A stretch of DNA of 62,537 nt. Source: Candidatus Woesearchaeota archaeon (GTDB lineage Archaea > Nanobdellota > Nanobdellia > Pacearchaeales > GW2011-AR1). The stretch spans positions 8,828 to 71,364 of the forward strand of contig CAZGQV010000001.1 in assembly GCA_964527365.1 (NCBI GenBank), in the 5' to 3' direction. Positions 1 to 62,537 of the stretch are shown here, piece by piece. Below the pieces are notes generated by a model that saw nothing but the letters and a program-made list of their open reading frames with translations, was not told the DNA's origin and made no database searches. A program made the translations under genes and the position numbers. The number at the start of each line of letters is the position of its first letter. Positions within the stretch are counted from its first letter, which is position 1.

Positions 1-23
1 ATGGAAAGGAGGAAAAATAAATT

Positions 24-1208
24 ATGAAAAAAATTATATTAAGTTTAATTTTAGGATTTGCAGCAGCTGCGATTTCAGGAATGGCTGTTTCTGTTTCTGA
101 AAAAGAACAGAAAAGTTTTTCTTTTCAAGAAAAAGATTATTCTGTAGAAATTCAACAACAAGACGATGGAACCATGAATTTGGAAATTAATGGTGAAACT
201 TTTGAAGCTGTTGAAGAAGGGGATGTTGTTGTTGTTAACGGTGCTGAAGTAGAAGTTAATAATGTTAAGGCTCCCTGGTTGTTTAGGAATGAATATAAGC
301 TTGATTTGAAAGTGAAGGAATCTGAAAAAGAGCTGGAAGGTGAATTGGATGGAGGAATAGAAAAAAATTCTATTTATCCTATTTCAACTATAAATTATTT
401 AGGAATTTTAGATATGTTTAATAATGCAAAATATTATGGTGGAACTTTAGACGAAGGACAATCTTGTAATGATATCTGTGAAAATCCGTCTCTCTGGGGA
501 CAATCAGGACCTTCTGGCACATGCATTCTATCAGAATTTGGAGTTGCAGATTTTAGTTCTTATGCAAAGAGTTTTGTAAGATGTGGGTTTTCTGAGGCAG
601 GAAGAGATTTGACTTGTGTTTGTGCATCTATCCCAAATGGAGGAGATTTAGAATATTCAGATGTTGGACTAACTTCAACGAACCAAATTAAGGTAAGGGA
701 TATTTATGTGGATAAAATTCATGAGCTTTTTAGTGGACAAAAAATTAATTTTGTTGATAAAGTTAGTTTTGAAGAAGGTTTTGAAGTAAATACGATTAAC
801 AATCCTTTAGTAGAAGAACTTAAGATTAAAGGTAAGATTATAAAATTAATTGCTAATCCTGGACAAAACGATTCAAAAATTACCCTTCAAGCTAATCATA
901 TTTTCCAAAGCTCTCAGGGAAATATGGATCTTCAAGCAGATAATTCATTGCATATTTATTCTGGTGGTGGCGTTAATATTAATACTGCAAACCAAGATGA
1001 TGATGCTACACTTTATTTGGCAGGAGATAATATTAAAATTTATACCCATAGCGAGAATCCCAATAATGGAATATATTTTACTAATCTTGTAGGAACAGGA
1101 AATGCTTATGCTTGTTTAGATTCATCTGGAAAACTTTACAGAAGTGAAAATCCTTGTAATAGTAATGCAATTGAATCGATCGAAACGGTTGAAAACAATC
1201 TTAACTAA
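24..1208 (+). CDS. Secreted/surface hypothetical protein with Cys-rich module
   Basis: Signal peptide MKKIILSLILGFAAAAISG; Cys cluster (SCNDIC...GTC...RC...TCVC); C-terminal GNAYACLDSSGKLYRSENPC. Confidence 0.8.
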   Translation: MKKIILSLILGFAAAAISGMAVSVSEKEQKSFSFQEKDYSVEIQQQDDGTMNLEINGETFEAVEEGDVVVVNGAEVEVNNVKAPWLFRNEYKLDLKVKESEKELEGELDGGIEKNSIYPISTINYLGILDMFNNAKYYGGTLDEGQSCNDICENPSLWGQSGPSGTCILSEFGVADFSSYAKSFVRCGFSEAGRDLTCVCASIPNGGDLEYSDVGLTSTNQIKVRDIYVDKIHELFSGQKINFVDKVSFEEGFEVNTINNPLVEELKIKGKIIKLIANPGQNDSKITLQANHIFQSSQGNMDLQADNSLHIYSGGGVNINTANQDDDATLYLAGDNIKIYTHSENPNNGIYFTNLVGTGNAYACLDSSGKLYRSENPCNSNAIESIETVENNLN

Positions 1209-1231
1209 AAAGAAACTTTATTTTTATTTTT

Positions 1232-1885
1232 TTATTTTCTTTTTAATATTTCTTGAAATTTGTAGGAATTTTTCCCGAGAAAAGGAATCAATTCTTCTTC
1301 GGTGGAATTAAAAATTATCTTCAGATTTCCAAATTGTTTTAATAATTTTTTTGCTGTAACCGGCCCGATATTTGGAAATGATTCTAAAATATATTGAATT
1401 TGTTCTTTGGGAGATAAATTATTTTTAGAAGGATTCAGGGAAATTTCTCTAGTTTGTTTTTTTGCTAGAAGAGAAATATATGTTGCAGTTTCTTCTTCAT
1501 CTTTTGTAAAAATTATCGGAATTTTATTTCTTAGAGTTGTGGAGAGAATGAATCCCCTTATCGCATTTGGATGCATCTTTGTTTCTTTGAATTTACCCTC
1601 GACAATTAAAAGATAATTTGGATATTGCTTTATTTCTTTTAATTGATTAAAGATTCTTTTATTGATAATTGATTGAATAAAGTCTGTTGTTGTTTTTCTT
1701 TCAATTATTGTATCTTTAACAAGATAATCTCCGACTTTCAATTCTTTGAGTTCAATTTGAAAATTTTTATTTATTAATTCTGCTGGAACTAAAGAATTTT
1801 TCTCACGGTAATCAATTATTATTTTTTCTTTTGGAATGGGCTTGGAAATGGTTTTTTTCTTTGATGCAAAAATGTCATTAATCAT
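1232..1885 (-). CDS. ERCC4/XPF-family endonuclease (Hef nuclease plus HhH domains, stand-alone)
   Basis: IIIDYRE, VGDY, IERKTTTDF nuclease motifs; C-terminal HhH PNIGPVTAKKLL. Confidence 0.93.
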   Translation of the reverse strand: MINDIFASKKKTISKPIPKEKIIIDYREKNSLVPAELINKNFQIELKELKVGDYLVKDTIIERKTTTDFIQSIINKRIFNQLKEIKQYPNYLLIVEGKFKETKMHPNAIRGFILSTTLRNKIPIIFTKDEEETATYISLLAKKQTREISLNPSKNNLSPKEQIQYILESFPNIGPVTAKKLLKQFGNLKIIFNSTEEELIPFLGKNSYKFQEILKRK

Positions 1886-1940
1886 AAAAGGGAAAGTTGA
1901 AAAAAGTTTAAGTTTTGTATTGAGAGAAAAGGATAAAAAT

Positions 1941-2483
1941 TCAGATTAAATTTCTTTTTGTCATTTCTTTGAGAATTACTTTTATTACTTGTCTTTTTGA
2001 TTTTTTTGTTGTGTCAACTGCAAAATCATAATTTGATTTTTTTAAAAAATTAATTTCATATGCTTTTTCAAAACCTTTTTTTGCATCAAATAATCTTTTT
2101 TTTGTTTTTTCTTTAGTTTCTTTTAGAGAAAAATATTTTATTTCTTCTGGACGTTGGTTTTTATAAATTCTTTTTGCTCCGATTTTTGATGAAATGTCTA
2201 GGAATATTTTGAAAGAATCTGGAATAAAATTATATGCTAACCAACTTGAAATAATGAAATTCTCATTTTTTTTGCCATATTTAATTATTTCTTTATCAAT
2301 ATCTTTGTGAATTTGTGAGTCAGTTTTTGCTTGTTCCATCAATTTGTTGATTGTAATGTTTCTTTTTTCAGATAGAATTCTTGCAAAACTCCTATTTTCT
2401 AATTTTAAATTTAGTTCTTTTGCAAGAATTTTTGCAATTGTGGTTTTTCCTGCCCCAGGCATTCCACCCAATGTTATTTTCAT
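1941..2483 (-). CDS. cmk: Cytidylate kinase, archaeal type
   Basis: N-terminal P-loop ITLGGMPGAGKTTIAK, IHKDID, KIFLD, YDFAVDTT; 180 aa. Confidence 0.82.
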   Translation of the reverse strand: MKITLGGMPGAGKTTIAKILAKELNLKLENRSFARILSEKRNITINKLMEQAKTDSQIHKDIDKEIIKYGKKNENFIISSWLAYNFIPDSFKIFLDISSKIGAKRIYKNQRPEEIKYFSLKETKEKTKKRLFDAKKGFEKAYEINFLKKSNYDFAVDTTKKSKRQVIKVILKEMTKRNLI

Positions 2484-2581
2484 GATAAAGAAAATTCTGT
2501 TTTGTTATAAAGGAAGCTTGTTCTTGAAACTATATTTTTGACTTTAGAGTTTTATATAAAGAAAAAAGTTGTTTTTTTGTT

Positions 2582-3310
2582 ATGGCTTTGGAATCAAATA
2601 TAAAAATGGTCTTTTTAGACATGGAAGGAACAATTTTTCAAAAAGTAGTTAAATCTACTCATGGGATTGCTCCAAGTTCTTGGACATACATTGCAGATAC
2701 TTTGGGTTCAGACGCTAAGGCTCAAGAGGAGCTAACAAAAGAGATCTGGAACAGGGGAGGATATAAAAGTTATTCCCAGTGGATGGATGCAACAGTTATG
2801 ATTCATAAAATGTTTGGGCTTGAAAAAAAAACTTTTGATGAAGCGATGAATGTAGATTATTGGCCTGGAGTTAAAGAAACTTTTGATTTTTTTAATAAAA
2901 AAGGATATAAAACGGCATTAATTTCTGGTGGTTTTAAGGCTCAAGCAGATAAAGCTCAAAGTGATTTAATGATTGATTATGCTTTGGCTGGGTGTGAATA
3001 TTTTTGGAATGAAGATGGGAAACTTAGACATTGGAATTTAAATAATGCTGATTATGAAGGCAAAGTTAATTTTTTGAAAGAACATTTGAAAAATGAAGGA
3101 ATTTCTGCCAATCAATGTGCTTTCATTGGTGATGGGCCCAATGATGTTTTACTTGCTAGAGAAGTCGGACTTTCTATTTCATTTAATGGTGTTAAAGAAT
3201 TGAATGAAGCAAGCAATTATGTTATAAAACAAAAACCAGGCAAAGAAGATTTTCGTGAAGTAATTAAGGTATTTGATATAAATGCTTATCAAAAATATAT
3301 GGAAAAGTAA
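2582..3310 (+). CDS. HAD-superfamily phosphatase, SerB/ThrH-like
   Basis: Motif I FLDMEGT, motif II ISGGF, K (YEGK), motif IV GDGPND. Confidence 0.85.
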   Translation: MALESNIKMVFLDMEGTIFQKVVKSTHGIAPSSWTYIADTLGSDAKAQEELTKEIWNRGGYKSYSQWMDATVMIHKMFGLEKKTFDEAMNVDYWPGVKETFDFFNKKGYKTALISGGFKAQADKAQSDLMIDYALAGCEYFWNEDGKLRHWNLNNADYEGKVNFLKEHLKNEGISANQCAFIGDGPNDVLLAREVGLSISFNGVKELNEASNYVIKQKPGKEDFREVIKVFDINAYQKYMEK

Positions 3311-3379
3311 TTTTCTTGTTTTTGAAAATATAATTTTTATTTTAGAATGTTATTTAAATAATTTTTTTCTAATTATTTT

Positions 3380-3913
3380 ATGTTTATTAAAGATAAAAAA
3401 TATGTAATTACTGGAGCAATTGGTTCTGGAAAAACAGCCATAATTAATGAATTGAAGAAAAGAGGATTTTTTATTGTTGAAGAAGTTGCTGAATCTTTTA
3501 TTAGGGAACTTCAAGAAAAGGAAAGTAAAAATCTTCCTTGGCTTAATCGAATTGGTTTTCAAAAAATGGTTTTTCCACTTTTGGTTCAAAACCACGAAAA
3601 TTTATCTTCGGATGAAATAGTTTTTTTTGATCGGGGGTTTCCAGATGAAGTGGCCTTTTTTATGCAAGATGATCTTCCCCTTTCGGATAATTATGGTGGG
3701 GCTTGTAAAAAATATGGATATGAAAAAGTGTTTTTGCTTCCCCCTTGGGAAAAAATTTATGAAAAAACTTCTACTCGACCTTGGAGTTTTTTTGAAGTAA
3801 AAAATAATTATAATTTAATTATTAAAGCATATAATTTATTTAATTATAATTTAATTGAAGTTCCAAAAAATTCTATTCAAAAAAGAGTAGATTACATTTT
3901 GTCTAAAATTTAA
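3380..3913 (+). CDS. AAA_28/NadR-like P-loop nucleotide kinase/ATPase
   Basis: YVITGAIGSGKT, FFDRGFPD, VFLLPPWEKIY. Confidence 0.85.
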   Translation: MFIKDKKYVITGAIGSGKTAIINELKKRGFFIVEEVAESFIRELQEKESKNLPWLNRIGFQKMVFPLLVQNHENLSSDEIVFFDRGFPDEVAFFMQDDLPLSDNYGGACKKYGYEKVFLLPPWEKIYEKTSTRPWSFFEVKNNYNLIIKAYNLFNYNLIEVPKNSIQKRVDYILSKI

Positions 3914-5466
3914 AATAACTTCTTCTGAATTTCTTTTTCTTTCAAAGTTCCTTTTAGTTGTAATTCTTCTTTTATTTTTCCAATTTGTGTTGCCATTTTT
4001 CTCTCTCTTGAAATGGAAGCGTAGTAAGAATATTCGTCTTTTGTACCTTTTGTAATTAACATAATAAGTTTTCCTTTAGAAAGTCTTGCTGTTCTTCCTC
4101 TTCTTTGAATTGAACGAATAGCTGAAGAAACTGGCTCATAGAAAATAACTGAACTTACCTCAGGTATATCTAAACCTTCTTCTGCAATGCAAGTAGCACA
4201 TAAAATATTAATTTTTCTTTCTCGAAATTCATCAATTATTTTCTTTTGATCTTTTTGTGAGAGCCCTTCCCCTTCTTTTTTTGCTTGGCCAACAAAAATC
4301 TTTGATTCAATCCCAGCCAATTTATTTAAATTTCTCGAAATAATTGTTGCTGTTTCTCTAAATTGAGTAAAAACAATTATTTTTGTATCGGGATTATTAT
4401 TTTTTTCATCTCGGACAATTCTTATTATTTCTTCCACTTTTGGGTGTTCTTTCCCGTTAATTAATAATTTATTTGATAAAGCAAAGGCCACATTAAATTC
4501 TCTTTTTGAAACTAAGCGAACAACCCCCCGTGATTGTTTTTTTTCTGCTTGATTATATAAATTTTTCATATATTTATGAAAAGATTCAAGAGTTTGTGTT
4601 TCTAATAATTCCATTGCATGCGAAATTTTTATTGCTTGTGCACAAGAAGACATTGCCCTGTAGCTTTGAGGAGTATGATAATTTCTATTTATTTGATCTG
4701 CTATTTTTTTTTGAAGTAAAAGAAGAGTTATTTTGTTATCTGTACCATATAGGAAATTTTTCTCTCTCAATTCGTTCGTGTAGGAAGTATAAATGTTTTT
4801 TAGAATTGAATGAATTTCAATAAATTCACTAGGCAATTCAAGTTCTTTTTTTTCAAATTCAAGTTCTTGTAAATATTCTTTAACATCTTCTGAATCTCGT
4901 GTTCTCAATTCAACTTTTTCTATAGAAAGATTTTGACAAATTTCCCTTATTTTTTGACCGTCACTCCCCGGAGAAGCTGTGAGACCAATTAATCTGGGGT
5001 GTTTTGATTTTTTCATGTATTCTTTGGCAATAAAATTATAATCATAATTTTTCACACAACGGTGAGCTTCGTCTTCTATTAATAAAGATACATTTTCTAA
5101 ATTGTATAATTTTTTTTGTATATCATTTGTAATGCATTGTGGAGTTGAAAATATGATGTTAGCTGTTTCCCATATTTTTTTTCTTTTTTCTGGTTTTACA
5201 GTTCCAGTAAACAATTCAATATCTGCAAAAAGATCTGGGAGATTTTTTTTAAAATATTCGAGATGTTGTTCTGCGAGGGGTTTTGTTGGTGCCAAAATTA
5301 AAATTTTTTCTAAGGGGAATTTTTTTATTCTTTCAATTGCAACTATTAAGGCAATCAAAGTTTTTCCAAGCCCAGTTGGTAGAACCACCAAAGTATTTTT
5401 TTCAAAACAAGTTTTTGATATTTCTTCTTGATATTTTCTTGGACTTATGTTTTGTAGGAATTCCAT
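3910..5466 (-). CDS. hef: Hef/FANCM-like DEAD/DEAH helicase (helicase domain only)
   Basis: PRKYQ, LPTGLGKT, DEAHR, GLTASPG, EEGLDI, QRRGRTAR. Start moved to MEFLQNISP (5466); the upstream extension is low-complexity and overlaps the next gene. Confidence 0.92.
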   Translation of the reverse strand: MEFLQNISPRKYQEEISKTCFEKNTLVVLPTGLGKTLIALIVAIERIKKFPLEKILILAPTKPLAEQHLEYFKKNLPDLFADIELFTGTVKPEKRKKIWETANIIFSTPQCITNDIQKKLYNLENVSLLIEDEAHRCVKNYDYNFIAKEYMKKSKHPRLIGLTASPGSDGQKIREICQNLSIEKVELRTRDSEDVKEYLQELEFEKKELELPSEFIEIHSILKNIYTSYTNELREKNFLYGTDNKITLLLLQKKIADQINRNYHTPQSYRAMSSCAQAIKISHAMELLETQTLESFHKYMKNLYNQAEKKQSRGVVRLVSKREFNVAFALSNKLLINGKEHPKVEEIIRIVRDEKNNNPDTKIIVFTQFRETATIISRNLNKLAGIESKIFVGQAKKEGEGLSQKDQKKIIDEFRERKINILCATCIAEEGLDIPEVSSVIFYEPVSSAIRSIQRRGRTARLSKGKLIMLITKGTKDEYSYYASISRERKMATQIGKIKEELQLKGTLKEKEIQKKLF

Positions 5467-5504
5467 TATTATTTGAATTTTGTATAGATTATAAATTTTT
5501 AGAA

Positions 5505-6131
5505 CTAAATTGCAATTATTGTTGCAATTGTTGCAAGAGTGGTAATGATCGTTATGAAGGCCCAATTAGGAATGTTTCCGAAAAAGATTTTTGCTCCATC
5601 TAAATCTGAGATTGGAATTAGGTTGAAGAATGCGTAAAGAATATTTAATTTAGCAAAAACTGGTGCTCCCAATAAATAGGCCGCAAGAGCGATAATTAAG
5701 TTTGCCCAAATTCCAGTTGAAGCAATCCAGCCCATTTCTTTTTCAGTTACTTCTGAGAATGAATATAACCCATATCTTTTGGCTGCCTTATATGATTTTC
5801 CTTCAACTTCAAAAGTTAAACAAGCCATCCAGTTTACTAAACCAACTGAAACAAATTTAATAAGTAGCGGAATTATTATTCCAAAGGGAATCATTCCCGT
5901 AAATTTGTGGTGGGGCTTGTAACCGAACCTTCGCCATTCCCACATTTTAATTTCAACGTCTGTGTCTAATATGTGTCCTGCTATTTTTTTAGCTAAAACG
6001 TTAATTCCAATCACTCCAAAAATAGCTAAACAAGTCATTCCAAAAATTTCCCAACTTTCAATTAATGAAACTATAATTCCCAAGGTTAATGTGATGCTTA
6101 AGATAATTGTGATTTCTTTTTTGTTTAACAT
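5505..6131 (-). CDS. Site-2 protease (M50)-like membrane protein lacking HExxH
   Basis: Multiple TM helices, IASTGIWAN, FNLIPISDLDG; INVLAKK at the expected HExxH position. Confidence 0.7.
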   Translation of the reverse strand: MLNKKEITIILSITLTLGIIVSLIESWEIFGMTCLAIFGVIGINVLAKKIAGHILDTDVEIKMWEWRRFGYKPHHKFTGMIPFGIIIPLLIKFVSVGLVNWMACLTFEVEGKSYKAAKRYGLYSFSEVTEKEMGWIASTGIWANLIIALAAYLLGAPVFAKLNILYAFFNLIPISDLDGAKIFFGNIPNWAFITIITTLATIATIIAI

Positions 6132-6256
6132 ATTATTTATTGGTTTAATTTTTTTATAAAACTTGTTGGGATGAAGAATAGATTTGGTTTGTTGGATTTT
6201 TGATTTTATTCTTTTAGTATGGAAAACTATTTAAATAAAATAACATATTTTCTTTT

Positions 6257-6538
6257 ATGAAAGTAGTGAAAATAACAGATGTGATCGGAACCAAGGTTTA
6301 TACAGATTTTGGAGATTATTTTGGAGAAATCGAAGAAGCCAATTTATTTGAAAATAAAGTTGATGGTTGGAGAATAAGAATTGGCGGCCATTTAACTGGG
6401 CTTCTTGGAGGAGCGAGGGGAGTTATCATTCCACACCAATTTGTTAAAGCAGTAGGAGATATTTTTATTATAAATAAAGCTGCTTTACCAAGTCAAGAAC
6501 ATCCAGATTTGGAAGAAAGCGCAACTGAATTGATCTAA
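6257..6538 (+). CDS. PRC-barrel domain protein
   Basis: ITDVIGTKVYTDFGDYFGEIEE and IIPHQFVKAVGDIFII match the PRC-barrel pattern. Confidence 0.9.
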   Translation: MKVVKITDVIGTKVYTDFGDYFGEIEEANLFENKVDGWRIRIGGHLTGLLGGARGVIIPHQFVKAVGDIFIINKAALPSQEHPDLEESATELI

Positions 6539-6540
6539 GA

Positions 6541-7086
6541 ATGTCCACAATATTACAATCTTCATTATTAACTGATTTTTTATATCCCTTTTTATTAATT
6601 TTCTTTATTTGTTTTGGTATTTTAGAGAAGACATCTATTTTGGGTTCCGATAAGAAACAATTGAATGCAATGCTATCTTTAGTAATTGGTCTTGTGTTTG
6701 TTGGAGCTGTTTTTCCTAAAATTATTGCGGCTAATTTGGTACAGTTCATGACTGTTGGAATGGTTGTGATTTTTGTTGCTATTCTCCTTTGGAATTTTGT
6801 TTCTCAAGGAAGTGGTTTTGCAAGTGAAGGGGGAACAAAAATTCACAAACTTTTTGTTTGGTTGATTGGGCTTGGTTTGTTTTTTGGTGTTTTGTGGGCA
6901 ACAGGGATTGCTGAAGGATTTGTTAATGGATTACAAAAGGTTTTCTTATTCTTATTTGATTCTTCTTGGAGTGGGGGATTTTGGACAAATACACTCTTTG
7001 TAATTTTCATTGCTCTCGCGATTGCACTTGTGCTTGGTTGGAATCCATTTAAAGGTGGAATGAATTGGTATATGAAATTGAAATAA
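6541..7086 (+). CDS. Multi-pass membrane protein, paralog 1 of 3
   Basis: About 5 TM segments; YPFLLIFFICFGILEK motif shared with the next two genes. Confidence 0.85.
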   Translation: MSTILQSSLLTDFLYPFLLIFFICFGILEKTSILGSDKKQLNAMLSLVIGLVFVGAVFPKIIAANLVQFMTVGMVVIFVAILLWNFVSQGSGFASEGGTKIHKLFVWLIGLGLFFGVLWATGIAEGFVNGLQKVFLFLFDSSWSGGFWTNTLFVIFIALAIALVLGWNPFKGGMNWYMKLK

Positions 7087-7142
7087 ATACCTCCTTATGG
7101 AAATATATTTAAAGTAATTTTGAGATAATAGAATAAGATAAA

Positions 7143-7670
7143 ATGGCAACAATATTACAATCTTCATTATTAACTGATTTTTTATATCCCTTCTTATTAA
7201 TATTTTTTATTTGTTTTGCTATTTTAGAAAAAGCTAATATTTTTGGAGAGGAAAAAAAACAATTGAATGCCTTGGTTTCATTAGTTATTGGACTTATTTT
7301 TGTGGGGGCTGTTTTCCCTAAAATAATTGTTGCTAATATGATCCTTTTTATGACTGTAGGTTTAGTTATAATTTTTGTAGGTTTAATGCTTTGGGGATTT
7401 GTTTCTGGAGGAAATATTACTGTTGGGAAAAAAATGCAGATTTTTTATGCTTGGTTATTAGGGATTGCAATTGTTATCGCAGTAATTTGGGCAACTGGAA
7501 TTGGAGAAGGATTTCTTAATGGTTTAGAAAGTATTTTTAGATTTCTTTTTGATTCTTCTTGGAGTAGTCCTTTTTGGTCTAACTTTTTGTTTGTAGCATT
7601 AATTATTATTGCAGTGGTTATTGTTATTAAAGCAAAGAGTGTCGTTGAAGGCGAGAAAAAGGGACCATAA
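7143..7670 (+). CDS. Multi-pass membrane protein, paralog 2 of 3
   Basis: N-terminus nearly identical to 6541 gene; 44 nt identical (6547-6590 vs 7149-7192). Confidence 0.85.
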   Translation: MATILQSSLLTDFLYPFLLIFFICFAILEKANIFGEEKKQLNALVSLVIGLIFVGAVFPKIIVANMILFMTVGLVIIFVGLMLWGFVSGGNITVGKKMQIFYAWLLGIAIVIAVIWATGIGEGFLNGLESIFRFLFDSSWSSPFWSNFLFVALIIIAVVIVIKAKSVVEGEKKGP

Positions 7671-7715
7671 TTTTTTCAACGAAATCTATTTAAAGAATAT
7701 TTATGTTAATTTGTT

Positions 7716-8321
7716 ATGTTAGAGGGATTTATTAATTTGGCTTCTTATGGTCTTGGAAGTGGGGGAACTTTAGGGAATATACTTTTTAGTTGGGAGCAGG
7801 CAGGTATTTTTAGTTATGCTTTACCTTTTTTACTTATCTTTGCAATGCTTTTTGCTATTTTAGAGAAGACAAATTTATTTGGAAAGAATAAAGCGATAAA
7901 TGTTATTCTTTCTGTTTCAATTGCTTTAATGGCTTTACAATTTCATTTTGTTTCATATTTCTTTGCAGAAATTTTTCCCAGAATGGGTGTTTTGTTATCA
8001 ATAATTTTAGTTGGAATGATTTTGATGGGATTATTTTTCAAGTTTGAAGATGAAAAGGGTAAATCTACCTTAACTGCAAAGATTTTTGGGGGAATAGTAG
8101 TTTTAGGAATAATTATTATTGTTTATCAAAGTTTTAGCGGTCAATTTGGTTTTGGTTGGGGCCTTGGATCTGCTTGGGGACTCACTTTTTGGTTCCAACA
8201 ATTTGGATCAGCAATATTGGGAGCAATTGTAATTGTCGGGTTACTTATTTGGGCAATTGTTGCATCTAAACCAGCAAGATCTACACCTGCACAGAGTTTT
8301 GGTCCAGCAGTTAGAGCTTAA
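7716..8321 (+). CDS. Multi-pass membrane protein, paralog 3 of 3 (more diverged)
   Basis: YALPFLLIFAMLFAILEK...KAINVILSVSIALM aligns with paralogs 1 and 2. Confidence 0.85.
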   Translation: MLEGFINLASYGLGSGGTLGNILFSWEQAGIFSYALPFLLIFAMLFAILEKTNLFGKNKAINVILSVSIALMALQFHFVSYFFAEIFPRMGVLLSIILVGMILMGLFFKFEDEKGKSTLTAKIFGGIVVLGIIIIVYQSFSGQFGFGWGLGSAWGLTFWFQQFGSAILGAIVIVGLLIWAIVASKPARSTPAQSFGPAVRA

Positions 8322-8374
8322 TTTTTTAAAATTTTTAATTAATAGTTACAAGTAATTCAAATTAATTTTTAGAA

Positions 8375-9052
8375 TTAAATTTTTGAATTCATTTTTGAAA
8401 AAGAATTTTCTACCATGTTAATTTCTTTTTTCAAATGATCTATGTTTTTTCCAAATGAACCAACTTTGTCTAAAATAGCGACTTGCATTTTGTCAAATTG
8501 GTGTTCCATTCTTCTAAGCCTCTCATGAATATCATCTATTTTTGAAGTATAAATTGTTTTGAATTCAATTAGGGAATTTATTTTTTTTGACAATTCTTTC
8601 ATTTTTTCAGAAAATACTTGTTCAGCTACTTCAATCATTGTATCTGTTCCAGAATAACTTTCACTATAATTTCCATCTTCTTCTGCATAATTTTCTTCTG
8701 GAGGATAATAATTGGATTCTTCTTGGAATTCTCCATAATTTTCTTGTGGATTGTATTGTTCTTCTTCTGCTTGCATTTGGGGTTTGTATTCTTGAGCAAT
8801 AGTTTCTGGAGCTTGTGCTTGATTCATGTTTTCTTCTTCTGGAATTGGGGCTGGAATCTTTTGTTTATCCATCATGGAGGGTTGCATACCTTCAGTCGGA
8901 CTTTTCTCTTCAATTGCATCTTTTATTTTTCCTTGGTTTAATGCGTCATTAATTTCCATCGGACTTATTCCTTCTGCTTTTAATTTTGTGATGATATCTC
9001 CTTCAGAAGCACCTTCTTTTTTAAGTTTATTAACTCTTTCAAATATTGTCAT
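8375..9052 (-). CDS. Hypothetical protein: helical N-domain, acidic linker, coiled-coil C-terminus
   Basis: ORF 225 aa; E/Q/Y-rich middle; heptad-like C-terminal half. Confidence 0.8.
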   Translation of the reverse strand: MTIFERVNKLKKEGASEGDIITKLKAEGISPMEINDALNQGKIKDAIEEKSPTEGMQPSMMDKQKIPAPIPEEENMNQAQAPETIAQEYKPQMQAEEEQYNPQENYGEFQEESNYYPPEENYAEEDGNYSESYSGTDTMIEVAEQVFSEKMKELSKKINSLIEFKTIYTSKIDDIHERLRRMEHQFDKMQVAILDKVGSFGKNIDHLKKEINMVENSFSKMNSKI

Positions 9053-9066
9053 GTTGTTTATAGGAT

Positions 9067-9405
9067 TTATTTCTTTTTTAACTTTTCGAGCTCACTTCTT
9101 CTAACAAATTCAAGCGGTTGAAACATTTTTGCTTGTTTTGCCAATATTTCAACATCTTCTTTTTTTGCAAATTTAGATAGTTCACCAGAAATTGTTTCTA
9201 AAAAATCTTTAATTTTTTCTAAATCGTTATTCATTGAATGAACTTGTTTTTTCAATTCTAAAACTTCTAAATCATTTTTCTCTCTAAAATCGATTAAATT
9301 TTGCCCGATTAATAAAAGTCTATCTTTCAAGAGTCTTTGTTTTTCTTCCAAATCTCTGAAACCTGAATTATAAGGGTCTGCTTGTGGGACCTTAACTTCT
9401 ACCAT
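9067..9405 (-). CDS. Hypothetical coiled-coil protein
   Basis: 112-aa ORF with heptad pattern; divergent from the secretion ATPase. Confidence 0.8.
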   Translation of the reverse strand: MVEVKVPQADPYNSGFRDLEEKQRLLKDRLLLIGQNLIDFREKNDLEVLELKKQVHSMNNDLEKIKDFLETISGELSKFAKKEDVEILAKQAKMFQPLEFVRRSELEKLKKK

Positions 9406-9485
9406 ATTTATTAAATGTTAAATTGGTTTAAATTTGTTTTGTCCTGGCGCAAAATTAATATAAACTATTATTACTTCTTTTCTTT

Positions 9486-11774
9486 ATGCAATTTGAAAAA
9501 GGGGCTAAATTATATTCTTATTTAGTTGAGCGAGAAGGGGCAGAGGATATTTTGTATTTTAATTATCAAGGAGCACCATATTCTCCTAGTCTGTCTGATC
9601 ATCCAGAAGTTATGGAAAGAACGGTTGATGCATTAATTGAAAATTCTAATGTGAGTAGAATTATTTTTGTTCAAGAAAAAAATTATAATTATGATTTTAA
9701 GGAGACTAGTTATTTATTAGAAATCGCTTCTTTGTATGTCTATTTAATGAAACAAGAAAAAATTTTATCTCATTCAAAAATTGCAGGGCAAAATGATTCT
9801 CTCTTTTCTAAAAGATATAATGATCTTTTTGGTTTTTTATATTTTTTAAAAAAAGATCCTATTTTGGCTTATTTTGAATTAAAAAAAATATTGATTGAAG
9901 CGAAAATTCTTTTGAATAGGTCAAATGATATTTCTAGAATTGATCAAGGGAATTATGTTAGATTGTTGGAAGGTATTTTTAGTTTAGTTGAAAAAACAAA
10001 ATTAATTCAAGCAGCATTGGCAGATCTCGGGAAATATCACCGAGGGGAGAGAGCAATATATCATAAGTTTTTTCGTGTCGATATAATTCCTAATTTTACT
10101 TTTACAAGGTTGGTTCAAGATTATTCTGCTAATTCAGAAATAATTGACCAATACGAAATTTCAATTAATGAATATGATAAAAGTACAGTTACAATTTTAA
10201 AAAATAAAAATGAATCAAAACTTTTTTATCACATTAATCCTCCTGAAAATTCTCTTTCAGAAGAGTATAATTCTTTGTTGAATTTGGCTCGAGGTGTTTT
10301 AATTGAACACCAACCTAAAGCAGAAGAATTTACAGACACAGATAGGACTAGGCAAGTTTTTTTCAATGTCGCTAAAGATTTGCTTAGAGATTTGGCTAAT
10401 AGTAAAAATTTGAAATTAGATTATTCTAATTTGAATCGTCTTGCAACAATTTTAGTTCGCCATACAATTGGATTTGGATTAATAGAAGTTTTACTTCAAG
10501 ATAAAAAGATTCAAGATATTTCTTTGAATGCACCAATTTCCCAAACACCCATTTACATAAAACATCAAGATTATGATGAATGTTCTTCTAATATTCTGCC
10601 TAGCAAGGAAGACAGTGATTCTTGGGCTGCTAAGTTCAGAATGATTTCTGGTCGACCCCTTGATGAAGCAAATCCTATTTTGGATACTCAATTAGAAATT
10701 GGGCGTCTTAGGGCGAGAATTGCAATAATTCAAAATCCTTTAAGTCCAGATGGTCTTGCTTATTCAATTCGAAGACACAGAGAATCTCCTTGGACTTTAC
10801 CCTTATTTATCGAAAATAAAATGATGAATCCTTTAGCTGCTGGCTTATTAAGTTTTTTAGTGGATGGATCAAGAACGCTTCTTGTTGCTGGAACTCGTTC
10901 ATCAGGTAAAACGTCTTTACTTGGGAGTTTAATGTTAGAAATCAATCCCAAATCCAGAATCATTACTGTGGAAGATTCTTTGGAGCTTCCGATTGAAGCT
11001 TTGAGAAGATTGAAATTTAATGTTTTACGAATGAAAGTTCGTTCTGCATTGCTTAAGAGTGGAGCAGAAGTTTCTGCTGAAGATGGAATTAGAACAAGTT
11101 TGCGTTTAGGAGATTCTGCTTTAATTGTGGGTGAAGTACGTTCTAACGAGGCTGTTGCATTGTATGAAGCTATGAGGGTTGGAGCTCTTGCAAATGTTGT
11201 TGCTGGAACAATTCACGGTGCATCTCCTTATGGTGTATTTGACAGAGTTGTAAATGATTTGAAAGTTCCGGCCACTTCTTTTAAGGCAACAGATATTATT
11301 GCCGTTGCTAATCCAATAAAGTCTGCTGATGGACTACATTCTTGGAGAAGGTTACTTGAATTAACTGAAGTTAGAAAACATTGGACTACTGATCCCCTAG
11401 TGGAGGGGGGTTTTAAGGATTTGATGAAATATGATGTGCTTAAAGATGAACTTGAGGCAACTCCCGATTTGATTAATGGTGATAGTGAGGTCATTAAAGA
11501 TATTGCTTCAAAGGTAAAAGGTTGGGCTGGAAATTGGGAAGCTGTTTATGATAATGTTTTACTTCGTGCGAAAATAAAAAAAGAAATTGTTGATGTTTCC
11601 AAAGTTTTGGGAAAACCAGAAATATTGGAAGCAGAATTTAATACTCTTGCAAATCATGAATTTCATAATATTTCTAATGAGGTTATTCGGGAAATTGGAA
11701 TTCCACTAGGAGAGCAAGTATTTCCACGTTGGCAGCGTTGGCTCAATAATGAAATTAAAAAAATAAAGATTTGA
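9486..11774 (+). CDS. Type II/IV secretion (VirB11/TadA/ArlI-family) pilus assembly ATPase with long N-terminal extension
   Basis: Walker A GTRSSGKT, ITVEDSLEL, LRLGDSALIVGEVR, His box GTIHG. Confidence 0.93.
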   Translation: MQFEKGAKLYSYLVEREGAEDILYFNYQGAPYSPSLSDHPEVMERTVDALIENSNVSRIIFVQEKNYNYDFKETSYLLEIASLYVYLMKQEKILSHSKIAGQNDSLFSKRYNDLFGFLYFLKKDPILAYFELKKILIEAKILLNRSNDISRIDQGNYVRLLEGIFSLVEKTKLIQAALADLGKYHRGERAIYHKFFRVDIIPNFTFTRLVQDYSANSEIIDQYEISINEYDKSTVTILKNKNESKLFYHINPPENSLSEEYNSLLNLARGVLIEHQPKAEEFTDTDRTRQVFFNVAKDLLRDLANSKNLKLDYSNLNRLATILVRHTIGFGLIEVLLQDKKIQDISLNAPISQTPIYIKHQDYDECSSNILPSKEDSDSWAAKFRMISGRPLDEANPILDTQLEIGRLRARIAIIQNPLSPDGLAYSIRRHRESPWTLPLFIENKMMNPLAAGLLSFLVDGSRTLLVAGTRSSGKTSLLGSLMLEINPKSRIITVEDSLELPIEALRRLKFNVLRMKVRSALLKSGAEVSAEDGIRTSLRLGDSALIVGEVRSNEAVALYEAMRVGALANVVAGTIHGASPYGVFDRVVNDLKVPATSFKATDIIAVANPIKSADGLHSWRRLLELTEVRKHWTTDPLVEGGFKDLMKYDVLKDELEATPDLINGDSEVIKDIASKVKGWAGNWEAVYDNVLLRAKIKKEIVDVSKVLGKPEILEAEFNTLANHEFHNISNEVIREIGIPLGEQVFPRWQRWLNNEIKKIKI

Positions 11775-11822
11775 TCCAGCATCACCTCGTTTAGTTATTT
11801 GGGAGTAAATTTAATGAGGCAT

Positions 11823-11861
11823 AAATGGTTGAATGAAGAAGTTAAGAAAATAAAGGTTTGA
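11823..11861 (+). repeat. Diverged second copy of the last 12 codons and stop of the ATPase gene
   Basis: Encodes KWLNEEVKKIKV* versus ATPase end RWLNNEIKKIKI*; same frame, 87 nt downstream. Confidence 0.75.
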
Positions 11862-11942
11862 ATTTTCTTTTTATTGGAGTAATTCATTTATTCTAAACAT
11901 TTATTAATTATTTTTCTTTCTTTTTAATGAAGAGTTGATACA

Positions 11943-14111
11943 ATGGAGTCAAGAAAACCAACGGTTGATGAAATTTTGAAAAAATATGGTGCAAAGATAG
12001 AAGGTCAAATCAAATCTTCTTCGAATGCTCCAGCTGAATATAGCCAATCTTATAAAAAATTTAAACAAGAGCTTTCTAAAGAATATACGGGTTATGAAAA
12101 ATGGTGTCATACCCTTGGAAACACTATTAAATTGAAGCCTTCAGAGAAAGATGAAAAAAGGATAAGAAAATCTTTAGAGACTGCACATGTTGATGTTGAA
12201 CCTTGGCAAGCTTTGGGACTTAGTGTTATGTCTTTTGTTAGTGTGTTTTTTTTAGGATTATTTATTTCTGTTGCAATTGCATTAATTAAAGGAGATTTTG
12301 CAGAATTCCCTTTGTTGTTTTTTTTCCTAACCGTAATTTTTTCAATATTTTTATTTTCTTTTATGAATTCATATCCTGAAAGACTTGGAAATAAATGGAG
12401 ATTGAAAGCTTCTAGTCAAATGGTCCCTGCAATTCTGTATATTGTTGTTTATATGAGACATACTCCAAATTTAGAAAAAGCAATAGCTTTTGCATCAAAA
12501 CATTTGCAATATCCTCTTTCTCTTGATTTTAAGAAAGTTTTTTATGATGTTGAAATTGGAAAATATTCCACAATTAAAGAGAGTCTTGATGTATATTTAG
12601 AAAATTGGAGAGGTTATTCAACAGAATTTATAGAAGCATTTCATTTAATTGAAAGTAGTTTATTTGAACCAGAAGAGGGAAGGAGAATTTCTACTTTGGA
12701 GAAAGGACTTCAAGTTGTTTTGGATGGGGTTTATGATAAAATGCTTAAATTTACTCACACAGTTAGAAGCCCAATTACTAATGTTTATATGTTGGGAGTT
12801 GTTTTACCAACCCTGGGGCTTGCATTAATTCCTTTGGCTTCGGCAATGGTTGGTGGAATGCTTAATTTTATGCACATATTTGTAATTTTCAATTTGATTG
12901 TTCCTTTTTTAGTATTTTATTTAACTGATAAAGTTTTAATGTTGCGTCCAGGGGGACACGGGGAATCAACATATTTGGAACAAAATCCATTGTATAAAAA
13001 GTTTAAAGGAAAAGAGGCTTTTAGGAAAGCTTTTGTTTTAGTTTTACCTTTACTTTTGATTGGAATTCTACCTCTTCTTTTTGGATATACTCCTTTACCT
13101 GAAATGGTTGGATTACAATCTGATTATACTTTTCAAGAATTAGGTTTAACTTTTTTAGGAGATGGGAATTTTTTCGGATATCTTGAAACACCTACTGGAG
13201 AAATTAAAGGACCTTTTGGTCTTGGTGCATTGCTTCTTGGAATGTTCTTTCCTTTGGGAATTGCTTTACTTTTTTCTATTTCTTATAAGGAAAGAACAAA
13301 AGAAATGATTATTGAAAGAAATAAAACAAAAGAGCTTGAAAAAGAATTTAATAATTCATTGTTTCAATTAGGGAATCGTTTAGGAAATGGTGTTCCTCCC
13401 GAACTTGTTTTTGGAAAAGTAGCTCAGTCAAGTAAGGGACTTAGGGCAGGAGATTTTTTTGCTCGTGTTAATTATAATATTCAAAGTATGGGGATGAGTG
13501 TAGATAAAGCAATTTTTGATAAAAATCGGGGAGCAATCAAATCTTATCCGAGCGATTTAATTGCAACATCGATGAGAGTTTTAATTGAATCTTCCAAAAA
13601 AGGATTAAAAATTGCAGCAATTTCTTTGATGAGTATTTCAGAATATGTGAAAAACATAAACAAAATTACAATTAGATTGAAAGATATGCTTGCCGAAATT
13701 TCTAGTGATATGAAAAGTAATATGACCTTTTTAGCTCCATTACTTTCTGGAATTGTGATTGGCCTTGCTGCAATGATTACTGCAATTCTTGGAAAATTAC
13801 AATTGTCTAACTTAGGAGATGCCGGGGGAGCTGGGCTTGGAAATATGGGGAGTCTTTTGAATATTTTTGATTATGCGTCGATGATTCCCCCTTATTTTTT
13901 ACAAATTTCTGTTGGAATTTATCTTGTCCAAATAATTTTTATTTTAACTTCGACATTAGTTTCAATTGATTCTGGGAAAGATGATTTAGAACAGACATAT
14001 AAAACTGGACTTAATTTGAAAAAAGGAATTGGGTTATATTTTGTTACTGCTTTAATTGCTGTTTTGGCTTTGTCAATCTTGAGTTCTGTTGTTTTGGGAA
14101 ATTTGGTTTAA
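11943..14111 (+). CDS. Type IV pilus membrane platform protein (TadB/TadC/GspF/ArlJ-like)
   Basis: Follows the ATPase; multi-TM; LFQLGNRLGNGVPPE and alternating cytoplasmic/TM T2SSF-like blocks. Confidence 0.88.
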   Translation: MESRKPTVDEILKKYGAKIEGQIKSSSNAPAEYSQSYKKFKQELSKEYTGYEKWCHTLGNTIKLKPSEKDEKRIRKSLETAHVDVEPWQALGLSVMSFVSVFFLGLFISVAIALIKGDFAEFPLLFFFLTVIFSIFLFSFMNSYPERLGNKWRLKASSQMVPAILYIVVYMRHTPNLEKAIAFASKHLQYPLSLDFKKVFYDVEIGKYSTIKESLDVYLENWRGYSTEFIEAFHLIESSLFEPEEGRRISTLEKGLQVVLDGVYDKMLKFTHTVRSPITNVYMLGVVLPTLGLALIPLASAMVGGMLNFMHIFVIFNLIVPFLVFYLTDKVLMLRPGGHGESTYLEQNPLYKKFKGKEAFRKAFVLVLPLLLIGILPLLFGYTPLPEMVGLQSDYTFQELGLTFLGDGNFFGYLETPTGEIKGPFGLGALLLGMFFPLGIALLFSISYKERTKEMIIERNKTKELEKEFNNSLFQLGNRLGNGVPPELVFGKVAQSSKGLRAGDFFARVNYNIQSMGMSVDKAIFDKNRGAIKSYPSDLIATSMRVLIESSKKGLKIAAISLMSISEYVKNINKITIRLKDMLAEISSDMKSNMTFLAPLLSGIVIGLAAMITAILGKLQLSNLGDAGGAGLGNMGSLLNIFDYASMIPPYFLQISVGIYLVQIIFILTSTLVSIDSGKDDLEQTYKTGLNLKKGIGLYFVTALIAVLALSILSSVVLGNLV

Positions 14112-14150
14112 GATAATAATATTTAAATAAGATCAAATCTAATTAAGATT

Positions 14151-16670
14151 ATGAAGAGGAGAATTGAGTTTGGGATTGTAATTTTTTCTTTAATGCTAGT
14201 TTTATCATTATCTTTTGTTTCTGCAGGATTTTTTTCTAATATTTTGAATAAATTTACAGGTGAAGTTTCATATGGGGAACCCTTTCTTGCAGAAAAAGTA
14301 ATTTCTAGTTGTGTTGAAACAGATAAGGGATTAGATTATGATAAATTGGGAGTGATTGTTGTTGGAGATAAAAAGAGAGAAGATTTCTGTTTAAATGTGG
14401 GACCAATTAAAGAAGTTCAAACACATATTAATGAATATTTTTGTGATAAAAATGGAGAGATTAGTTTTGAAATTTATAAATGTCCTAATGGCTGTGTTGG
14501 AGGTGTTTGTGTGAATGTTGAAGAAGAAATTGGAGTTTTATTGAATCAGGAGAGTTCTGATTTTGTTTATGGGAAAATATCTTTTTGGTATGGAAAAGTA
14601 AATGTTCATACAGAAAATGAAGTTTGGGTTACAGACCCGGATGGAACAGCAGGAGCTGGAACATTTTCCCAATGGGGTGCAGATGGTTGGTTTGATAGAA
14701 AATTAGAATATTGTCAAAGATTTTGGCCGAATACAGTTGAAGTTCAAGAAGCTGAAAAAGAAAATATTTCAGTTTGGAGAAACCAAGGGAATGTTGGAGG
14801 TCCTTTCACTACGACAAAGAGGACTTATAAATGTGTACAAGAAAATTCAATAAATGCTACTAATAATAATACAGCCAGGTGTGTTGATACGGATGGAGGA
14901 ATAAATTATCTTGTCCAAGGAGTGGCTTCTGGAAGAACTCTTAATAATCCTAAGCTGAATGATTTTAAGGATGTTTGTTTATCTAACCTGTCTGTAGGAG
15001 AGTATTTTTGTGAAAATAACTTTGTAAGGAAGAAAGAATATGGTTGTTATTTGGGGGGAGGATACTGTATGGGGGGTGCTTGTAAAGGGATGATAATAGA
15101 TCATACTAATCAAACAAATGAAACTAGAGTAGATTTAGATAAGAATTTAGAAATTGATTCTCTTTGGCAAGATGATGAAATCGGTTGTGTGGGTGATAAA
15201 TGTTTAGATGCAAATTTGGAGGGAGATTCAAAAACTCCTGCTAAGAAAAAGGTGAAAAAGAAGTTCAGAAAAAGAATTGCTGATTTCTTTAGTGGTATTT
15301 TTGGGAAGCCTGAGAAAGTTGGAGAAACTGATTCAACTAGGGAAATGAATGAAACTGTTTGTACTGATAGCGATGGTGGAATTAATTATGTTGTCCAGGG
15401 AGATGTTTTATTTGGTGAAGTTAATAGTTCTATGTCAAATTATACTGATTATTGTACTGAAGAAACTTCAAAATCTTTGAGAGAATATTATTGTGGTGAG
15501 AAATTTGAAGGAGAATTAATTCCTAGAGAAGTTCTTTTTTCGAATGAATCGGATATAATAAGTTTTCCAGATAGCATTGTTATTGAAGGAAATTATGCCT
15601 ATATTTCTTCTAGAGCTGCGTCTTTTGAAACTAGGTCCATAGTCGTTTTAGATATTTCTGAATCTATGCCTTCTTTTGTAGGAACATATTTTATGTCTGA
15701 TTATTTTGAAGGAGATTATATTCCATCAAGTCTTCTTATTGAAGAGGATTTTCTATATGTTTTAGTTAAAGAATTTGGAAGCTCAGAGGGAGGATTTTTA
15801 ATTTTTAATATTTCGGATCCGAGCAATTTAGTAAATGTCACATATGTTCCTTCTTTTGCACCTTCTGCTCCGAGAGACTTATTTTTAGATGAAAACATTC
15901 TCTATATCTTAAATATGGATGCATCTGGGAATAGTTATATAACTATCTTTGATGTTTTTGATCTTGAAAATCCTTCTTTTTTAGGAATGAACAATGAAAG
16001 TTTTGGAGAAGGAGGCTTGACGGACATTTTTGTTAAAGAAAGTTATGCTTATGTTACAGATTATAACGATGATAGAATTATTTTATATGATGTTTCTAAT
16101 CCGAATAATATAAATTTTATTAAATATTATGAAAATTCTCTTATTAGAAGAGATGGAGTTTTTATTTCAGATAATTACCTTTATGTGCCGATTGTAGAAA
16201 GAAGTACAAATAAACCTGGAATTGAAATAATTGATATTTCGGATCCTCTTAATGAAAAATCTATTTCTGTAGCATATAATCCTTCTCAGATATTTGCGTC
16301 TTCATTTGCTTCTCCCAATATTGTTCTTGATGGGACACTTTCTTATGTTTCTTATTATGACTCCACATCTGATTCTCATTCACATGTGAGTTTATATGAT
16401 GTCTCTATGCCAAGTAATGTTTCTTTTATAACACAAATAGTAGATGAAGAAGGAGTTTACTTAAGAACTCCACAAGATATTGAATTGGGAGAAAATTATT
16501 TATATGTTTTGTCAAATTCTATGGAATATAGTGCTGTGCAAGTTTTGGAATTTATTGGAGAAACCTTTTTACAAGCAGAATTTGATTTTTATTCTTGTCC
16601 AATAAATTGTGATGAAGGAAAGTGCGTTGATTATGTGAGTACTGAATCAAATGGTTCCTTGTCTTATTAA
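14151..16670 (+). CDS. Secreted Cys-rich repeat protein with LVIVD-type beta-propeller
   Basis: Signal peptide; three C-x-D/E-T/S-D-x-G-x-N/D-Y modules; repeated IVIEGNYAYIS/IVVLDIS/IEIIDISDP motifs. Confidence 0.82.
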   Translation: MKRRIEFGIVIFSLMLVLSLSFVSAGFFSNILNKFTGEVSYGEPFLAEKVISSCVETDKGLDYDKLGVIVVGDKKREDFCLNVGPIKEVQTHINEYFCDKNGEISFEIYKCPNGCVGGVCVNVEEEIGVLLNQESSDFVYGKISFWYGKVNVHTENEVWVTDPDGTAGAGTFSQWGADGWFDRKLEYCQRFWPNTVEVQEAEKENISVWRNQGNVGGPFTTTKRTYKCVQENSINATNNNTARCVDTDGGINYLVQGVASGRTLNNPKLNDFKDVCLSNLSVGEYFCENNFVRKKEYGCYLGGGYCMGGACKGMIIDHTNQTNETRVDLDKNLEIDSLWQDDEIGCVGDKCLDANLEGDSKTPAKKKVKKKFRKRIADFFSGIFGKPEKVGETDSTREMNETVCTDSDGGINYVVQGDVLFGEVNSSMSNYTDYCTEETSKSLREYYCGEKFEGELIPREVLFSNESDIISFPDSIVIEGNYAYISSRAASFETRSIVVLDISESMPSFVGTYFMSDYFEGDYIPSSLLIEEDFLYVLVKEFGSSEGGFLIFNISDPSNLVNVTYVPSFAPSAPRDLFLDENILYILNMDASGNSYITIFDVFDLENPSFLGMNNESFGEGGLTDIFVKESYAYVTDYNDDRIILYDVSNPNNINFIKYYENSLIRRDGVFISDNYLYVPIVERSTNKPGIEIIDISDPLNEKSISVAYNPSQIFASSFASPNIVLDGTLSYVSYYDSTSDSHSHVSLYDVSMPSNVSFITQIVDEEGVYLRTPQDIELGENYLYVLSNSMEYSAVQVLEFIGETFLQAEFDFYSCPINCDEGKCVDYVSTESNGSLSY

Positions 16671-16715
16671 AACACTTCTCAAAAGATTTATTAAATAGAT
16701 TTCATTATTTTTATC

Positions 16716-16886
16716 ATGAAGGGGTTAAACATATTTTTTGGAAAAAAAGGAATTGTTTCAGAATATCTTCCATGGATTATAATTGCTGTTGCATTGTTGG
16801 TTATATTGATGTTAACAATTTTTGTTTTGAAGGGGAAAGGAATTGCGATAATAGATAATCTAAAAGATTTGTTTAGATGGAGATAA
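16716..16886 (+). CDS. Small pilin-like protein, 56 aa (not in ORF track)
   Basis: Hand translation MKGLNIFFGKKG/IVSEYLPWIIIAVALLVILMLTIFVLKGKGIAIIDNLKDLFRWR*; class III signal peptide. Confidence 0.8.
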   Translation: MKGLNIFFGKKGIVSEYLPWIIIAVALLVILMLTIFVLKGKGIAIIDNLKDLFRWR

Positions 16887-16887
16887 A

Positions 16888-17046
16888 ATGGCTGAATTAA
16901 CAATAAATCAAATAATAAAATTAATCTTGGGTATTTTAGTAGTTGTGGCAGTTATTGGGGGATTGTATTTTGTTTTTAAAAATAAAATTGGTGGTTTTTT
17001 TACAGATTTACCAACAGACATAAACATTATTCGGAGTTTATTATGA
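16888..17046 (+). CDS. Small pilin-like membrane protein, 52 aa (not in ORF track)
   Basis: Hand translation MAELTINQIIKLILGILVVVAVIGGLYFVFKNKIGGFFTDLPTDINIIRSLL*; starts 1 nt after previous stop and overlaps next start (ATGA). Confidence 0.75.
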   Translation: MAELTINQIIKLILGILVVVAVIGGLYFVFKNKIGGFFTDLPTDINIIRSLL

Positions 17047-17528
17047 TGAGAAAAAAGGGAATGCTTCTTGCTAGCGAAACTTTGAAAATGGTTTTAGCCA
17101 TCATTTCTTTAGGTTTTTTGATTTATCTTTTAACTGCAATTTATTTTTCAAATGTAAATGATAAAAAATTAATTGAAGCAGATTCTGTATTAGAAAGAAT
17201 TTCAAATATTATAGAGCATTCTCTTTTGCCAGAATTTACTAACGAGAAAGTTACTGAAATTACTCCTGCAGGTTGGTATATTTTTAGTTTTACCGAAGGA
17301 GTTAAACCTAATTCTTGTGTTGATTTGAGTTGTTTTTGTATTTGTGATTCTGTTTGGGGGATCCCCCTGGTTGGGAATACACAAGCTGAAGAATGTGATA
17401 AGGATGGTGCTTGTGTAATTATTCAAAATTTGATGGAATTTGATGAAATAGAAATAGGTGAAGCTGATAATCCCACAAGTATTGAAATATTTAAGAATGG
17501 AGATTGGTTGGGGGTAAAGAAAGTATGA
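17043..17528 (+). CDS. Type IV pilin-like protein
   Basis: MMRKKG/MLLASE plus hydrophobic helix; Cys-rich C-domain. Confidence 0.82.
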   Translation: MMRKKGMLLASETLKMVLAIISLGFLIYLLTAIYFSNVNDKKLIEADSVLERISNIIEHSLLPEFTNEKVTEITPAGWYIFSFTEGVKPNSCVDLSCFCICDSVWGIPLVGNTQAEECDKDGACVIIQNLMEFDEIEIGEADNPTSIEIFKNGDWLGVKKV

Positions 17529-17626
17529 ATTTAGATAGCATGATTAAATATCTTTTATGGATTGTTTTATTTGCAGCAGCGCTTTTTGGATTGTATAAAT
17601 TATTTTCAGGGTTAGGAGTAATATAG
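17525..17626 (+). CDS. 33-aa single-TM peptide (not in ORF track)
   Basis: MNLDSMIKYLLWIVLFAAALFGLYKLFSGLGVI*; ATGA overlap upstream, stop abuts next ATG. Confidence 0.65.
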   Translation: MNLDSMIKYLLWIVLFAAALFGLYKLFSGLGVI

Positions 17627-18535
17627 ATGATAAACAAATTTAATAAAAAAGGAGAAATGACAACACAACAAATTGTTGTTTTAATTATTTTAATTGTTAG
17701 TTTTGCTATTTTGTTATTTTTTCTTGTACGACTTGGTTTTGGAAATGAAACTCAAAAAGAAGTTTGCCATAATTCAGTTGTAACTCGAGGGAGTGCAATT
17801 GTTCCAACGGAAGTGACTCCTTTAGATTGTCAAAGACAATATGTTTGTATAACTGCAGATAATAATTGTGATGCTCCTTTAACCAATCCTGTAAAGAAAA
17901 AAGTGAAAAGTAAAGAAGAATTTTATAATGTTTTAGCAATGGAGTTAACTGATTGTTGGTGGATGTTTGGAGAAGGTAAAGTAAATTATGTTGGTAAAGA
18001 TTTAACAGAGAATTTGTATTGTTCTCTTTGTAGTCAGATTGCTTTTGATAGTTCAATTCAGGATTTGATGGGCGCGGGAGTAATTCAAAAAGAAGAATTT
18101 TATAGGCATATGACTTTAACAAATATGACTGGAAGTATTCAAACATATGCAAAATATTTGTTTGGAACAAATAATTTAGAAGAAATTTCTGCAGGGGCTT
18201 CTTTTGGTGAAATTAATTTAGAAGGTCCACAATATTATTCTTTTATGGCAATTACAAGTGATGTTAATACTTTTGGATGGGTTGCAGGAGGGGCTGCAGT
18301 GGTGGGGGCTTTAGCTTTAGCTATTCCAACTGGAGGTTCAAGTTTAGTGGCTTTAGCAATTGTAACTGCGGGAACAACAGTTGGGGGAATTGGGGCTGGA
18401 GCTCTTTCTCAAAAATATGTAGCTTCATTAAAAGAAGGTTCTTCGGGAAGCGATTATCTTTTGCCGTCTTTAGTGGAAGCGGGTTCAGAAGAATTTAAAC
18501 AATTAAATTGTGATTATATTGTGACTAAATCTTAG
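17627..18535 (+). CDS. Type IV pilin-like protein (large, Cys-rich, with Gly/Ala hydrophobic hairpin)
   Basis: NKKG/EMTTQQ plus TM; CHNSV, CWWMFGEG, CSLCS; late GGAAVVGALALAIPTGG segment. Confidence 0.8.
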   Translation: MINKFNKKGEMTTQQIVVLIILIVSFAILLFFLVRLGFGNETQKEVCHNSVVTRGSAIVPTEVTPLDCQRQYVCITADNNCDAPLTNPVKKKVKSKEEFYNVLAMELTDCWWMFGEGKVNYVGKDLTENLYCSLCSQIAFDSSIQDLMGAGVIQKEEFYRHMTLTNMTGSIQTYAKYLFGTNNLEEISAGASFGEINLEGPQYYSFMAITSDVNTFGWVAGGAAVVGALALAIPTGGSSLVALAIVTAGTTVGGIGAGALSQKYVASLKEGSSGSDYLLPSLVEAGSEEFKQLNCDYIVTKS

Positions 18536-18543
18536 GTTAAAAA

Positions 18544-18954
18544 ATGTTAAAGAAAAATAAAAGAGGAGAAATTTTAATTGAGAATATTATTTTCATTATT
18601 TTGAATATTGTTTTTTTAACTATTTTAGTTTTGTTTTTAATTAAACAAGGAACTGGTGTTGTTCTTTTAGAAGATGCTTATGCAAAACAAATTGCGTTGC
18701 TCGTCGATTCAGCGAAACCGGGAATGATTATGCAAATTGATATGGAAAAAGGATTGAAAGTAGCTGAGGAAAAAGGAATATCTTTTGATGAAATAATCAC
18801 AAGAAATAAAAATTATTTGACTGTCAAATTAAGTGAAAAAAGTGGAATCGAATATCCATTTTTTAATGATGTTGAGGTGGATTTTTATTCAGATAAAATA
18901 GGTAATGAACATACAGGAAAATATATTATTATCATTTCTAGGAGGAGTGTATGA
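18544..18954 (+). CDS. Type IV pilin-like protein
   Basis: KNKRG/EILIE plus hydrophobic helix. Confidence 0.82.
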   Translation: MLKKNKRGEILIENIIFIILNIVFLTILVLFLIKQGTGVVLLEDAYAKQIALLVDSAKPGMIMQIDMEKGLKVAEEKGISFDEIITRNKNYLTVKLSEKSGIEYPFFNDVEVDFYSDKIGNEHTGKYIIIISRRSV

Positions 18955-19469
18955 ATAAACGAGGCGGAGATAAATTAATTTCTATTTATTGGTTTATTGT
19001 TTTAACTATTATTGCAGGAGGGGTTGTTGCGATGGTTGGAGTCTTTTATAATTCTCCTTATGATGTTAGGAGTGTTGAAGCCGAAATACTTGCGATGAAT
19101 ATTGCTGATTGTGTTTATCCTGGAGGAACTTTGGACACAAGACTTATTGCCAGTGGATCTTTCAAAGAAGAATTCAGAGATAATTTTATGGATAGATGCA
19201 AATTAAATTTTGAATCTAAACAAGAATTCTATTTCGGGCAATATTATTTTGAAATAAATTTTTATGATTCTCAAAATTTAGATAGGTCGATTTTTAATGT
19301 TTCAGAAGGAAATCAAAATTGGATAGAAGATTGTGGTATTGAAAATATTGGAAAGGAAAAATTAGTAAAATGTAATGAAAAGAAATTTTTTGCGAAGGAT
19401 AACAGTGATAAGGTATATTTTGTAAAGATACTTTCAATTGTGAGGAATACAGAAAAAAATGTTAAATAA
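18951..19469 (+). CDS. Type IV pilin-like protein
   Basis: MNKRG/GDKLISIYWF plus hydrophobic helix. Confidence 0.8.
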   Translation: MNKRGGDKLISIYWFIVLTIIAGGVVAMVGVFYNSPYDVRSVEAEILAMNIADCVYPGGTLDTRLIASGSFKEEFRDNFMDRCKLNFESKQEFYFGQYYFEINFYDSQNLDRSIFNVSEGNQNWIEDCGIENIGKEKLVKCNEKKFFAKDNSDKVYFVKILSIVRNTEKNVK

Positions 19470-19797
19470 ATTTAAACAAGGACAAATTGGAGAAACGACG
19501 ACATGGTTAGTTGCTACAGTTTTAATAGTTGTTATTTTATTATTTTTTATTTTTGGTTCTTCTCTTTTAGCGGGAACAAAAAATCTTAAACCATTCAAGG
19601 AAACATTATTTTCTGATTCAAATTTGGGAGAAGAAGATTTGATTTTGAAAAAATCTGTTATGACATATTATTCCACCCAAGCAGAATCTATCCGAAACAA
19701 GATTAATATCGAATTAATGGAATTAGAAAAAAATGGAGAATTTAATTTGGAATTAGAAGAAACAAAGATTAAAATTAGTGCAGGATTAAATCAATGA
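19459..19797 (+). CDS. Type IV pilin-like protein
   Basis: KFKQG/QIGETTTW plus hydrophobic helix. Confidence 0.8.
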   Translation: MLNKFKQGQIGETTTWLVATVLIVVILLFFIFGSSLLAGTKNLKPFKETLFSDSNLGEEDLILKKSVMTYYSTQAESIRNKINIELMELEKNGEFNLELEETKIKISAGLNQ

Positions 19798-20153
19798 ATA
19801 TGAATAAATTAAAGAAAAATAGAAAAGGAGATATTGGAATTACAATTTTGGTAATTGGAGTTTTTGCAGTTTGTAGTCTTGCACTTTTAACTTTTTATAT
19901 ATCTGATTATAAAATTAGTAACTCTTTTGTGGGATTAGATGTAATGCATAAATTAAATGCAGATGTAGATTTGTATAAATTTTATAAATCCGAGGGTATT
20001 TCTGAAGATAAACTTAATTCTTATTTTAATTTGACAACGAAAGGAAATGATAAATATTTTTATCGGGAAATTACTGGAAATAAGTTTAGTTTGTTAAATT
20101 TGAAGTCAGAAAAAATTCTTTTATTTTCTGTAGAGTATAAAATTCCTTCTTAA
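19794..20153 (+). CDS. Type IV pilin-like protein
   Basis: KNRKG/DIGITIL plus hydrophobic helix. Confidence 0.8.
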   Translation: MNMNKLKKNRKGDIGITILVIGVFAVCSLALLTFYISDYKISNSFVGLDVMHKLNADVDLYKFYKSEGISEDKLNSYFNLTTKGNDKYFYREITGNKFSLLNLKSEKILLFSVEYKIPS

Positions 20154-20205
20154 AGTAAGTTTTATAAACTGTTTTAACTATATTTGAGTGTAATTAGAGG
20201 CTAAA

Positions 20206-20643
20206 ATGAATTTTTCAAAAAACACTAAAGGTCAAGGAATGAGTACGAATACAATTGTACTTTTAATTTTAGGATTAGTTCTTTTAGTTGCATTGATTTT
20301 TGGTTTTGCAACAGGTTGGGATGCTTTTAAAAATATTGCTAATCCTACAAACGTTGATTCAATAGTTGATGATTGTCAAACTGCATGTTCATTAAATCAA
20401 CAATATAGTTTTTGTTCTTCTGAAAGAACTTTGAGAATTAATGAAGAAAATATTGAAATAAAAACGAGTTGCTATGTTTTATCTGGAATGGACAAATATA
20501 GTTCATATATAGATGGATGTCCTGCAATTAAATGTGATTTAAGTTGTGAACAAATTAAAATTAATGATAAATTTGGAACAAGTGTCTCTGGAATTTATGA
20601 TGTTAGTGGTTTGGTTGATGGGGCTTGTTGGGTTCAAGACTGA
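20206..20643 (+). CDS. Type IV pilin-like protein with Cys-rich domain
   Basis: KNTKG/QGMSTNTIVLL plus TM; CQTAC, FC, SC, CPAIKC. Confidence 0.82.
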   Translation: MNFSKNTKGQGMSTNTIVLLILGLVLLVALIFGFATGWDAFKNIANPTNVDSIVDDCQTACSLNQQYSFCSSERTLRINEENIEIKTSCYVLSGMDKYSSYIDGCPAIKCDLSCEQIKINDKFGTSVSGIYDVSGLVDGACWVQD

Positions 20644-20689
20644 TTAATTTTTTAGAAATAGTTTTAAAGTTTTTTTTCTTATAATTATT

Positions 20690-20866
20690 ATGTCAGATTA
20701 TGCTTGTGGAGAAAGTAGGAAAAAAAAGAAGGATAAATTAAAAGAAAAGAAGAGGAATCCCTATAAAACAGGGGGAAGATTTCGAGGATCTTTCATTAAT
20801 GATACAGATAATTCTTCAAAAAAAGTTATTAATTTGAAAAAAAGAAAAGCAAAGAAAAAGAAATAA
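20690..20866 (+). CDS. Small, highly basic hypothetical protein, 58 aa (not in ORF track)
   Basis: MSDYACGESRKKKKDKLKEKKRNPYKTGGRFRGSFINDTDNSSKKVINLKKRKAKKKK*; fills the gap between genes. Confidence 0.5.
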   Translation: MSDYACGESRKKKKDKLKEKKRNPYKTGGRFRGSFINDTDNSSKKVINLKKRKAKKKK

Positions 20867-20968
20867 ATTTCTTTTTCATGCGACATATTAATTTGCAATA
20901 CATCGGAACAAAAGTTTAAAAAAAGAATTGATTGTTAGTTTTATAAATTCTCTTTTCTATTTTATTTT

Positions 20969-21820
20969 ATGTTAAGTTTTGAGGTGATTTTTTTATTTGT
21001 TTTGGGATTAGTTTGGATTCTCTTTGCAGTGTTTGAAGATTTGAAAACAAGAGAGATTGCAAATTGGTTAAATTTCAGTTTGATAATTTTTGCTCTGGGA
21101 TTTAGATTTTTTTTCTCTTTATTTGAAGGGGGAGATTTTCAATTTTTTTATCAAGGGATTATTGGATTTGGAATATTTTTTGTATTGAGTAATTTGTTTT
21201 ATTATGGAAAGATGTTTGCAGGAGGAGATTCAAAACTTATGATGGCTCTTGGAGCAATTTTACCTTTTTCTACAAGTTTTCTATTTAATATGAAAATATT
21301 TCTTCTATTCTTATTCCTATTTTTAATTGTGGGGGCAATTTATGGAATTTTGATTAGTTTTTCTTTAGGAATAATTCATTTTTCAAATTTGAAAAGAGAA
21401 TTTAAAATACAGTTAAAGAAAAATAAAAATATCTTATACTTTCTGCTTTCACTTGCAATTATTTTCTTAATTATTGGGTTTTTTACAAAAATTTCTTTTT
21501 ATTTTGGATTGATTTTATTTTTTATTGCTTATTATTATATTTATGTTAAATCTATTGATGAATCTTGTATGGTGAGGAAAGTAAAATCTTCTAAATTGAC
21601 TTTGGGTGATTGGTTATACAAAGATGAACGTGTTGGAAAGAAAATTGTTAAAGCTACTTGGGATGGTCTTGGAGAAAAAGAAATTAAATTATTACAAAAC
21701 AAAAAATTTGTAATGTTAAAGTTTGGGATACAATTTGCTCCAGTGTTTTTGATTAGTTTTATTTTACTCTGGTTGATTTTAGAATTCAATTGGTTTGGTT
21801 TTTTAATTGGGCTGTTTTAA
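20969..21820 (+). CDS. Class III (prepilin) signal peptidase, A24 family
   Basis: FEDLKTREIANW and AGGDSKLMMALG aspartyl motifs; multi-TM. Confidence 0.92.
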   Translation: MLSFEVIFLFVLGLVWILFAVFEDLKTREIANWLNFSLIIFALGFRFFFSLFEGGDFQFFYQGIIGFGIFFVLSNLFYYGKMFAGGDSKLMMALGAILPFSTSFLFNMKIFLLFLFLFLIVGAIYGILISFSLGIIHFSNLKREFKIQLKKNKNILYFLLSLAIIFLIIGFFTKISFYFGLILFFIAYYYIYVKSIDESCMVRKVKSSKLTLGDWLYKDERVGKKIVKATWDGLGEKEIKLLQNKKFVMLKFGIQFAPVFLISFILLWLILEFNWFGFLIGLF

Positions 21821-22446
21821 GGAATTCTCCGAGGTAACCAAGTATTTTCTTCATTAATTTCTTCTTCAGGTTTTTTCCCTTCAGGATTAATTTCTTTTGT
21901 TGTTGTTTCAATTAATTCTCCTTGAATTTTTGCTAATCCTTCTGGAGTTTCTTTTTGTCTAGGAGAATCAATTTTTTCTTCGATGTAAACAGGAAAAACG
22001 TTTAATGCAAAATGTCCCATTATGTTTCCAGGAACTATTTCAATTTTTTTTGGTGTGAATGTTTTGTTTAGTTTTTCTTTTATTTCTTCAGCTAAAGAAT
22101 TTACTTCTTTTGGAAATTCTTCTACAGATTTAATATGATCTTTTGGGATTATTAAAGCATGTCCTTTTGAAATTGGATTTATTTCTAGAATAGCAATTGC
22201 TTTTTCATTTTCTCCTATTTTTGTTGTTGGAATGTCCCCAAAAACCATTGAACAAAAAATACATTGTTCTTGTTGTGCTTCTTTTCCTAACATTCCTTGC
22301 TCTTTTAGGAATGCAATAAATTCTTCATCATTCATAGAATTAATTTTCGTTGTGAATTCATTTGCTTGTGTTTTGTCATATGTTGTTTTGATATGCCCAA
22401 GCAATTTTACTTTAATGTTCTCTAAGTCTTCCTTGGTTTGTTCCAT
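21817..22446 (-). CDS. HIT-family protein with degenerate histidine triad and extra N-terminal helical domain
   Basis: CIFCSMVFGDIP, LEINPISKGHALIIPKDH; triad region reads MGHFALNVFP. Confidence 0.85.
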   Translation of the reverse strand: MEQTKEDLENIKVKLLGHIKTTYDKTQANEFTTKINSMNDEEFIAFLKEQGMLGKEAQQEQCIFCSMVFGDIPTTKIGENEKAIAILEINPISKGHALIIPKDHIKSVEEFPKEVNSLAEEIKEKLNKTFTPKKIEIVPGNIMGHFALNVFPVYIEEKIDSPRQKETPEGLAKIQGELIETTTKEINPEGKKPEEEINEENTWLPRRIP

Positions 22447-22503
22447 TTTTATTTTAAGAAAAAAGTATTAATAAATATTTAGATTTTAATTTTGAAAAAT
22501 TAT

Positions 22504-22776
22504 TTATGCAATTTTTCTCATGTCCATTAATTGAACAGAATTAACATTTTTAATTTCTGAAAATTTTTTTTCTACTTCTTCAACTTCTTTGTCATCTGGA
22601 TAGAAAAAGAATGGAAGTATTGCTTTTAGACCGAATGCAACTGGTTCTTCAGTGTATTCTTTGTTAGTTCCACCAAAATCTTCTACAATTTTTTTTGCAG
22701 CTTCTTTGATTTCTTCTAAATTCACTTCTGGTGAAGTAGGCATAATTTTGTATTTTGCCCCATTTATTCCTGTCAT
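22504..22776 (-). CDS. ef1b: Elongation factor 1-beta
   Basis: KIMPTSPEVNLEEI, EEPVAFGLKAI. Confidence 0.92.
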   Translation of the reverse strand: MTGINGAKYKIMPTSPEVNLEEIKEAAKKIVEDFGGTNKEYTEEPVAFGLKAILPFFFYPDDKEVEEVEKKFSEIKNVNSVQLMDMRKIA

Positions 22777-22946
22777 GTTAAGAAATATCTTTATTAGTTT
22801 ATAAAAGTTATTGTAACATAATTTTTAATTTGTTATTTCTCAAAAAAGTTGCAAAATACTTAAAAAGAAAGAGCAATTATTTCCCATATGGAAGAGAAAA
22901 AACAAGTTTATCTCATGCATTCAAAATTTATTTGGAGGTTATTTTG

Positions 22947-23867
22947 ATGGAAGGAAGTTATGATAAAATTATTGCAAAGTTGGCACAAGTTTCTGATGTT
23001 TCTATAGAAGAAATTGATCGTAGAGTTGAAGCGAAAAGAGCAAAATTATCTGGATTAATTAGTCGTGAAGGAGCATTACAGGTTATTGCTGCAGAATTAG
23101 GAATTTCTTTTGATAATGAAAAATTAAAAATAGATGAATTGCTCCCTGGGATGAGAAAGGTGAATTTTACGGGAAAAATTATTACTCTTTATCCAATTAG
23201 GGAATATACAACAAAGTCTGGTGATACAGGGAAAGTTGCTAATATGGTTGTTGCTGATGATACATCAAATATTAAAGTTGTATTGTGGGATATAAATCAC
23301 ATAGGTTTATTAGAAAAGGAAGAAATTAAGGAAGGAACAGTTATTGAAGTTATTTCTGGAAATATGAGAGATAATGAAGTTCATATGGGTAGTTTTTCAG
23401 AATTAAAAACAAGTTCTGAACTTTTTGAGGAATTGAAAACAGAAAAACCTGTTAAGGATAAATCAATTGAAGAATTTTCTCCAGGAGATCTTATCAAAAC
23501 AAGGGCATTTATTGTACAGGCTTTTGATCCTAGATTTTATGAAGCTAATTTGAGTACTGGAAAGAAGATTACTGAAGAAGAGTTGGCTAATGGTGTTCCC
23601 TCTGAAAAAAAAGCAATTTTGAATGTTGTAATTGATGATGGGACTGAAAATATAAGGGCAGTAATGTTTCATGAAAATGTTCAGAAACTTGGACTTACAG
23701 CTTATGATGATGTGGAAGAACTACTTAAACAAAAACAAAATATTTTAGGAAAAGAATTTATTTTCAATGGAAACATAAAAAGAAATTCTTATTTTAATAA
23801 TTATGAACTTGGAGTTAATTCAGTTGAAGAAATCAATTTAGATGAATTGATTGCTAAATTAGAATAG
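22947..23867 (+). CDS. rpa: Replication protein A-like OB-fold ssDNA-binding protein
   Basis: GLISREGALQVIAAELG N-domain, VANMVVADDTSNIKVVLWD, VIDDGTENIRAVMF; start reset to ATG 22947 after GGAGGT. Confidence 0.85.
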   Translation: MEGSYDKIIAKLAQVSDVSIEEIDRRVEAKRAKLSGLISREGALQVIAAELGISFDNEKLKIDELLPGMRKVNFTGKIITLYPIREYTTKSGDTGKVANMVVADDTSNIKVVLWDINHIGLLEKEEIKEGTVIEVISGNMRDNEVHMGSFSELKTSSELFEELKTEKPVKDKSIEEFSPGDLIKTRAFIVQAFDPRFYEANLSTGKKITEEELANGVPSEKKAILNVVIDDGTENIRAVMFHENVQKLGLTAYDDVEELLKQKQNILGKEFIFNGNIKRNSYFNNYELGVNSVEEINLDELIAKLE

Positions 23868-23916
23868 TGTGGTCTAGAATAACTTTCTTTATAATGAATT
23901 TTTTATTTAAATTTAT

Positions 23917-24282
23917 ATGCCTAAAGAAGATTTAGAATTTTTGGTGTGTTCCAGTTTTGAAGATAAAGATGTTTTTGATAATCCTTATTATCTTCTTGTA
24001 AAAAAATGTTTAGAAATTTATGGGGATGAGGTAACTTTTGATAAACATGGAACTGGAAATAATCATCCTTTGTATTGTTTTGGAAAGGAAAAAGATTTTA
24101 TTTCTTATGTAAAATATGAGGCGGCAGGATTAAAAGTGAATTCACAAATTTATAAAAATGAAAATTTATATAAATTGATGATAAGAGTTAATAGTAATTT
24201 TAGTCACCGTGAATTGAAGACTTTTGTTCATGATTTTAAAAAAATGTTTAATCAAAAGGCCAAAAAAAAGTTTGTTGATTAA
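23917..24282 (+). CDS. Hypothetical protein
   Basis: 121-aa ORF between rpa and radA on the same strand. Confidence 0.65.
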   Translation: MPKEDLEFLVCSSFEDKDVFDNPYYLLVKKCLEIYGDEVTFDKHGTGNNHPLYCFGKEKDFISYVKYEAAGLKVNSQIYKNENLYKLMIRVNSNFSHRELKTFVHDFKKMFNQKAKKKFVD

Positions 24283-24344
24283 TTTTTTTAATTTATATTT
24301 TCTAGAGATATAATCCTTATAAATGAAGTATTGTTTTTTCTTTT

Positions 24345-25382
24345 ATGCCAATCAAAAAAGATGTTGATAAAATTTCTGAAGAAATTATAAAAGAAAAATT
24401 GAATAACAAATCTATTAAAAAAGAAAAAATTGAAAAGGAACCAGAATTAACTGATTTACCTGGAATTGGTCCGGCTGTTTCTGCTAAACTTGAAAGTGCA
24501 GGAGTTTTTGATATGATGAGTTTGGCAGTGATGAGTCCTGCTACTTTAAGTGATGCTGCTGGGGTAAGCAGTGCTGTTGCACGAAAAGCCATTCAGGCAG
24601 CTAGAACTATGTTGGATTTGGGTTTTAGTGATGGAATGGAGTTTGCAAAGAAAAGAGCTAACGTTTCTTATATTACTACAGGAAGTAAAAATTTTGATGA
24701 ACTCTTGGGAGGAAAAGGTGTTGAGTCCAGAGCCATTACAGAAGCATTTGGTGCATTTGGTTCTGGAAAAACTCAATTGGGTTTGTCTTTAGCTGTTCAT
24801 GTGCAGTTACCGGCTGACCAAGGGGGTGCTGGAGGAAAAGCGGTGTATATAGATACTGAGGGAACTTTTAGGCCTAGCAGAATTAAACAAATTGCTGAAG
24901 GAATGGGGGCTAATCCTGAAATGGTTTTAAAAAATATTTTAGTTGCAAGAGCCTTTAATTCTGACCATCAAATGCTGTTGTTGGAAAAAGTTGCAGATTT
25001 AATAAAATCAGGAGAACCAATTAAAGTAGTAATAATTGATTCTTTGACTGCACATTTTAGGGCAGAATATGCTGGAAGAGGGCAACTTGCAGATAGACAA
25101 CAAAAATTGAATAGATATATGCATGATTTAATGAAATTGTCCGAAACCCATAATTTGGCAGTTTTTGTAACAAATCAAGTAATGGCAAATCCTGCGCAAA
25201 TGTTTGGTGATCCCACAACTGCTATTGGTGGAAATATTGTTGGACATGCTTCAACTTTTAGATTATATTTGAGGAGAGCAAAACAAGGAAGCCGTGTAGC
25301 TAAATTAATTGATAGTCCAAATTTACCTGATGGAGAAGCTGTTTATTATGTGACTACGCATGGAATTAAAGATAAGGCTTAG
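24345..25382 (+). CDS. radA: DNA repair and recombination protein RadA
   Basis: HhH N-domain, GAFGSGKTQ, YIDTEGTFRP, VIIDSLTAHF, GGNIVGHAST. Confidence 0.97.
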   Translation: MPIKKDVDKISEEIIKEKLNNKSIKKEKIEKEPELTDLPGIGPAVSAKLESAGVFDMMSLAVMSPATLSDAAGVSSAVARKAIQAARTMLDLGFSDGMEFAKKRANVSYITTGSKNFDELLGGKGVESRAITEAFGAFGSGKTQLGLSLAVHVQLPADQGGAGGKAVYIDTEGTFRPSRIKQIAEGMGANPEMVLKNILVARAFNSDHQMLLLEKVADLIKSGEPIKVVIIDSLTAHFRAEYAGRGQLADRQQKLNRYMHDLMKLSETHNLAVFVTNQVMANPAQMFGDPTTAIGGNIVGHASTFRLYLRRAKQGSRVAKLIDSPNLPDGEAVYYVTTHGIKDKA

Positions 25383-25454
25383 AGTTTTTATGAGTTTTAA
25401 ATTATCTTTAAGGAGTTTTTTTGAATTTAATGATATTTGTATGTTTGAGAAATA

Positions 25455-25946
25455 TTAAATAAATAATTCATTAACTGTTTTGTATTCCCAAAGTTCTGAA
25501 TCACTGAACCAAAGTTTTATTTCATGTTCTGCATCATTTTCATTTGCTGATGCATGAACTAAATTATAAACAGATTTGATGTGGCTTTTAGGATCATCAG
25601 CTCTTTGATAAGTCATATTGGAATAATCTCCCCTAATTGTTCCTGGTTCAGCTGAATAAGGTTCTGTTTTTCCAATCATTTTTCTTATTTGTTTGATAGC
25701 ATTTGGTCCTTCTAAAACAAAAGCAACCACAGGACCCATTCCTAAAAATTCTTTTAGTCCATTAAGTACTTTTTCTCCGTGTCTTTCTTTAACGTCGTGA
25801 TAATGTTTTTCTGCAAACTCTAACGAGGGTCTAACCATTTTCATTCCAATTATTTTCAATCCGACCTTTTCAAATCTAGAAATAATTTCTCCCGATACTT
25901 GTCTTTGAACAGCATCTGGTTTTAATATTACTAGTGACCTTTCCAT
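25455..25946 (-). CDS. ndk: Nucleoside diphosphate kinase
   Basis: ERSLVILKPDAVQR, PGTIRGDY, NLVHAS. Confidence 0.97.
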   Translation of the reverse strand: MERSLVILKPDAVQRQVSGEIISRFEKVGLKIIGMKMVRPSLEFAEKHYHDVKERHGEKVLNGLKEFLGMGPVVAFVLEGPNAIKQIRKMIGKTEPYSAEPGTIRGDYSNMTYQRADDPKSHIKSVYNLVHASANENDAEHEIKLWFSDSELWEYKTVNELFI

Positions 25947-25989
25947 GATTTGTTCAATTTCCTTGGGTTTAAAAATTTATTTGTCAAAA

Positions 25990-26139
25990 TTAGTTTTTTC
26001 TAACAATTTTAGGATCGCTTTTTGGAGCATCTTTTATTTTGATGTATTTGTAATGAGCATCTTTAGAATCAGTTTCACATTTTGGACAATTTTCATTTAA
26101 AGTGTATTCTTTGCATTCTGGACATTTTCTTAATTTCAT
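25990..26139 (-). CDS. nop10: Nop10-like zinc-ribbon protein, 49 aa (not in ORF track)
   Basis: Hand translation MKLRKCPECKEYTLNENCPKCETDSKDAHYKYIKIKDAPKSDPKIVRKN*; downstream of aIF2-alpha as in the usual archaeal operon. Confidence 0.8.
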   Translation of the reverse strand: MKLRKCPECKEYTLNENCPKCETDSKDAHYKYIKIKDAPKSDPKIVRKN

Positions 26140-26150
26140 TTGAGAAATAA

Positions 26151-26543
26151 TTACCCTAAATTTGTTATGTATTCGTGAAGTGTTGAAGGAAGTTTAACTT
26201 GTATTTTTTCTTCAACTTCTGAAGGTTTAACCCAAAGAAGTTCATCTACATTTTCTCCGGGTTTTTCTTCTCCGGATTTCACTTCACATAAAAAGTGTAA
26301 TTTCACTTTATTTTTATTTTGTAACATGTTTTCTGCATAAATTGCACCTAAATTGTGAACTTGATATCCTGTTTTTTCAGTTACTGTTCTTTTTAGACAA
26401 GCATCTAACTCTTCAATTTGTGTCAAGTTTCCTTCCAAAAAAGAATACTTTTGTTCTTCTTTATTTTTTCCAATCAAAACTTTTCTATTTTTTGTATCAA
26501 AAATAATCCCTACGATTTTTATGTAAAATTTATTTTCTTCCAT
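26151..26543 (-). CDS. NUDIX-fold protein with degenerate Nudix box
   Basis: VGIIFD...VLIGK, box reads GNLTQIEELDACLKRTVTEKTG, ELLWV. Confidence 0.8.
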   Translation of the reverse strand: MEENKFYIKIVGIIFDTKNRKVLIGKNKEEQKYSFLEGNLTQIEELDACLKRTVTEKTGYQVHNLGAIYAENMLQNKNKVKLHFLCEVKSGEEKPGENVDELLWVKPSEVEEKIQVKLPSTLHEYITNLG

Positions 26544-26596
26544 ATTCTTTTGTTATTTTTTCTCTTTTTAAGGATTTCTGTTCTTTTTTCAGTGAT

Positions 26597-27298
26597 TTAT
26601 TTTTGAGATAATTCTAATCTTTTGCTCTTTGCTTCTGTTTCAATTTCCAAAATTATTTGTTTCAACTCTGTATCAACGTCTTTTATGTTATCGCCTTGTT
26701 TTTTAAGAGAATATTTTCCAGCAGCAAGATATTTAATTTCAACGCCCTTTATTTTTTCTAAAATTTCTTTAATTAATTTGAGACCATTTGGTTCTTTTGT
26801 TGTTAATTTAATTTCTTTTTTGATAGTGATTTTTTTATTTTTTTGTAATTTGAGGATATCAATTATTTTTTGAGCATTTTCTTTTCCCACTAATTTTTCT
26901 AATTCTTTACTATTTTCTTTTGCTCTTTCTAAAAATATGTATAAACTTTCATTGATTTTTATTTTTTCTATTGTTTGTTGAGTTTTTTCTTTTAGAATTG
27001 TTTTTAGAACACTTTTGTAACTTCTTTCTATTTTGTATTGTCCCAGCACTTCTTTTTGTTCTTTTTGATTTACCCTCCTTAGAGATAGTTCAATGTGATC
27101 ATTTAAGATTCTTAATACTTTACAACAGATAGTTTTTTTTGGAACAACATAATCTCTCAAGTTTCGTATTCTTCCTGGAGCAATTTCGGAGAGGATTATA
27201 GTTCCTTGTTTATCAAAATCTTCTATTTTTACAAATACAGTTGTTCCAGATATTTTTTCTACAGTACATAATACTACGTCTCCTTGTTCTAATTCCAT
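26597..27298 (-). CDS. eif2a: Translation initiation factor 2 alpha subunit
   Basis: S1 domain GDVVLCTV, SEIAPGRIRNLRDYV, IELSLRRV, YLAAGKY. Confidence 0.9.
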   Translation of the reverse strand: MELEQGDVVLCTVEKISGTTVFVKIEDFDKQGTIILSEIAPGRIRNLRDYVVPKKTICCKVLRILNDHIELSLRRVNQKEQKEVLGQYKIERSYKSVLKTILKEKTQQTIEKIKINESLYIFLERAKENSKELEKLVGKENAQKIIDILKLQKNKKITIKKEIKLTTKEPNGLKLIKEILEKIKGVEIKYLAAGKYSLKKQGDNIKDVDTELKQIILEIETEAKSKRLELSQK

Positions 27299-27347
27299 AA
27301 AATATTGAGAAATACGAGGGTTTTAAATGTTGTGGGGTGATTAAAAA

Positions 27348-28688
27348 TTATATTTGGACAATTTCTAATTCAAATTGTTTTTTCAATTCTTCAATAAATT
27401 CTTCTTCTTTTTCTTGTGGAAAAGTACATCCTGCTGCAAATTCGTGTCCCCCAACTTCTCCCTCAAAAGAGTTCATTATTGTCGTTAAAAGTTCTCTAGA
27501 ATTTCTCCCAGTTCTTCTAACATTTCTTGCAGAAATTTTAATTTGATTACTTTCATTGTGACTCATTCCAATAAGAATAGTTCCTGGTTCATGCATTTGT
27601 GAATTTGCTAAAATACTTATAATCGTTCCAATCATACTGTCTTTGATTTTGTCTTTTGCATTAATTATTACGAATCCTTTACCTTCAATTTTTTCTATTT
27701 CTTGGGCTAATTTTAATCCAGCAATTAATTGTTGTTTATATTTAACATGGATTGATTCGGCTCTTTTTTTTCCTTCTATTTTTTCAAGACATAATTGTAT
27801 TGCAACGTCACTTCTTCCACCCTTTGAACAAGCATTAATTTTTGCTGAAATTTCTCTTGCATCTTCTAATTTTCCAAATAGCTTGATTAAAAATAAATCT
27901 CCAATTATTTCCTTATCTTTTTTTTCTGGGTTTCGAAGAATGATTGCTGTTACAAGTCTTTCCATTTCTTCTTCTGTTAAATCGATTAAACTTTTGTATT
28001 TTCCATTTTCTGGCGAAAGTCCAGCTTCTCTTAAGAGTTCTAATACTCCCCCAATGTTTCCAGTCACTCCCGGAATAAAAGGATTTGAAGAAAATTCCAA
28101 GGTTCTATTTAGGGGTCTTGTTGAAGGATAAATTAGCAATCCTCTTTTTCTTTTTATTTCTCCGTCCTCTAAGATGCTATTATTTAACTTATCAATGTCT
28201 TTTTCTAATTGATCTCCAATCATTCCCAAAATTGCTATTTTTGCCAAATCTTTATTTCTTTCTTCAATTTCTTTACAAAATAAGTATGTAAGTCCAGACC
28301 CTGATATTTTTTGTTTTTCCCATAATTGTGGATTGATGATTTCCACGTTCAAAGGAATTTCTTGATCTATTTCATGGTGGTCTATTATGTATGTTTTTTT
28401 TAATCCTACCTCTTTAATATGATTTAAGCTTCCAGAAGCTAAATCTAAAAATAATGTTATTTTGTTTTTATCCAATTCTTCAATTATCTCTTTTGTTAAA
28501 CTTTTTACAATTTTTAATGAGAATTTTTGATCTCTTCTTTTTAATGCTTGTAACATTATTGTGGCAGAAGTAATACCATCTGTATCAAAATGACTTATGA
28601 TTTGAATGTTTTCGTTTTGTATGTCTTTTAGAAAAGATTTTGCAATTGTTTTAATTTTCCATTCAAGTATGTTTTCTTGGTTTTCCAT
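27348..28688 (-). CDS. RecJ-like DHH/DHHA1 phosphoesterase
   Basis: HFDTDGITS, FLDLASG, IDHHE, GMIGDQ, ISAR, GGHEFAAG; directly downstream of rps15. Confidence 0.92.
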   Translation of the reverse strand: MENQENILEWKIKTIAKSFLKDIQNENIQIISHFDTDGITSATIMLQALKRRDQKFSLKIVKSLTKEIIEELDKNKITLFLDLASGSLNHIKEVGLKKTYIIDHHEIDQEIPLNVEIINPQLWEKQKISGSGLTYLFCKEIEERNKDLAKIAILGMIGDQLEKDIDKLNNSILEDGEIKRKRGLLIYPSTRPLNRTLEFSSNPFIPGVTGNIGGVLELLREAGLSPENGKYKSLIDLTEEEMERLVTAIILRNPEKKDKEIIGDLFLIKLFGKLEDAREISAKINACSKGGRSDVAIQLCLEKIEGKKRAESIHVKYKQQLIAGLKLAQEIEKIEGKGFVIINAKDKIKDSMIGTIISILANSQMHEPGTILIGMSHNESNQIKISARNVRRTGRNSRELLTTIMNSFEGEVGGHEFAAGCTFPQEKEEEFIEELKKQFELEIVQI

Positions 28689-28735
28689 TATAATTCCTCT
28701 TTCTTAAAAATTAAATTGGTTCAGAATTTATAGAA

Positions 28736-29083
28736 TTATTTCTTTTTTGGAATAAGTCCCATATATTTTTTCACCTTTCTTAATTGGGCAAATATCCTAT
28801 CTTTTTCTCTTTTTGCTCTCTTGTCTTGTTTATTGTCTATGTAATGTGTCTTTACTTTTTCTAATTTTTTTTCAATATTCTTTAAATCTGGACTAACAAA
28901 ATCTTTTCCCAATATTTTTGAAATTTTACTTGAAAATTCTTTTGGATGAATGTCTTCTCGTTTCAATTTTTCTCCTATTTTTTCTGCTGTTAACCCTTCT
29001 TTTGCTAAAGCTAATATTTTTTGCTCGTATTCCTTTTGAGTTAATTTTACTTTTTCCTTTTTGGGAGTTTCAGTTTTTGTCAT
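28736..29083 (-). CDS. rps15: 30S ribosomal protein S15 (short)
   Basis: LAKEGLTAEKIGEKLK, PDLKNI, HYIDNKQDKRAKR, LRKVKKY. Confidence 0.85.
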   Translation of the reverse strand: MTKTETPKKEKVKLTQKEYEQKILALAKEGLTAEKIGEKLKREDIHPKEFSSKISKILGKDFVSPDLKNIEKKLEKVKTHYIDNKQDKRAKREKDRIFAQLRKVKKYMGLIPKKK

Positions 29084-29258
29084 GATATTTAGTTGTAATT
29101 TTCATTTTTAAAACTTTGTGTTCTAAATTTTGAGTAATTTTGGAATTGTGTTTTTAGCTCCAAAAATATAAAAAATGATCAAAGATATTAGAATTTTTTT
29201 GCTGGTACCCAGTAATAACAATGAGAAATTATATAAATTGTTTTTTATTGTATATTGT

Positions 29259-30050
29259 ATGGGTAAAATTATTGGGGTGTTGAGTTTAAAGGGGGGAGTA
29301 GGTAAAACTTCTAGCGTTGTTTCTCTGGGGTCAGCACTTTCTCATTTTGGAAAGAGAGTTTTACTTGTTGATGCAAATTTTTCTGCTCCTAATTTGGGAA
29401 TTCATTTGGATATTTTAAATCCAAAAAAAACAATTCATCATGCATTATCTGGAGAACATTTGATTAATGATGTTGTTATTGAATTAGAAGATTTTGATAT
29501 TATTCCTGCGAGTGTTTATCCAACAAAAAAAATTAATCCTTTGGAATTAAAAAATAAATTGAGAATTTTGAAACCAAAATATGATTATATTCTAATTGAT
29601 TCTTCTCCTGCTTTAAATGAAGAAACTCTTGCCACAATGAACGCTTCAGATGAATTATTTGTAATTTCTACTCCAGATTTTTCGACGCTTACTATGACAT
29701 TAAAGGCTTCAAAATTAGCGAAGAAACAAGGAGTACCAATTAATGGAATTATTTTGAATAAAGTACATAATAAAAATTTTGAATTATCTTTGAATGAAAT
29801 TGAAAGAACAAGTGAAATGCCTATTTTGGCGGTTGTGCCTCATGATTTAGCTGTATTAAAATCTCAAGCTAATTTTGTTTCTCTTCCAAGATATAAACCT
29901 CGTTCAAAAGGGAGCACAGAATATCTTAAACTTGCGGCTTCAATGGTTGGAGAGAAATATGAACCTTTTAATTTAAGAGAAGTTCTTAGTGGTTTTAATC
30001 CTAAAAGGCAAGAAATAAACCGGGATTTATTTTATCAATCTGTTTTTTGA
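29259..30050 (+). CDS. MinD/ParA-family ATPase
   Basis: Deviant Walker A KGGVGKT, LLVDAN, YILIDSSP; start reset to MGKIIG (29259). Confidence 0.9.
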   Translation: MGKIIGVLSLKGGVGKTSSVVSLGSALSHFGKRVLLVDANFSAPNLGIHLDILNPKKTIHHALSGEHLINDVVIELEDFDIIPASVYPTKKINPLELKNKLRILKPKYDYILIDSSPALNEETLATMNASDELFVISTPDFSTLTMTLKASKLAKKQGVPINGIILNKVHNKNFELSLNEIERTSEMPILAVVPHDLAVLKSQANFVSLPRYKPRSKGSTEYLKLAASMVGEKYEPFNLREVLSGFNPKRQEINRDLFYQSVF

Positions 30051-30189
30051 ACATGAAATGTATTCCGAAATATTTTTTTCAAAAATGTTTATTGGAAGCA
30101 AAAAAGAAAAGGCCTTTTAGTTTAGAAAAAAAATAAATTTTCTAAAAGGCAAATTGTTTTTGAGTTTATTTGAGAGCAGTTTTATTTTT

Positions 30190-30417
30190 TTAGTTTAAGT
30201 GATGAACTTCTACTATTGCAGTATGTTTTTCACCTTCACGTAATATTTCTGGAAGAAGGATTAAAGCTTTTTCACCTTCAACACCCAAAATATTTACTTC
30301 AATTTCCAAGACATTGCTGGCCTGGGGGGAATTTTCTCTTGGTATTACTGGAGTGTAAACCATTCTCCCATCGATAAAAACTACTTCTCTTGGACAAGAG
30401 AGATTTGCTTTTTTCAT
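30190..30417 (-). CDS. Small hypothetical protein
   Basis: 75-aa ORF, beta-rich, no recognised motif. Confidence 0.55.
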   Translation of the reverse strand: MKKANLSCPREVVFIDGRMVYTPVIPRENSPQASNVLEIEVNILGVEGEKALILLPEILREGEKHTAIVEVHHLN

Positions 30418-30643
30418 ATCTTGGTATATACATTTTCTTTTATATTAATTTTCGAGTATTTTTTGGGGACAAGGCACAGTTAGGATTTTTTAGTGAAAGA
30501 TACGTGTTCTTGTTTCTAAGTTAAAGTGTTGATACAATTTTGTTCTTAAAACTTTGAAGAGTATTGGGGTCTAGTGAAAATGACACCTTTTTTATTTTTG
30601 TCAATCAAAAATCTTATAAATCGTTCATAAGTTATTTCCATAT

Positions 30644-30716
30644 AGCCCCGTAGTCTAGTGGTCAAGGATACTGGCCTTTGAAGCCAGTGACCCCGGTTCG
30701 AATCCGGGCGGGGCTA
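30644..30716 (+). tRNA. tRNA-Gln (TTG)
   Basis: Acceptor AGCCCCG/CGGGGCT, anticodon arm CTGGC-CTTTGAA-GCCAG, T-loop GTTCGAATC; no intron or CCA; TTATAAA about 24 nt upstream. Confidence 0.97.
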
Positions 30717-30721
30717 TTGAT

Positions 30722-31336
30722 TTAATGTTTATATCTCCCTCTTTTCTCAATTGCTTTCATTCTACTAAAAACTTTCTCTGCTTCTAAAGGTTCAATTGAT
30801 CTATAACCTATTTCAAATTTATTGAAAAGTATTTTCCAATTTTTAAAATGTTTTGCTTCCAGGGCTTGTTTTAGTAAATGAATGTCGACTCCCTTATCTT
30901 CGTATTTTCCATTCAAATATCCGAGTCCAAAATCTATTATGAAAACCTTCTCTTTTTTCAAAATCATGTTAGAAGTTGTGAGATCTCCATGAATTATTCC
31001 TTCTTTGTGGATTTTTGCAATTGATTGTCCTATTTGAAACATTATTTTTTTTTGTTTTTTTTCATCATATAAATCTAGTGTTAGGGAGAGTTTGTCTCCA
31101 TCAATAAAAGGCATTTCAATTAGATTATGTTTTTCTTGTTCTTTTGGTTTTGGAACACTAATTATTTCTGATGCTTTTTTTAGAATTTTTGTTTCGGCTT
31201 TTGTTCTTCTTTTAATTATTTTTTTATCTAACTCTGGATGCCGATATCCTTTTGATATTCTATTTTTTGTTACTTTTTCTTTTTCTTTGTAGATTATTGC
31301 TTCTGCTCCACGACCAATTATTTTTTGGTTTGTCAT
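30722..31336 (-). CDS. bud32: KEOPS kinase Bud32
   Basis: IGRGAEA, IIHGDLTTSNMI, IDFGLG, RGRY; start reset to MTNQKII because the upstream extension overlaps a small gene. Confidence 0.95.
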   Translation of the reverse strand: MTNQKIIGRGAEAIIYKEKEKVTKNRISKGYRHPELDKKIIKRRTKAETKILKKASEIISVPKPKEQEKHNLIEMPFIDGDKLSLTLDLYDEKKQKKIMFQIGQSIAKIHKEGIIHGDLTTSNMILKKEKVFIIDFGLGYLNGKYEDKGVDIHLLKQALEAKHFKNWKILFNKFEIGYRSIEPLEAEKVFSRMKAIEKRGRYKH

Positions 31337-31337
31337 T

Positions 31338-31508
31338 TTATTTTTTATTTTTGAAATCAATTGATTCATGTATTTTATATGCTCCAAGGAGAATGAATGT
31401 TATTGGGAGAGCATATTTGAATAGGGAATCATTTGTGAATATGAATAGAGCTATTGCAACTATGAATGAGCATATTGCTTCTAAAAGTGATTTGTATTTT
31501 TGTTTCAT
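31338..31508 (-). CDS. Small two-TM membrane protein, 56 aa (not in ORF track)
   Basis: MKQKYKSLLEAICSFIVAIALFIFTNDSLFKYALPITFILLGAYKIHESIDFKNKK*; stop 1 nt before the bud32 ATG. Confidence 0.65.
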   Translation of the reverse strand: MKQKYKSLLEAICSFIVAIALFIFTNDSLFKYALPITFILLGAYKIHESIDFKNKK

Positions 31509-31546
31509 GATTTTAGAAATAAAATGGTTGTTTTAAGTTTTACGAA

Positions 31547-31942
31547 TTATTTATCTTTCACAATCAAGAAAATTGCAAGAGAAAGAAGAATTCCAATATC
31601 TGTTATCATGCAATATTGACAGATTGCTTTTAGGATGAAAAATTGTACGAAAAGAAAATATAGGGCAATTACTGAACCAAGAATTAATCCTGATGCAATT
31701 AGTTGTTTTCTTTTTTTTGTTGGTTTTTTGTCATGTAAGAATGTTATTAGAAACAGGATTGCAAAAGCAACTAATCCTAAATGCGCGTTTTGGAATCCGA
31801 ATGTTGTTTCATAAGGAGATGTTTGAACTGCATAGCATCCAGAATCTTCTAAACCACATGCTTTATCAATTGGAATAAAACTTAAAATTACTGAAGAGAT
31901 TAATGCTAGGGCAATTAATAGTAATATTGATTTATATTTCAT
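31547..31942 (-). CDS. Vitamin K epoxide reductase (VKOR) family disulfide-bond formation protein
   Basis: 4 TM; loop cysteines ACGLEDSGCYAVQTSPY; redox CxxC AICQYCM. Confidence 0.9.
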   Translation of the reverse strand: MKYKSILLLIALALISSVILSFIPIDKACGLEDSGCYAVQTSPYETTFGFQNAHLGLVAFAILFLITFLHDKKPTKKRKQLIASGLILGSVIALYFLFVQFFILKAICQYCMITDIGILLSLAIFLIVKDK

Positions 31943-31988
31943 AGGGAAAATAGGAAAAAAATAGTTAAAAGGGTTTGGGTGAAATTGG

Positions 31989-32720
31989 TTATTTTGTTTT
32001 TTTCCATTTGTCTAAGAAGAATTGTTTGTAAGAATTTGCAATAACTTTACTTTCTATGACTACTGCTATTGGGGAATCTTCCCATTCTGTGATTATGATT
32101 TTATTTTTGTGAATAGCTAATCCTGTTGGGAGAAATTCTTCTACATATTTTACTTGAGTGTTTGGTAGTTTCTCAAATATTCCTTTTGTTTTTTCTTTTG
32201 TTTTTTTCATTGCAAGTCCTTTAACTTTTATTCCTTTTTTTGAACGCTTCAAGTGAAAATTTCTGAAGAAAGTAAAAAAATTACCTTCTTCTAAAATTTC
32301 TTTATGTACTTGAAAGAAATAATATTCTTCCCCTTTTTTCATTGATGTTAATATTTCTCCAAATGCTGTTTGAAGGCCTTTTATTCCTTTGTAAATTTTT
32401 GCTGTTTGTTTGTATTTTGAGAGGATTTGTTTTTCTTTTAATTTTGGAAGTATTTCAAGGAATTCTTTTTTCTTTTTTTCATGTAATTCTAAAAGAATAT
32501 TTGGAGATTCTGCAGAATAGGTTTTTATTTTTCCTTCTGAAATAAAACTAACAATTCCTTTTTCAATTAAAGCACCTAATGCGTGATAGATTGTACTGCT
32601 TTGGAGATTTGTTTTATCTATGAGTGTTCCTGCTTTTGATGAACCGAGTCCTAAAAGAGTCGAATATATTCTTGCTTCTGCGTTTGTCAATCCTAATCCT
32701 TCTAATGCTTTTTTTTCCAT
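31989..32720 (-). CDS. TrmB-family transcriptional regulator
   Basis: LGLTNAEARIYSTLL...STIYHALGALIEKGIV wHTH plus PLD-like effector domain. Confidence 0.88.
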   Translation of the reverse strand: MEKKALEGLGLTNAEARIYSTLLGLGSSKAGTLIDKTNLQSSTIYHALGALIEKGIVSFISEGKIKTYSAESPNILLELHEKKKKEFLEILPKLKEKQILSKYKQTAKIYKGIKGLQTAFGEILTSMKKGEEYYFFQVHKEILEEGNFFTFFRNFHLKRSKKGIKVKGLAMKKTKEKTKGIFEKLPNTQVKYVEEFLPTGLAIHKNKIIITEWEDSPIAVVIESKVIANSYKQFFLDKWKKTK

Positions 32721-32846
32721 ATTTTTATGGAGAAATTTTATTTTAAATAACTTTCCAATATTGGAGAGGAGATTGATATAAGGGAGAGTTGGGGTTGAGG
32801 ATAAAATAAAATGAATAAAATATTTTTAAAAAAATTAAATGAAACT

Positions 32847-32932
32847 TTTACTTATCGACTTAGATTTGTATAACGTTCTTTACTTATCGCTTTAGATTTG
32901 TGAAGTTATTTTGTTTTTCGATTTAGAATTGT
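32847..32932. repeat. Three imperfect 23-bp direct repeats spaced 31-32 bp
   Basis: TTTACTTATCGACTTAGATTTGT (32847), TTTACTTATCGCTTTAGATTTGT (32879), TTTGTTTTTCGATTTAGAATTGT (32910). Confidence 0.8.
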
Positions 32933-33087
32933 GAAATATATTTGTTTACTGTATTAAGTTTGCAAATTTTGAAGAATTTCCGTTTAGGATTTTTTTCTCT
33001 AAGTAAGACGCAAAGGCGTTTTTCTAGTTTTTACTTTGTAAATTATTTTATCAATTAAATAAATTATTAATCTTAAATCTTAATGTT

Positions 33088-33315
33088 ATGAATGTATCTT
33101 TAGAATTTTTACAGTGTTTATGGTCTTCCCTCCAAACTGGAATTGTACTTTCTTTTTTGGTAGCTTCTTTTTTTCCCGGAATGGGGATTGGATTTGAAAT
33201 TCTCGAAGGGATGAATATTAAAGAATTATTTCAATGTTTTTTGTTTTTTATTATTGTATTTGCCATTTATGTTTTTATGTGCTTTATTTTTAGCTTGTTA
33301 TTTTGTCTTTTATGA
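33088..33315 (+). CDS. Possible small membrane protein
   Basis: Hydrophobic 75-aa ORF in T-rich DNA; may be spurious. Confidence 0.35.
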   Translation: MNVSLEFLQCLWSSLQTGIVLSFLVASFFPGMGIGFEILEGMNIKELFQCFLFFIIVFAIYVFMCFIFSLLFCLL

Positions 33316-33354
33316 TTTTAGTTAATCTTAATCTAGAAAAGAAAATTAAATATC

Positions 33355-33377
33355 CTCTCCTGAAAAGGAGGGGTTTT
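33355..33377 (+). terminator. Hairpin plus U-tract, intrinsic-terminator-like
   Basis: CTCTCC-TGAAAA-GGAGGG-TTTTT between convergent ORFs. Confidence 0.4.
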
Positions 33378-33398
33378 TACTTTGTTTTATTTTTTTAC

Positions 33399-34772
33399 CT
33401 AAAGTTTCATACCTTTCATTCCACGACCAAATTTCTTCATCATTTTTTGCATTTGTTTTTCATTCATACCTTCACCAATGTCCATTCCTTGAGTTCCCTT
33501 AACCATTCCTGAGAGCATATCATATTGTTTTATTAGTGAACGAATTTCAGAGTTGTTTACTCCTGCTCCTTTTGCAATTCTTCCAATTCTTGAAGTTTCT
33601 TTTTTAATCAATTCGGGATTTTCTTTTTCTGCTTCAGTCATGGAATTAATAATGTGTTCCCATCTTGTAACTTTTTTTTGTTGTTCTTCTAATTGACTTT
33701 TGTTAATTTTTGCTTTACTAGCCCCTGGAATCATTGACATCATTTTATCCATTCCACCCATTGAATTCATAGATTTAATTTGCTCAACCACGTCAGTTAG
33801 GGTGAATTTCCCTTCCTTTAGTTTTTCTTCGAGTTTTTTTTGTTTCTTGTCATCAGTTACTGATTTTATTTTTTCCATTAATGATTCTAAATCTCCCATT
33901 CCCAAAAGACGAGATAAGAAAGATTCTGGATTGAATTTTTCCAAATCATTAATTTTTTCACCTGTTGCAATAAAGTAAACCTCGGATTTTGTTTCTGCAC
34001 ATGCAGTTAGAGCACCCCCCCCTTTTGCGGTAGAATCCATTCTGGAAATTATTACTCCTGTTATATTTAGTATATCTGCGAATTTTTCTGCTTGATTTTT
34101 TGCAGCTTGACCAATGTCCCCTGGCATTACCAAAATTGTTTCATCTGGTTTGATTAATTTATTTAAATCTTTAATTTCTTTTGTTAATTCTTTGTCTAAA
34201 TCATGCCTTCCCGCAGTATCCACAATTATCAAATCAAATTTGTCTAATTTTGGTTTAATCTTTTTGTAATTTTTTACTGCTGAATCGTTTTCTGGAACGG
34301 TGAACACTGCAAGATTATTTTGTTTTCCTAATTGTTCTAATTGTTCTTTTGCTGCGGGTCTCCAAACGTCTAAACCCACTAATGCCACTTTCTTTCCTCT
34401 TTTTTGGAAGTAATTACCGATTTTTGCGGTTGTTGTAGTTTTACCTGCAGCATAAAGTCCACACATAATTATTTTTGTTTGGCCTTTTTCTTTTAGTGTT
34501 AATTCTTTTTTCTTCCCCAGAATTATAATTAATTCATCGTGTAAGGCTTTGATTAAATGTTCTTTTTTCTCTATTCCTTTAATTTTTTCATCATAAGCTA
34601 TCTTTTTTATTTTTTGAGATAATTCTTTTACAAGTAAAATTGAAACATCTGCTTCAATTAATGCACGTTGCAATTCTCGGACAATTCCATCTACTAAATT
34701 CTTATCCAATAGAATTGCATTTGATATTTTGTCAGTTGCTTTTTTTAATGCATTTCCCAATCTTTCTAACAT
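33399..34772 (-). CDS. srp54: Signal recognition particle protein Srp54
   Basis: ALIEADVS, GLYAAGKTTT, DVWRPAA, DTAGRH, AKGGGAL, M-domain SRIGRIAKGAG. Confidence 0.97.
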   Translation of the reverse strand: MLERLGNALKKATDKISNAILLDKNLVDGIVRELQRALIEADVSILLVKELSQKIKKIAYDEKIKGIEKKEHLIKALHDELIIILGKKKELTLKEKGQTKIIMCGLYAAGKTTTTAKIGNYFQKRGKKVALVGLDVWRPAAKEQLEQLGKQNNLAVFTVPENDSAVKNYKKIKPKLDKFDLIIVDTAGRHDLDKELTKEIKDLNKLIKPDETILVMPGDIGQAAKNQAEKFADILNITGVIISRMDSTAKGGGALTACAETKSEVYFIATGEKINDLEKFNPESFLSRLLGMGDLESLMEKIKSVTDDKKQKKLEEKLKEGKFTLTDVVEQIKSMNSMGGMDKMMSMIPGASKAKINKSQLEEQQKKVTRWEHIINSMTEAEKENPELIKKETSRIGRIAKGAGVNNSEIRSLIKQYDMLSGMVKGTQGMDIGEGMNEKQMQKMMKKFGRGMKGMKL

Positions 34773-34821
34773 AGAAATAAGGGGAATTTAGGATTTATAG
34801 GTTTTTTGGGTTTGAAAAAAA

Positions 34822-35145
34822 TTATTCTTTTAATATTATTCTATATTGGTTATTTTCGTATTGGAATTCTAGTTCAGTTGATTTGCCCCTTTCTATATAT
34901 GTGCTCTCGGAGGGCAAGTTAATTCTTCTATCTGGCTCTGAGGAATCTTTAAGATAATTTATTGTCAACTCTTTTAATTCCCCTCCACTAGATTTTATTA
35001 GATTTGATTTTAACATTATTTTTTCTCCGATTTCAGATTCTATGCTTGGAAAAGTGCTAGGAGGTAATTTTTTCATCAATTCATGAATTTTAAGTGCTTT
35101 TTCTAAAGTTCCTTCAACATGGACCTTATCCTCAAAATTATTCAT
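34822..35145 (-). CDS. Hypothetical protein
   Basis: 107-aa ORF between ftsY and srp54. Confidence 0.6.
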   Translation of the reverse strand: MNNFEDKVHVEGTLEKALKIHELMKKLPPSTFPSIESEIGEKIMLKSNLIKSSGGELKELTINYLKDSSEPDRRINLPSESTYIERGKSTELEFQYENNQYRIILKE

Positions 35146-35206
35146 ATAAATTAAAAGAGCGTTTTATTTATAATTATTTTTGTTGTAAGAGAGTATGTTT
35201 TTGTTT

Positions 35207-36439
35207 TTATAATCCTAATTTCTCAATGAATAATTTTTTATCGAATTTCTCAATGTCTTCGTAGTTTTGTCCAGTTCCAAGATATATTATTGGTTTTTTT
35301 GTCACATAGCCCACAGAGAGAGCAGTTCCACCTTTTTCATCAATATCTGCTTTTGATAAAAATATCCCGTCTATTCCAATATTTTTATTGAATGCTTTTA
35401 CTTGATCAACTGCGTCGTTACCTGTGATTGATTCTCCGACAAAAATAGTTCTATCTGGATTACAAACTCTTTTAATTTTGGCCATTTCTTGAAGTAAATT
35501 TGTTGCAGTGTGGATTCTTCCTGCTGTGTCAATTAATACAACATCTATTTTATTTTTTTCTGCATATTTTATTGCATCAAATCCTACTGCTGCAGGATCG
35601 CTCCCGTAATCATGTGCAATTACTTTTACATCTAAATTTTCTCCATGTTTTTTTAATTGTTCAACTGCTGCAGCCCTAAATGTATCTCCCGCAGCTAGTA
35701 CTGAAGTTAAACCCTTATTTTTTAGCATACTTGCAAATTTTGCAATTTGTGTTGTTTTTCCAACTCCATTAATACCACAAAAGATCATTACATAAGGACT
35801 TTCTTTCTTTTTTATTTCTTCAAGAATATTGAATGGTTCAATTAAAATCTTTTCAATTATTTCTTTTAAGGATTTTGTGGTTAATTCAATTATTTCTTTT
35901 TTATTTAATTCTTTACCAACAATTTTTAATTTTAGCTTACCTATTATTTTTTCTGCAACTTCAAGTGCAACATTATTTTCTAAAAGAATCATTTCTAAAT
36001 CCTCTGAATATTCCATAAATTCATTTTCAGATATTATTTTTGTTTTGGAAGTTAATTTTTGCAAAAAAGATTTCTTCTCTTTTGGTTTTTTCAGTTTATC
36101 TAAATCTGGTTGGTAGGATTGTTGAGCAATATCAAATTTTTTCCTTGGTTCAATATATTCTCCTGTTTTTAATTCTTGTTTTAATTTTTTTTCAATTGTT
36201 TTGTCGATTTCTTTTTTTTTAGTTTTTTTCTTTTTTGAAATTTCTTTTTTCTTTTTTGGTTTTTCAATTATCTCTTCTTTTGGTTTTTCTTCAATTTTTC
36301 TTTCTTTCTTTTTTGAAAATACTTTTTTTAGAAATCCTTTCTCTTCGTTTGTTTCTTCGACAACTTCAGTTATTTCTTCTTTTACTTCTGCGACTTTTTT
36401 TGTCCATTCCTTTAATTTGTTTTTTAATTTTCCGAACAT
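35207..36439 (-). CDS. ftsY: SRP receptor FtsY
   Basis: K/E-rich N-region, GINGVGKTT, GDTFRAAAVEQL, DTAGRI, KGGTALS. Confidence 0.97.
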   Translation of the reverse strand: MFGKLKNKLKEWTKKVAEVKEEITEVVEETNEEKGFLKKVFSKKKERKIEEKPKEEIIEKPKKKKEISKKKKTKKKEIDKTIEKKLKQELKTGEYIEPRKKFDIAQQSYQPDLDKLKKPKEKKSFLQKLTSKTKIISENEFMEYSEDLEMILLENNVALEVAEKIIGKLKLKIVGKELNKKEIIELTTKSLKEIIEKILIEPFNILEEIKKKESPYVMIFCGINGVGKTTQIAKFASMLKNKGLTSVLAAGDTFRAAAVEQLKKHGENLDVKVIAHDYGSDPAAVGFDAIKYAEKNKIDVVLIDTAGRIHTATNLLQEMAKIKRVCNPDRTIFVGESITGNDAVDQVKAFNKNIGIDGIFLSKADIDEKGGTALSVGYVTKKPIIYLGTGQNYEDIEKFDKKLFIEKLGL

Positions 36440-36489
36440 GTTTTTTAAAATCTCTAAACATTTATATACTTTTTTTTATTTTATTTCTT

Positions 36490-37797
36490 ATGGAATTTTG
36501 GGGTTTGGTGATAGCCATTTTCTTAGGAGCATTAATTGGGCTTCAACGAGAGTTTTCTCAACAAAAAGAACACATTCAAAGATTTGCAGGTTTTAGAACA
36601 TTTATTTTAATTACTTTGTTTGGGGGAATGATGGGGTATTTATCCGAGGGAATAACTTCAATTTTTGTAATTGTAGGTTTCATAGGAGTAGTTTTGATAA
36701 TTGCAGTTTCTTACGTTTTGGGGTATATGAAATCCAAAGACATGTCTGCTACAACTGAAATTAGTGGAATTTTGGTTTATATTCTTGGTGTGATGTGTAC
36801 AACAGGTTATATCCAATTGGCAGTTATTTTAGGAATAATTATTACGGCAATTTTAACATTTAAAGAAAGATTTCATCAAATTGCTCAAAAAATGGAAAAG
36901 AAAGAATTATTTGCAGTAATCAAATTTGCAATTGTCTCTTTAGTTGTTTTACCAATTTTACCCAATAAAAATTATTCCCCCTTGGATATTCCGGGATTAG
37001 GTGATCTTTTAATAGGTATTGGTTTGAAAGGAAATTTTCTCTCACAATTAACAGTCTTTAACCCAGCACATATTTGGTTAATGGTAGTTTTTGTCTCAGG
37101 GCTTAGTTTTTTAGGTTATTTTTTAGTTAAAATTATTGGCTCAAAAAAAGGTTATGGGGTTTTAGGTTTTGTGGGGGGGCTCGTTTCTTCAACTGCAGTG
37201 ACTTTATCAATGGCTGGAGAAAGTAAAAATAATAAAGGAAATTATTTTCCATTCGTTCTTGCAGTAATTTTAGCAACAGCTGTAACCTTTATTAGGATTA
37301 TTTTTGAAGTTGCGGTTGTAAATAATTCTCTTTTATCTACTTTATTTGTTCCCATGATATTTATGGCTCTTGCAGGGTTTATTGTAGCTTATTTTTTCTA
37401 CCGACGAAGAGATAAAAAGAAGAAAGCCAAAAAAATTGAATTTAAACAACCTTTTGCATTAAAACCAGCAATAAAGTTTGGATTGTTTTTTGCTTTTATC
37501 TTATTAATTTCAAAAATTGCCCAGTTATTATTTGGTTCAATAGGAATTTATGCTACAAGTATTTTGTCTGGTCTTGCTGATGTTGATGCGATTACATTAT
37601 CTATGGCTTCGTTAAGTAAAAATGGAGTGATTAGTAATTTTGTAGCAACAACTGCGATTATTTTAGCCGCAGCTTCAAACACTTTAGTTAAAGCTGGTTT
37701 GGCATATTTTCTTGGGGGGAAGAAATTTGGAAGAATGATTGTTTGGTCTTTCTTGTTTATTCTGGCTGTTGGGCTTTTGGTTTTATTTTTGTTTTAA
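36490..37797 (+). CDS. MgtC/SapB-family membrane protein with DUF4010-like C-domain
   Basis: LGALIGLQRE, AGFRTFILI, GGLVSSTAVT, GLADVDAI; start reset to MEFWGL (36490). Confidence 0.92.
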   Translation: MEFWGLVIAIFLGALIGLQREFSQQKEHIQRFAGFRTFILITLFGGMMGYLSEGITSIFVIVGFIGVVLIIAVSYVLGYMKSKDMSATTEISGILVYILGVMCTTGYIQLAVILGIIITAILTFKERFHQIAQKMEKKELFAVIKFAIVSLVVLPILPNKNYSPLDIPGLGDLLIGIGLKGNFLSQLTVFNPAHIWLMVVFVSGLSFLGYFLVKIIGSKKGYGVLGFVGGLVSSTAVTLSMAGESKNNKGNYFPFVLAVILATAVTFIRIIFEVAVVNNSLLSTLFVPMIFMALAGFIVAYFFYRRRDKKKKAKKIEFKQPFALKPAIKFGLFFAFILLISKIAQLLFGSIGIYATSILSGLADVDAITLSMASLSKNGVISNFVATTAIILAAASNTLVKAGLAYFLGGKKFGRMIVWSFLFILAVGLLVLFLF

Positions 37798-37800
37798 CCT

Positions 37801-37854
37801 AAATTTTTATAAACAATAACTTCTTTTTTAGAATATGAAAAAAGAGGTCAAAAT
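37801..37854 (+). repeat. Duplicated promoter and start region, copy 1 (copy 2 at 38863-38916)
   Basis: AAATTTTTATAAA at the same distance from ATG, plus a perfect 31-bp TTTTTTAGAATATGAAAAAAGAGGTCAAAAT at 37824 and 38886. Confidence 0.85.
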
Positions 37855-38848
37855 GATGAAGGGGATTTTTGTTATACTATTTTTCATAATCTTTTTTCTC
37901 GGACTTGTTAATGCGCAAGAGTCTTCTTGTTTTAGTGAAGGCAATTGTGTTTTGTATCTTGAAAAACCAGCAAGTGTAATTGTTCCTGCAGTAAGTTTCG
38001 CGCAACCTTTTTCAATGAGTTTAAATTTTATTGATTCTGAAAAAGTTAAATTAAATTTAAATGGAAAAGATCTTTTTGAAGATACACCTTTTCTAAAAGA
38101 ACAAGAATTTTATACAATCGGTAATGGAAATGTTAAATTAAAAATCGAGAAAATAAATTATTATTCAGAAAATTCTGAATTAAATAATGTAGAACTTGGT
38201 TATGAAATTTTGGCTTTAAATAGAGAATCTTTTTGTTCTAAAGAAGGCAGTTGTGAAGTCTATTTTATGGGAGGAATTTCTGCGTGGATTGACCCGGGAG
38301 TTTTTTATGAGATAAGGGCTTGGGGGCTGATGAATTCTTCTCATGTTGAATTAATGGTTGGGGGAACAACCCTTCTAGAAGATTCGGAAACATTTTTGCT
38401 TGTCGAAAATCAACAAATTACTTTGAAAGATGGATCTTTTTTAATAATTAAAGATATTGATTATGATCTTTTAAAAATTCACAATAGTAAAGTATTGTTT
38501 GATATAATTCCAAATATTGATGCTAATTCTTATTGTTATTCCAAAAAGGAAGATACGAGAGTTGATAATTCTACAAAGATTTGTAGGTTTTATCTTGGAG
38601 GAGGAGATGTAGGGCTGAATCTTAACAATAAGATTTATGAGATTTTTTTAGAGGATCTTTCTGAAAATTCGTTTTCTTTAAACATGAATGGAGAGATTGT
38701 TGAAAGGGGGTCTTTTTTTGAAAATATTTTGGTAACTGGTCCGATCAATTCTAATCAAGGACTTCTTTTTGCAGAAGTTACTTTTGAGTCAAATTTTTTG
38801 AAAAGAACTTTTTATTGGTTTAGATGTGTGTTTTCTAAATCTTGTTAA
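37835..38848 (+). CDS. Secreted hypothetical protein with internal repeats
   Basis: Signal peptide ...FFIIFFLGLVNA; three modules SCFSEGNCVLY / FCSKEGSCEVY / YCYSK..CRFY. Confidence 0.75.
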   Translation: MKKEVKMMKGIFVILFFIIFFLGLVNAQESSCFSEGNCVLYLEKPASVIVPAVSFAQPFSMSLNFIDSEKVKLNLNGKDLFEDTPFLKEQEFYTIGNGNVKLKIEKINYYSENSELNNVELGYEILALNRESFCSKEGSCEVYFMGGISAWIDPGVFYEIRAWGLMNSSHVELMVGGTTLLEDSETFLLVENQQITLKDGSFLIIKDIDYDLLKIHNSKVLFDIIPNIDANSYCYSKKEDTRVDNSTKICRFYLGGGDVGLNLNNKIYEIFLEDLSENSFSLNMNGEIVERGSFFENILVTGPINSNQGLLFAEVTFESNFLKRTFYWFRCVFSKSC

Positions 38849-38896
38849 TTTTAATTTAATGTAAATTTTTATAAAGAATCTTTTATTTTTTAGAAT

Positions 38897-40210
38897 ATGA
38901 AAAAAGAGGTCAAAATTAAAATGAAATCGAAGATTTCTAATCATCCAAATTTTAAAGGAATTCAAATGAAAGGTATCTTTGTAATTATGGATGGGGTGGG
39001 AGATTTAGATAATAAGCAACTTGGGGGTAAAACGCCTTTGGAAGCTGCAAATACTCCCAATTTAGATTTTTTGGCAACTCGGGGGGAGATGGGTTATATG
39101 TATCCGATTAAGCCCGGTTATTCTCCAGGTTCAGATGAAGCCATTGTAACCTTTTTTAGGAATGAATTATCCGATTCTACTAGGGGGAGGCTCGAAGCAG
39201 CAGGAGCTGGTTTGAAATTGAATAAGGGTGATTTAGCATTAAGAGTTAATTTTGGAACAATTGGTAGTTTAGAAAAAGGAAACGTTGTAGGTCGCCGAGC
39301 TGGTAGAACTTTAAGCAATAAAGAAGCAAGGAAATTGGCAGAATCAATCAATAAAATAGAATTTTCCTATAAATTTGAATTTGTTCCGACAGTTCAACAT
39401 CGGGCAGTATTAGTTATTCGTGGAAATTTTTCAGATAAAATTGCGGGAGACGATATAACTTATCAAAAAGGGATTTCAAAAAAAATCGAAAAAATTGTTC
39501 CTTGTCAGCCTTTAGTTAAAACAGAAAATGCTAAGCATACTGCAAATGTTTTGAATGAATTTTTAATTTTAGCTTATGATGTTTTAAGAAATCATGCAGT
39601 AAATATTGAAAGAAAAAATAGGGGACTTTTGCCTGCAAATTATTTATTGGTTCGAAATCCTGGGGTGGAAAAACCCAAATTAAAACAATATAAAAATTGG
39701 ATTTCAACTCATTCAATGCCTTTGGAAGTTGGATTTTCAGAATTGAGTGGAATGAATAATTTTTCTTTCACGTATCCTTCTTTGAAAGGGCTTGATGCAT
39801 ACAAAAATTTATGGGATGGATTAAAAAAATCAGTTAGGCATTCAATCAAGGTTCTTAAAAAGAATTTTAATAAATCAGAATATTGTTATATTCATTTTAA
39901 AGAAACGGATCTTCCTGGACATGATAATAAGCCTCTAGAAAAGAAGGCAATGATAGAATATTTGGATAAAACTTTTTTTAAATTTTTAGTTAGGAGTTGT
40001 CCTCAAAGAAAAATTAAAATTTTAATAACGGGAGATCATTCAACTCCTTGCAAACTCAAAAATCATTCTGCTGATCCTGTGCCTGTTTTATTATATAATG
40101 GAAAACTTCCCCAAGAAAGAAAATATTTTAATGAACATGGGGCTCGTAAGGGGAGTCTCAAAAGAATTTTAGGGAAGGATTTATTGAAGAAGGTTGGTTT
40201 TGTTAAATAA
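38897..40210 (+). CDS. apgM: Cofactor-independent phosphoglycerate mutase, archaeal type
   Basis: VIMDGVGD, TPLEAANTPNLD, PGSD, ETDLPGHD, TGDHSTPC, HSADPVP; start may be 38966 (MKGIFVI). Confidence 0.95.
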   Translation: MKKEVKIKMKSKISNHPNFKGIQMKGIFVIMDGVGDLDNKQLGGKTPLEAANTPNLDFLATRGEMGYMYPIKPGYSPGSDEAIVTFFRNELSDSTRGRLEAAGAGLKLNKGDLALRVNFGTIGSLEKGNVVGRRAGRTLSNKEARKLAESINKIEFSYKFEFVPTVQHRAVLVIRGNFSDKIAGDDITYQKGISKKIEKIVPCQPLVKTENAKHTANVLNEFLILAYDVLRNHAVNIERKNRGLLPANYLLVRNPGVEKPKLKQYKNWISTHSMPLEVGFSELSGMNNFSFTYPSLKGLDAYKNLWDGLKKSVRHSIKVLKKNFNKSEYCYIHFKETDLPGHDNKPLEKKAMIEYLDKTFFKFLVRSCPQRKIKILITGDHSTPCKLKNHSADPVPVLLYNGKLPQERKYFNEHGARKGSLKRILGKDLLKKVGFVK

Positions 40211-40269
40211 TTGTTTTTATCTTTTAGTAGGACAATAATAATTAAAAGAGAAGAGATTTTGATTAATGC

Positions 40270-40827
40270 ATGATCACGTACAAAGATATTTATGAAGCAG
40301 CAAAAAAAGAGAGATATTCTGAAAATCTACAGCCAATTCAAAAGAGTTTCGTTAAAGAAGTTGCTATTTATTTGAAAGAAAAAAGAGATGCAGCTTCAAA
40401 AGAAAATGATGTTTTTTCTGATGTTTTATTGAAGACAAAGAAACAATTAGAAAATGCTATTACTTTATTTCAAGAATTACTTCGACGGAGAAGAAAGAAA
40501 ATTTTAAATTTGGTTTTGATTGCAAGTGAGACAGGTATTTCTAAACAAGATTTTGATAATATGCTCTTAATTGAAAAAAGTTTATTTGAAGATTTGATGC
40601 AATGTATTGAGAGGTCTGACAAGAAATTAAATGAAATTTTAACCGGGGAAAAAGATGAAGATTCACAGAAGAATGATTTAATTGTATTTTTAGAAGAAAT
40701 TGAAGAGTTTGTTGCTCCAACAGGCGAAAAATTTGGGCCCTATAATGTTGGCCAATTTGTAAATCTTCCAAAAGAGATTGCCCAGATTCTTGTTGAAGAT
40801 AAAAAAGCAGAAAGTATGGAAAAATAA
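40270..40827 (+). CDS. GINS complex protein (Gins51/Gins15 type)
   Basis: Helical A-domain (RRRRKKIL), then B-domain IVFLEEIEEFVAPTGEKFGPY...LPKEIAQILV. Confidence 0.82.
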   Translation: MITYKDIYEAAKKERYSENLQPIQKSFVKEVAIYLKEKRDAASKENDVFSDVLLKTKKQLENAITLFQELLRRRRKKILNLVLIASETGISKQDFDNMLLIEKSLFEDLMQCIERSDKKLNEILTGEKDEDSQKNDLIVFLEEIEEFVAPTGEKFGPYNVGQFVNLPKEIAQILVEDKKAESMEK

Positions 40828-40884
40828 TTTCAAGTTGTGTTAAATTTATTGTTTATTTTACCGTTCTTGAAAGTCTTTATAAAG

Positions 40885-40905
40885 TACTGCAATTTAAATG
40901 CAGTA
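40885..40905. promoter_or_regulatory. Perfect 7-7-7 inverted repeat just downstream of a TATA box (candidate operator)
   Basis: TACTGCA-ATTTAAA-TGCAGTA after CTTTATAAA, upstream of the thioredoxin-HTH operon. Confidence 0.6.
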
Positions 40906-41013
40906 TAAGGATTTGAAATTACGTATATCTTTTTGATTTACTTCGGTCCCAGGATTGTTTCGCAATCCTTTGCGGAAATATTTTCGCTAACAAAATATTA
41001 AGGAGAATAAAAA

Positions 41014-41346
41014 ATGACAGTAAAACAATTAAATTTGAATAATTTTGAAGAAAATGTTGTAAATTCAAGTTTTCCAGTAATTATTGATTTTTATGCTGAT
41101 TGGTGTGGTCCATGCCAAATGATGAAACCAGTTTTTGAAACTTTGAGTTCAGAATATGAAGGAAAATTAAATTTTCTGAAACTTGATACTCAAGCAGAAG
41201 AAGGATTGGCTATGAAGTTTGGTATTCAGGGAATTCCCGCTCTGGTGGTTATTAAAGACCAAAAAGAGGTTGGAAGAATTATTGGATATGTGGGTGGAGA
41301 TCAGTTGAAAATAAAAATTGATCAAATTTTTAAAAATTTGAATTAA
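41014..41346 (+). CDS. trxA: Thioredoxin
   Basis: IDFYADWCGPC, GIQGIPAL; AAGGAG ribosome-binding site. Confidence 0.96.
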   Translation: MTVKQLNLNNFEENVVNSSFPVIIDFYADWCGPCQMMKPVFETLSSEYEGKLNFLKLDTQAEEGLAMKFGIQGIPALVVIKDQKEVGRIIGYVGGDQLKIKIDQIFKNLN

Positions 41347-41348
41347 AA

Positions 41349-41693
41349 ATGATAGATTTTGCATGCAAAAAATTTGATTTGGAAGAAGTAATCAAATGTA
41401 GTTTGGGCTTGAGCAAATCGGAATTTAATTTATTAAATTTTTTGATTGAAAATGATCGTGAATTTACTACAGAAAATTTATCAAAAAAATTAAAATTAGA
41501 TAAATCAACAATTCAAAGGGCTGTGAAAAAAATGCACGAAAAAGGACTTCTTAGGAGAGGACAAATTAATCAGTCTGTTGGGGGGTATATTTTTTTATAT
41601 CAAATAAAGAATAAGGAAAAAATAAGAAAAATTATTTTAGAAACTGTTGATGGCTGGATTAAAGTATTTCATGAAAAGATTGGTAAATGGTAA
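41349..41693 (+). CDS. Winged-HTH transcriptional regulator (TrmB/MarR-like) with N-terminal cysteines
   Basis: DFACKK...IKCSLGLSKSEF, LKLDKSTIQRAVKKMHEKGLL. Confidence 0.85.
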   Translation: MIDFACKKFDLEEVIKCSLGLSKSEFNLLNFLIENDREFTTENLSKKLKLDKSTIQRAVKKMHEKGLLRRGQINQSVGGYIFLYQIKNKEKIRKIILETVDGWIKVFHEKIGKW

Positions 41694-41706
41694 GGTTTAT
41701 TAATTT

Positions 41707-41928
41707 TTGAGAAGTTTTTTTATTATGAAAAGGAGAATCATTTTTGGATTTTTTGTAGGATTATTTGGTTTTTTGTTAATGGGTATTCCCTTATTTATTG
41801 AAGGAAAAGACACTTTCTTTTCTTGGGCCCATGGTTTACCTATTTTTGTTATTGGTCTTGTAATTATGTTTAACAAAAAAGAAGATCAAATTGAGCAAAT
41901 AAATTTCAAGGAGGTTAAAAATGAATAA
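41707..41928 (+). CDS. Small two-TM membrane protein
   Basis: Two hydrophobic segments; start may be MKRRIIFG. Confidence 0.65.
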   Translation: MRSFFIMKRRIIFGFFVGLFGFLLMGIPLFIEGKDTFFSWAHGLPIFVIGLVIMFNKKEDQIEQINFKEVKNE

Positions 41929-42247
41929 TAAAATTATTGTAACTACTGGATTAGAAATTCCGGGGAAAAAAGTTGTTGAAATTTTGGAGGTTGTTAAGGG
42001 AAATACTGTTAGGGCGAGAAATATTGGTAGAGATATTGGTGCTGGTTTTAAAAGTTTAATTGGTGGGGAAGTAAAAACATATACCGAAATGACGACACAT
42101 TCCAGAGAAGAATCTTATAATAGGATGATTAATGAAGCAATAAAATTGAAAGCAGATGCAATTATTGGAGTTAGATTTATGACTTCGATGATTATGCAAG
42201 GAGCTTCAGAAATGCTTGCATATGGAACTGCAGTTAAATTGAAATAA
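41921..42247 (+). CDS. YbjQ/UPF0145 family protein
   Basis: IVTTGLEIPG, GNTVRARNIGRDI, GGEVKTY, ADAIIGVRF, AYGTAV. Confidence 0.95.
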   Translation: MNNKIIVTTGLEIPGKKVVEILEVVKGNTVRARNIGRDIGAGFKSLIGGEVKTYTEMTTHSREESYNRMINEAIKLKADAIIGVRFMTSMIMQGASEMLAYGTAVKLK

Positions 42248-42252
42248 TTAAA

Positions 42253-42567
42253 TTATTTTTCTTTGTTTTCTTTTTCTTTTTCTAAAGTATATAGATAGAA
42301 TATTTTGGAAGAAGTTTCAATTTTTTGATAATTCAATTTTCCTGAGTGTTTTTTTCTTGAACGGATACTCAAGGGAATTTTGAAATATTTTGTGACCCCT
42401 TTGTTTCCCCGAGTATTTATTTGTGATTCATGGGAACATAATTTTGAACTAAATAAATGAATATTTTTCATGTGGCCTTTTAAATTATATATTTCTTCTT
42501 GATCTAACATGATTTTGTAAAGAACTGTTTTATCTGGAAGTGTTTTTGAATTAATGATTTGTCCCAT
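42253..42567 (-). CDS. Hypothetical protein, paralog of 42699 gene; AbrB-like motif
   Basis: MGQIINSKT..NLKGHMKNIHLFS..TRGNKGVTKYFKIPLSIR. Confidence 0.78.
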   Translation of the reverse strand: MGQIINSKTLPDKTVLYKIMLDQEEIYNLKGHMKNIHLFSSKLCSHESQINTRGNKGVTKYFKIPLSIRSRKKHSGKLNYQKIETSSKIFYLYTLEKEKENKEK

Positions 42568-42698
42568 TGTTTTTTAAATAATGCAAATTTTTCCCCTTTA
42601 TTTATCCCTTAAATCAAATATTATTTATATATTTGTCTATTTTTGTATAAAATATAGAGAAAAGTACATTTTTTAAACTTTGAAATATTAAAAATAAA

Positions 42699-43001
42699 AT
42701 GGGTTCAATAATGGGAATAAAGACTACAAGGGATGACAAGGTTACAATCGAAGTTCAATTAGATTATGAAGAATCTTTAAAATTAAAGGGACATATAAAA
42801 AATATTCATCTTTTTTCAGAAGATTCTGCGGAGATAAAGGCAAATTTATCCCAAAGAGGAACAAATGAAGCAACAAAATATTTTTTAATTCCCAGGGAAC
42901 TTCGAGAAAATTTAACTTTTAATGAAAAAGTTAAATGTCAGAGGATTGATACTGAAAATAGGATAATTTTTATATATATGGTTGATAAAATTAAATTATG
43001 A
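42699..43001 (+). CDS. Hypothetical protein, paralog of 42253 gene; AbrB-like motif
   Basis: MGSIMGIKT..KLKGHIKNIHLFS..QRGTNEATKYFLIPRELR. Confidence 0.78.
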   Translation: MGSIMGIKTTRDDKVTIEVQLDYEESLKLKGHIKNIHLFSEDSAEIKANLSQRGTNEATKYFLIPRELRENLTFNEKVKCQRIDTENRIIFIYMVDKIKL

Positions 43002-43035
43002 ATATGGAATCTTATCTTACTGGGGAAAAATTGAA

Positions 43036-43731
43036 ATGAAAAGAAAAAATATAGGAATATTGGAAATTGACGAAATGATTGAAGGAGGTTTACCTCAAGG
43101 TAGCGTTGTTGGAATTTCTGGTTCTCCAGGGGTTGGAAAATCTATTTTTGCTTTGCATTTTTTACTTGGGGGGGCAAGAAATGGGGAAAAATCAGTATAT
43201 ATTAATTTAGAAGAACCTAGAAGAAATATAGATAATATGATTAAAGGGTTTGATTTTTCTAAAGAATTTTTTGAATATGAAAAAAAAGGATTAATTATAA
43301 TTAAATGTTTTAATTATTCAGAATATGAAAAGATTAGTTTTGATCTTTTGGAAAAAGTAAAAGAAGATGATAAAATAGAAAGATTAGTTATCGATAGTTT
43401 TAATTGTTTTTTTGATTCTTTGGAAAAAAATTGTGGAGAGGGAGATTATTTGGGTGCTCGAAGAATGATAAATTCTTCTTTTTCTTATTTCAGAAAAGAG
43501 AGTTTGAATACATTGTTAATTTTAGAAAAACATGAAAATACTTTGATAAATTTAGATTATAATATCCCTTACTTGGTTGATGGAATCATTAAATTAGATT
43601 ATTTAGATTTGGGAGTTATTGAAAGGAGAATTATTATTCCCAAAATGAGGTGGACAAATCAGCATAAAGAAAGTAAATTTTATGAAATCAATTCAGAAGG
43701 AATAAAAATTTTGAGTGAAAATCAAATTTAA
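43036..43731 (+). CDS. KaiC-like RecA-superfamily ATPase (single domain)
   Basis: GILEIDEMIEGGLP, GSPGVGKS, YINLEE, RLVIDS, LVDGIIKL, IPKMR; start reset to MKRKNIG. Confidence 0.9.
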   Translation: MKRKNIGILEIDEMIEGGLPQGSVVGISGSPGVGKSIFALHFLLGGARNGEKSVYINLEEPRRNIDNMIKGFDFSKEFFEYEKKGLIIIKCFNYSEYEKISFDLLEKVKEDDKIERLVIDSFNCFFDSLEKNCGEGDYLGARRMINSSFSYFRKESLNTLLILEKHENTLINLDYNIPYLVDGIIKLDYLDLGVIERRIIIPKMRWTNQHKESKFYEINSEGIKILSENQI

Positions 43732-43747
43732 ATAGATATTAAATAGT

Positions 43748-44905
43748 TTGGATTCTTTTATTTTGTATCATTTTTTTTGCAAAATGGATAATAAAAATGA
43801 AATCTTTGGAGAAACGGATCAAAGAATTTTATTTAATTGGATTTTTTCTAAAATTCTTATTTTAAATAGGCCTGGTGTTTTAATTAATCAATTTGCAAAT
43901 GATTCAAAAAATCAAACAAAGAAACGTCTTGTTTTTGAATTTGAAGATGTTGTTGTAAAACTTCAAAAAGAAACCATAAAAAAACTAGGTATAGAAAAAT
44001 CATTTAATTTCTGGTATAATCTGGGGAAAGAGTGGGGGTTTTATTATTTTTCTTCTATTGGAAGGAAATCTAAATCTATAAGAAATTTGGAAATTATCTT
44101 TAAACATTGGGGTTCAATGGGGGATAAAAATGGGACTTTGCTATGTAAAAAGGTTTTTTTTGAAAAGGAGAATGGGGATCTTTTTTTAGAGGGAAAAAAT
44201 AAGCTTGTTTGTAAATTTAGTGAAGAAAGGGGACTTTTTGTGGGTATTTTTGCTGGTTTTTTGAGTTTTTTAATGATGAAACCGGTTGAAGGATTTTCTA
44301 ATTGTTCTAAGCACCCACAAAAATGTCGAGCATTTTTTAGGGTTGTTTCTCTCGATGAAAGTTGGAAATTTCTCCCTCTCAAATCCATTAATAATTTTGA
44401 AAAATTAAATTTTCCTAAACCTCACATTCTTAATAAAAAGATTCAAACAACACAAGATTTTATTAAATTTAAAAAAATCTCTTTCGAAAAAAAAATAAAT
44501 ACATTTAAATTGTTAAATAAAACAGTAATCCCTTTTGATGGAAGTTTTATGCGGTTTGTTATTGAACATTTTTTTAGAATTAATCAAAAAAGAATATTAT
44601 CAAAAAATTTGATAAATAATTCAGAAAAAATAGCAAGAAAAATAATTACCGGCAAAAATTTATCAGAAAAGATAAGATGTTTTGATAATCTTTTTTCTGC
44701 AATGGGGCAAGGAATACCTTATGTTAAAAGAGAAGATCAAAAGATTCTTTGTACTTTATTATTTCCTCCAATAGATAAAAATACGGAATTTTATCAAGCT
44801 TTTTTAATAAATGGTTACTTGAATTATATTTTTGAAAAAAAATTAAAACTAGTAGATATAAAAATTTTTAAAAAACCTTTTGCAATTAGATTTTCTTATT
44901 TGTAA
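43748..44905 (+). CDS. Hypothetical protein with V4R-like domain(s)
   Basis: WYNLGKEWG, FKHWGSMG, FVGIFAGFLSFLM..EGFSNCSK..CR pattern, weakly repeated in the C-half; start codon uncertain (TTG). Confidence 0.6.
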   Translation: MDSFILYHFFCKMDNKNEIFGETDQRILFNWIFSKILILNRPGVLINQFANDSKNQTKKRLVFEFEDVVVKLQKETIKKLGIEKSFNFWYNLGKEWGFYYFSSIGRKSKSIRNLEIIFKHWGSMGDKNGTLLCKKVFFEKENGDLFLEGKNKLVCKFSEERGLFVGIFAGFLSFLMMKPVEGFSNCSKHPQKCRAFFRVVSLDESWKFLPLKSINNFEKLNFPKPHILNKKIQTTQDFIKFKKISFEKKINTFKLLNKTVIPFDGSFMRFVIEHFFRINQKRILSKNLINNSEKIARKIITGKNLSEKIRCFDNLFSAMGQGIPYVKREDQKILCTLLFPPIDKNTEFYQAFLINGYLNYIFEKKLKLVDIKIFKKPFAIRFSYL

Positions 44906-45059
44906 AATTTATTTTAATTAATGTTGTGTCATGATGTTATTATACAATTTTGGTTATCTCTATTTTTAATATTTTGGCAAATGATTTGTTTTTTTATGAT
45001 TTAGAAAGAATTAAACTAATAAATTTTTTTTAATTGTTTATGATGTTGGTTACAATCTT

Positions 45060-45281
45060 GTGATTAATAATAAAAATAAAATGGGTGATGAAATCATTAA
45101 CAAAATTGTTTCTTTATTGGAGAGCAGAGTTGAAGGTTTAACTATTACTGAAATTGTTAAATTATCTTCTTTTTCTCGTTCTTCTATTAGAACTGAACTT
45201 GCAAAATTAGAGGGTGCAAAAAAGGTTGAAATTCGTAAGATTGGGATGGCAAAAGTTTACAAGTTGAGGAAAATAAAATGA
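45060..45281 (+). CDS. Small winged-HTH protein
   Basis: GLTITEIVKLSSFSRSSIRTELAKLEGAKKV..IGMAKVY. Confidence 0.85.
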   Translation: MINNKNKMGDEIINKIVSLLESRVEGLTITEIVKLSSFSRSSIRTELAKLEGAKKVEIRKIGMAKVYKLRKIK

Positions 45282-46186
45282 AATTTTGGACGAGTTTTAT
45301 TATTTTTTTGGGAATTCTTTTTCTTTCTATTTTGGGCTTTTATTTTTTTGATTCAAATGAAATTCCCATAACTGGAAATGTTCCTTTGACGGGGATTTTG
45401 GAAAAACAAGGAGATCAATTAAATTTTACTTCCACAGTCATGAATATTTCTTTTGAAATGAATGAAAATGAAATTTATCGACTTTGGGATTTAAATTATG
45501 CATTATTGTTTGAAGTCAATTCTATCCAACCCGTTAAGGTCAAATTAAATTATTTAATTCTTGATGATTTAGGAAATCCAATCTATTTTGGTGAGGAAGA
45601 ATTAATTGTCTCAGAAAGTTTTATTTTTGAAGGCAATTTTGATAAAAAAGCTACTCAGGAAATAAATTTGGATTCAGGTAAATATTTCCTGGTTTTGGGG
45701 GTGTCTTATCTGAATATTGATGATTCTTTCAAAGGAGATTTTGAAATAAAAGAGGCTAGTTCATTGGGATATTTATTAAAACAACTTTTTGATATTAAAT
45801 TAGAATTGGAAGAGGATGTTGTTTATTCTTCTAAGGATTTAGTTGCAAATGTGGTTTTTGAAAATTTTGGAGAAGGAGCAACTCTTGTAAATTTAACATT
45901 TATCATTTTTGATGAAAATGATTTAGAAGTTTATCGTGATAATCTTGAAACTATTGTAGAAACAGAACAATTGGTTAAAGAAAGTTTTCTGGGATTAGAT
46001 ATTCTCCCAGGAAAATATGTTGTTATTTTAAGAACAATTTATGGTGGTGGAGTAGAAGATTATTTTGAACAATCTTTTGAATTGAAGAAAAAACAAGATT
46101 ATTGGTTTTTGGTTATTTTTGGATTTATTTTATTGGGGGGAATTTATTTTCTTTTTCGGGAAAGATTTAAGGGAAAGAAAAAATAA
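45278..46186 (+). CDS. Membrane-anchored extracellular protein with Ig-like beta domains
   Basis: N-terminal TM, two related beta-rich domains, C-terminal TM followed by basic tail. Confidence 0.75.
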   Translation: MKFWTSFIIFLGILFLSILGFYFFDSNEIPITGNVPLTGILEKQGDQLNFTSTVMNISFEMNENEIYRLWDLNYALLFEVNSIQPVKVKLNYLILDDLGNPIYFGEEELIVSESFIFEGNFDKKATQEINLDSGKYFLVLGVSYLNIDDSFKGDFEIKEASSLGYLLKQLFDIKLELEEDVVYSSKDLVANVVFENFGEGATLVNLTFIIFDENDLEVYRDNLETIVETEQLVKESFLGLDILPGKYVVILRTIYGGGVEDYFEQSFELKKKQDYWFLVIFGFILLGGIYFLFRERFKGKKK

Positions 46187-46257
46187 GCCTGTAGAGGGAT
46201 TCAAACCCACGACCTACTGCTTACAAGGCAGCCGCTCTATCACTGAGCTATACAGGC
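46186..46257 (-). tRNA. tRNA-Thr (TGT)
   Basis: Reverse complement GCCTGTATAGCTCAGTGATAGAGCGGCTGCCTTGTAAGCAGTAGGTCGTGGGTTTGAATCCCTCTACAGGCT. Confidence 0.93.
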
Positions 46258-46303
46258 ATAGAATATTATTAGAAACAGGTTTTTTAAAAGTTATTGTTCA
46301 AAA

Positions 46304-46855
46304 CTATTCAGTTTTTTCTTCTTTATCTTTTTCAACTTTCAAAACTCTTATTTCACACAAGGATAAAGGGTAAATTTTTTTCAAGATAATACTCAATTCT
46401 CTTTGAATTTTATTTCTTAGAACGTCAGCATATAAATTTTCTGATGAATTTTCTTTGGCCCATTTAACTAATTCTTCTTTTGCTTTATTTCTTAAAGCTT
46501 TTCTTACGGCTCTTGAAACTTTCCTTCTTGTAACTAAAAAGGGTTTTATTCTAATTATTGCATCTTTACATTCTGTTGAAAATGAATCTTCAACATAATT
46601 TGTTCCACGTCTAACCATTCTTCTTAGATAATAAGGCATTAATCTTAATTCTCTTGGTTGAGTTATTACTTCTTCGCCAATAACTTTTGTTTTGAATGTA
46701 ATTAACATGGATTTTCCTTTGAAAATTCTAGTTAAATCATATTTAATGAATCGATTATCCAAATCTTTTATTTCATATGCTTGAAGTTGAGTTTGTTTTT
46801 TTATTAAAGGCATTTCGATATTGAAAAACCTTTTTTTCTTTTTTGCTATTGCCAT
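46304..46855 (-). CDS. rps3ae: 30S ribosomal protein S3Ae (eS1)
   Basis: RFIKYDLTRI, YLRRMVRRGTNYVEDSF, SIILKKIYPL..EIRVLKV. Confidence 0.92.
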   Translation of the reverse strand: MAIAKKKKRFFNIEMPLIKKQTQLQAYEIKDLDNRFIKYDLTRIFKGKSMLITFKTKVIGEEVITQPRELRLMPYYLRRMVRRGTNYVEDSFSTECKDAIIRIKPFLVTRRKVSRAVRKALRNKAKEELVKWAKENSSENLYADVLRNKIQRELSIILKKIYPLSLCEIRVLKVEKDKEEKTE

Positions 46856-46856
46856 T

Positions 46857-47171
46857 TTATTCTTGTATTACTTTTCCTGCCCTTTGTCCTTTTTTCTGAT
46901 ATTTGGATTTTTTACACTCTTTACAAGTGTACATTATGTTTGTCTTTTTAGTTGTTTTGGATTTTCTTTTATTTTTTGTAATTGCGGGTTTAGAGCCCCA
47001 TTTTCCCAAGTTACCAATTCCTCTTCCAATCCCTCTTAATTTAGCTCTTGCTTTTCCACCACCACGAGTCATGGTTCCTCTTGCAAATCCTGTACCGATA
47101 TTTTTTATTTTTTGTTCCGTTTTTTTCTTACAATAAGGACAAAACCTGTTTGTTGTTTTTGGAATCTTCAT
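46857..47171 (-). CDS. rpl44e: 50S ribosomal protein L44e (eL42)
   Basis: MKIPKTTNRFCPYCKK, KTTKKTNIMYTCKECKK. Confidence 0.93.
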   Translation of the reverse strand: MKIPKTTNRFCPYCKKKTEQKIKNIGTGFARGTMTRGGGKARAKLRGIGRGIGNLGKWGSKPAITKNKRKSKTTKKTNIMYTCKECKKSKYQKKGQRAGKVIQE

Positions 47172-47230
47172 ATTTTTAATGTGAGGAATTAGTTTATAAA
47201 GTTTTTGTTCGTAGTGGTCCCGTAGTTAAA

Positions 47231-47509
47231 ATGAAAAGAATAAAGTTTAAAAAAGGAGAGCAGAGAAAATTTTTAAAAAAAGTTTTGGAAGAACTTAATT
47301 GTCCTTCTTTACGAGCATTAAATCAATTTGGATTTGATATTCCTTATTCGACTTTGAAGAATTATTTTATTGAATTAAGGGTTATGCCAAAGAATTTTTT
47401 TGATGATTTATGTTATTTATCTAAAGTAGATGAGAGAGATTTTGAATTTGAAGTGTTGGATGAAAATTGGGGACAAGTTCTTGGGGGATCAACGAAAAAG
47501 GTTAAATAG
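47231..47509 (+). CDS. Hypothetical protein resembling the N-terminal region of DPANN LAGLIDADG-associated proteins; no nuclease domain
   Basis: RIKFKKGEQRKFL...YSTLKNY...NWGQVLGG (family resemblance from memory). Confidence 0.55.
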   Translation: MKRIKFKKGEQRKFLKKVLEELNCPSLRALNQFGFDIPYSTLKNYFIELRVMPKNFFDDLCYLSKVDERDFEFEVLDENWGQVLGGSTKKVK

Positions 47510-47529
47510 TTTGTTTTTATTATTATTTT

Positions 47530-47745
47530 ATGGCTAAGAAAAGGGGTTTTAGGAATAGGATTTTATTATTTGCAGTTTATGTCATATTTGCCATTTATTT
47601 TATTAATCTCCAAATATCTTTCTTGATTGTTCCAGAATTTGTTTTAAAATTTAATAATTTGATTTTTTTTGTTGGGGGTTTATTGTTGCTTTTTGCTGCA
47701 TTTAAACAATTAATGAAAACTTCTAGACGAGATTCAATCCTTTAG
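47530..47745 (+). CDS. Small two-TM membrane protein
   Basis: Basic N-terminus and two hydrophobic helices. Confidence 0.7.
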   Translation: MAKKRGFRNRILLFAVYVIFAIYFINLQISFLIVPEFVLKFNNLIFFVGGLLLLFAAFKQLMKTSRRDSIL

Positions 47746-47786
47746 AATTCAATAATATTTATATAGACGTTTTTCATTTTTTAGTT

Positions 47787-49625
47787 ATGTTTAAGGGGTG
47801 TGAAAATAAGAGGGGACAAGTGACTATTTTTATAATAATAGCTTTGGTTATTGTTGTTTTAGTTGGAGGTTATTTTGTTTTTAAGGATACGCTTCGAAAA
47901 CAAGTTATTCCAGAAAATATTTCTCCAATTCAATCAAGTTTTTTATCTTGTTTAGAAGAGGCAACATATACGGGAATTTCTTTAGTTGAAAGTACGGGCG
48001 GATATATTGATCTTCCAGATTTTAAACCAGGTTCTCGTTATCAACCATTTTCATCTCAATTAACTTTTGCAGGAATTGAAATTCCTTACTGGTATTATGT
48101 TTCTGGTTCTAATATTCCTAGAGAAAATGTCCCTTCTAAAAAAATGATTGAAGGAGAAATTGCAAAATTTGTTGAGGAAAGAATAATTTCTTGTAATTTG
48201 AATGATTATGTAGATCAAGGTTTTCAAATTTTTAGGGGGGAACCTAAAGCAGAAGTTATTATTAAAGATGAAACAGTAACGGTGAATTTAGAAATGGATT
48301 TATCTATGGAAAGAGATCTTGATACTTTCTTAATTAATGAACATGTAATTGAAGTTAAATCTCAATTGGGTGAACTTTATGGGGCTGCCATGGCTGTTTA
48401 TGAAGAAGAACAAAATAGTTTGTTTTTAGAAAATTATTCTGTTGATGTTTTGCGACTTTATGCTCCAGTTGATGGGGTTGAATTAACCTGTTCTCCATTA
48501 ACCTGGGGAGCAGAACAAGTTTTTCAAGAAATAAGGGAAGCTTTAGAAGTGAATATTTTATCTTTAAAGAATATTGGTGGTAAAAAAGATTATTTTTTAG
48601 TTGAAAATTTACCTACTAATGTTAAAGTTAATTTTGTGACTTCACAAACTTGGCCAAATTATTTGGAAGTGAATCCCACTGAGGGAAGTTTATTGATTTC
48701 TAAACCTGTGGGGAATCAAAATGGGTTGGGTATTTTAGGATTTTGTTATGTCCCCTACCATTATGTTTACAATGTTCGTTATCCCGTTTTAGCTCAAGTC
48801 TCAAAAGGAGATGAAGTATTCCAATTTCCAATGAGTGTGGCAATTGAAGGAAATGTTCCAAGAAAAGCAAAAGAAGGTGTTTCTATTGCTCCCGAAATTA
48901 TTGATTTATGTTCGGATAAAAACACTTTAATTACTGTTAATGTTTTTGATACAAATCTTGAGTCCATTGATGCAGAAATTTCTTATGAATGTTTTGGATC
49001 TACTTGTGAAATTGGAAAGACTGTTAATGGTGAATTGAAAGACCTTTTACCCCAATGTGCTAACGGTGATTTAATTATCAAATCGGAAGGTTATCGTGAT
49101 TTGAGGCTTATGTATTCTAGTGTTAATCCTGGAAGCAGCGTTGCTGTTTTATATCGGGAATACGAAAAAGAAATTTCATTAACTTTGGAAAATCAACCTT
49201 TTTCTAAAAAAGTAATAATTAGTTTTATTGGGGAGGAAGATACTCAAACTCTTATTTATCCGGAAAACAATAAAGTGAAGTTGAGTGAAGGAAATTATGA
49301 GATTCAAATTACAATTTATGGGGAATCAAGTATTAGTTTTGGTGAGACTGTTCAAGAACAATGTGTGACTATTCCAAGCACAGGTGTTGGAAGTTTGATT
49401 GGACTTGAAAAAACAGAATGTTTTGATATTGTATTTCCTGAACAAGATATTAGTGATGTTTTAATTGGGGGAGGAACTATTGATTATTTCTTTTTAGATT
49501 CAGAATTGGATGGGGAGGGAAGGATTTTAATTAATTCCCCTGGACTAAATATTCCAAAAACATTAGAAGAATTACAACAAAACTATTTACTCTTTGAAGT
49601 GAGTGAATTGGAGGTGAATTTATGA
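47787..49625 (+). CDS. Large pilin-like surface protein with class III signal peptide
   Basis: NKRG/QVTIFIIIALVIV; scattered Cys; overlaps next start (ATGA). Confidence 0.82.
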   Translation: MFKGCENKRGQVTIFIIIALVIVVLVGGYFVFKDTLRKQVIPENISPIQSSFLSCLEEATYTGISLVESTGGYIDLPDFKPGSRYQPFSSQLTFAGIEIPYWYYVSGSNIPRENVPSKKMIEGEIAKFVEERIISCNLNDYVDQGFQIFRGEPKAEVIIKDETVTVNLEMDLSMERDLDTFLINEHVIEVKSQLGELYGAAMAVYEEEQNSLFLENYSVDVLRLYAPVDGVELTCSPLTWGAEQVFQEIREALEVNILSLKNIGGKKDYFLVENLPTNVKVNFVTSQTWPNYLEVNPTEGSLLISKPVGNQNGLGILGFCYVPYHYVYNVRYPVLAQVSKGDEVFQFPMSVAIEGNVPRKAKEGVSIAPEIIDLCSDKNTLITVNVFDTNLESIDAEISYECFGSTCEIGKTVNGELKDLLPQCANGDLIIKSEGYRDLRLMYSSVNPGSSVAVLYREYEKEISLTLENQPFSKKVIISFIGEEDTQTLIYPENNKVKLSEGNYEIQITIYGESSISFGETVQEQCVTIPSTGVGSLIGLEKTECFDIVFPEQDISDVLIGGGTIDYFFLDSELDGEGRILINSPGLNIPKTLEELQQNYLLFEVSELEVNL

Positions 49626-52600
49626 GATTAAATAATAAATTTCTTTTTGGAATTTTATTAGTTTTTATTTTATTAATTGGACTTGGTTCAGCGTATATGA
49701 GTTCGGATTCTAAATTTATTGAATCTAGAACCGGGGTTTTTCAAATGGATGAATTAATGTCTTTTAATACAGATATGTGTCAGGAAGGAACAGATTTTGT
49801 TGTTCAAATTCCTCTTTTGGGTTGTACGCCAGCAGTAGTTAGAAGTGATTTACTTGAAGAACAGGATGTGCCAGTATTTTGCGAATTGAGTGCAATTAAA
49901 ATTAATCCTTTGGTAAATATTGAAGCAATAGATTCTATTAATTTTGCTGGAAGCATATATCCTCCCGAAGTTAGAACAATTGGTTTTCATCCTAGTTATT
50001 CTGCACTTGGAGAAAATAGAAAATTGAATAACATGATGTGGGATAATATTGGTTATGCAGTTATTTGGTTAAGGCAACAAAAAAATGAATCCGCTTTAAT
50101 AAATTGTAAGAAGGAAGGATTAAGTGAAATTTGCCGAGTTAATGGAACTTTAAGTGCAAAAATTAGGTACGATTTGGAAGGAGCTTTTGGTTTGAGACGT
50201 CATTCATTTTATCTTCCTGCAATGAGTGATTCTGAATTTAGTTCTCGATATGGACAATATGCTTTTTTTGATAGAAAAGGGTTTTTGAGAGCAGAAAATG
50301 TAGATAACACTGGTGCTTCAATTGTAATATATTCTGGAAGAAATGAAAATCTTGTTGGAATGAGTTCTTCAGGACAAAATGATAAACAAAAAGTTGCTCA
50401 ATTAAATTTGGATGTTGGGGAAACTTCAGGGGATATGTTTTTACCAGGGTTTGATTGTTTAGCAACGGTTAAATTTCGTTTAGATGGAATTGAATCTCCT
50501 GATGCGAGAGCAAAATTACTTATTAATTCTGAATCAATTGAATTAAAGAAAGGAGAAACTTTTTTAGAAAATAAATGTAAAGTTGTTGATCTTGAAAAAA
50601 TTGGTTTGAATCAAGTTGTTAAATTAAATTGTAATGACGATGAAAGAATGGGAACTTTTTCTTTAAGAATTACACCCAGTATTAATTTGAGCGTTAATGG
50701 AGTTTCTAAAAATTATAAAGTTGGAGAGAAAATTTTTAATACAACTGAGGGAAAATATGTCTATTTAGCTTACGTTTCCACCAAAAGTGTGGATGGTTTT
50801 GAAACAGGAAATCCATTGGATCTTGGAGCTTATCTTATTGCTATTCCTAAAAATGTTCCTGTTTTGGGAGATTCTGAATTAAGCCAAGCAGCTAATTTGT
50901 TTGATAGTTTGACTTTAGAAGAAGGAAATTTTGAAGATATTGCGAGTCTTTTTTCTGGAACAATTTCAAATTTTTGGTATTGGATGCAAGCTGGATCAAA
51001 TTTTAAGTATGTTCATTTTAATAAGGGAATAAAATTTGATGATAAGGAAATAGAAATTTTAGGTTTTGGAGAGGCAGGAAATGTCTTTTTAGAAGAGGTG
51101 TCTTCTGAGTATTATACTTCTGCATTGAGTGAGTATGATCTTGTTTCAAATAGTTTTTCTAATGAGAAATATGATGATAAAACTTACCAAGCAGAGATTA
51201 GTTTGGGTGAAAGGTCTTTATATGGGAAAATTAATTTGGCAAATGCATTACATCAAAAAAGTGATGTAAGGATTTTTTGCGAAGAATTTATGGGTTCTTA
51301 TTCTGAGACTAAACTTGATTTATCAATTTGCGAGGATTTAGAAAAGATGGCGAATACAGATATTTCTACAAAAGATGTTTTAATTGATGGGAATTGGAAG
51401 AGGATTTCTTTCGAAAGAATTTATGAACCTTCTTATGAAGATTATGGGATTGAAATTAATGTTCGGAGTAAAGACGGAGCCACAAATGAAGATTATAAAA
51501 TGAAAAAAGATTCTACAATTCTTTTGACAGATTTTATTAAAGAAAATCATGTTTTTATGGTTGAGTCTTCTTTGGAAGTTAATGTATTACATATAAAATA
51601 TTCTAATGGTGGGTGGATTTGGACACCAGATAATCAAAATTGGATGAGTGTATCAAAATTAATTATTTCTGTAGGAGAATCATCTGGTAAGTCGCTTTCG
51701 GCAAAAAATCAGGAATTGTTTACTTCAATAAAAGATACTGATTTTAAAACTGGAAGTAAAATTCTTTTAAGGGCACAAGGGACATTGGATTCAATAAAAT
51801 TAGTTGAAGTTCATGAGGATGAAGCAGTTCTTGAATTTAATTTATATAATAAATCAAAAATTCAAACCACATATGATTTTTTAGGAAGCAAAAAAAATGT
51901 TCTGGAAAAAGGAGTTCAAGTAAGTTTTGGAAGTGATTATATTTTTACTTTAAAGAAAGCTAATATCGAACAATTAGCCAAGGTTTCAGTTATTCCAAAT
52001 ATTAATTATGCTGGGAGTGAAGTTAATTTTTCTTTTAATATTGGTGTTGAAAAAAGAGCTATTCAGTTATCTCCAGAAAAAGCACAAAATAGGGTTGATA
52101 AATTAAATAAAACAATTGAAGATTGGAGAAAGAGGTCAGAGTCTTTAGGTGATGTTGTTCAAACAATGAAAACTGCTTGTTTGGGAGTTGGTGCTGCTTT
52201 AACTGTTAAGAATTTAATTGGGGGAGCTGGGGGAAAAACAATTGCCCGAGAAGATGTGATGTATGGTTCTGGAGGTTGGTATGAAGAATGCGCGGACAAG
52301 AAAATTGGCGATGTAACTTATAGTAGTGAAGAAGATTGTCTTTTCAAAAATGCAGATAAAATTGATGCAGAGGTTAATCAAATAACTGCTGCAATTAATA
52401 AACAAAATAGTGAAATTAAACAAATACAATCTCCTTATACTGAAGAAAAATTGTTAGGCCAAAATGTTGTAGATACTGCAAAATTTATTGGAGATTATTC
52501 TATAAAAGTTAATGAAAGTTTGAATTGGATTAAAGGGGCAGATGTATATGAAGGGGAGAAAGAAATAAAAACTTTAGATAATGTTCAAAAAGTTTTAGAT

Positions 52601-55600
52601 GGGGAGAACTGGGAAAGTGGAATTTATAGTGTAGAACAAGCAAAAAAAATTGAATTATATTCTGAGTTATTAAAGGAAGATCCAGAAAATGAGGCATATA
52701 AACAGAGGTTACTGAAAGCGTTAACAGATGTTGGAGTAAATAGTGAGAAACATTTGGCTTTGCAAAATTTGCAGAATAATGTTGTTAATTCTGGTTTAGA
52801 AAAAAGTATTGTTAGAATTTATTCTGGTGAAGGTGCAAAAACAGAAATTTATGATGGAGATGTGGTTCCAGCAACAGATTTTGGTTTAATGCCCGTGGGT
52901 AAACCGATACAATCAATTTATGTTGATGGTTCACTTCATTATGTTATTTTAAATGTAACAAAAGAGAACAAATATTTTATCTGGAAAGTATATAATGAAA
53001 GTAAGTTGGAGGTTTCAAAAGGTAAATCAGATATAATTAAAAGTAAATATGATTATTTTCAAAAATATGATTCTAAAAGTTATCACAATGCTTATGCAAA
53101 GGATGCAGAACCAAAAGTGAAATATTATGAAAATGATCCTTACAAAGGACTTCCAGCTTTGGTGCCTTTTGACCGAATAAATGGATGGTATGTTTACATT
53201 AAACAAACAATTCCAACTGGAAGTACAATTAGAGCATATGATGATTCTGGAAAAGTAAATAGTTTTTGGTTATGTAATGTTGGACAAAATGGATTAGAAC
53301 AATTTGATAATAATTTGGGAGATGATATTTGTCAAATGATTAATCTTGGAACTGGTCAACCGTATAATCAATTTCCTGGTTTGAAAACTTCTGAGGCTAA
53401 AGAATTGGTTGATGATGCACAAAAAGCAATTTATGAATCATCTAGACTGTATGGCGAGGGAGTTAAGAAAGCAACAATTTTAAATGAACAATTTGAAGTT
53501 GGTAGTCCAGCACTTGATATTCCTGGAATTAAATGTACTGATTATATGTCTCCTAAAGATTGTAAACTTTTATTCAATGTTTGTGATCCTGTTATTTGTC
53601 CAAATAGTCGATGTGATTTTGGTGGAGCATATCCTGTTCCCGACGTGATTCAATCTGGAATTATTGGAAGTATAGCTTTATGTTTACCAAATTTTAATGA
53701 AGGTATTTATGTCCCAGTTTGTTTGACTGGTGTTAAAGCTGGAATTGATGGTTATTTATCTATTGCTCAAGCTTATCAAGATTGTTTGGTTCATAATTTG
53801 GAAACTGGCGAAACTATTGGGGTGTGTGATGAGATTCATAGTATTTATTTATGTGAATTTTTCTGGAGACAAGCTTTTCCTTTGGCTAAACTTGCTATTC
53901 CAAAATTAATGGGGATTTTAACTGGACAAAATAGCCGGGGAGGGGGAGAATATATGGGCATAGAAGCAGCTTGGGAAAATGCTAAAAATTCTATTAGTTA
54001 TTTTACACAATTTTATGCTACAAATTCTTACAAAGCGTTTAAAGCAAGGAGTACTGAAGAGATTGGAAGTGCTGCTTGTGGAAGTTTTGTTTCTGTCGCT
54101 TACCCTAATGGCCAGGGAGTTTTGGATGTTTTAACAGAATCTGATAGCCCCCCACAATTTAATGCAAAATTTGATGCAATTCCCTTTACAACAACGACGG
54201 TTCCTCCAATTAATCAGTATAAGGTCTTTTATCATATTTACGCTGGTAATGACCGTGGAGCTTATTTTAAAGTATATTTGAGGGGGGATCCTGGAGGATC
54301 TTATTTTCAAGGAACTGGTTTTGGAAAAAGTGTTGCTTCAGGTTATATTGCTAAGGGAGAATATGCAAGTGAAACGGTTGATTTTACTGCTCCAGAAGGA
54401 TATAGAGAATTATGTGTTGTTGTGAATGATCAGGAAGAATGTGGTTTTGCCCAAGTAACTAGTAATTTTGCACTTGATTATATTAAGGATCAATATATTA
54501 AGAATCAGGCAACAAATGAGGATATTAAAACTGAAGAAGAATGTATTTCTGGAACTCCAAATGTTTATAGTTTATTGAACCCCAATATCCAAGAGGGGGT
54601 TGATAGTTTAATTGATCCTGCAATTTATGAAAAGGGGATAATTCGAATTTGTGCAACGGATAGTCCTGGAAGTGGGAGTGATGTTTTTGATGGAAAAGAA
54701 GGCAGCCGATGGGAAGAAGTAGGTTATTGTGGAAATGAAAAAATGAGGTGTTGGATTGATACAGAAAGTATTAAGGACGCTGTTGAATTTGAAACAACTT
54801 ATAATCAATCTATTACAGAATTAGAAGGAGATGTTAGTGAGTTTTTGAAAGATAATAATTATATGACTCCTGAAAATTTTTCTTTGTTTTTAGAAAAGTT
54901 AAAAGCGGAAAAGGATGCAACAAAAAATATTGAATCTATTAATGGAATTTTTGAAAAAATATTCATGAATAATCAAAATGGTTATTTGCATTATTTGCTT
55001 GGGGGATTTTATGGGGAACTTGCTAATATTTTACATAGTAAAAAAGTAGTAGATTCTAAAATGTCTCCTTCAAATCTTAGAGAAAAAATTATTGAATATG
55101 CAGAATTAAAAGTTGGAAAAGATTGTGGTGAAGATTGTTATGCTTCTGTTAAGGCAATTTATGATGAATTGGGAATTAATGCCCAATGTGTTTATTCAAT
55201 TTCTTCCTCTACTGAGTTAAGTCAACCTCTTTGTTCAAAATGTGGTTGTGATAAAAATGAGGATGGGAATTGTGTGAATTGTCCCCGTGAACAATATGAA
55301 TTAAAGTCGGCCGATTTAATTCAAGTTTATAATGCTAATGAAGTTTCATCCACGGGCGGACATAATTTTATTTTTGAAAGTTGGAAAGATTCAAAAAATT
55401 ATATCGCAAATATTTTTAGCCAAAATTATGATACTCGACTTCTTGAAAAAAAAGAATATGAAATTTCTCCAATTTATCGTCCTGTAACTGTTATTTGGGA
55501 ACCAGAACTTAAAGGTTATGGGGAAAGTTGTAATGAAGGTGTTGAAGGAACGTGTTTGAGTACTATCTTAGATAAAGATGGATGTACAACTAAATTTGAA

Positions 55601-58600
55601 CCTAAATTTTGTGAAGGTCCAACTCATGTTCAATGTTGTTTGGCTGAGGAAAAAGATGAATTTTCTGATTTTGAAAAATCTTTAGATTTAGTGAATCCAA
55701 TTTTGGAATTAGATAATGTCTGTTACAATTTTTTAGGGGGAGATTGGAAATGGACAAAAGAATGTGATCTTGCTAGAGAAGGATATAAATCAATTGGGTA
55801 TGTGGGGGGAGTTAATATTGTCCAAGCTAAATGGTTAGACACAAATGTTTTTAAAAATCCTTATGGTTCTGATCCTACTGTGAATTCAAAGGAAATTATT
55901 TTATTATTGGAGAGTAAGAAATCTTTTGATGAAGGATTGGATTTATTGATTAATCGTGCAGTGGATTCAAGAAAAGTTTTGAGTACTTCCTTTGTTGAAA
56001 TGAATAGAAATAAAATATTTGAATTGACTGGATTTAAAGATGTTGAAATAGTATATTTTTATTATCAAAATGATGCATGGTATTGGAGTCCAGACAAATT
56101 AGATTCAACAGAGGGTGGTTGGATATTAATTAATGAAGCGGGTGTTCGGGGTGGAAAAATTTCTACAAATATTTTAGGATCAATTGTGAATTTTGCTTCT
56201 TTTGATTTTTTTCCAGACATAGATGTAACAACCTTGCTTTTAGGTGAGGAAGATTTTATTGAATTATTTGAGAAGAAGGATTTTAAGGAAGGTTCAAAAT
56301 TACTTTTTTTTGTAAATATGGATAATTTAGAAGATGTTATTTATGGGTTGGGGAGAAATGTTGTTCCCAAACAAGACGTGGTTGTGGGGGAATTGATTAC
56401 TTTGGAGGAAGCAATGAAGAAAATACTTTTGCTGGAAGGAGATTATTCTGACAATAAAAATAAATTGTTAATTGATAATATGTATAAATCTGGAATTTTG
56501 AGTGAGGAAGAATATTGTGATGTGGCTGGGAAAGATATCAATTCTAAGAGTGCTTGGAGCAATACGTGGAATGTTGAAGAGGATATGGATTATGTTAAGG
56601 AAATTTTAATTCAAAAGAGTTTAGAAAAATATAATCAAAAGTGGATTGTATCTGCCATTTTATTGAAGTTAAATTTAATTGAAAAAGGAAATTATTTTGA
56701 TAACAATGTTTTGATAAATGTTTGGAAAGATCAAGGGCTTTTAGAAGAAGAAGAATATGCTAAGATTAAGGAGAACCCCTCTGATGATAGGATTGTTTAC
56801 AATTTGATAAAATATTTTGAGGGAAGAAAAGATTTGACTTATCCAGCGGTTTCAGGAGAAAGTTGTGTTATTAATCCTTCGAAGAGAAATATTAAAACAA
56901 CAATTAATTATTTAGAATCTCAGGAAGTAGATGTTTCTATTGTTGATAAGGAAGTTGAACAAATTTATCAGAGAGAAATTACTAGAGAAGAAGGATATAA
57001 TCCTCAAGAAAGTACTATTTCAAAAATTGAGAGGTTGGAAGAGGAAAGGGTTGATTTAACATCAATTGAAAATAAAATAGATTCAATTATTGTTGCAGAA
57101 CGTATTTGTATACAAGAGAATGTTTTTGAAGAAGAAACAGTTCCAGAAGAAACAATCTTAGAAGAAATTACTATTTCTGATAAAGTAAAAATTTTACAAA
57201 ATTATTATCAAAATTCTTTGAAATTATCTGGGAAATATTCTGAAGGAGCAATAATGGATTTTGTTGAAGATTTAAAATCCGAGAGAATATTATATCCTGT
57301 TGAATATGATGATATTAGGGGGGTGATTACTAGAAATGAAGATATGAATTATGTTCAAAGGCTTTTGGCAGCTAAATTAGCAAAGATAAAAGCTGTTTCA
57401 ACTTATGGGAAAAGAACTTTATCTATTTCAGAAAGAGATTCAATTTTTGATAATTGGATTCCTTCTCAAGATTATTTAGGATCAGTTCCCCCAGCAAAAT
57501 GTGATATGTGTAAATCTGGAACATTTGATTCATGTAGTCTTGAAGAATGTTATGCCATTTCAGTTTTTGGGGGATTAGATTGTGCTTTTTACGAGGGATA
57601 TTTTTCTAATTCTTGTGAAAAACAAAATTATTTTTTTGGTGATTTAATTGTAATTGAACAGGAAGAAGTTTTGGTAGAAGAGGAAGAAGAAATAATTCAA
57701 GTTGGAATTGCTAAAGTTTATCAAAATGAATTAAATATTTTTCAATCTTTTGTTGATTCAAATGGGTTTAATTTTGAAGAAGAATTTGACAATGTTGTGA
57801 TAAAATCAAATCATTTTGATAAATATACAATTAATAATAAAAATTTTGTTGATTTATCTGGGCTTTCGGAATTAACCTTTTTAGAAGAATTAAATTTACA
57901 AAATAATAAAATTATGAATCTTTCACCCTTAAGAAACTTAAATAATTTAATTTATTTGAATGTTGAGAAAAATTGTTTACAAGATGAAAATGAACTTAAC
58001 TTTTATTCTCAAAAACTTAAAGAGAGTTTTCTTTATGGTCAGAATCCTAGGTCTGATTGTGAGGAGGAAATAGAAGTTTGTGAAATTATTCCCTCCTTAT
58101 ATGAAATAATTGAAGATGATGGTCTTAGTTGGAATGAAAAAGTTGCAGATTCTACAAATTATTTTTTAGGTAAACCCGTTCCTAATGCTAACAAGGATAA
58201 TTGTTTTACTTCTGCAAATGCTATTTATTTTGCAGTAGGTTTTGGAACAACCTGTAAATATTCTGACCTTGTTGGAAAAAATTATCAAATTAGATCTAAC
58301 ACAATAATTACTAAATCGTCTGGAATATTTGTAGTAAATCCTTCTGCATGTTCAAAAGCGGGAGGGAAAATTGATTTAAGTCAAGAAGAAAAATTAAATT
58401 TATTGAAACAAGGAGACATGGTAGATTTAGTATATGGCGGGCATTTACAACACACAGTTATTTTTAATGGTTGGGAAAATAAGGGAAATTATGATGCAAA
58501 TTTGGTTGATTGGAATGGAGGTTCTTCTGGAAACAAAATATATAGGGAATTTAGCGCAAATTTAGCAGATGATGAAACTCCAGTATATCTTATTCGTGGA

Positions 58601-58621
58601 CCTTCTCCTTTGAGTTCCTAA
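49622..58621 (+). CDS. Giant (2999 aa) secreted surface protein; Cys-rich core, two papain-like domains, LRRs
   Basis: Signal peptide; uninterrupted ORF; C..H motifs at codons 1839/1914 and 2861/2944; LRR at about 57850-57980. Confidence 0.85.
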   Translation: MRLNNKFLFGILLVFILLIGLGSAYMSSDSKFIESRTGVFQMDELMSFNTDMCQEGTDFVVQIPLLGCTPAVVRSDLLEEQDVPVFCELSAIKINPLVNIEAIDSINFAGSIYPPEVRTIGFHPSYSALGENRKLNNMMWDNIGYAVIWLRQQKNESALINCKKEGLSEICRVNGTLSAKIRYDLEGAFGLRRHSFYLPAMSDSEFSSRYGQYAFFDRKGFLRAENVDNTGASIVIYSGRNENLVGMSSSGQNDKQKVAQLNLDVGETSGDMFLPGFDCLATVKFRLDGIESPDARAKLLINSESIELKKGETFLENKCKVVDLEKIGLNQVVKLNCNDDERMGTFSLRITPSINLSVNGVSKNYKVGEKIFNTTEGKYVYLAYVSTKSVDGFETGNPLDLGAYLIAIPKNVPVLGDSELSQAANLFDSLTLEEGNFEDIASLFSGTISNFWYWMQAGSNFKYVHFNKGIKFDDKEIEILGFGEAGNVFLEEVSSEYYTSALSEYDLVSNSFSNEKYDDKTYQAEISLGERSLYGKINLANALHQKSDVRIFCEEFMGSYSETKLDLSICEDLEKMANTDISTKDVLIDGNWKRISFERIYEPSYEDYGIEINVRSKDGATNEDYKMKKDSTILLTDFIKENHVFMVESSLEVNVLHIKYSNGGWIWTPDNQNWMSVSKLIISVGESSGKSLSAKNQELFTSIKDTDFKTGSKILLRAQGTLDSIKLVEVHEDEAVLEFNLYNKSKIQTTYDFLGSKKNVLEKGVQVSFGSDYIFTLKKANIEQLAKVSVIPNINYAGSEVNFSFNIGVEKRAIQLSPEKAQNRVDKLNKTIEDWRKRSESLGDVVQTMKTACLGVGAALTVKNLIGGAGGKTIAREDVMYGSGGWYEECADKKIGDVTYSSEEDCLFKNADKIDAEVNQITAAINKQNSEIKQIQSPYTEEKLLGQNVVDTAKFIGDYSIKVNESLNWIKGADVYEGEKEIKTLDNVQKVLDGENWESGIYSVEQAKKIELYSELLKEDPENEAYKQRLLKALTDVGVNSEKHLALQNLQNNVVNSGLEKSIVRIYSGEGAKTEIYDGDVVPATDFGLMPVGKPIQSIYVDGSLHYVILNVTKENKYFIWKVYNESKLEVSKGKSDIIKSKYDYFQKYDSKSYHNAYAKDAEPKVKYYENDPYKGLPALVPFDRINGWYVYIKQTIPTGSTIRAYDDSGKVNSFWLCNVGQNGLEQFDNNLGDDICQMINLGTGQPYNQFPGLKTSEAKELVDDAQKAIYESSRLYGEGVKKATILNEQFEVGSPALDIPGIKCTDYMSPKDCKLLFNVCDPVICPNSRCDFGGAYPVPDVIQSGIIGSIALCLPNFNEGIYVPVCLTGVKAGIDGYLSIAQAYQDCLVHNLETGETIGVCDEIHSIYLCEFFWRQAFPLAKLAIPKLMGILTGQNSRGGGEYMGIEAAWENAKNSISYFTQFYATNSYKAFKARSTEEIGSAACGSFVSVAYPNGQGVLDVLTESDSPPQFNAKFDAIPFTTTTVPPINQYKVFYHIYAGNDRGAYFKVYLRGDPGGSYFQGTGFGKSVASGYIAKGEYASETVDFTAPEGYRELCVVVNDQEECGFAQVTSNFALDYIKDQYIKNQATNEDIKTEEECISGTPNVYSLLNPNIQEGVDSLIDPAIYEKGIIRICATDSPGSGSDVFDGKEGSRWEEVGYCGNEKMRCWIDTESIKDAVEFETTYNQSITELEGDVSEFLKDNNYMTPENFSLFLEKLKAEKDATKNIESINGIFEKIFMNNQNGYLHYLLGGFYGELANILHSKKVVDSKMSPSNLREKIIEYAELKVGKDCGEDCYASVKAIYDELGINAQCVYSISSSTELSQPLCSKCGCDKNEDGNCVNCPREQYELKSADLIQVYNANEVSSTGGHNFIFESWKDSKNYIANIFSQNYDTRLLEKKEYEISPIYRPVTVIWEPELKGYGESCNEGVEGTCLSTILDKDGCTTKFEPKFCEGPTHVQCCLAEEKDEFSDFEKSLDLVNPILELDNVCYNFLGGDWKWTKECDLAREGYKSIGYVGGVNIVQAKWLDTNVFKNPYGSDPTVNSKEIILLLESKKSFDEGLDLLINRAVDSRKVLSTSFVEMNRNKIFELTGFKDVEIVYFYYQNDAWYWSPDKLDSTEGGWILINEAGVRGGKISTNILGSIVNFASFDFFPDIDVTTLLLGEEDFIELFEKKDFKEGSKLLFFVNMDNLEDVIYGLGRNVVPKQDVVVGELITLEEAMKKILLLEGDYSDNKNKLLIDNMYKSGILSEEEYCDVAGKDINSKSAWSNTWNVEEDMDYVKEILIQKSLEKYNQKWIVSAILLKLNLIEKGNYFDNNVLINVWKDQGLLEEEEYAKIKENPSDDRIVYNLIKYFEGRKDLTYPAVSGESCVINPSKRNIKTTINYLESQEVDVSIVDKEVEQIYQREITREEGYNPQESTISKIERLEEERVDLTSIENKIDSIIVAERICIQENVFEEETVPEETILEEITISDKVKILQNYYQNSLKLSGKYSEGAIMDFVEDLKSERILYPVEYDDIRGVITRNEDMNYVQRLLAAKLAKIKAVSTYGKRTLSISERDSIFDNWIPSQDYLGSVPPAKCDMCKSGTFDSCSLEECYAISVFGGLDCAFYEGYFSNSCEKQNYFFGDLIVIEQEEVLVEEEEEIIQVGIAKVYQNELNIFQSFVDSNGFNFEEEFDNVVIKSNHFDKYTINNKNFVDLSGLSELTFLEELNLQNNKIMNLSPLRNLNNLIYLNVEKNCLQDENELNFYSQKLKESFLYGQNPRSDCEEEIEVCEIIPSLYEIIEDDGLSWNEKVADSTNYFLGKPVPNANKDNCFTSANAIYFAVGFGTTCKYSDLVGKNYQIRSNTIITKSSGIFVVNPSACSKAGGKIDLSQEEKLNLLKQGDMVDLVYGGHLQHTVIFNGWENKGNYDANLVDWNGGSSGNKIYREFSANLADDETPVYLIRGPSPLSS

Positions 58622-58748
58622 ATTATTTATTTAAAAATATGTAAAAGAGCAATTTTTACTTCGTGAAATCTTCTTTAAATTTATGTTGTTTGCTTATTTG
58701 AAATTTCAAAAGATGTTTGGAATTTGAACAAATCCTGTTAAAAAAACA

Positions 58749-58832
58749 TGCAAGGGACAGGATTTGAACCTGCGTAAGCATTACACTACTGGAGCCTAAA
58801 TCCAGCCCGTTTGACCACTCCGGCACCCCTGC
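58749..58832 (-). tRNA. tRNA-Leu (TAG)
   Basis: Acceptor GCAGGGG/CCCTTGC, anticodon arm CTGGA-TTTAGGC-TCCAG, long variable arm, GGTTCAAATCC. Confidence 0.96.
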
Positions 58833-58840
58833 ACATATTT

Positions 58841-58931
58841 GTGGTCAAATGGTTTATCGTTAGGTGTGAAGTCAGAGACTTTACGCCTGGCCGAATGCAA
58901 ATGAGAGCCTGACCACTCCGGCACCCCCGCA
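58841..58931 (-). other. Extra copy of the tRNA-Leu 5' end plus structured spacer
   Basis: 58910-58931 matches 58812-58833 at 21/22 nt; spacer has a 12-bp hairpin (58862-58888) and an inverted copy of the D-loop (58841-58852). Confidence 0.75.
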
Positions 58932-59022
58932 TAGGATAATAAATTGAGAAACTAAGGGTATAAAAATGTTTAGAATTTATTTTTCTGAGTTGTTATGAAA
59001 TAATATTTTGTATGAGAAAAAG

Positions 59023-59967
59023 TTATTCTCCTTTAGCAGCCTTTTTCTTCTCTTTATTTTCAGCTTCTTTTTGTTTGATTTTATCTTCTAATTTTAGCCT
59101 ATCAATTAGTTCTTTGTATCTATTTCTAATTGTAACTTCTGTAATTCCCGCAATATCTGCAACTTCTCTTTGAGTTTTCTTTTCATCATTCATTAAAGCA
59201 GCCACATAAAGTGCTGCTGCTGCAATTCCTGCTGGGCCCCTTCCCGAAGTCAATTCAACTTCGTGTGCTTTATCTAAGATATCCAATGCATCATTTTGTG
59301 TTGCTGGAGATAAATTTAATACTGAAGAAAATCTTGAAATATAATCTTTAGGAGAAGATTGTTTAACTTTTATTTTCAATTTTCTAATAATGAATCTATA
59401 AGTTCTTCCAATTTCTTTTCTTTCAACATCAGAAGCTGTTGCCATCTCATCAAGTGTTCTTGGAATGTTGTATGATCTACAAGCGGCGTATAAACAAGCC
59501 GCTATTACTGATTCCATTGAACGTCCTCTAACTAATCCTCTTTGTAAGACATAATTATAAATTCTTGATGCTTCATCTTTTACAACGTTTGGTAAATTCA
59601 AATAAGAAGCAATAACTCTTAATTCTGCCATTGCAAGTCTTAAATTCCTTTCAATAGAAGTTGAAACTCTTTCTTGCCATTTCTTTAATCTTAAAAATTT
59701 TCTTGTTTGTTTTGGTTCTAACCTGTAAATATCTGAAATTTCTCCAACATTTGTTGTTAATCCCTTGTCGAATTTTTGCATAGAAATTGGAGCTCCTCCA
59801 CGTCCTTTTTTCTCTCCTTTATCAAATTTACCAGATAAGTCAATTCCTGTATCAACCATTTTGTCTTCCACTACAAGACCACAGTCGTTACAAATTACTT
59901 CTCCAAGGTTAGAATCAAAAGTTAAATTAATTCCCCCACACTCTGGACACGCACGAATATTTGACAT
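59023..59967 (-). CDS. tfb: Transcription initiation factor IIB
   Basis: Zn ribbon CPECG..CNDCG, ERNLRLA, GLVRGRS, LTSGRGP, EVTIRNRYKEL. Confidence 0.97.
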   Translation of the reverse strand: MSNIRACPECGGINLTFDSNLGEVICNDCGLVVEDKMVDTGIDLSGKFDKGEKKGRGGAPISMQKFDKGLTTNVGEISDIYRLEPKQTRKFLRLKKWQERVSTSIERNLRLAMAELRVIASYLNLPNVVKDEASRIYNYVLQRGLVRGRSMESVIAACLYAACRSYNIPRTLDEMATASDVERKEIGRTYRFIIRKLKIKVKQSSPKDYISRFSSVLNLSPATQNDALDILDKAHEVELTSGRGPAGIAAAALYVAALMNDEKKTQREVADIAGITEVTIRNRYKELIDRLKLEDKIKQKEAENKEKKKAAKGE

Positions 59968-60080
59968 TTTATAGAATCTTCTTGATTATTTATAGTAAAG
60001 TTTATAAATGATTTTCATTTATAAAGCTTTCGTTTATGAAATTTAATTATTTTATAGACGACAAATTGATTTTTTTATAA

Positions 60081-60455
60081 TTATTCAATTAAAGATCCGT
60101 TAATGTTTCCTTCTTGAGTGGGTCTATTATTTACTTTTATTTTTCCTTTTTCAGTTTCAACAATTGTACCTTTAGTAATGATATTTTGTCTAGCAAAGAA
60201 TCTATTTGAAGGTGTTTCAAGGACATTTTTTATTTCAAGTTGTTGTTTTTTCCCTTTTATGTCAACATTTATGGTTTTACCTCTTAAGAGAAATGTTTTT
60301 TTATTTCCGCCTTGAGTTTTAACAGTTTTTCTTTTGTCTTCACCCAATTTAACAATTCTTTTTTGTCCCGTTCTTTCAAACTTTTTCTTTTTTCTTTGTT
60401 TTAGGTATTTCCCACCAGTGAGCTTTCGTCCGAGTTTCATAATGTTTGAATTCAA
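60081..60455 (-). CDS. rps8e: 30S ribosomal protein S8e
   Basis: RKLTGGKY, KTQGGNKK, LETPSNRFFARQNIITKGTIVETEKG..NRPTQEGNING. Confidence 0.95.
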   Translation of the reverse strand: MNSNIMKLGRKLTGGKYLKQRKKKKFERTGQKRIVKLGEDKRKTVKTQGGNKKTFLLRGKTINVDIKGKKQQLEIKNVLETPSNRFFARQNIITKGTIVETEKGKIKVNNRPTQEGNINGSLIE

Positions 60456-60554
60456 TTTTGATTTATAAAGTTTTGTGTTGATTATTTTTATTTTGAAATA
60501 TTTTTATTTTTCATCACAAAAAAACTTATAAACTAATTAATCACAATTAAGGTT

Positions 60555-60800
60555 ATGGTAAACGGAATTGAAAGACCCTTGGATTTGTTGAATACGTCTA
60601 AAGGTAGAGAAGTTTTAGTGCATTTGAAAGGCGACAAAGAGTTTGTAGGAACCCTCTTAGCTTTTGATATCCATATCAATTTGGTATTGGATAATGTGAA
60701 AGAAATGGAAAATGGTACTCAAAAGAAGTCATTAGGTTTGACTTTTTTACGAGGAGATACTATTATTTATATCTCTCCAGCTTCAACTGCACTTAAGTAA
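60555..60800 (+). CDS. Sm-like (Lsm/SmAP) RNA-binding protein
   Basis: RPLDLL, GTLLAFDIHINLVLD, FLRGDTIIYISP. Confidence 0.95.
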   Translation: MVNGIERPLDLLNTSKGREVLVHLKGDKEFVGTLLAFDIHINLVLDNVKEMENGTQKKSLGLTFLRGDTIIYISPASTALK

Positions 60801-60907
60801 ATTTAGCGTTTTGTCTTGTTGTTTTTCGCTGAGACAGAATTCTTTGGAATTAATGATTAGCTTTTGCTCTGAAAAAGTTTTTTAAACGCTTTTACGTACT
60901 TGGTAGT

Positions 60908-61801
60908 ATGGTAAAAGTAATTTTTTTGGGAACGAGTGCACAAATTCCTACTGCAAGGAGAAATCATTCGGCTATTTTGATTAATCATGGTGGAGAAAAC
61001 ATTTTGGTTGATTGTGGAGAAGGAACCCAAAGACAATTTCGTAAAGCCAAATTGAATCCTTGCAAAATAACCAAAATATTAATTACTCACATTCATGGAG
61101 ACCATATTTTTGGTTTGCCTGGTTTGTTATCTACTTTAAATTTCAGTGAGTATGCCAAAGAACTTCATATTTTTGGTCCAAAAGGAATCAAGAAATTTTT
61201 AGAGGGATTTTTGAATATTTCTGGAGTAAAAAGAAATTTTAATTTTAAAGTAGAAGAAATTTCTGGCAAATTTTTTGAGTCAGAAGATTTTTATTTGGAA
61301 TCAGAAAAAATGGAACATGGAATTAATACAAATGCTTATAATTTTGTTATTAAAGATAAATTGAGGATAGATAAGGATAAAATGAACAAATTAAAAATTT
61401 CTTCTGGACCTTTCTTAAAAAAATTAAAAGAAGGTAAAGATGTTTTGATTAAAGGGAAGAAAATTAAATCAAAAAATTTAACTTATTTAGAAAAAGGTAA
61501 AAAAGTTTCAATAGTCTTAGATACATTATATAATAATAAAATTGAGAAATTTGTTAAAGATGCAAATTTGTTGATTTGTGAATCTAGTTTTGGGAGTGAT
61601 TTAAAAGATTTAGCTAAAGAGCATTTACATTTGACTGCAGAACAAACTGGGAAAATTGCAAAGAAAGCTAAAGTTGATAAATTATTATTAACACATATTT
61701 CTCAAAGGTATGAGAATAATAAGAAATTTTTATTAGAAGATGCTAAGAAGAATTTTAAAGATGTTCAAATTGTAAATGATTTAGATATTTTTGAAATTTA
61801 G
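60908..61801 (+). CDS. rnz: Ribonuclease Z
   Basis: FLGTSAQIPT, DCGEGTQ, THIHGDH, CESSF, HLT, LTHISQRY. Confidence 0.96.
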   Translation: MVKVIFLGTSAQIPTARRNHSAILINHGGENILVDCGEGTQRQFRKAKLNPCKITKILITHIHGDHIFGLPGLLSTLNFSEYAKELHIFGPKGIKKFLEGFLNISGVKRNFNFKVEEISGKFFESEDFYLESEKMEHGINTNAYNFVIKDKLRIDKDKMNKLKISSGPFLKKLKEGKDVLIKGKKIKSKNLTYLEKGKKVSIVLDTLYNNKIEKFVKDANLLICESSFGSDLKDLAKEHLHLTAEQTGKIAKKAKVDKLLLTHISQRYENNKKFLLEDAKKNFKDVQIVNDLDIFEI

Positions 61802-61803
61802 AA

Positions 61804-61878
61804 TGCCCCGGACAGGATTCGAACCTGCGACTTTCAGCTTAGAAGGCTGACACTCTATCCAGACTGAGTTACCGGAGC
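61804..61878 (-). tRNA. tRNA-Arg (TCT)
   Basis: Acceptor GCTCCGG/CCGGGGC, anticodon arm TCAGC-CTTCTAA-GCTGA, GGTTCGAATCC. Confidence 0.96.
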
Positions 61879-61904
61879 AGTTATAATTAAATATTATATT
61901 TCAT

Positions 61905-62537
61905 TTAAAAGTGTTTTCTTTTGATTTTATGAAATATCTTTTTATTGGGATTAATGTTTTTTTTAGTCTTTGATTTTTTCTTAGAAGAGTGTTTTTTCTT
62001 TTTTGGATTTTTTTGTTTTATTAAAGCAATAATTGTAATAATAATAATAATACTAATGATACTTATTTTAATTATGTTCATTGTTTTATTTTCTTCAATT
62101 TTAGCTTTTTTTGCGTTTTCATTTATTTGTTCTAATTCGGTTTCATTAATTTCTGTTTGTCCAATTTCATCCATCCCGTCAACGGAAAAACCACTTATTT
62201 TTTCTTTTGGTGTTTCTAAAGAGAGAATGGTGTAAAATAATTCATCAATTATAAATGTTCCCCCAGTTATTTCTACATTTAATAAATATGTTTGGTTAAA
62301 GTAATTTAAATCTTTTATATTACAAGTTTCGGTACATTTTGATTCAAAGTTTATTGTATTTTCTATGATTGTTTCGTTTGTTTCATTAATCACAACTTCT
62401 GTTTCATTTTCTTCTATTGTTTCTTCTACTATTATTTCTTCTTCCTCTTCTGTCACAACTTCTGTTTCGTTTGTTTCATTAATCACAACTTCTGTTTCGT
62501 TTGTTTCATTAATCACAACTTCTGTTTCGTTTGTTTC
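61905..62537 (-). CDS. C-terminal part of a membrane-anchored surface protein (open at window end)
   Basis: Acidic NET-repeat stalk, C-terminal TM (ISIISIIIIITIIALI), very basic tail. Confidence 0.75.
   Translation of the reverse strand, partial: ETNETEVVINETNETEVVINETNETEVVTEEEEEIIVEETIEENETEVVINETNETIIENTINFESKCTETCNIKDLNYFNQTYLLNVEITGGTFIIDELFYTILSLETPKEKISGFSVDGMDEIGQTEINETELEQINENAKKAKIEENKTMNIIKISIISIIIIITIIALIKQKNPKKKKHSSKKKSKTKKNINPNKKIFHKIKRKHF
62453..62537. repeat. 30-bp tandem coding repeat (INETNETEVV)
   Basis: TCACAACTTCTGTTTCGTTTGTTTCATTAA x2.8, plus a further copy near 62371-62406. Confidence 0.92.

What the first reader, a model, noticed from the sequence alone, without database searches (positions are those of the whole stretch)
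9486..21820. Type IV pilus/Tad-like locus with about 10 divergent pilin-like genes, three invisible to the ORF track
Seen: ATPase, platform protein, a Cys-rich surface protein, ten tightly coupled small genes and an A24 peptidase, all on the plus strand. Cleavage sites vary: KKG/IVSE, KKG/MLLASE, KKG/EMTTQQ, KRG/EILIE, KRG/GDKL, KQG/QIGE, RKG/DIGI, TKG/QGMS. Hidden members: 16716-16886, 16888-17046, 17525-17626. The last two have no basic leader and may need no peptidase. Known: type IV filaments mediate archaeal adhesion and are proposed for DPANN-host contact. Inference: a complex filament or tip with many minor pilins, unlike the archaellum.
Basis: partly seen in the sequence, partly recalled or inferred. 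Interest (0 to 1): 0.7.

Follow-up and report, generated by a model that had tools for sequence, protein, structure and literature searches.

The report
Conserved DPANN type IV filament locus
This stretch encodes a complete type IV pilus-like assembly machine with ten unannotated pilin-like genes. It is conserved gene for gene in hundreds of Pacearchaeota-type ultrasmall archaea and is a likely tool for attaching to other cells.

Summary
Window 9486-21820 (+) carries these genes:
- a CpaF/afGspE-like secretion ATPase;
- a very divergent two-domain T2SSF (TadC/PilC-type) platform protein;
- ten tightly coupled pilin-like genes;
- an A24 prepilin peptidase with both catalytic Asp residues.

All three sub-60-aa "hidden" ORFs are real. 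They are intact and in the same place in 50 or more other species.

The order ATPase, platform, ten pilin-like genes, small basic ORF, peptidase holds in 28 of 34 full-length loci from Pacearchaeota/Woesearchaeota-labelled MAGs. Eight proteins carry a conserved [NK]K[KR]G leader followed by a hydrophobic helix. None matches a known pilin or archaellin family.

The two leaderless microproteins (52 and 33 aa) are leaderless in all close orthologues. Their homologues in a divergent sister clade do have basic leaders. The leaderless forms start within two residues of that cleavage site, so they look like "born-mature" pilin derivatives.

The Cys-rich 839-aa protein is not part of the system. It sits in a variable insertion slot.

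Type IV pilus-like loci with neighbouring coiled-coil proteins were already reported for cluster 2 DPANN (Hamm et al. 2024). The machine is therefore a known kind. The full pilin set and the leaderless members appear undescribed.

Verdict: a new variant of a known kind, of moderate interest. Function (adhesion or host contact) is inferred.

The parts
8375..9052 (-). Coiled-coil protein, 225 aa. Cytoplasmic (no signal peptide, no TM). Transcribed divergently from the ATPase.
   Evidence: Syntenic in 54 of 80 loci. It has only weak coiled-coil-type Pfam hits and no TM segment. It fits the 'coiled-coil proteins next to CpaF/TadC' described for cluster 2 DPANN loci (PMC11291902).
9067..9405 (-). 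Second coiled-coil protein, 112 aa, cytoplasmic.
   Evidence: Found in 54 of 80 loci at 61% median identity, always next to the ATPase. No TM segment.
9486..11774 (+). Type IV filament assembly ATPase, 762 aa, with an N-terminal extension of about 215-235 aa.
   Evidence: Pfam T2SSE 4.5e-17. NCBIfam FlaI 2e-38 and TadA 1e-36, both far below the equivalog cut-offs. PDB afGspE 2OAP 6e-30, CpaF 5e-26, FlaI 1.5e-14. Catalytic motifs are invariant in 57 orthologues.
11943..14111 (+). Platform protein, 722 aa, about 9 TM helices, with two divergent T2SSF-type cytoplasmic domains.
   Evidence: The window protein itself has no Pfam or NCBIfam hit. An AlphaFold model (pLDDT 72.6) matches the cytoplasmic domains of EpsF, OutF and PilC (probability 0.94-0.99, TM-score on target 0.60-0.65). 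T2SSF is weakly hit in 7 of 45 orthologues. Distant family members from Aenigmarchaeota reach T2SSF at 4e-07, above the gathering score, and NCBI names one 'type II secretion system F family protein'. TM count.
14151..16670 (+). Cys-rich secreted surface protein, 839 aa, with a Sec-type signal and LVIVD repeats. It is a variable insert, not a core component.
   Evidence: Pfam LVIVD 1.8e-09. Relatives occur in only 9 of 80 loci. The slot between the platform and the first pilin-like gene is under 160 bp in 42 of 64 loci. Elsewhere it holds unrelated genes on either strand: secreted proteins, lipoproteins or a toxin-antitoxin-like pair.
16716..16886 (+). Helix-only prepilin, 56 aa: KKG|IVSEYLPW..., 44 aa after cleavage. 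Candidate major subunit, Flp/EpdE-like in architecture.
   Evidence: Found in 64 of 80 loci at 57% median identity. Conserved motif [KR]G|[IV][IV]SEYLPW[IL]LIA. It is always the first gene of the pilin block. No Flp_Fap or class III-signal Pfam hit.
16888..17046 (+). Leaderless pilin-like microprotein, 52 aa (MAELTINQIIKLILGILVVV...).
   Evidence: Found in 59 of 80 loci. It cannot be extended upstream, and SD-like motifs precede it. Its profile aligns with leader-bearing long homologues in a divergent clade (L072 1e-10, L058, L022, L079). Residue 1 falls 2 residues before the KKG| cleavage site of the L072 homologue.
17043..17528 (+). Prepilin-like protein, 161 aa: KKG|MLLASETLK..., with a Cys-containing globular domain.
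   Evidence: Found in 61 of 80 loci. Conserved NKKG leader and a KPNsC..C.C.C motif.
17525..17626 (+). Leaderless pilin-like microprotein, 33 aa (MNLDSMIKYLLWIVLF...).
   Evidence: Found in 51 of 80 loci as intact ORFs of 31-38 aa. Only 4 of 50 orthologues have any upstream alternative start. Divergent-clade positional homologues carry leaders, for example MKNRG|TIIVEGLLSKLLWIALF. The profile alignment (2e-09) puts residue 1 at mature position +2, and the acidic residue at position 4/5 is kept. It is related to the 52-aa ORF (hhalign probability 94%). A public gene call on a close relative misses it.
17627..18535 (+). Prepilin-like protein, 302 aa: KKG|EMTTQQIV..., with a Cys-rich alpha/beta domain and a Gly/Ala-rich insert at 216-262.
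   Evidence: 346 homologues, all 'hypothetical' except one mislabelled SlyB. AlphaFold pLDDT 79.6: helix 13-35, helix 43-56, a confident globular domain, and low confidence over 216-262. No structural match in the PDB (best E = 2).
18544..18954 (+). Prepilin-like protein, 136 aa: KRG|EILIENIIF...
   Evidence: Found in 58 of 80 loci at 48% identity. Conserved leader and helix.
18951..19469 (+). Prepilin-like protein, 172 aa: MNKRG|GDKLISIYWF...
   Evidence: Found in 54 of 80 loci. MNKKG is more than 80% conserved.
19459..19797 (+). Prepilin-like protein, 112 aa: KQG|QIGETTTW... (family consensus KKA|QIGET).
   Evidence: Found in 47 of 80 loci. Consensus. Its N-terminus is profile-related to that of the 56-aa member (probability 95%).
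19794..20153 (+). Prepilin-like protein, 119 aa: RKG|DIGITILVIG...
   Evidence: Found in 48 of 80 loci. Consensus NKKG|DIPITILVIGVFA.
20206..20643 (+). Prepilin-like protein, 145 aa: TKG|QGMSTNTIV..., with a Cys-rich C-terminal domain.
   Evidence: Found in 42 of 80 loci. Consensus NKRG|QGLSTNTIILLILG.
20690..20866 (+). Very basic ORF, 58 aa (RNKRKDKKREKKKHPYKKGG motif). Syntenic, but probably not a filament part.
   Evidence: Conserved in 44-45 loci. It is kept in the two loci that have lost the pilin block. No family hit.
20969..21820 (+). A24 aspartic prepilin peptidase, 283 aa, with at least 6 TM helices and a soluble insert of about 60 aa.
   Evidence: Pfam Peptidase_A24 1.4e-12. NCBIfam FlaK_Arch 1.2e-10, below cut-off. 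Asp24 and GGD87 conserved. TM estimate.

Best explanation
The locus encodes a complete type IV filament (TFF) machine. It is vertically inherited and part of the core genome of Pacearchaeota-type DPANN archaea.

Shown here:
- a hexameric-type secretion ATPase with intact catalytic motifs;
- a polytopic platform protein of the T2SSF superfamily;
- an A24 aspartic peptidase with both catalytic Asp residues;
- eight proteins with a conserved basic leader ending in [KR]-G/A, followed by 4-7 polar residues and a hydrophobic helix of about 20 residues;
- two microproteins that consist of such a helix but start at the point where the leader would be cut.

Inferred mechanism:
1. The peptidase removes the short leaders at the cytoplasmic membrane face.
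2. The ATPase, working through the platform, lifts the mature subunits out of the membrane.
3. The subunits stack into a filament through their N-terminal helices.
4. The 44-residue helix-only product of 16716-16886 is the most likely bulk subunit. It is the best conserved of the ten pilin-like genes, always the first gene of the block, and resembles Flp/EpdE in lacking a globular head.
5. The seven members with globular, often Cys-rich, domains are low-copy minor pilins that prime assembly or form the tip and binding surface.
6. The two leaderless microproteins enter the same assembly, or sit in its membrane base, without needing the peptidase.
7. The two divergently transcribed cytoplasmic coiled-coil proteins are accessory parts at the ATPase.

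The likely use is adhesion or contact with a surface or partner cell.
For: - ATPase identity and motifs.
- Platform: fold match to EpsF/PilC/OutF domains; weak T2SSF hits in orthologues; transitive T2SSF hits and a T2SSF name in distant family members.
- Peptidase.
- Leaders.
- The ten families share only their N-terminal 30-45 residues, as pilins do.
- Fixed gene order in 28 of 34 full-length loci from different species, and 372 relatives of the platform among GTDB species representatives.
- Leaderless members derive from leader-bearing ones.
- A related Aenigmarchaeota locus also has the platform followed by a row of MKG|/KKG|-type pilin-like genes.
- Literature: conserved type IV pilus-like loci with CpaF, TadC and coiled-coil proteins in cluster 2 DPANN including Pacearchaeota, with proteomic detection in Ca. 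Nanohaloarchaeum antarcticus (PMC11291902).
Against: - None of the ten pilin-like proteins, and none of 72 orthologues, hits a pilin, archaellin, Flp or class III-signal family. The only exceptions are two weak Flp1_like hits at E = 0.011.
- The one modelled member has no structural match to a solved pilin.
- There is no expression or processing evidence: no RNA run holds the sequence.
- Which subunit is the major one is inferred only from size, position and conservation.
- Two related genomes keep the ATPase, platform and peptidase but have glycosyltransferase genes where the pilin block should be. The block is therefore dispensable at this position.
Confidence: 0.8

Rival explanations
1. The same machine builds a short pseudopilus rather than a long adhesive pilus. 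It would work like a type II secretion or Com-type piston that pushes proteins out, or pulls DNA or other macromolecules in, across the S-layer.
For: The ten different pilin-like genes are strictly single-copy and 1:1 orthologous, with no duplicated major-pilin gene. This resembles the fixed pseudopilin sets of T2SS and Com systems (established knowledge). DPANN archaea depend on external building blocks. The locus is embedded among housekeeping genes and behaves like a core function.
Against: No ComEC/ComEA-type channel, nuclease or dedicated secreted cargo is conserved in the locus; the only neighbouring secreted protein is a variable insert. The helix-only first gene resembles the bulk subunit of true Tad/Epd pili. 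The reference cited by PMC11291902 for this kind of locus favours cell-cell interaction.
Confidence: 0.15
2. It is a reduced archaellum, that is, a rotary motility filament.
For: The best NCBIfam hit of the ATPase is FlaI (2e-38), and the best for the peptidase is FlaK. Coiled-coil proteins sit next to the ATPase, as ArlC/D/E/X do in archaella. A KaiC-family ATPase lies 21 kb away at 42982-43731.
Against: The FlaI score is 132 bits against a cut-off of 550. PDB matches rank afGspE and CpaF far above FlaI. No archaellin, ArlF, ArlG or ArlH is in the locus. The KaiC gene is not linked to any other arl gene.
Confidence: 0.03
3. The two leaderless microproteins are not filament subunits. They would be small membrane-anchored assembly factors that merely descend from pilins, for example stabilising the platform or gating subunit entry.
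For: They lack both a leader and a globular domain. Small single-pass proteins are common accessory parts of membrane machines (general knowledge). The 33-aa member is little more than one transmembrane helix.
Against: They start within two residues of the ancestral cleavage site and keep an acidic residue at position 3-5, the feature used for subunit-subunit contacts in type IV pilins (the role of that residue is established knowledge for bacterial pilins). Their N-termini are profile-related to the mature N-terminus of the 145-aa prepilin.
Confidence: 0.4

Closest known systems
Type IV pilus-like loci of cluster 2 DPANN archaea (Hamm et al. 2024, PMC11291902)
   Same: CpaF-type ATPase plus a TadC-type platform with neighbouring coiled-coil proteins. 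The paper reports these loci for Pacearchaeota, Woesearchaeota, Nanoarchaeota, Aenigmarchaeota and Nanohaloarchaeota. The platform family found here extends to Aenigmarchaeota.
   Different: The text and figure legend of that paper name filament proteins (FlaF, PilA) for only one of its two loci. It does not describe a ten-gene pilin block, helix-only or leaderless members, or the linked peptidase. Direct orthology to its Nanohaloarchaeum loci was not tested here.
Epd pilus of Methanococcus maripaludis (archaeal TFF system 1) and the bacterial Tad/Flp pilus
   Same: A multi-gene locus with several minor pilin-like genes, and a short major pilin candidate without a globular head. The ATPase is similar to CpaF/TadA. 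The peptidase has no methyltransferase domain. An EY pair lies just after the cleavage site, as in the Flp G/XXXXEY motif (from memory; here it is one residue closer).
   Different: One fused 722-aa platform instead of two platform genes (preprint 10.64898/2026.04.22.720090). No hits to Flp_Fap, TadE or the class III-signal (DUF361) families. Q at +1 occurs in only two of the eight leaders. Two members are leaderless.
Archaellum
   Same: The same superfamily of ATPase, platform and A24 peptidase, with class III signal peptides.
   Different: No archaellins, ArlF/G, ArlH or ArlC/D/E/X. The ATPase is far below the FlaI equivalog threshold and has a long N-terminal extension.
Minor-pilin or pseudopilin sets of bacterial T4aP, T2SS and Com systems
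   Same: A fixed set of different, single-copy pilin-like proteins encoded in a row, related only through their N-terminal helices.
   Different: Archaeal-type leaders and peptidase. Ten members instead of four or five. No sequence or fold match.

Membership tests
Type IV filament (TFF) superfamily | Secretion ATPase of the GspE/PilB/FlaI/CpaF family with intact catalytic motifs | tested here: met
   Pfam T2SSE 4.5e-17. PDB afGspE 6e-30 and CpaF 5e-26. Motifs invariant in 57 orthologues.
Type IV filament (TFF) superfamily | Polytopic platform protein with T2SSF (GspF/PilC/TadC/FlaJ) domains | tested here: met
   The window protein has no direct Pfam hit. Support comes from a fold match to EpsF, PilC and OutF domains at probability 0.94-0.99, weak T2SSF hits in 7 of 45 orthologues, and distant family members that pass the T2SSF gathering score or are named T2SSF by NCBI.
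Type IV filament (TFF) superfamily | A24 aspartic prepilin peptidase with two catalytic Asp residues | tested here: met
   Pfam 1.4e-12. Asp24 and GGD87 conserved.
Type IV filament (TFF) superfamily | Substrates with class III signal peptides: a short basic leader, G/A at -1, then a hydrophobic helix | tested here: met
   Eight proteins have this at the sequence level, conserved in their orthologues. Actual cleavage was not tested.
Type IV filament (TFF) superfamily | Pilin fold: a protruding N-terminal helix packed on a globular head | tested here: inconclusive
   The 302-aa member models as helix 13-35, helix 43-56 and a confident alpha/beta domain, but no solved pilin matches it.
Tad/Flp pilus and archaeal Epd pilus (system 1) | Two separate platform genes (TadB + TadC, or two Epd platform genes) | tested here: not met
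   A single 722-aa gene in the window and in 76 orthologues. The two-gene feature is as described.
Tad/Flp pilus and archaeal Epd pilus (system 1) | Flp/EpdE-type short major pilin and TadE/F or DUF361-type minor pilins, recognisable by family models | tested here: not met
   No Flp_Fap, TadE or class III-signal hits at E <= 1 in the window proteins or in 72 orthologues. Only the architecture agrees: a 44-aa helix-only mature product.
Tad/Flp pilus and archaeal Epd pilus (system 1) | ATPase in the CpaF/TadA or archaeal clade 1 lineage | tested here: inconclusive
   TIGR03819 TadA scores 127 bits against a cut-off of 373. CpaF 5e-26 is second to afGspE. No phylogeny with arCOG reference sequences could be built.
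Archaellum | FlaI equivalog, archaellins, ArlF/G, ArlH | tested here: not met
   FlaI scores 132 bits against a cut-off of 550. No archaellin or Arl family hits.
Cluster 2 DPANN type IV pilus-like loci (PMC11291902) | CpaF-like ATPase and TadC-like platform next to coiled-coil protein genes, in a cluster 2 DPANN genome | tested here: met
   Gene content. Related loci all come from MAGs labelled Pacearchaeota, Woesearchaeota or Nanoarchaeota, apart from some unclassified 'archaeon' records and one mislabelled 'bacterium'.
Cluster 2 DPANN type IV pilus-like loci (PMC11291902) | Orthology to the Ca. Nanohaloarchaeum antarcticus locus 1 or locus 2 genes | not tested

The most novel reading that the evidence does not exclude
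The 52-aa and 33-aa genes are 'born-mature' type IV pilins. They would be subunits that evolved from ordinary prepilins by losing the leader (and, for one, the globular head), so that translation starts at the former cleavage site and the protein joins the filament or its base without any peptidase step. This would be the first peptidase-independent members of the pilin superfamily. It would also show that a helix of about 30 residues is enough to take part in type IV filament assembly.
Probability: 0.35. Interest if true: 0.65.

Novelty: new variant of a known kind. Interest (0 to 1): 0.5.

Why it matters
- Pacearchaeota-type archaea are abundant, uncultivated and thought to live attached to other cells, but how they attach is unknown.
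- One groundwater study used pili to tell CPR bacteria from DPANN archaea, on the grounds that type IV pilus components are "missing in DPANN genomes" (bioRxiv 10.1101/2020.05.14.094862).
- This locus shows that a whole order-level group carries a complete filament system. Its platform and all of its pilins escape standard family models and are annotated "hypothetical".
- It gives a defined parts list of 13-15 genes for proteomics, cryo-ET and heterologous cleavage tests.
- It also gives a natural experiment, leader-bearing versus leaderless homologues, on what a pilin needs in order to be assembled.

Tried and rejected
- Sequence search of the platform profile against PDB chains found nothing.
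- An internal-repeat test of the two platform halves by hhalign was in register but not significant (E = 0.27).
- Pfam and NCBIfam scans of all pilin-like proteins and 72 orthologues gave no pilin family.
- A Foldseek search of the 302-aa model against the PDB gave no match.
- A PDB sequence search with the peptidase gave no hit.
- A search for RNA sequencing runs holding the small-ORF region found none, so expression could not be checked. The DNA is held by salt-lake and marine metagenome runs.
- I tested whether the class III-signal 612-aa protein at 47787-49625 is the long form of the 52-aa gene. It has no tblastn hit in any related locus, so this idea is rejected for now.
- I tested whether the leaderless ORFs could have upstream alternative starts that give a leader. 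They do not.
- I considered the Cys-rich 839-aa protein as a conserved adhesin of the system and rejected it.
- Literature searches for 'leaderless pilin' and related phrases found nothing.

Full report
**What is in the sequence.** On the + strand between 9486 and 21820 lie, in order:
- a 762-aa ATPase;
- a 722-aa polytopic membrane protein;
- an 839-aa Cys-rich protein with a Sec-type signal;
- ten small genes of 56, 52, 161, 33, 302, 136, 172, 112, 119 and 145 aa;
- a 58-aa very basic ORF;
- a 283-aa membrane peptidase.

The ten small genes are separated by -11 to +52 nt, with four ATGA overlaps. Several are preceded by GGAG/GAGG-type motifs. The window has about 29% G+C. Neighbouring genes such as aEF-1beta, an RPA-like OB-fold protein and a HIT protein mark it as archaeal.

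**Core enzymes.**
- The ATPase matches Pfam T2SSE (4.5e-17).
- It also matches NCBIfam FlaI (2e-38) and TadA (1e-36), both far below the equivalog cut-offs.
- Among solved structures it is nearest to Archaeoglobus GspE (6e-30) and Caulobacter CpaF (5e-26), well ahead of FlaI (1.5e-14).
- Its Walker A, Asp box, Walker B/Glu and His box are invariant in 57 orthologues.
- The first 215-235 residues or so lie outside all of these matches. A 2026 preprint notes that N-terminal domains of these ATPases are subsystem-specific.
- The peptidase matches Peptidase_A24 (1.4e-12) and FlaK (1.2e-10), and keeps both catalytic Asp residues.

**Platform protein.** The 722-aa protein itself has no Pfam, NCBIfam or PDB sequence match. 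Three lines of evidence place it in the T2SSF (GspF/PilC/TadC/FlaJ) superfamily:
1. An AlphaFold model (pLDDT 72.6) has a domain that matches the cytoplasmic domains of EpsF, OutF and PilC. Probability is 0.94-0.99 and TM-score 0.60-0.65 on the target.
2. Seven of 45 orthologues give weak T2SSF hits.
3. An exhaustive profile search finds 1181 clusters at 50% identity. Distant members from Aenigmarchaeota hit T2SSF at up to 4e-07, in both halves of the protein, and NCBI names one a T2SSF family protein.

It has about nine transmembrane helices.

**Pilin-like genes.**
- Under a strict rule, 10 of 204 ORFs in the window qualify, and 7 of these are in this 3.9-kb block.
- Within each orthologous family the K-[KR]-G is 70-90% conserved.
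- The ten families are related to each other only through the first 30-45 residues, which is the pattern seen in pilins.
- None of them, and none of 72 orthologues, matches any pilin, archaellin, Flp, TadE or class III-signal family.
- The 302-aa member models confidently (pLDDT 79.6) as an N-terminal helix, a second helix and an alpha/beta domain, with a poorly predicted Gly/Ala-rich insert. Nothing in the PDB matches it.
- The structural test of "models as a pilin" is therefore inconclusive. The assignment rests on leaders, context and conservation.

**Conservation.**
- The platform protein has 372 relatives among GTDB species representatives. The 80 fetched are 63-88% identical and come from MAGs labelled Pacearchaeota, Woesearchaeota or Nanoarchaeota, apart from some unclassified 'archaeon' records and one mislabelled 'bacterium'.
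- In 28 of 34 loci with full flanks the order is identical: membrane protein, two divergent coiled-coil genes, ATPase, platform, the ten pilin-like genes, the basic ORF, peptidase, HIT, EF-1beta, RPA.
- Each pilin-like family is single-copy per locus.
- The Cys-rich 839-aa gene is the exception. It has relatives in only 9 of 80 loci.
- The slot it occupies is under 160 bp in 42 of 64 genomes. Elsewhere that slot holds unrelated secreted proteins, lipoproteins or a toxin-antitoxin-like pair, on either strand.
- A close relative has another insert between the ATPase and the platform.
- Two genomes keep the ATPase, platform, basic ORF and peptidase but have glycosyltransferase genes instead of the pilin block.

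**Hidden ORFs.**
- The 56-, 52- and 33-aa ORFs have homologues in 64, 59 and 51 of 80 loci, at 52-57% identity. Length and position are preserved.
- The 56-aa protein has the strongest motif, [KR]G|[IV][IV]SEYLPW[IL]LIA. After cleavage it would be a 44-residue helix-turn-helix.
- In architecture this resembles Flp and EpdE pilins, which lack a globular head (Flp motif from memory). I take it as the best candidate for the bulk subunit, but this is an inference.

**Leaderless members.**
- The 52- and 33-aa proteins are leaderless in every close orthologue. An in-frame stop lies 0-20 codons upstream, and no alternative start is conserved.
- In a divergent sister group of loci (L022, L058, L072, L079) the genes at the same positions do have leaders.
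- The 33-aa counterpart there reads MKNRG|TIIVEGLLSKLLWIALF... or MVKKLDRKG|EISEIHFIDWLLW....
- The 52-aa counterpart there reads MKNKKG|DVTSDETIKWILVLVV... followed by 200-300 further residues.
- Profile alignments are significant (2e-09 and 1e-10 in a 7-sequence database, so indicative only). They put residue 1 of the leaderless forms at +2 and -2 relative to those cleavage sites, with an acidic residue kept at position 3-5.
- The window's clade thus appears to have converted two prepilins into proteins that are made already "mature". Whether they are filament subunits or membrane-resident helpers cannot be decided here.

**Comparison with what is known.**
- Makarova et al. 2016 (PMC4858521) surveyed archaeal type IV pili with only a few nanoarchaeal genomes. 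For one ATPase clade they could not find the cognate pilins in those genomes.
- Sivabalasarma and Albers (2026 preprint) place DPANN systems in system 1 (Epd-like, two platform genes, many pilins), subsystem 4A, or Aap-like classes.
- Hamm et al. 2024 (PMC11291902) report two conserved type IV pilus-like loci with CpaF, TadC and coiled-coil proteins across cluster 2 DPANN, including Pacearchaeota. They name filament proteins in only one of the two loci.
- The present locus fits that description: the ATPase, the platform and two cytoplasmic coiled-coil genes upstream. Its platform family reaches Aenigmarchaeota, where it is again followed by a row of MKG|-type pilin-like genes.
- The kind of machine, and its presence in this lineage, are therefore known.
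- What I could not find described: the ten-gene orphan pilin block in fixed order, the linked peptidase, the helix-only candidate major subunit, and the two leaderless derivatives.
- A statement in the literature that type IV pilus components are missing in DPANN genomes is contradicted for this group.

**Verdict.** This is a new variant of a known kind, of moderate interest. The mechanism of cleavage by the A24 peptidase and ATPase/platform-driven polymerisation is inferred from the parts. Function in adhesion or partner contact is plausible but untested.

Noticed in passing
window 47787-49625 (+), with 47530-47745 and 49622-58621: A 612-aa protein outside the cluster starts MFKGCENKRG|QVTIFIIIALVIVVLVGGYFVFK. 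This is a class III-type leader whose helix resembles that of the 52-aa microprotein (tblastn E = 0.003). It overlaps by 4 nt the start of a 2999-aa giant Sec-signal surface protein. A 71-aa ORF just upstream (MAKKRG|FRNRILLF...) is also motif-positive. These may be further substrates of the same peptidase or machine.
   Followed up: partly
window 20690-20866 (+): A 58-aa extremely basic ORF with a conserved RNKRKDKKREKKKHPYKKGG motif lies between the pilin block and the peptidase in 44-45 loci. It is kept even where the pilin block is lost. It has no family hit, so it may be a nucleic-acid-binding or ribosome-associated microprotein.
   Followed up: partly
window 14151-16670 (+); L014 12201-16253: The slot between the platform gene and the first pilin gene is an insertion hotspot. 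It holds unrelated secreted proteins or lipoproteins in about 20 of 64 genomes. The window's Cys-rich protein shares its signal peptide and the '...SFVSAG[WF]F...TG' start with two proteins inserted at the same place in L014.
   Followed up: partly
L061 12259-14188 and L078 12298-16690: Two related genomes have glycosyltransferase-type and other genes in place of the whole pilin block, while keeping the ATPase, platform, basic ORF and peptidase. The pilin genes may have moved elsewhere in those genomes or been lost.
   Followed up: no
window 17627-18535, residues 216-262: The 302-aa pilin-like protein has a Gly/Ala/Val/Thr-rich, moderately hydrophobic insert that AlphaFold cannot place (pLDDT 31-37). 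It led JGI to label one orthologue 'SlyB'. It could be a glycine-zipper membrane or oligomerisation segment.
   Followed up: partly
window 42982-43731 (+): A KaiC-family ATPase (Pfam 1e-36) of 249 aa, followed by a 385-aa protein with no family hit. It is not linked to any archaellum gene.
   Followed up: partly
window 7716-8321 (+): A 201-aa six-TM membrane protein of unknown family is syntenic with the coiled-coil/ATPase end of the locus in about 50 genomes.
   Followed up: no
locus of P0122 (JGI contig): A 79%-identical relative carries a nucleotidyltransferase/HEPN pair and a 323-aa gene inserted between the ATPase and the platform. It also has a TrmB regulator and a 221-aa gene inserted before the peptidase. 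The public gene call there includes the 56- and 53-aa ORFs but misses the 33-aa one.
   Followed up: no

What the first reader, a model, noticed from the sequence alone, without database searches (positions are those of the whole stretch)
42253..46186. Signalling-like module: divergent AbrB-like paralog pair, KaiC-like ATPase, V4R-like protein, wHTH and membrane protein
Seen: two ~100-aa paralogs (shared LKGHxKNIHLFS and RGxxxxTKYFxIPxxxR) face away from each other across 131 bp. One leads into a single-domain KaiC-like ATPase and a very AT-rich V4R-like gene, followed by a wHTH and a membrane protein, ending at tRNA-Thr. Known: IPxxxR is the AbrB/SpoVT swapped-hairpin signature; archaeal KaiC-like ATPases are proposed signalling hubs, often linked to type IV pili and membrane complexes; V4R binds small ligands. 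Inference: an uncharacterised DPANN ligand-sensing switch, perhaps with an AbrB-like heterodimer controlling surface structures.
Basis: partly seen in the sequence, partly recalled or inferred. Interest (0 to 1): 0.62.

Follow-up and report, generated by a model that had tools for sequence, protein, structure and literature searches.

The report
KaiC–V4R switch with small regulator pair
A tiny DPANN archaeon carries a conserved, undescribed control cassette: two small paralogous proteins that probably bind DNA, a KaiC-type ATPase and a sensor protein for hydrophobic ligands. In relatives the cassette sits beside membrane-lipid (prenyltransferase) genes that this genome has lost.

Summary
Two ~100-aa paralogs (39% identical) diverge across 131 bp. 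One leads into an intact single-domain KaiC-like ATPase and a 373-aa protein (X). A small wHTH gene, a surface-anchored protein and tRNA-Thr follow.

X is confirmed as V4R-type: a confident AlphaFold model matches the MopR/PoxR/DmpR sensor domains, and the Cys cluster is kept.

The AbrB fold of the paralogs remains unproven. The model is poor, Pfam finds nothing, and hhalign gives only P = 0.004.

New here:
- The plus-strand paralog B heads the cassette in 80 DPANN loci.
- B is followed by a KaiC-like gene in 41 of 75 assessable loci. All 25 orthologous KaiC genes and 8 of 10 tested divergent ones are followed by a V4R protein.
- Four other loci have an inactivated KaiC plus a receiver domain after B.
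- B's promoter almost always carries GGATAA/TTATCC hexamers, often as GGATAA-N13/14-TTATCC. This is a candidate auto-operator.
- The hexamer also lies upstream of a UbiA prenyltransferase gene that follows X in 22 of 25 orthologous loci.
- This genome has deleted those lipid genes.

The link to pili or surface structures is not supported, and the wHTH/surface pair is only loosely attached. The most likely function is a ligand-sensing transcriptional switch, a new variant of archaeal KaiC signalling modules.

The parts
42253..42567 (-). Paralog A (104 aa, pI 9.8). Optional divergent partner of B.
   Evidence: ORF. 39% identical to B. 64 homologues, all 'hypothetical'. Present upstream of B in 33 of 76 assessable loci.
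42568..42698 (.). Divergent promoter region. Carries the candidate operator and the TATA-like box of B (about 42666-42678, ACATTTTTTAAAC, -33 to -21 from the ATG).
   Evidence: Sequence. All 34 A|B spacers carry GGATAA/TTATCC: 11.1 per kb against 1.1 per kb over the whole loci. 18 of 34 have it as GGATAA-N13/14-TTATCC.
42602..42608 (+). TTATCCC half-site (GGGATAA on the A strand, -41 to -35 from A's ATG). A degenerate second copy, TTATTT, lies 20 bp downstream (42622-42627); that second copy is inferred.
   Evidence: Same orientation and position as in same-genus loci L040, L041 and L046.
42699..43001 (+). Paralog B (100 aa). Universal head gene of the cassette and the putative DNA-binding output.
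   Evidence: 333 homologues, the listed 120 at 69% identity or more. 86-89% identical within the genus, against 70-80% for flanking housekeeping genes. Found in 80 genome loci.
43036..43731 (+). Single-domain KaiC-like ATPase (231 aa from ATG 43036; the ORF opens at TTG 42982).
   Evidence: PF06745 1.1e-36. PDB KaiC, SSO2452 and PH0284 hits. Walker A GSPGVGKS, LEEP glutamates, Walker B LVIDSF and the KMRWT motif are invariant among orthologues.
43784..44905 (+). X: tandem V4R-type sensor protein (373 aa). The N-terminal half is XylR_N/V4R-like with a Cys cluster (C143, C174, H177, C181). The C-terminal half is a second, Cys-less V4R/Bet3-like domain.
   Evidence: AF2 pLDDT 88.8, pTM 0.89. Foldseek matches MopR, DmpR and PoxR at E 3e-4 to 1e-3, probability 1.0, plus MJ1460 V4R, Bet3 and H-NOX. 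Cys columns are 54-81% conserved. 297 representatives in the library.
44906..44994 (.). Scar of a deletion. Same-genus relatives carry UbiA prenyltransferase (plus YjbQ) here.
   Evidence: Nucleotide collinearity with L046 resumes at 44995. UbiA/YjbQ lie between X and wHTH in L040, L041, L042 and L046. No UbiA is found in G000.
45060..45281 (+). Small winged-helix protein (73 aa). Loosely linked neighbour.
   Evidence: Weak HTH hits: ArsR-type NF033788 2.8e-4, Csa3 wHTH 2e-4. 50-56% identical orthologues lie directly downstream of A in L004 and L005. Found in 8 of 80 loci.
45278..46186 (+). 302-aa surface protein with an N-terminal signal/TM helix and a C-terminal TM anchor. Travels with the wHTH gene.
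   Evidence: Sequence. 30% identical to the 302-aa protein after the wHTH gene in L004. 38-49% identical in same-genus loci.
46186..46257 (-). tRNA-Thr(TGT). Right border of the presence/absence block.
   Evidence: In same-genus genomes without the block, YbjQ, tRNA-Thr and S3Ae are adjacent.

Best explanation
The core is a three-part signalling cassette, B - KaiC-like ATPase - V4R sensor, with a divergently transcribed paralog A. It most likely works as a ligand-responsive transcriptional switch.

Shown:
- B is the invariant, most conserved head gene and is tightly packed against the ATPase gene.
- The ATPase keeps all catalytic motifs.
- X has a tandem V4R (MopR/PoxR-type) fold with the metal-binding Cys cluster.
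- B-family promoters carry GGATAA/TTATCC hexamers spaced about two helical turns apart.
- The same hexamer lies upstream of the UbiA prenyltransferase gene that follows X in relatives.

Inferred:
- B, alone or with A, binds these hexamers as a dimer, perhaps through an AbrB-like C-terminal half (TKYFxIPxxxR).
- X binds a hydrophobic small molecule, plausibly an isoprenoid or lipid intermediate.
- X sets the ATPase or oligomeric state of KaiC, which in turn holds or releases B.
- This tunes transcription of the cassette itself and, in relatives, of the adjacent lipid genes.

The logic parallels XylR/DmpR (V4R sensor, ATPase, DNA-binding domain) and GvpD/GvpE, but it is split into three polypeptides with unrelated ATPase and DNA-binding parts.

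In this genome the UbiA/YjbQ targets were deleted, while A, B, KaiC and X stay intact. The cassette therefore still does something here. At the least it regulates itself.
For: Conservation and order:
- The order A(-)|B-KaiC-X is seen.
- Of 64 fully assessable loci, 18 have A+B+KaiC+X and 4 have B+KaiC+X. The orthologous KaiC is followed by X in 25 of 25 cases.
- 15 further loci have B plus a divergent KaiC. The next gene carries V4R (PF02830, up to 44 bits) in 8 of 10 tested.
- 4 loci have B, then a DUF835/inactivated-KaiC-like gene, then REC. One has B followed by a PAS-MarR protein.
- B is more conserved than its partners and flanks: 86-89% in the genus, against KaiC about 70%, flanks 70-80% and X 26-28%.
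- B and KaiC overlap by 4 nt in L004, are 2 nt apart in L005 and 34 nt apart here.

Operator:
- 73 of 78 loci have the hexamer within 150 nt upstream of B.
- GGATAA and GGGATA are among the most enriched 6-mers: 125 observed against 24.6 expected, and 52 against 8.2.
- The inverted repeat is present in 18 of 34 A|B spacers.
- The exact inverted repeat occurs in 8 of 13 genomes with B and 29 of 138 without, Fisher p = 0.003.
- The hexamer is present in 21 of 21 UbiA upstream regions.

X. KaiC motifs.

Lipid link:
- UbiA follows X in 22 of 25 loci, usually with a GGR-like reductase, YjbQ, an HMGL-like gene and polyprenyl synthetase.
- Within the genus, UbiA occurs in the four module-bearing genomes G004, G008, G017 and G021, on the module contig, and in only one module-less genome, G011.
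Against: - No direct evidence shows that B binds DNA. Its fold is unresolved (pLDDT 65.8; Foldseek best E 0.65).
- The AbrB similarity is marginal, and B's pI is neutral at 7.8.
- The hexamer could be the site of another, unlinked factor. About a fifth of genomes without B also have an exact inverted repeat, roughly twice the control rate.
- In this window only one exact half-site is present. It overlaps what may simply be the BRE/TATA of gene A.
- No regulon is visible in this genome.
- 27 of 64 loci have B with no KaiC next to it.
- The ligand of X is unknown.
Confidence: 0.55

Rival explanations
1. B and A are not DNA-binding. They are small adaptor or regulatory subunits of the KaiC-like ATPase, in the way KaiB is for KaiC. 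The GGATAA elements are bound by a different transcription factor encoded elsewhere.
For: B is always immediately upstream of the KaiC-like or inactivated-KaiC gene when one is present. No DNA-binding family is detected in B. B's pI is 7.8. Exact inverted repeats also occur in some genomes without B.
Against: B is the only gene shared by all loci that carry the motif. 27 of 64 loci have B without any KaiC, which is odd for an obligate ATPase subunit. The motif is enriched in genomes with B (p = 0.003). The invariant R53, K60, P65 and R69 in an AbrB-like register fit a DNA-reading loop.
Confidence: 0.2
2. The cassette is not a transcriptional switch. It is an accessory machine for isoprenoid lipid handling: the V4R/Bet3-like X carries a hydrophobic intermediate, KaiC powers loading or hand-over to the UbiA prenyltransferase, and B is a structural or assembly subunit.
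For: KaiC+X are tightly linked to UbiA, a GGR-like reductase and polyprenyl synthetase. UbiA co-occurs with the module within the genus. Bet3-type folds appear among the structural matches. Earlier scan notes raise the same idea (unchecked leads).
Against: This genome lost UbiA, YjbQ and every other tested lipid gene, yet keeps intact A, B, KaiC and X. B also pairs with REC, PAS-HTH and inactivated-KaiC partners typical of signalling. Conserved operator-like repeats point to gene control.
Confidence: 0.15
3. The block is cargo of a mobile or defence element, for example an AbrB-type antitoxin pair with an ATPase effector, inserted beside tRNA-Thr.
For: The block shows presence/absence polymorphism exactly between YbjQ and tRNA-Thr within one genus. 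A different 4-kb insert sits on the other side of the tRNA in G006. The distribution is patchy: 7 of 41 relatives and 13 of 151 genomes in the phylum sample.
Against: There is no integrase, no toxin family and no real PADLOC defence hit; the only match is a weak mad8 hit to KaiC (E 8e-4). The only PHROG hits are generic P-loop/RecA-type matches to KaiC. The same position next to YbjQ is kept in another genus (L001/L048), which fits ancestry plus loss. No repeat of the tRNA end was looked for or seen.
Confidence: 0.04

Closest known systems
Archaeal KaiC-like ATPase 'signal transduction hubs' (Makarova, Galperin and Koonin 2017, mBio 8:e01959-17; known to me only through citations in PMC5847659 and PMC6393860, the paper itself was not held)
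   Same: A single-domain KaiC-family ATPase, or an inactivated DUF835-type homologue, is encoded with putative input (sensor) and output (DNA-binding, REC) partners. The same concept applies here.
   Different: The specific partners here are an unnamed ~100-aa family (B/A) with its own GGATAA operator and a tandem V4R protein. I could not find them described. Whether the 2017 survey lists them could not be checked.
XylR/DmpR/MopR/PoxR phenol-responsive activators
   Same: X's N-terminal half has the same XylR_N+V4R sensor fold with a Cys/Glu metal site. The overall logic is the same: a hydrophobic-ligand sensor controls an ATPase, which controls transcription.
   Different: In those proteins the three functions are fused in one polypeptide with an AAA+ sigma54-type ATPase and a Fis-type HTH. 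Here they are three separate proteins, with a RecA/KaiC-type ATPase, a non-HTH small protein and archaeal TBP/TFB promoters. X has a second V4R-like domain.
GvpD-GvpE of haloarchaeal gas vesicle regulation
   Same: A KaiC-like P-loop protein governs the activity or level of a small transcription factor. This rests on my own knowledge. GvpD_P-loop shows only weak similarity (E 0.021).
   Different: GvpE is a helical, leucine-zipper-like activator. There is no V4R partner and no sequence relationship to B.
AbrB/SpoVT/MazE swapped-hairpin (looped-hinge-helix) DNA-binding domains, including archaeal Sso7c4 and C56 of pSSVi
   Same: B's residues 50-92 align in register with the whole domain, and (V/F)xIPxxxR coincides. 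The AF2 secondary-structure order strand, helix, strand, strand fits. Weak Foldseek hits to 7xi6 and 2l66 appear.
   Different: All the statistics are sub-threshold. B has an extra, well-conserved 45-residue N-terminal part with no AbrB counterpart. The model does not form the fold as a monomer.

Membership tests
KaiC family (Pfam PF06745), RecA superfamily | Profile match above the curated cut-off | tested here: met
   126.8 bits against a cut-off of 26.6, covering profile positions 3-229 of 231. PDB KaiC and SSO2452 hits at E 2e-29 and 2.5e-23.
KaiC family (Pfam PF06745), RecA superfamily | Walker A, catalytic Glu pair and Walker B intact | tested here: met
   GSPGVGKS, INLEEP, RLVIDSF and KMRWT are invariant in four orthologues.
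Cyanobacterial clock KaiC / NCBIfam archaeal KaiC equivalogs | Double-domain architecture, or a score above the equivalog cut-off; autophosphorylation | tested here: not met
   Only a single domain of 231 aa. KaiC_arch_3 scores 103 bits against a cut-off of 249, and circ_KaiC 47.8 against 546. Autophosphorylation is not testable with these tools.
V4R domain (PF02830) / XylR_N-V4R sensor | Sequence profile match | tested here: not met
   The window's X has no Pfam hit. Only 9 of 107 family members hit V4R, the best at E 0.001, and 8 of 107 hit XylR_N. However, the genes in the same position after divergent KaiC genes reach 31-44 bits against a cut-off of 31.
V4R domain (PF02830) / XylR_N-V4R sensor | Fold | tested here: met
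   AF2 pLDDT 88.8. Foldseek matches MopR 5kbe at E 2.7e-4, probability 1.0 and TM-score (target-normalised) 0.54. PoxR, DmpR, MJ1460 V4R (2oso) and Bet3 also match.
V4R domain (PF02830) / XylR_N-V4R sensor | Conserved Cys cluster (metal site of MopR/PoxR) | tested here: met
   C143, C174, H177 (Cys in 54% of the family) and C181. These columns are 54-81% Cys across 107 sequences. They are colinear with the MopR 157-198 segment. Metal binding itself was not tested.
AbrB/SpoVT/MazE (PF04014) swapped-hairpin | Sequence profile match | tested here: not met
   No hit for A or B, none in 105 family members at E up to 1, and none in the genome scan at E up to 0.1.
AbrB/SpoVT/MazE (PF04014) swapped-hairpin | Profile-profile similarity across the domain | tested here: inconclusive
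   hhalign of the 222-sequence family against 30 DPANN AbrB domains gives 41 columns in the expected register, P = 0.0042 and probability 8%. The reversed control gives P = 0.26.
AbrB/SpoVT/MazE (PF04014) swapped-hairpin | Fold (intertwined dimer of beta-hairpins) | tested here: inconclusive
   The monomer AF2 model has pLDDT 65.8, with residues 47-68 below 50. Foldseek finds nothing significant; 7xi6 and 2l66 appear at E about 4. A dimer prediction was not possible with these tools.
Winged-helix (ArsR/Csa3-like) regulators, for the 73-aa protein | Profile match above cut-off | tested here: inconclusive
   Many weak HTH hits. The best are NF033788 at E 2.8e-4 (20.6 bits, cut-off 55) and the Csa3 wHTH at 2.2e-4.
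Anti-phage defence or toxin-antitoxin systems | Match to a known defence or toxin component | tested here: not met
   PADLOC gives only a weak mad8 hit to KaiC (E 8e-4) and wHTH-type hits. PHROGs gives only generic RecA/DnaB P-loop hits.

The most novel reading that the evidence does not exclude
The B family is a previously unrecognised DNA-binding output module, possibly a new fold built on an AbrB-like half. Together with a KaiC ATPase and a tandem V4R sensor for isoprenoids or lipids, it forms a feedback system controlling membrane-lipid prenyltransferase genes in DPANN archaea. These organisms are thought to depend largely on host lipids. The cassette would then be the first defined lipid-sensing gene circuit in archaea, with a known operator (GGATAA-N13/14-TTATCC) ready for testing.
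Probability: 0.3. Interest if true: 0.8.

Novelty: new variant of a known kind. Interest (0 to 1): 0.6.

Why it matters
KaiC-like ATPases are abundant in archaea, and a role as signalling hubs has been proposed. However, very few input-ATPase-output chains are defined well enough to test.

This cassette offers a complete, compact chain:
- a sensor with a recognisable ligand-binding fold;
- an intact ATPase;
- an ultra-conserved small partner;
- a conserved cis-element.

All of these can be expressed and assayed in vitro without growing the organism.

The association with UbiA prenyltransferase, a GGR-like reductase and polyprenyl synthetase genes in relatives bears on how DPANN archaea manage membrane lipids. 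The natural deletion of those genes in this genome is a useful contrast case.

Tried and rejected
- **Direct family searches for A and B.** Pfam, NCBIfam, PADLOC, PHROGs and PDB sequence searches found nothing usable.
- **AF2 of B with a 105-sequence alignment.** The model was poor and the Foldseek result meaningless.
- **Internal-repeat test of B.** The N-half against the C-half gave no signal, P = 0.32.
- **Word-based homologue search for X.** It found only X itself. The family emerged only from syntenic orthologues and a full HMM scan.
- **Window's X as an anomalous, decaying copy.** Rejected. X is about 26-40% identical between most lineages, including within the genus, so fast divergence is a family trait.
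- **A regulon in this genome.** Exact or one-mismatch hexamer pairs are few and mostly inside ORFs.
- **Defence, TA or mobile-element reading.** No supporting components were found.
- **Non-coding RNA in the spacer.** Rfam finds only the tRNA.
- **Makarova et al. 2017.** The paper could not be read.

Full report
**1. The observation**

- A (42253-42567, minus strand, 104 aa) and B (42699-43001, plus strand, 100 aa) are 39% identical over 97 residues, E = 3e-24.
- They share LKGHxKNIHLFS and RGxxxxTKYFxIPxxxR and are separated by 131 bp.
- The next ORF matches Pfam KaiC (PF06745) at 126.8 bits and solved KaiC, SSO2452 and PH0284 structures.
- Its likely start is ATG 43036 (231 aa), 34 nt after B's stop. 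Orthologues are 233-236 aa and overlap or abut B: a 4-nt overlap in L004 and a 2-nt gap in L005.
- Walker A, the LEEP glutamate pair, Walker B and the KMRWT motif are invariant among orthologues.

**2. The 373-aa protein X is a tandem V4R-type sensor**

Direct Pfam and PDB sequence searches were empty, and a word-based homologue search found only X itself. The genes in the same position in other contigs are 28-30% identical. A full HMM scan with that alignment found 297 cluster representatives.

With 107 of them as the alignment, AlphaFold gave a confident model (pLDDT 88.8, pTM 0.89).
- Foldseek matched the aromatic-sensor domains of MopR, DmpR and PoxR at E 3e-4 to 1e-3 with probability 1.0.
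- It also matched the MJ1460 V4R protein, Bet3/TRAPP subunits and H-NOX.
- The secondary-structure pattern repeats twice, so X has two V4R-like halves.

Three further points agree.
- Nine of 107 members hit V4R weakly and eight hit XylR_N.
- The family profile aligns colinearly with MopR.
- The Cys cluster is conserved: C143, C174, position 177 (His here, Cys in 54%) and C181.

X evolves far faster than its partners. It is 26-40% identical between most lineages, even within the genus, while KaiC is about 60-85% and B 57-96%.

**3. The paralogs**

B has 333 homologues and A has 64. All are unnamed and come from Woesearchaeota, Pacearchaeota or Nanoarchaeota records.

B is the most conserved gene of the region. 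It is 86-89% identical within the genus, against 70-80% for the GINS, YbjQ, S3Ae and L44e flanks.

The fold is unresolved.
- AF2 with a 105-sequence alignment gave pLDDT 65.8, with residues 47-68 (the IPxxxR stretch) below 50.
- Foldseek found nothing significant. The AbrB-type proteins C56 (7xi6) and Sso7c4 (2l66) appear only at E about 4.
- No member of the family hits PF04014.
- I built an alignment of 30 DPANN AbrB/MazE domains and compared profiles. The best local alignment is always the expected one, with TKYFxIPxxxR on VxIPkxxR, extending over 41-42 columns of the domain.
- Its significance is only P = 0.018 to 0.004, against a reversed control of 0.26.

I rate an AbrB-like C-terminal half at roughly even odds.

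**4. Co-occurrence**

In 80 genome loci fetched with the family profile, I searched for A, B, KaiC, X and the wHTH with HMMs. The 64 loci with both flanks available break down as follows.

| Arrangement | Loci |
|---|---|
| A + B + orthologous KaiC + X | 18 |
| B + orthologous KaiC + X | 4 |
| A + B only | 10 |
| B + a divergent KaiC | 15 |
| B with neither | 17 |

- Counting all loci, the orthologous KaiC is followed by X in 25 of 25 cases.
- After the divergent KaiC genes, the next gene is a V4R protein in 8 of 10 tested, five of them above Pfam's cut-off. The triad B-KaiC-V4R is therefore general.
- Among the loci where B has no KaiC, four have B followed by a Walker-less DUF835/KaiC-like 181-aa protein and then a REC receiver.
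- One has B followed by a PAS-MarR protein. Others have RadC or PKD/CARDB surface proteins.
- B is thus the constant element and its partners are signalling parts.
- The wHTH gene is found in only 8 of 80 loci. It lies either after the lipid genes, as in this genus, or directly downstream of A (L004, L005, L052, L060). It is a loose neighbour.

**5. A conserved cis-element**

- Every one of 34 A|B spacers contains GGATAA/TTATCC: 11.1 per kb, against 1.1 per kb over the whole loci.
- Eighteen of them have it as GGATAA-N13/14-TTATCC.
- Within 150 nt upstream of B, 73 of 78 loci have the hexamer.
- In an unbiased 6-mer count against other intergenic DNA, GGATAA and GGGATA are among the most enriched words: 125 observed against 24.6 expected, and 52 against 8.2.
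- In loci without A, the motif is often two copies 20-21 bp apart, with the proximal copy at about -41 to -53, just upstream of a TTTAAA-type TATA box.
- In a sample of 151 genomes of the phylum, the B family occurs in 13.
- The exact inverted repeat occurs in 8 of those 13 genomes and in 29 of the other 138: odds ratio 6, p = 0.003, with a control pattern at 0.11 per genome.

The simplest reading is autoregulation by B, but this is inference.

In the window itself only one exact half-site is present (TTATCCC, 42602-42608), as in its closest relatives. It abuts A's putative TATA box, and a degenerate TTATTT lies 20 bp away.

**6. Link to lipid genes, and their loss here**

- In 22 of 25 loci with orthologous KaiC+X, a UbiA-family prenyltransferase follows X in convergent orientation. 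It usually comes with a GGR-like FAD reductase, YjbQ, an HMGL-like gene and a polyprenyl synthetase.
- All 21 UbiA upstream regions examined carry the hexamer (7.1 per kb).
- In L063, L065 and L067 the full inverted repeat sits in the UbiA|YjbQ or UbiA|polyprenyl-synthetase divergent promoter.
- Same-genus relatives L040, L041, L042 and L046 have UbiA (plus YjbQ or the GGR-like gene) between X and the wHTH gene.
- In the window, X is followed after 154 bp by the wHTH gene, and nucleotide collinearity with L046 resumes at 44995.
- The genome (85% complete) has no detectable UbiA, GGR-like, YjbQ, HMGL-like or polyprenyl synthetase gene.
- Within the genus, UbiA occurs in four of six module-bearing genomes, always on the module contig, and in one of 17 others.

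Earlier notes of this scan had reported KaiC-V4R pairs beside prenyltransferases in other DPANN genomes. I treated them as leads and confirmed the association on my own loci.

**7. Presence/absence**

- The B family is patchy: 7 of 41 relatives and 6 of 23 genomes in the genus.
- In same-genus genomes without it (G007, G016, G019), GINS-trx-HTH-YbjQ is followed directly by tRNA-Thr-S3Ae-L44e. The whole block 42253-46186 is therefore a clean indel.
- G006 has an unrelated 4-kb insert on the other side of the tRNA.
- The YbjQ-A junction is kept in another genus (L001/L048), and there is no integrase or defence signature. I therefore favour ancestry with repeated loss over mobility.

**8. Verdict**

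It is a conserved B-KaiC-V4R cassette with an optional paralog A and a candidate operator. In relatives it is tied to prenyltransferase and lipid genes; here it is stripped of them.

It is a new variant of the KaiC-centred signalling modules proposed for archaea. I found no description of this partner set in the searchable literature, but I could not read the 2017 survey.

The AbrB fold, DNA binding by B and the ligand of X remain to be shown.

Noticed in passing
L126 2342-6441 (G006:C3) versus window 46186-46304: The tRNA-Thr neighbourhood is a variable spot. G006 lacks the KaiC block but has an unrelated 4-kb insert between tRNA-Thr and S3Ae: several unnamed ORFs and a 329-aa protein that looks like a double HTH/Lrp-type regulator.
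   Followed up: partly
L101 4602; L090 5365; L094 5480; L095 5343; L106 5481; L117 5065; L112 5023: Further exact GGATAA-N13/14-TTATCC repeats lie 2.5-3.5 kb from B. In L101 the repeat sits between a wHTH-plus-giant-surface-protein operon and a Ser/Thr kinase gene. In the other loci it lies upstream of unnamed 400-500-aa proteins. These are possible regulon members.
   Followed up: partly
whole genome G000: No UbiA, GGR-like reductase, polyprenyl synthetase, HMGL-like or YjbQ gene is detectable in this 85%-complete genome. This fits full dependence on host lipids.
   Followed up: partly
L072, L070, L073, L075, L004 (record titles): Contigs carrying this DPANN cassette are labelled 'Candidatus Nomurabacteria bacterium', 'uncultured Methanosarcinales' or 'Methanococcoides sp. 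SA1'. These are probably mis-binned or mislabelled records.
   Followed up: no
G000:C12:7337-7498 (L009): A second, weak KaiC/RecA-type P-loop match: 24.7 bits, N-terminal 57 profile positions only. It is probably RadA/RadB-like.
   Followed up: no
L064 3232-3612: One locus holds a second B-type copy about 4.4 kb upstream of the A|B pair.
   Followed up: no
window 43748-44905 and orthologues: The V4R protein diverges much faster than its partners: 26-40% identity where KaiC is 60-85% and B 57-96%, even within one genus. This would be expected if ligand specificity shifts between lineages.
   Followed up: yes

Follow-up and report, generated by a model that had tools for sequence, protein, structure and literature searches.

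We propose that positions 47787-58621 of the window, the whole 62,537-nucleotide stretch of archaeal DNA analysed here, encode a two-protein surface device with murein-cutting modules, an explanation to which, taken as a whole, we assign a probability of about 0.6. The device would be a core feature of Pacearchaeota/Woesearchaeota-type DPANN. A giant protein, built of a conserved scaffold of ~1,800 aa and a C-terminal tail of interchangeable modules, would leave the cell through a Sec-type N-terminal signal, and a 612-aa partner, matured by the A24 peptidase whose gene lies at 20969-21820, would hold or present it at the cell surface. Two Cys-His modules in the tail would cut bacterial murein in its peptide part, at the stem or cross-link, as amidase or endopeptidase, where the archaeon meets a bacterial cell or wall debris; WxW and leucine-rich repeat (LRR) modules would provide binding, and the device may serve host attachment, predation or feeding. 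Since the archaeon itself has no murein, it would not require an immunity protein.

The giant is not a new kind of protein. Its sequence places it in a known family of giant extracellular Pacearchaeota/Woesearchaeota proteins, the 'large murein-like lytic transglycosylase proteins' of fam00969 (Castelle et al. 2021, PMC8204110), also found in Vigneron et al. 2022 (PMC9723730) and PMC10936187. A murein-degrading role has been proposed for this family and for Nanoarchaeota PGHs (PMC8204110, PMC9723730, PMC10936187, PMC12352652), and the literature already describes both the family and a suggested function in binding and degrading bacterial wall (PMC8204110, PMC9723730, PMC10936187). The window giant aligns over aa 1-1800 with SLT-named members and is like fam00969 in size range, lineage restriction and predicted extracellular location; the accounts of fam00969 consulted, however, describe an SLT domain only, whereas the window giant has two NlpC/P60-like Cys-His modules and no SLT. 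A limited literature search did not find the core/tail split, the shuffled multi-enzyme tail or the obligatory pilin-like partner in these accounts. What appears to be new here, from sequence comparison, is the conserved ~1,800-aa core followed by a tail of shuffled modules. The analysis further adds the exchange of SLT for two Cys-His modules in the window giant, the pairing of giant and partner genes, and the companion modules as pointers to bacterial murein as substrate.

Both open reading frames of a preliminary description of this DNA, and the ATGA through which the giant start codon overlaps the partner stop codon (in ...TTATGAGA...), proved exact in coordinates and sequence (Table 1). 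Both L001 and the P0001 contig show the same order of partner, ATGA and giant. Across 80 genome loci the giant lies downstream of the partner, as an open reading frame or by tblastn, wherever the downstream DNA is long enough, and 46 of these loci have the 4-nt overlap; the coupling of the giant to a class III-signal protein claimed earlier thus stands as translational coupling, with the pairing kept across the lineage. Two small genes complete a block of four. The 92-aa protein has no Pfam or NCBIfam match; its orthologue in L001 (96 aa, same block position) has the KKGEQRKF...LNCPSLRALNQFGF motif in common with it, and a 95-aa gene is its counterpart in the P0001 contig. The 71-aa protein, which gave no significant match in a family search and probably forms two membrane helices, has counterparts at the equivalent position of 71 aa in L001 and 72 aa in the P0001 contig. 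The gene pair adjoins ribosomal protein genes at a conserved chromosomal position, and the genes 3' of the giant vary from genome to genome.

Table 1. Positions, within the window, of the genes and protein segments discussed in the text.
Feature	Positions	Strand	Remarks
Prepilin (class III signal) peptidase	20969..21820	+	Pfam Peptidase_A24, E 1.4e-12
Four-gene block, gene 1	47231..47509	+	92-aa small conserved protein
Four-gene block, gene 2	47530..47745	+	71-aa hydrophobic small protein
Partner gene	47787-49625	+	612 aa
Giant gene	49622-58621	+	2,999 aa; predicted secreted
N-terminal Sec-type signal or anchor	49622..49696	+	MRLNNKFLFGILLVFILLIGLGSAY; sole hydrophobic segment
Conserved core, aa 1 to ~1800	49622..55021	+	aligned in 120/120 best homologues
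WxW module inside core	51539..51781	+	GGWIWTPDNQNWMS...; motif search
Most conserved core part, aa ~1290-1720	53489..54781	+	Cys-rich helical bundle, then beta-sandwich
Cys-His module 1, aa 1815-1975	55064..55546	+	predicted dyad C1839/H1914
Tandem pair of WxW modules, aa ~2015-2125 and ~2130-2240	55664..56341	+	tail positions 232-314 and 344-429
LRR stretch, aa ~2735-2813	57824..58060	+	weak Pfam and NCBIfam matches
Cys-His module 2, aa 2835-2999, C-terminal	58124..58618	+	predicted dyad C2861/H2944

The partner begins MFKGCENKRG/QVTIFIIIALVIVVLVGG, confirming the class III (prepilin-like) signal KRG/QVTIF reported at its N-terminus, which is followed by a hydrophobic helix. Its 1,699 homologues, at ~50% identity across the full length, have the N-terminal consensus NKRGQVTIFIIIAIVIV with Q11, T13 and F15 invariant; relatives are present in 415 species genomes. 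None of the 1,699 has a Pfam domain, and the partner profile found no match in the PDB. Both partner and giant have a single hydrophobic segment, at the N-terminus, which fits export, and the N-terminal signal consensus of the giant family finishes in S-x-S-A-x-Y. Given that the giant has no membrane anchor beyond this probably cleaved signal, we infer that the partner might hold or present it, as an anchor. The prepilin peptidase gene sits in a pilus-like locus that also encodes a T2SSE ATPase and contains seven small ORFs whose N-termini are class III-like; the peptidase may be the processing enzyme of the partner. Between the giant and the pilus locus at 9.5-21.8 kb we found no tie except a common need for prepilin peptidase.

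Searches with the giant identified 321 homologues, of which the best 120 are all DPANN proteins of 1.7-3.2 kaa, several of them named 'transglycosylase SLT domain-containing protein [Pacearchaeota/Nanoarchaeota]'. The core gave no Pfam match, either as aa 1-1080 alone or within the whole protein, and no NCBIfam match, and its profile matched nothing in the PDB. The most conserved part of the core has a per-block consensus of 0.6-0.88 and more than 20 invariant Cys. In an AF2 model of aa 781-1830 (pLDDT 65.6), model residues 531-700 form helices and residues 732-833 form strands; Foldseek found no match for it at E < 1e-3. About 20-33% of homologues have a WxW module at the same position inside the core.

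A survey of C-terminal domain variation, which had been suggested as a check, revealed that the tails are made of exchangeable modules: the tail varies among the best 120 homologues, all of which cover the core. Domains at or above the Pfam cut-off include Amidase_3, SLT, YkuD, VanY and glucosaminidase, and further DUF1615, DUF2272, Trypsin_2 and TPM; NlpC-like, WxW and LRR modules are shuffled as well. At least one hydrolase module is present in 98/119 homologue tails. The Cys-His module occurs in 59/119, alongside a murein-specific enzyme in 32 of those 59, with none, one or two copies per tail at varying positions. In an independent sample of giants from species genomes (n=54), 43 have a hydrolase module and 13 a Cys-His module. 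P0001 and P0002 have ~70% core identity to the window giant, yet unrelated tails, and the best matches of Cys-His modules 1 and 2 lie in more distant relatives. The WxW modules (86 copies across 59/119 homologue tails) matched no known family and are candidate binding modules. The LRR stretch has a Pfam LRR_4 match below cut-off (aa 2754-2791, E 0.0044) and a weak NCBIfam internalin match (aa 2735-2792), and shares 41% identity with the LRR tail of P0001, for which a precomputed PF12799 match exists. Unlike many relatives, the window giant lacks SLT, a lytic transglycosylase; the two Cys-His modules stand in its stead.

The six motifs and the Cys and His positions of the preliminary description were all recovered in place. 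Module 1 has DCYASVKAIY at aa 1838 (C1839, nt 55136-55138), LKSADLIQVY at aa 1894 and GHNFIFESW at aa 1913 (H1914, nt 55361-55363); module 2 has NCFTSANAIY at aa 2860 (C2861, nt 58202-58204), LKQGDMVDLVY at aa 2928 and QHTVIFNGW at aa 2943 (H2944, nt 58451-58453). The mutual similarity of the two reflects homology, as pairwise BLASTP aligns them at 24% identity over 133 aa (E = 4e-7) and an HMM iterated from either module retrieves the other. A profile search of 1.84 billion proteins matched 281 cluster representatives. In a 40-sequence alignment the Cys (C27), the His (H110), F114, W117 and A125 are invariant and G97 is present in 39/40, and flanking aromatic, G-D and H-N motifs are conserved along with the dyad; lack of conservation of Cys and His in homologues, named beforehand as a ground for abandoning the proposal, was not observed in these 40 copies. 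The nearest copy to module 1, whose subtype has a CxxCxC...CxxC insert (aa 1871-1887), is in P0006 (58% identity), and that to module 2 is in P0011 (47%). One homologue, P0114, has lost both Cys and His.

Both modules of the window lie below every Pfam, NCBIfam and PHROG threshold and gave no match to the PDB by sequence or to phages by tblastn. In the AF2 model of module 2 (pLDDT 95.1, pTM 0.90) the Cys opens a helix, and the strand that bears the His comes after the G-D strand. The best Foldseek matches in the PDB are the CHAP lysins Ly7917, PlyPy and LysK, the phi812 hub CHAP domain, Tse1 and the C39 domain of PCAT1, with modest scores (E 0.013, TM 0.47-0.49); against BFVD the best match had E 3.6e-4 and TM 0.55, and phage lysins and CHAP, C51 and NlpC/P60 proteins came next. 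The module profile also matches bacterial tandem-module proteins (E about 1e-17), two of which exceed the Pfam NLPC_P60 gathering score, and hhalign pairs the Cys and His of these intermediates with MepS C68 and H119, at low probabilities of 12-14%. The invariant dyad, the lysin matches and this transitive link to NLPC_P60 uphold the papain-like NlpC/P60-CHAP reading, and sequence and model together support both modules as divergent papain-like Cys-His modules of this type. With NlpC/P60 and CHAP enzymes (E. coli MepS, the phage lysins LysK CHAPK, Ly7917 and PlyPy, and the T6SS effector Tse1), their best structural neighbours, they have in common the order Cys, G-D strand, His, with Cys at a helix start and His on a strand. 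They differ in Cys-His spacing (83 aa against 51 aa in MepS), in an additional segment that follows the Cys helix and precedes the G-D strand and that the bacterial intermediates lack, in extra conserved Cys (C44, C76), in their own HN-IF-W and DWNG motifs, in scoring below every curated HMM threshold, and in forming part of an archaeal protein of 3,000 aa.

The same biochemistry could be put to another use, and it is possible, although we doubt it, that the giant is a shed or surface-bound bacteriolysin or feeding enzyme, killing competitors or harvesting murein fragments or necromass, rather than a device for host attachment or host breaching. Some archaeal peptidoglycan hydrolases have been shown to kill bacteria, and Nanoarchaeota stand out for their PGH homologues (PMC12352652). 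A probably cleaved Sec signal without a C-terminal anchor is compatible with release, and neither a dedicated delivery system near the gene pair nor, in the window, L001 and P0001 contigs compared, an immunity gene downstream of the giant was found. However, an invariant ~1,800-aa scaffold and a strictly co-encoded pilin-like partner exceed the needs of a soluble lysin, and a conserved site beside ribosomal protein genes in minimal genomes suggests a function central to lifestyle.

As to substrate, bacterial murein is most likely, by analogy with relatives, rather than pseudomurein or S-layer. The wall-cutting part of the earlier proposal is plausible on sequence grounds, because the equivalent tail position in homologues is occupied by genuine murein hydrolase domains; its extension to S-layer or pseudomurein fared less well, as the companion modules are murein-specific. 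No bacterial host is known to have been demonstrated for any Pacearchaeote. The window giant itself has no murein-specific glycosidase, so that the case for its substrate is made through these relatives. That absence would also suit modules that cut an archaeal host envelope, as a PeiW/PeiP-like pseudomurein isopeptidase or an S-layer protease, which we regard as improbable. Papain-like and transglutaminase-like Cys-His enzymes include pseudomurein endoisopeptidases. Cultivated DPANN are all described as having archaeal hosts (PMC11291902). Against this, no PeiW/PeiP-type match was obtained for the modules, and at E <= 1 none of 40 module copies matches a Pfam model for Peptidase_C71 or transglutaminase; the structural neighbours are murein hydrolases of bacteria and phages, the closest relatives outside the family are NlpC/P60-type bacterial proteins in bacterial gene context, and the same tail slot in homologues carries murein-acting SLT, Amidase_3, VanY, YkuD or glucosaminidase.

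We consider it quite improbable that the modules are proteases processing the giant itself or other surface proteins, in the manner of C39 leader peptidases or toxin autoprocessing domains. Foldseek does list the PCAT1 C39 peptidase domain (9azl, 7n87), and the two copies bracket the variable middle of the tail, but C39 matches rank below CHAP lysins with lower probability, varying copy number and position are ill-suited to a fixed processing role, and the module is interchangeable with glycosidases and amidases. Least probable of all are catalytically dead domains that recognise wall peptides, for although the third catalytic residue varies (N2953, D2963 and N2965 are candidates in module 2, and module 1 has Ser for Asp at alignment position 129) and P0114 lacks the dyad, Cys and His in 40/40 copies with conserved flanking motifs are what selection for catalysis should produce.

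The proposed murein-cutting surface device resembles several known systems in part. SPEARE proteins of Nanohaloarchaeota (Hamm et al. 2019, PMC6642349) and Archaeovorins of Omnitrophota (bioRxiv 10.1101/2023.11.21.568195) also belong to ultrasmall symbionts or predators. They are giant proteins, for the most part extracellular, in which several domains (protease, adhesion or wall-degrading) are combined, and a role in attaching to and breaching partner cells has been proposed for them. We saw no sign of a sequence relationship to these families, whose characteristic domains gave no match in the window giant. The giant has neither the transmembrane domain nor the cytoplasmic restriction-endonuclease part of SPEARE. 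Rhs/CDI/LXG proteins and T6SS Tae-Tai systems likewise join a conserved N-terminal delivery or scaffold region to fast-exchanged C-terminal enzymes, including murein amidases; archaeal polymorphic toxins and contact-dependent effectors were surveyed by Makarova et al. 2019, as cited in PMC12352652. Unlike these, the window giant has no downstream immunity gene, its downstream genes differ between genomes, its tail comprises several modules rather than a single toxin tip, and its predicted export is Sec-type rather than T5, T6 or T7. It differs from phage tail-associated lysins (phi812 hub CHAP, phi29 gp13-type morphogenesis protein) in being encoded by a chromosomal core gene of a cellular organism whose synteny with ribosomal protein genes is conserved, with no phage genes nearby and no phage sequence match. 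Those lysins also carry a papain-like cutter at the far tip of a large structural protein, where it serves local wall breaching, and such proteins are among the Foldseek matches of module 2.

Both open reading frames of the gene pair have exactly the bounds that the preliminary description gave them, and the ATGA overlap, in which the start codon of the giant secreted protein overlaps the stop codon of its partner, can be seen in the sequence. All six of the quoted motifs lie in the giant, the numbering of the Cys and His residues of its two Cys-His modules is correct, and the claimed mutual similarity of these two regions is significant (BLASTP E = 4e-7). Giant and partner each have a single hydrophobic segment, N-terminal in both proteins; that of the giant is a signal of Sec type whose last residues are GSAY. 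GC content runs from 0.26 to 0.34 throughout the window, an AT-rich segment of an archaeal chromosome, with no break in composition at the locus, and genes for TFIIB and the ribosomal proteins S3Ae, L44e and S8e lie around it. A recent island or provirus origin was rejected, given that GC equals that of the flanks and the S3Ae/L44e synteny is kept in other genomes. A gene for a KaiC/RecA-like ATPase lies a few kb upstream. Downstream of the giant lie tRNA-Leu and TFB in the window, Na_Ca_ex in the contig of the homologue P0001 and, in L001, a locus from another genome, DUF7090 on the other strand; across these three, no conserved small gene that might be a candidate immunity gene follows the giant.

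Positions of features in the window, with residue ranges for parts of the giant
Feature	Window positions	Strand	Size and details
Three tandem paralogous genes	6541-8321	+	181, 175 and 201 aa
Type IV pilus-like locus	9486-21820	+	
Seven small pilin-like ORFs of this locus	17043-20643		112-302 aa; class III signal-like N-termini in 7/7
Prepilin peptidase, Peptidase_A24	20969-21820	+	Pfam E 1.4e-12
Duplicated 72-nt segment	37783-37854 and 38845-38916		86% identity
KaiC/RecA-like ATPase	42982-43731	+	249 aa; Pfam ATPase/KaiC E 1e-36
Partner	47787-49625	+	612 aa
Giant	49622-58621	+	2,999 aa
WxW module inserted in the core			aa ~640-720 of giant
Cys-His module 1			aa 1815-1975 of giant; C1839/H1914
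Cys-cluster insert of module 1	55232-55282		aa 1871-1887 of giant
Cys-His module 2			aa 2835-2999 of giant; C2861/H2944
tRNA-Leu	58749-58832	-	
Copy of tRNA 5' end	58907-58930	-	24 nt
ORF containing tandem repeat	61905-62516	-	
30-nt tandem repeat	62352-62537		reaches window end

The partner has 1,699 homologues, alignable over their full length at ~50% identity and none of them (0) with a known domain, and relatives of it occur in 415 of the 185,579 species genomes scanned. The 80 partner loci that were retrieved all come from Pacearchaeota, Woesearchaeota or Nanoarchaeota MAGs. Wherever downstream DNA suffices at these loci, the giant follows the partner, either as an ORF or by tblastn, and the overlap is of the ATGA type in 46 of the 80. 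A block of four genes, consisting in order of a ~92-96-aa gene, a 71-72-aa membrane protein, the partner (612-614 aa) and the giant joined through the 4-nt overlap, is repeated in two other contigs beside S3Ae/L44e genes. This recurrence of block and overlap in other genomes bears out the operon of partner and giant that had been proposed.

The N-terminus of the partner, KRG/QVTIFIIIALVIVVLVGG, is of class III type (KRG/QVTIF and a hydrophobic helix), with basic residues, Gly at -1 and a hydrophobic helix of ~20 residues; its consensus, NKRGQVTIFIIIAIVIV, is strongly conserved across 30 homologues and resembles the N-termini of the seven small pilin-like ORFs. The type IV pilus-like locus to which these ORFs belong also encodes a 762-aa T2SSE ATPase, a 722-aa protein without a Pfam match, an 839-aa secreted LVIVD-repeat protein and the prepilin peptidase. 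Processing of the partner by this Peptidase_A24 enzyme is plausible. Beyond such processing, nothing joins the pair to the pilus-like locus, 26 kb away, and the link that had been drawn between them is unsupported; at 612 aa the partner greatly exceeds the usual size of a major pilin, and display of the giant on a pilus is speculation.

An alignment of 40 copies of the Cys-His module has invariant C27, H110, F114, W117 and A125, with Y35, C44, Y46, C76 and G97 nearly so. C27, which is C2861 in module 2 and C1839 in module 1, and H110 are present in 40/40 copies, G97 in 39/40 and D98 in 26/40 (Tyr in 12). Candidates for a third polar residue, which would orient the catalytic His, are found at position 119 (D/N in 38/40), position 129 (D in 35/40) and position 131 (N in 32/40); in the window giant these are N2953, D2963 and N2965 in module 2 and D1923, S1933 and N1935 in module 1. 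In the AF2 model of module 2 built from this alignment (pLDDT 95.1, pTM 0.90), helix 27-37 begins exactly at the catalytic-candidate Cys, and the His is situated on a long strand (108-119) C-terminal of the G-D strand; the predicted layout of Cys helix and His strand is the papain-like arrangement. Comparison of the model with the PDB by Foldseek returned CHAP lysins first (Ly7917, 5d74; PlyPy, 5udn; LysK CHAPK, 4csh), followed by the CHAP domain of the phi812 hub (9eum), Tse1, Gsp amidase and PCAT1 (its C39 domain), with probabilities of up to 0.98 but an E of only 0.013 and TM of 0.47-0.49. Among predicted viral structures (BFVD) the best match had E 3.6e-4, TM 0.55 and probability 1.0, and the list after it comprised mostly phage lysins, CHAP, peptidase C51, NlpC/P60 and TIGR02594 proteins. 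As modelled, the structural match of the module to CHAP and NlpC/P60 is at the level of the fold only, with modest scores.

Pfam NLPC_P60 (PF00877) and CHAP (PF05257) gave no match in the window giant at the curated thresholds; sub-threshold matches among the 40 modules were to NLPC_P60 in two (best E 0.012), Amidase_6 in two and CHAP in one. No match was obtained for the 40 modules in PHROGs, or for module 2 by tblastn against 50,697 phage genomes. A profile of the module matched 281 of 1.84 billion representative proteins. Some of the short matches are fragments of giants, such as P0241, which clusters with the 2,314-aa P0372. Beyond giants and fragments are short proteins with tandem compact copies of the module (E down to ~1e-17), which follow the pattern CWDY..VY..AG ... 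GDWL.Y.N....EHSGIFV.WVD. Two proteins matched by the module profile, P0306 (~1e-17) and P0321 (6e-12), pass Pfam NLPC_P60, with scores of 29.8 and 24.7 against a gathering score of 23, and the match in P0306 extends from the Cys to slightly beyond the His. P0306 is a 327-aa bacterial protein with two tandem compact Cys-His copies (L003 2163-3146, GCA_002754915.1), and its gene neighbours, of DctP, MacB/FtsX and OmpR type, provide a bacterial context; comparable short proteins with tandem modules, P0309, P0317 and P0321 among them, make up an uncharacterised family, in which P0306 alone has been placed in bacterial gene context. These short proteins may mark a bacterial source of the archaeal module. 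When the module profile was aligned with E. coli MepS by hhalign, only the GD...His half aligned (GD...H on GDLV...RHVGIY; 14% probability), and the bacterial intermediates aligned fully from Cys to His, placing the Cys on C68 and the His on H119 (12% probability).

Taking the invariant Cys and His, the fold matches and the bacterial intermediates together, we conclude from sequence and model that the module is a divergent member of the NlpC/P60-CHAP superfamily, the enzyme class to which the two domains had been assigned. An additional insert separates its Cys helix from its G-D strand. In the subtype of module 1, a CxxCxC...CxxC knot (CSKCGCDKNEDGNCVNC) replaces the beta-hairpin insert; this Cys cluster is conserved in the homologues P0006, P0031 and P0019 and may be a metal-binding or disulfide knot. 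The module copy of another homologue, P0114 (aa 2066-2227), has lost both the catalytic Cys (DKF for NCF/W) and the His (NN for HN) and is, judging by these substitutions, probably a pseudo-enzyme variant.

A search of 5.8 billion proteins identified 321 homologues of the giant. The best 120 of these are all 1.7-3.2 kaa long, each source name that bears a taxon is Pacearchaeota, Nanoarchaeota or 'archaeon', and many, including P0007, P0018, P0022 and P0052, are called 'transglycosylase SLT domain-containing protein' by NCBI. Residues 1-1800 are spanned by 120/120 of the best homologues at 37-73% identity, and coverage collapses beyond ~1800. Conservation of this core is highest at residues ~1290-1720, where upwards of 20 Cys are invariant. 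An AF2 model of residues 781-1830 reached only moderate confidence (pLDDT 65.6, pTM 0.42). Its Foldseek matches to ApaG and the Ig-like beta-sandwich of GH2 are generic and were treated as noise, as was a match to diphtheria toxin (probability 0.12, rmsd >20 Å). Pfam gave no significant match on the whole giant or the partner, NCBIfam no match on the window proteins, and PDB profile searches with the Cys-His module, the core or the partner no match for any of the three.

This family is the one described by Castelle et al. (2021; PMC8204110), whose fam00969 comprises giant murein-like lytic transglycosylases of Pacearchaeota and Woesearchaeota, and it is mentioned again by Vigneron et al. 2022 (PMC9723730) and in PMC10936187. 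The window giant is likewise 2-3 kaa, predicted to be extracellular and restricted to Pacearchaeota/Woesearchaeota-type DPANN, and its core is homologous over its full length to SLT-annotated members. The domain described for fam00969 is SLT (PF01464), and neither Pfam nor HMMs made from the SLT and SLT-like modules of homologues found an SLT domain in the window giant. In a 2025 study, the killing of bacteria by archaeal peptidoglycan hydrolases was demonstrated experimentally, and such homologues were noted to stand out particularly in Nanoarchaeota (PMC12352652). Proteins of this type, and the broad hypothesis about them, had thus been published before, and the window giant adds a member to a family that is known but uncharacterised. 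Usefully new are the modular make-up of the tail, an NlpC/P60 subfamily that had gone unrecognised, and the conservation of the partner gene.

The tail, C-terminal of the core, is the variable part of the family. A Pfam scan of ten homologue tails found Amidase_3, SLT, YkuD, VanY and glucosaminidase, and also DUF1615, DUF2272, Trypsin_2 and TPM, every one at or above the curated cut-off and every one inside the variable tail. With HMMs iterated on 119 homologue tails, the Cys-His module was counted in 59, SLT-type modules in 51 (SLT is thus not universal in the family), a second, different NlpC-like module in 28 and other murein enzymes in 27; a new candidate binding module, WxW, has 86 copies across 59 tails, and at least one hydrolase module is present in 98/119. 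Of the 59 tails with a Cys-His module, 32 also contain a murein-specific enzyme. The set of the top 120 homologues carries a bias towards the query. Among giants sampled independently from species-representative genomes, 13/54 had the Cys-His module and 43/54 had a hydrolase module of any kind.

The order of modules varies freely among the 119 tails. The nearest relatives by core, P0001 and P0002 (~70% identity), have unrelated tails, and the best-matching copies of the window giant's modules, in P0006 for module 1 (58%) and P0011 for module 2 (47%), are attached to more distant cores, a pattern of sequence similarity that indicates exchange of tail modules among giants. The possibility that tail variation stems from a diversity-generating retroelement (DGR) was rejected: neither the gene nor its surroundings contain a pair of template and variable repeats. 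From N- to C-terminus, the window giant is composed of signal, core, Cys-His module 1, two WxW modules, a poorly conserved stretch, LRR and Cys-His module 2. The giant shares with polymorphic toxin and effector-immunity systems a conserved N-terminal part and exchangeable C-terminal enzymatic modules, but the cognate immunity gene that lies directly downstream in those systems has no counterpart at the three giant loci compared.

Earlier it had been proposed that the giant cuts a host wall or S-layer. Wall cutting is retained, with bacterial murein as the probable target of the modules; pseudomurein and S-layer are less likely because there is no PeiW/PeiP-type signal and the identifiable sister modules all act on bacterial murein. 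Neither Peptidase_C71 (PeiW/PeiP) nor transglutaminase Pfam models matched any of the 40 module copies (0/40 at E <= 1) or the whole giant, and in having no sequence match to the Peptidase_C71 model the module differs from the PeiW and PeiP pseudomurein endoisopeptidases. The recognisable enzymatic tail modules are all murein-specific or, as with the Cys-His module, relatives of bacterial and phage wall hydrolases.

We envisage that the giant is exported and then held or presented by its co-translated pilin-like partner, since it has no other anchor. Through the distal tail, WxW and LRR binding modules and two putative cysteine peptidase modules would reach a murein wall, and the Cys-His modules would there cut peptide stems or cross-links, as suggested by their fold, their bacterial relatives and the company they keep in homologues. 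Since the producer itself is free of murein, the lack of an immunity gene at the locus is explained. Attachment to a bacterial host, predation and feeding on wall debris would each be compatible with the sequence. Because the scaffold is invariant and the partner obligatory, we favour a contact device rather than a free lysin. A more far-reaching form of this reading, to which we assign a probability of roughly one in four, is that the core, the partner and the two small upstream proteins constitute an undescribed contact apparatus with which Pacearchaeota and Woesearchaeota latch onto bacteria and open their walls locally, the rapidly shuffled tails (counting Cys-His peptidase, SLT, amidase, VanY, YkuD, WxW and LRR modules) setting which wall chemotypes and hosts can be exploited.

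To our knowledge, Pacearchaeota and Woesearchaeota have neither a cultivated representative nor a known host, and the giant and partner are one of few lineage-wide, lineage-specific features that bear on the host question. If the contact-apparatus reading is true, genomes would attest directly to episymbiosis or predation across domains, and the tail modules would amount to a host-range code that can be read. An inventory of modules per genome would yield a testable prediction of the murein bonds, and hence the wall types, attacked. The murein-directed set of modules and the lack of an immunity gene strengthen the published idea of physical interaction between archaeon and bacterium. As a divergent NlpC/P60 subfamily missed by current HMM libraries, the Cys-His module is undercounted in surveys of archaeal peptidoglycan hydrolases.

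Some repeats were observed elsewhere in the window. The 24-nt sequence beside tRNA-Leu (GCGGGGGTGCCGGAGTGGTCAGGC), ~75 nt upstream of it on that strand, is identical to the 5' end of this tRNA at 21/24 positions. No 3' half is recognisable after the copy or elsewhere in the window, and neither ARAGORN (introns allowed) nor Rfam called a tRNA at this position; it could be the 5' half of a split tRNA, an atypical tRNA with an intron or what is left of a duplication. The first and second of the three tandem paralogous genes are 79% identical in DNA over 272 nt, and a 69-nt block is common to all three (repeat families D1 and D3). The duplicated 72-nt segment takes in upstream sequence and the initial 20 nt (ATGAAAAAAGAGGTCAAAAT) of two consecutive genes, for proteins of 337 aa and 437 aa; these are probably paralogues that have promoter and leader in common. 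On the coding strand, the 30-nt tandem repeat would encode a repetitive, acidic, low-complexity protein segment.
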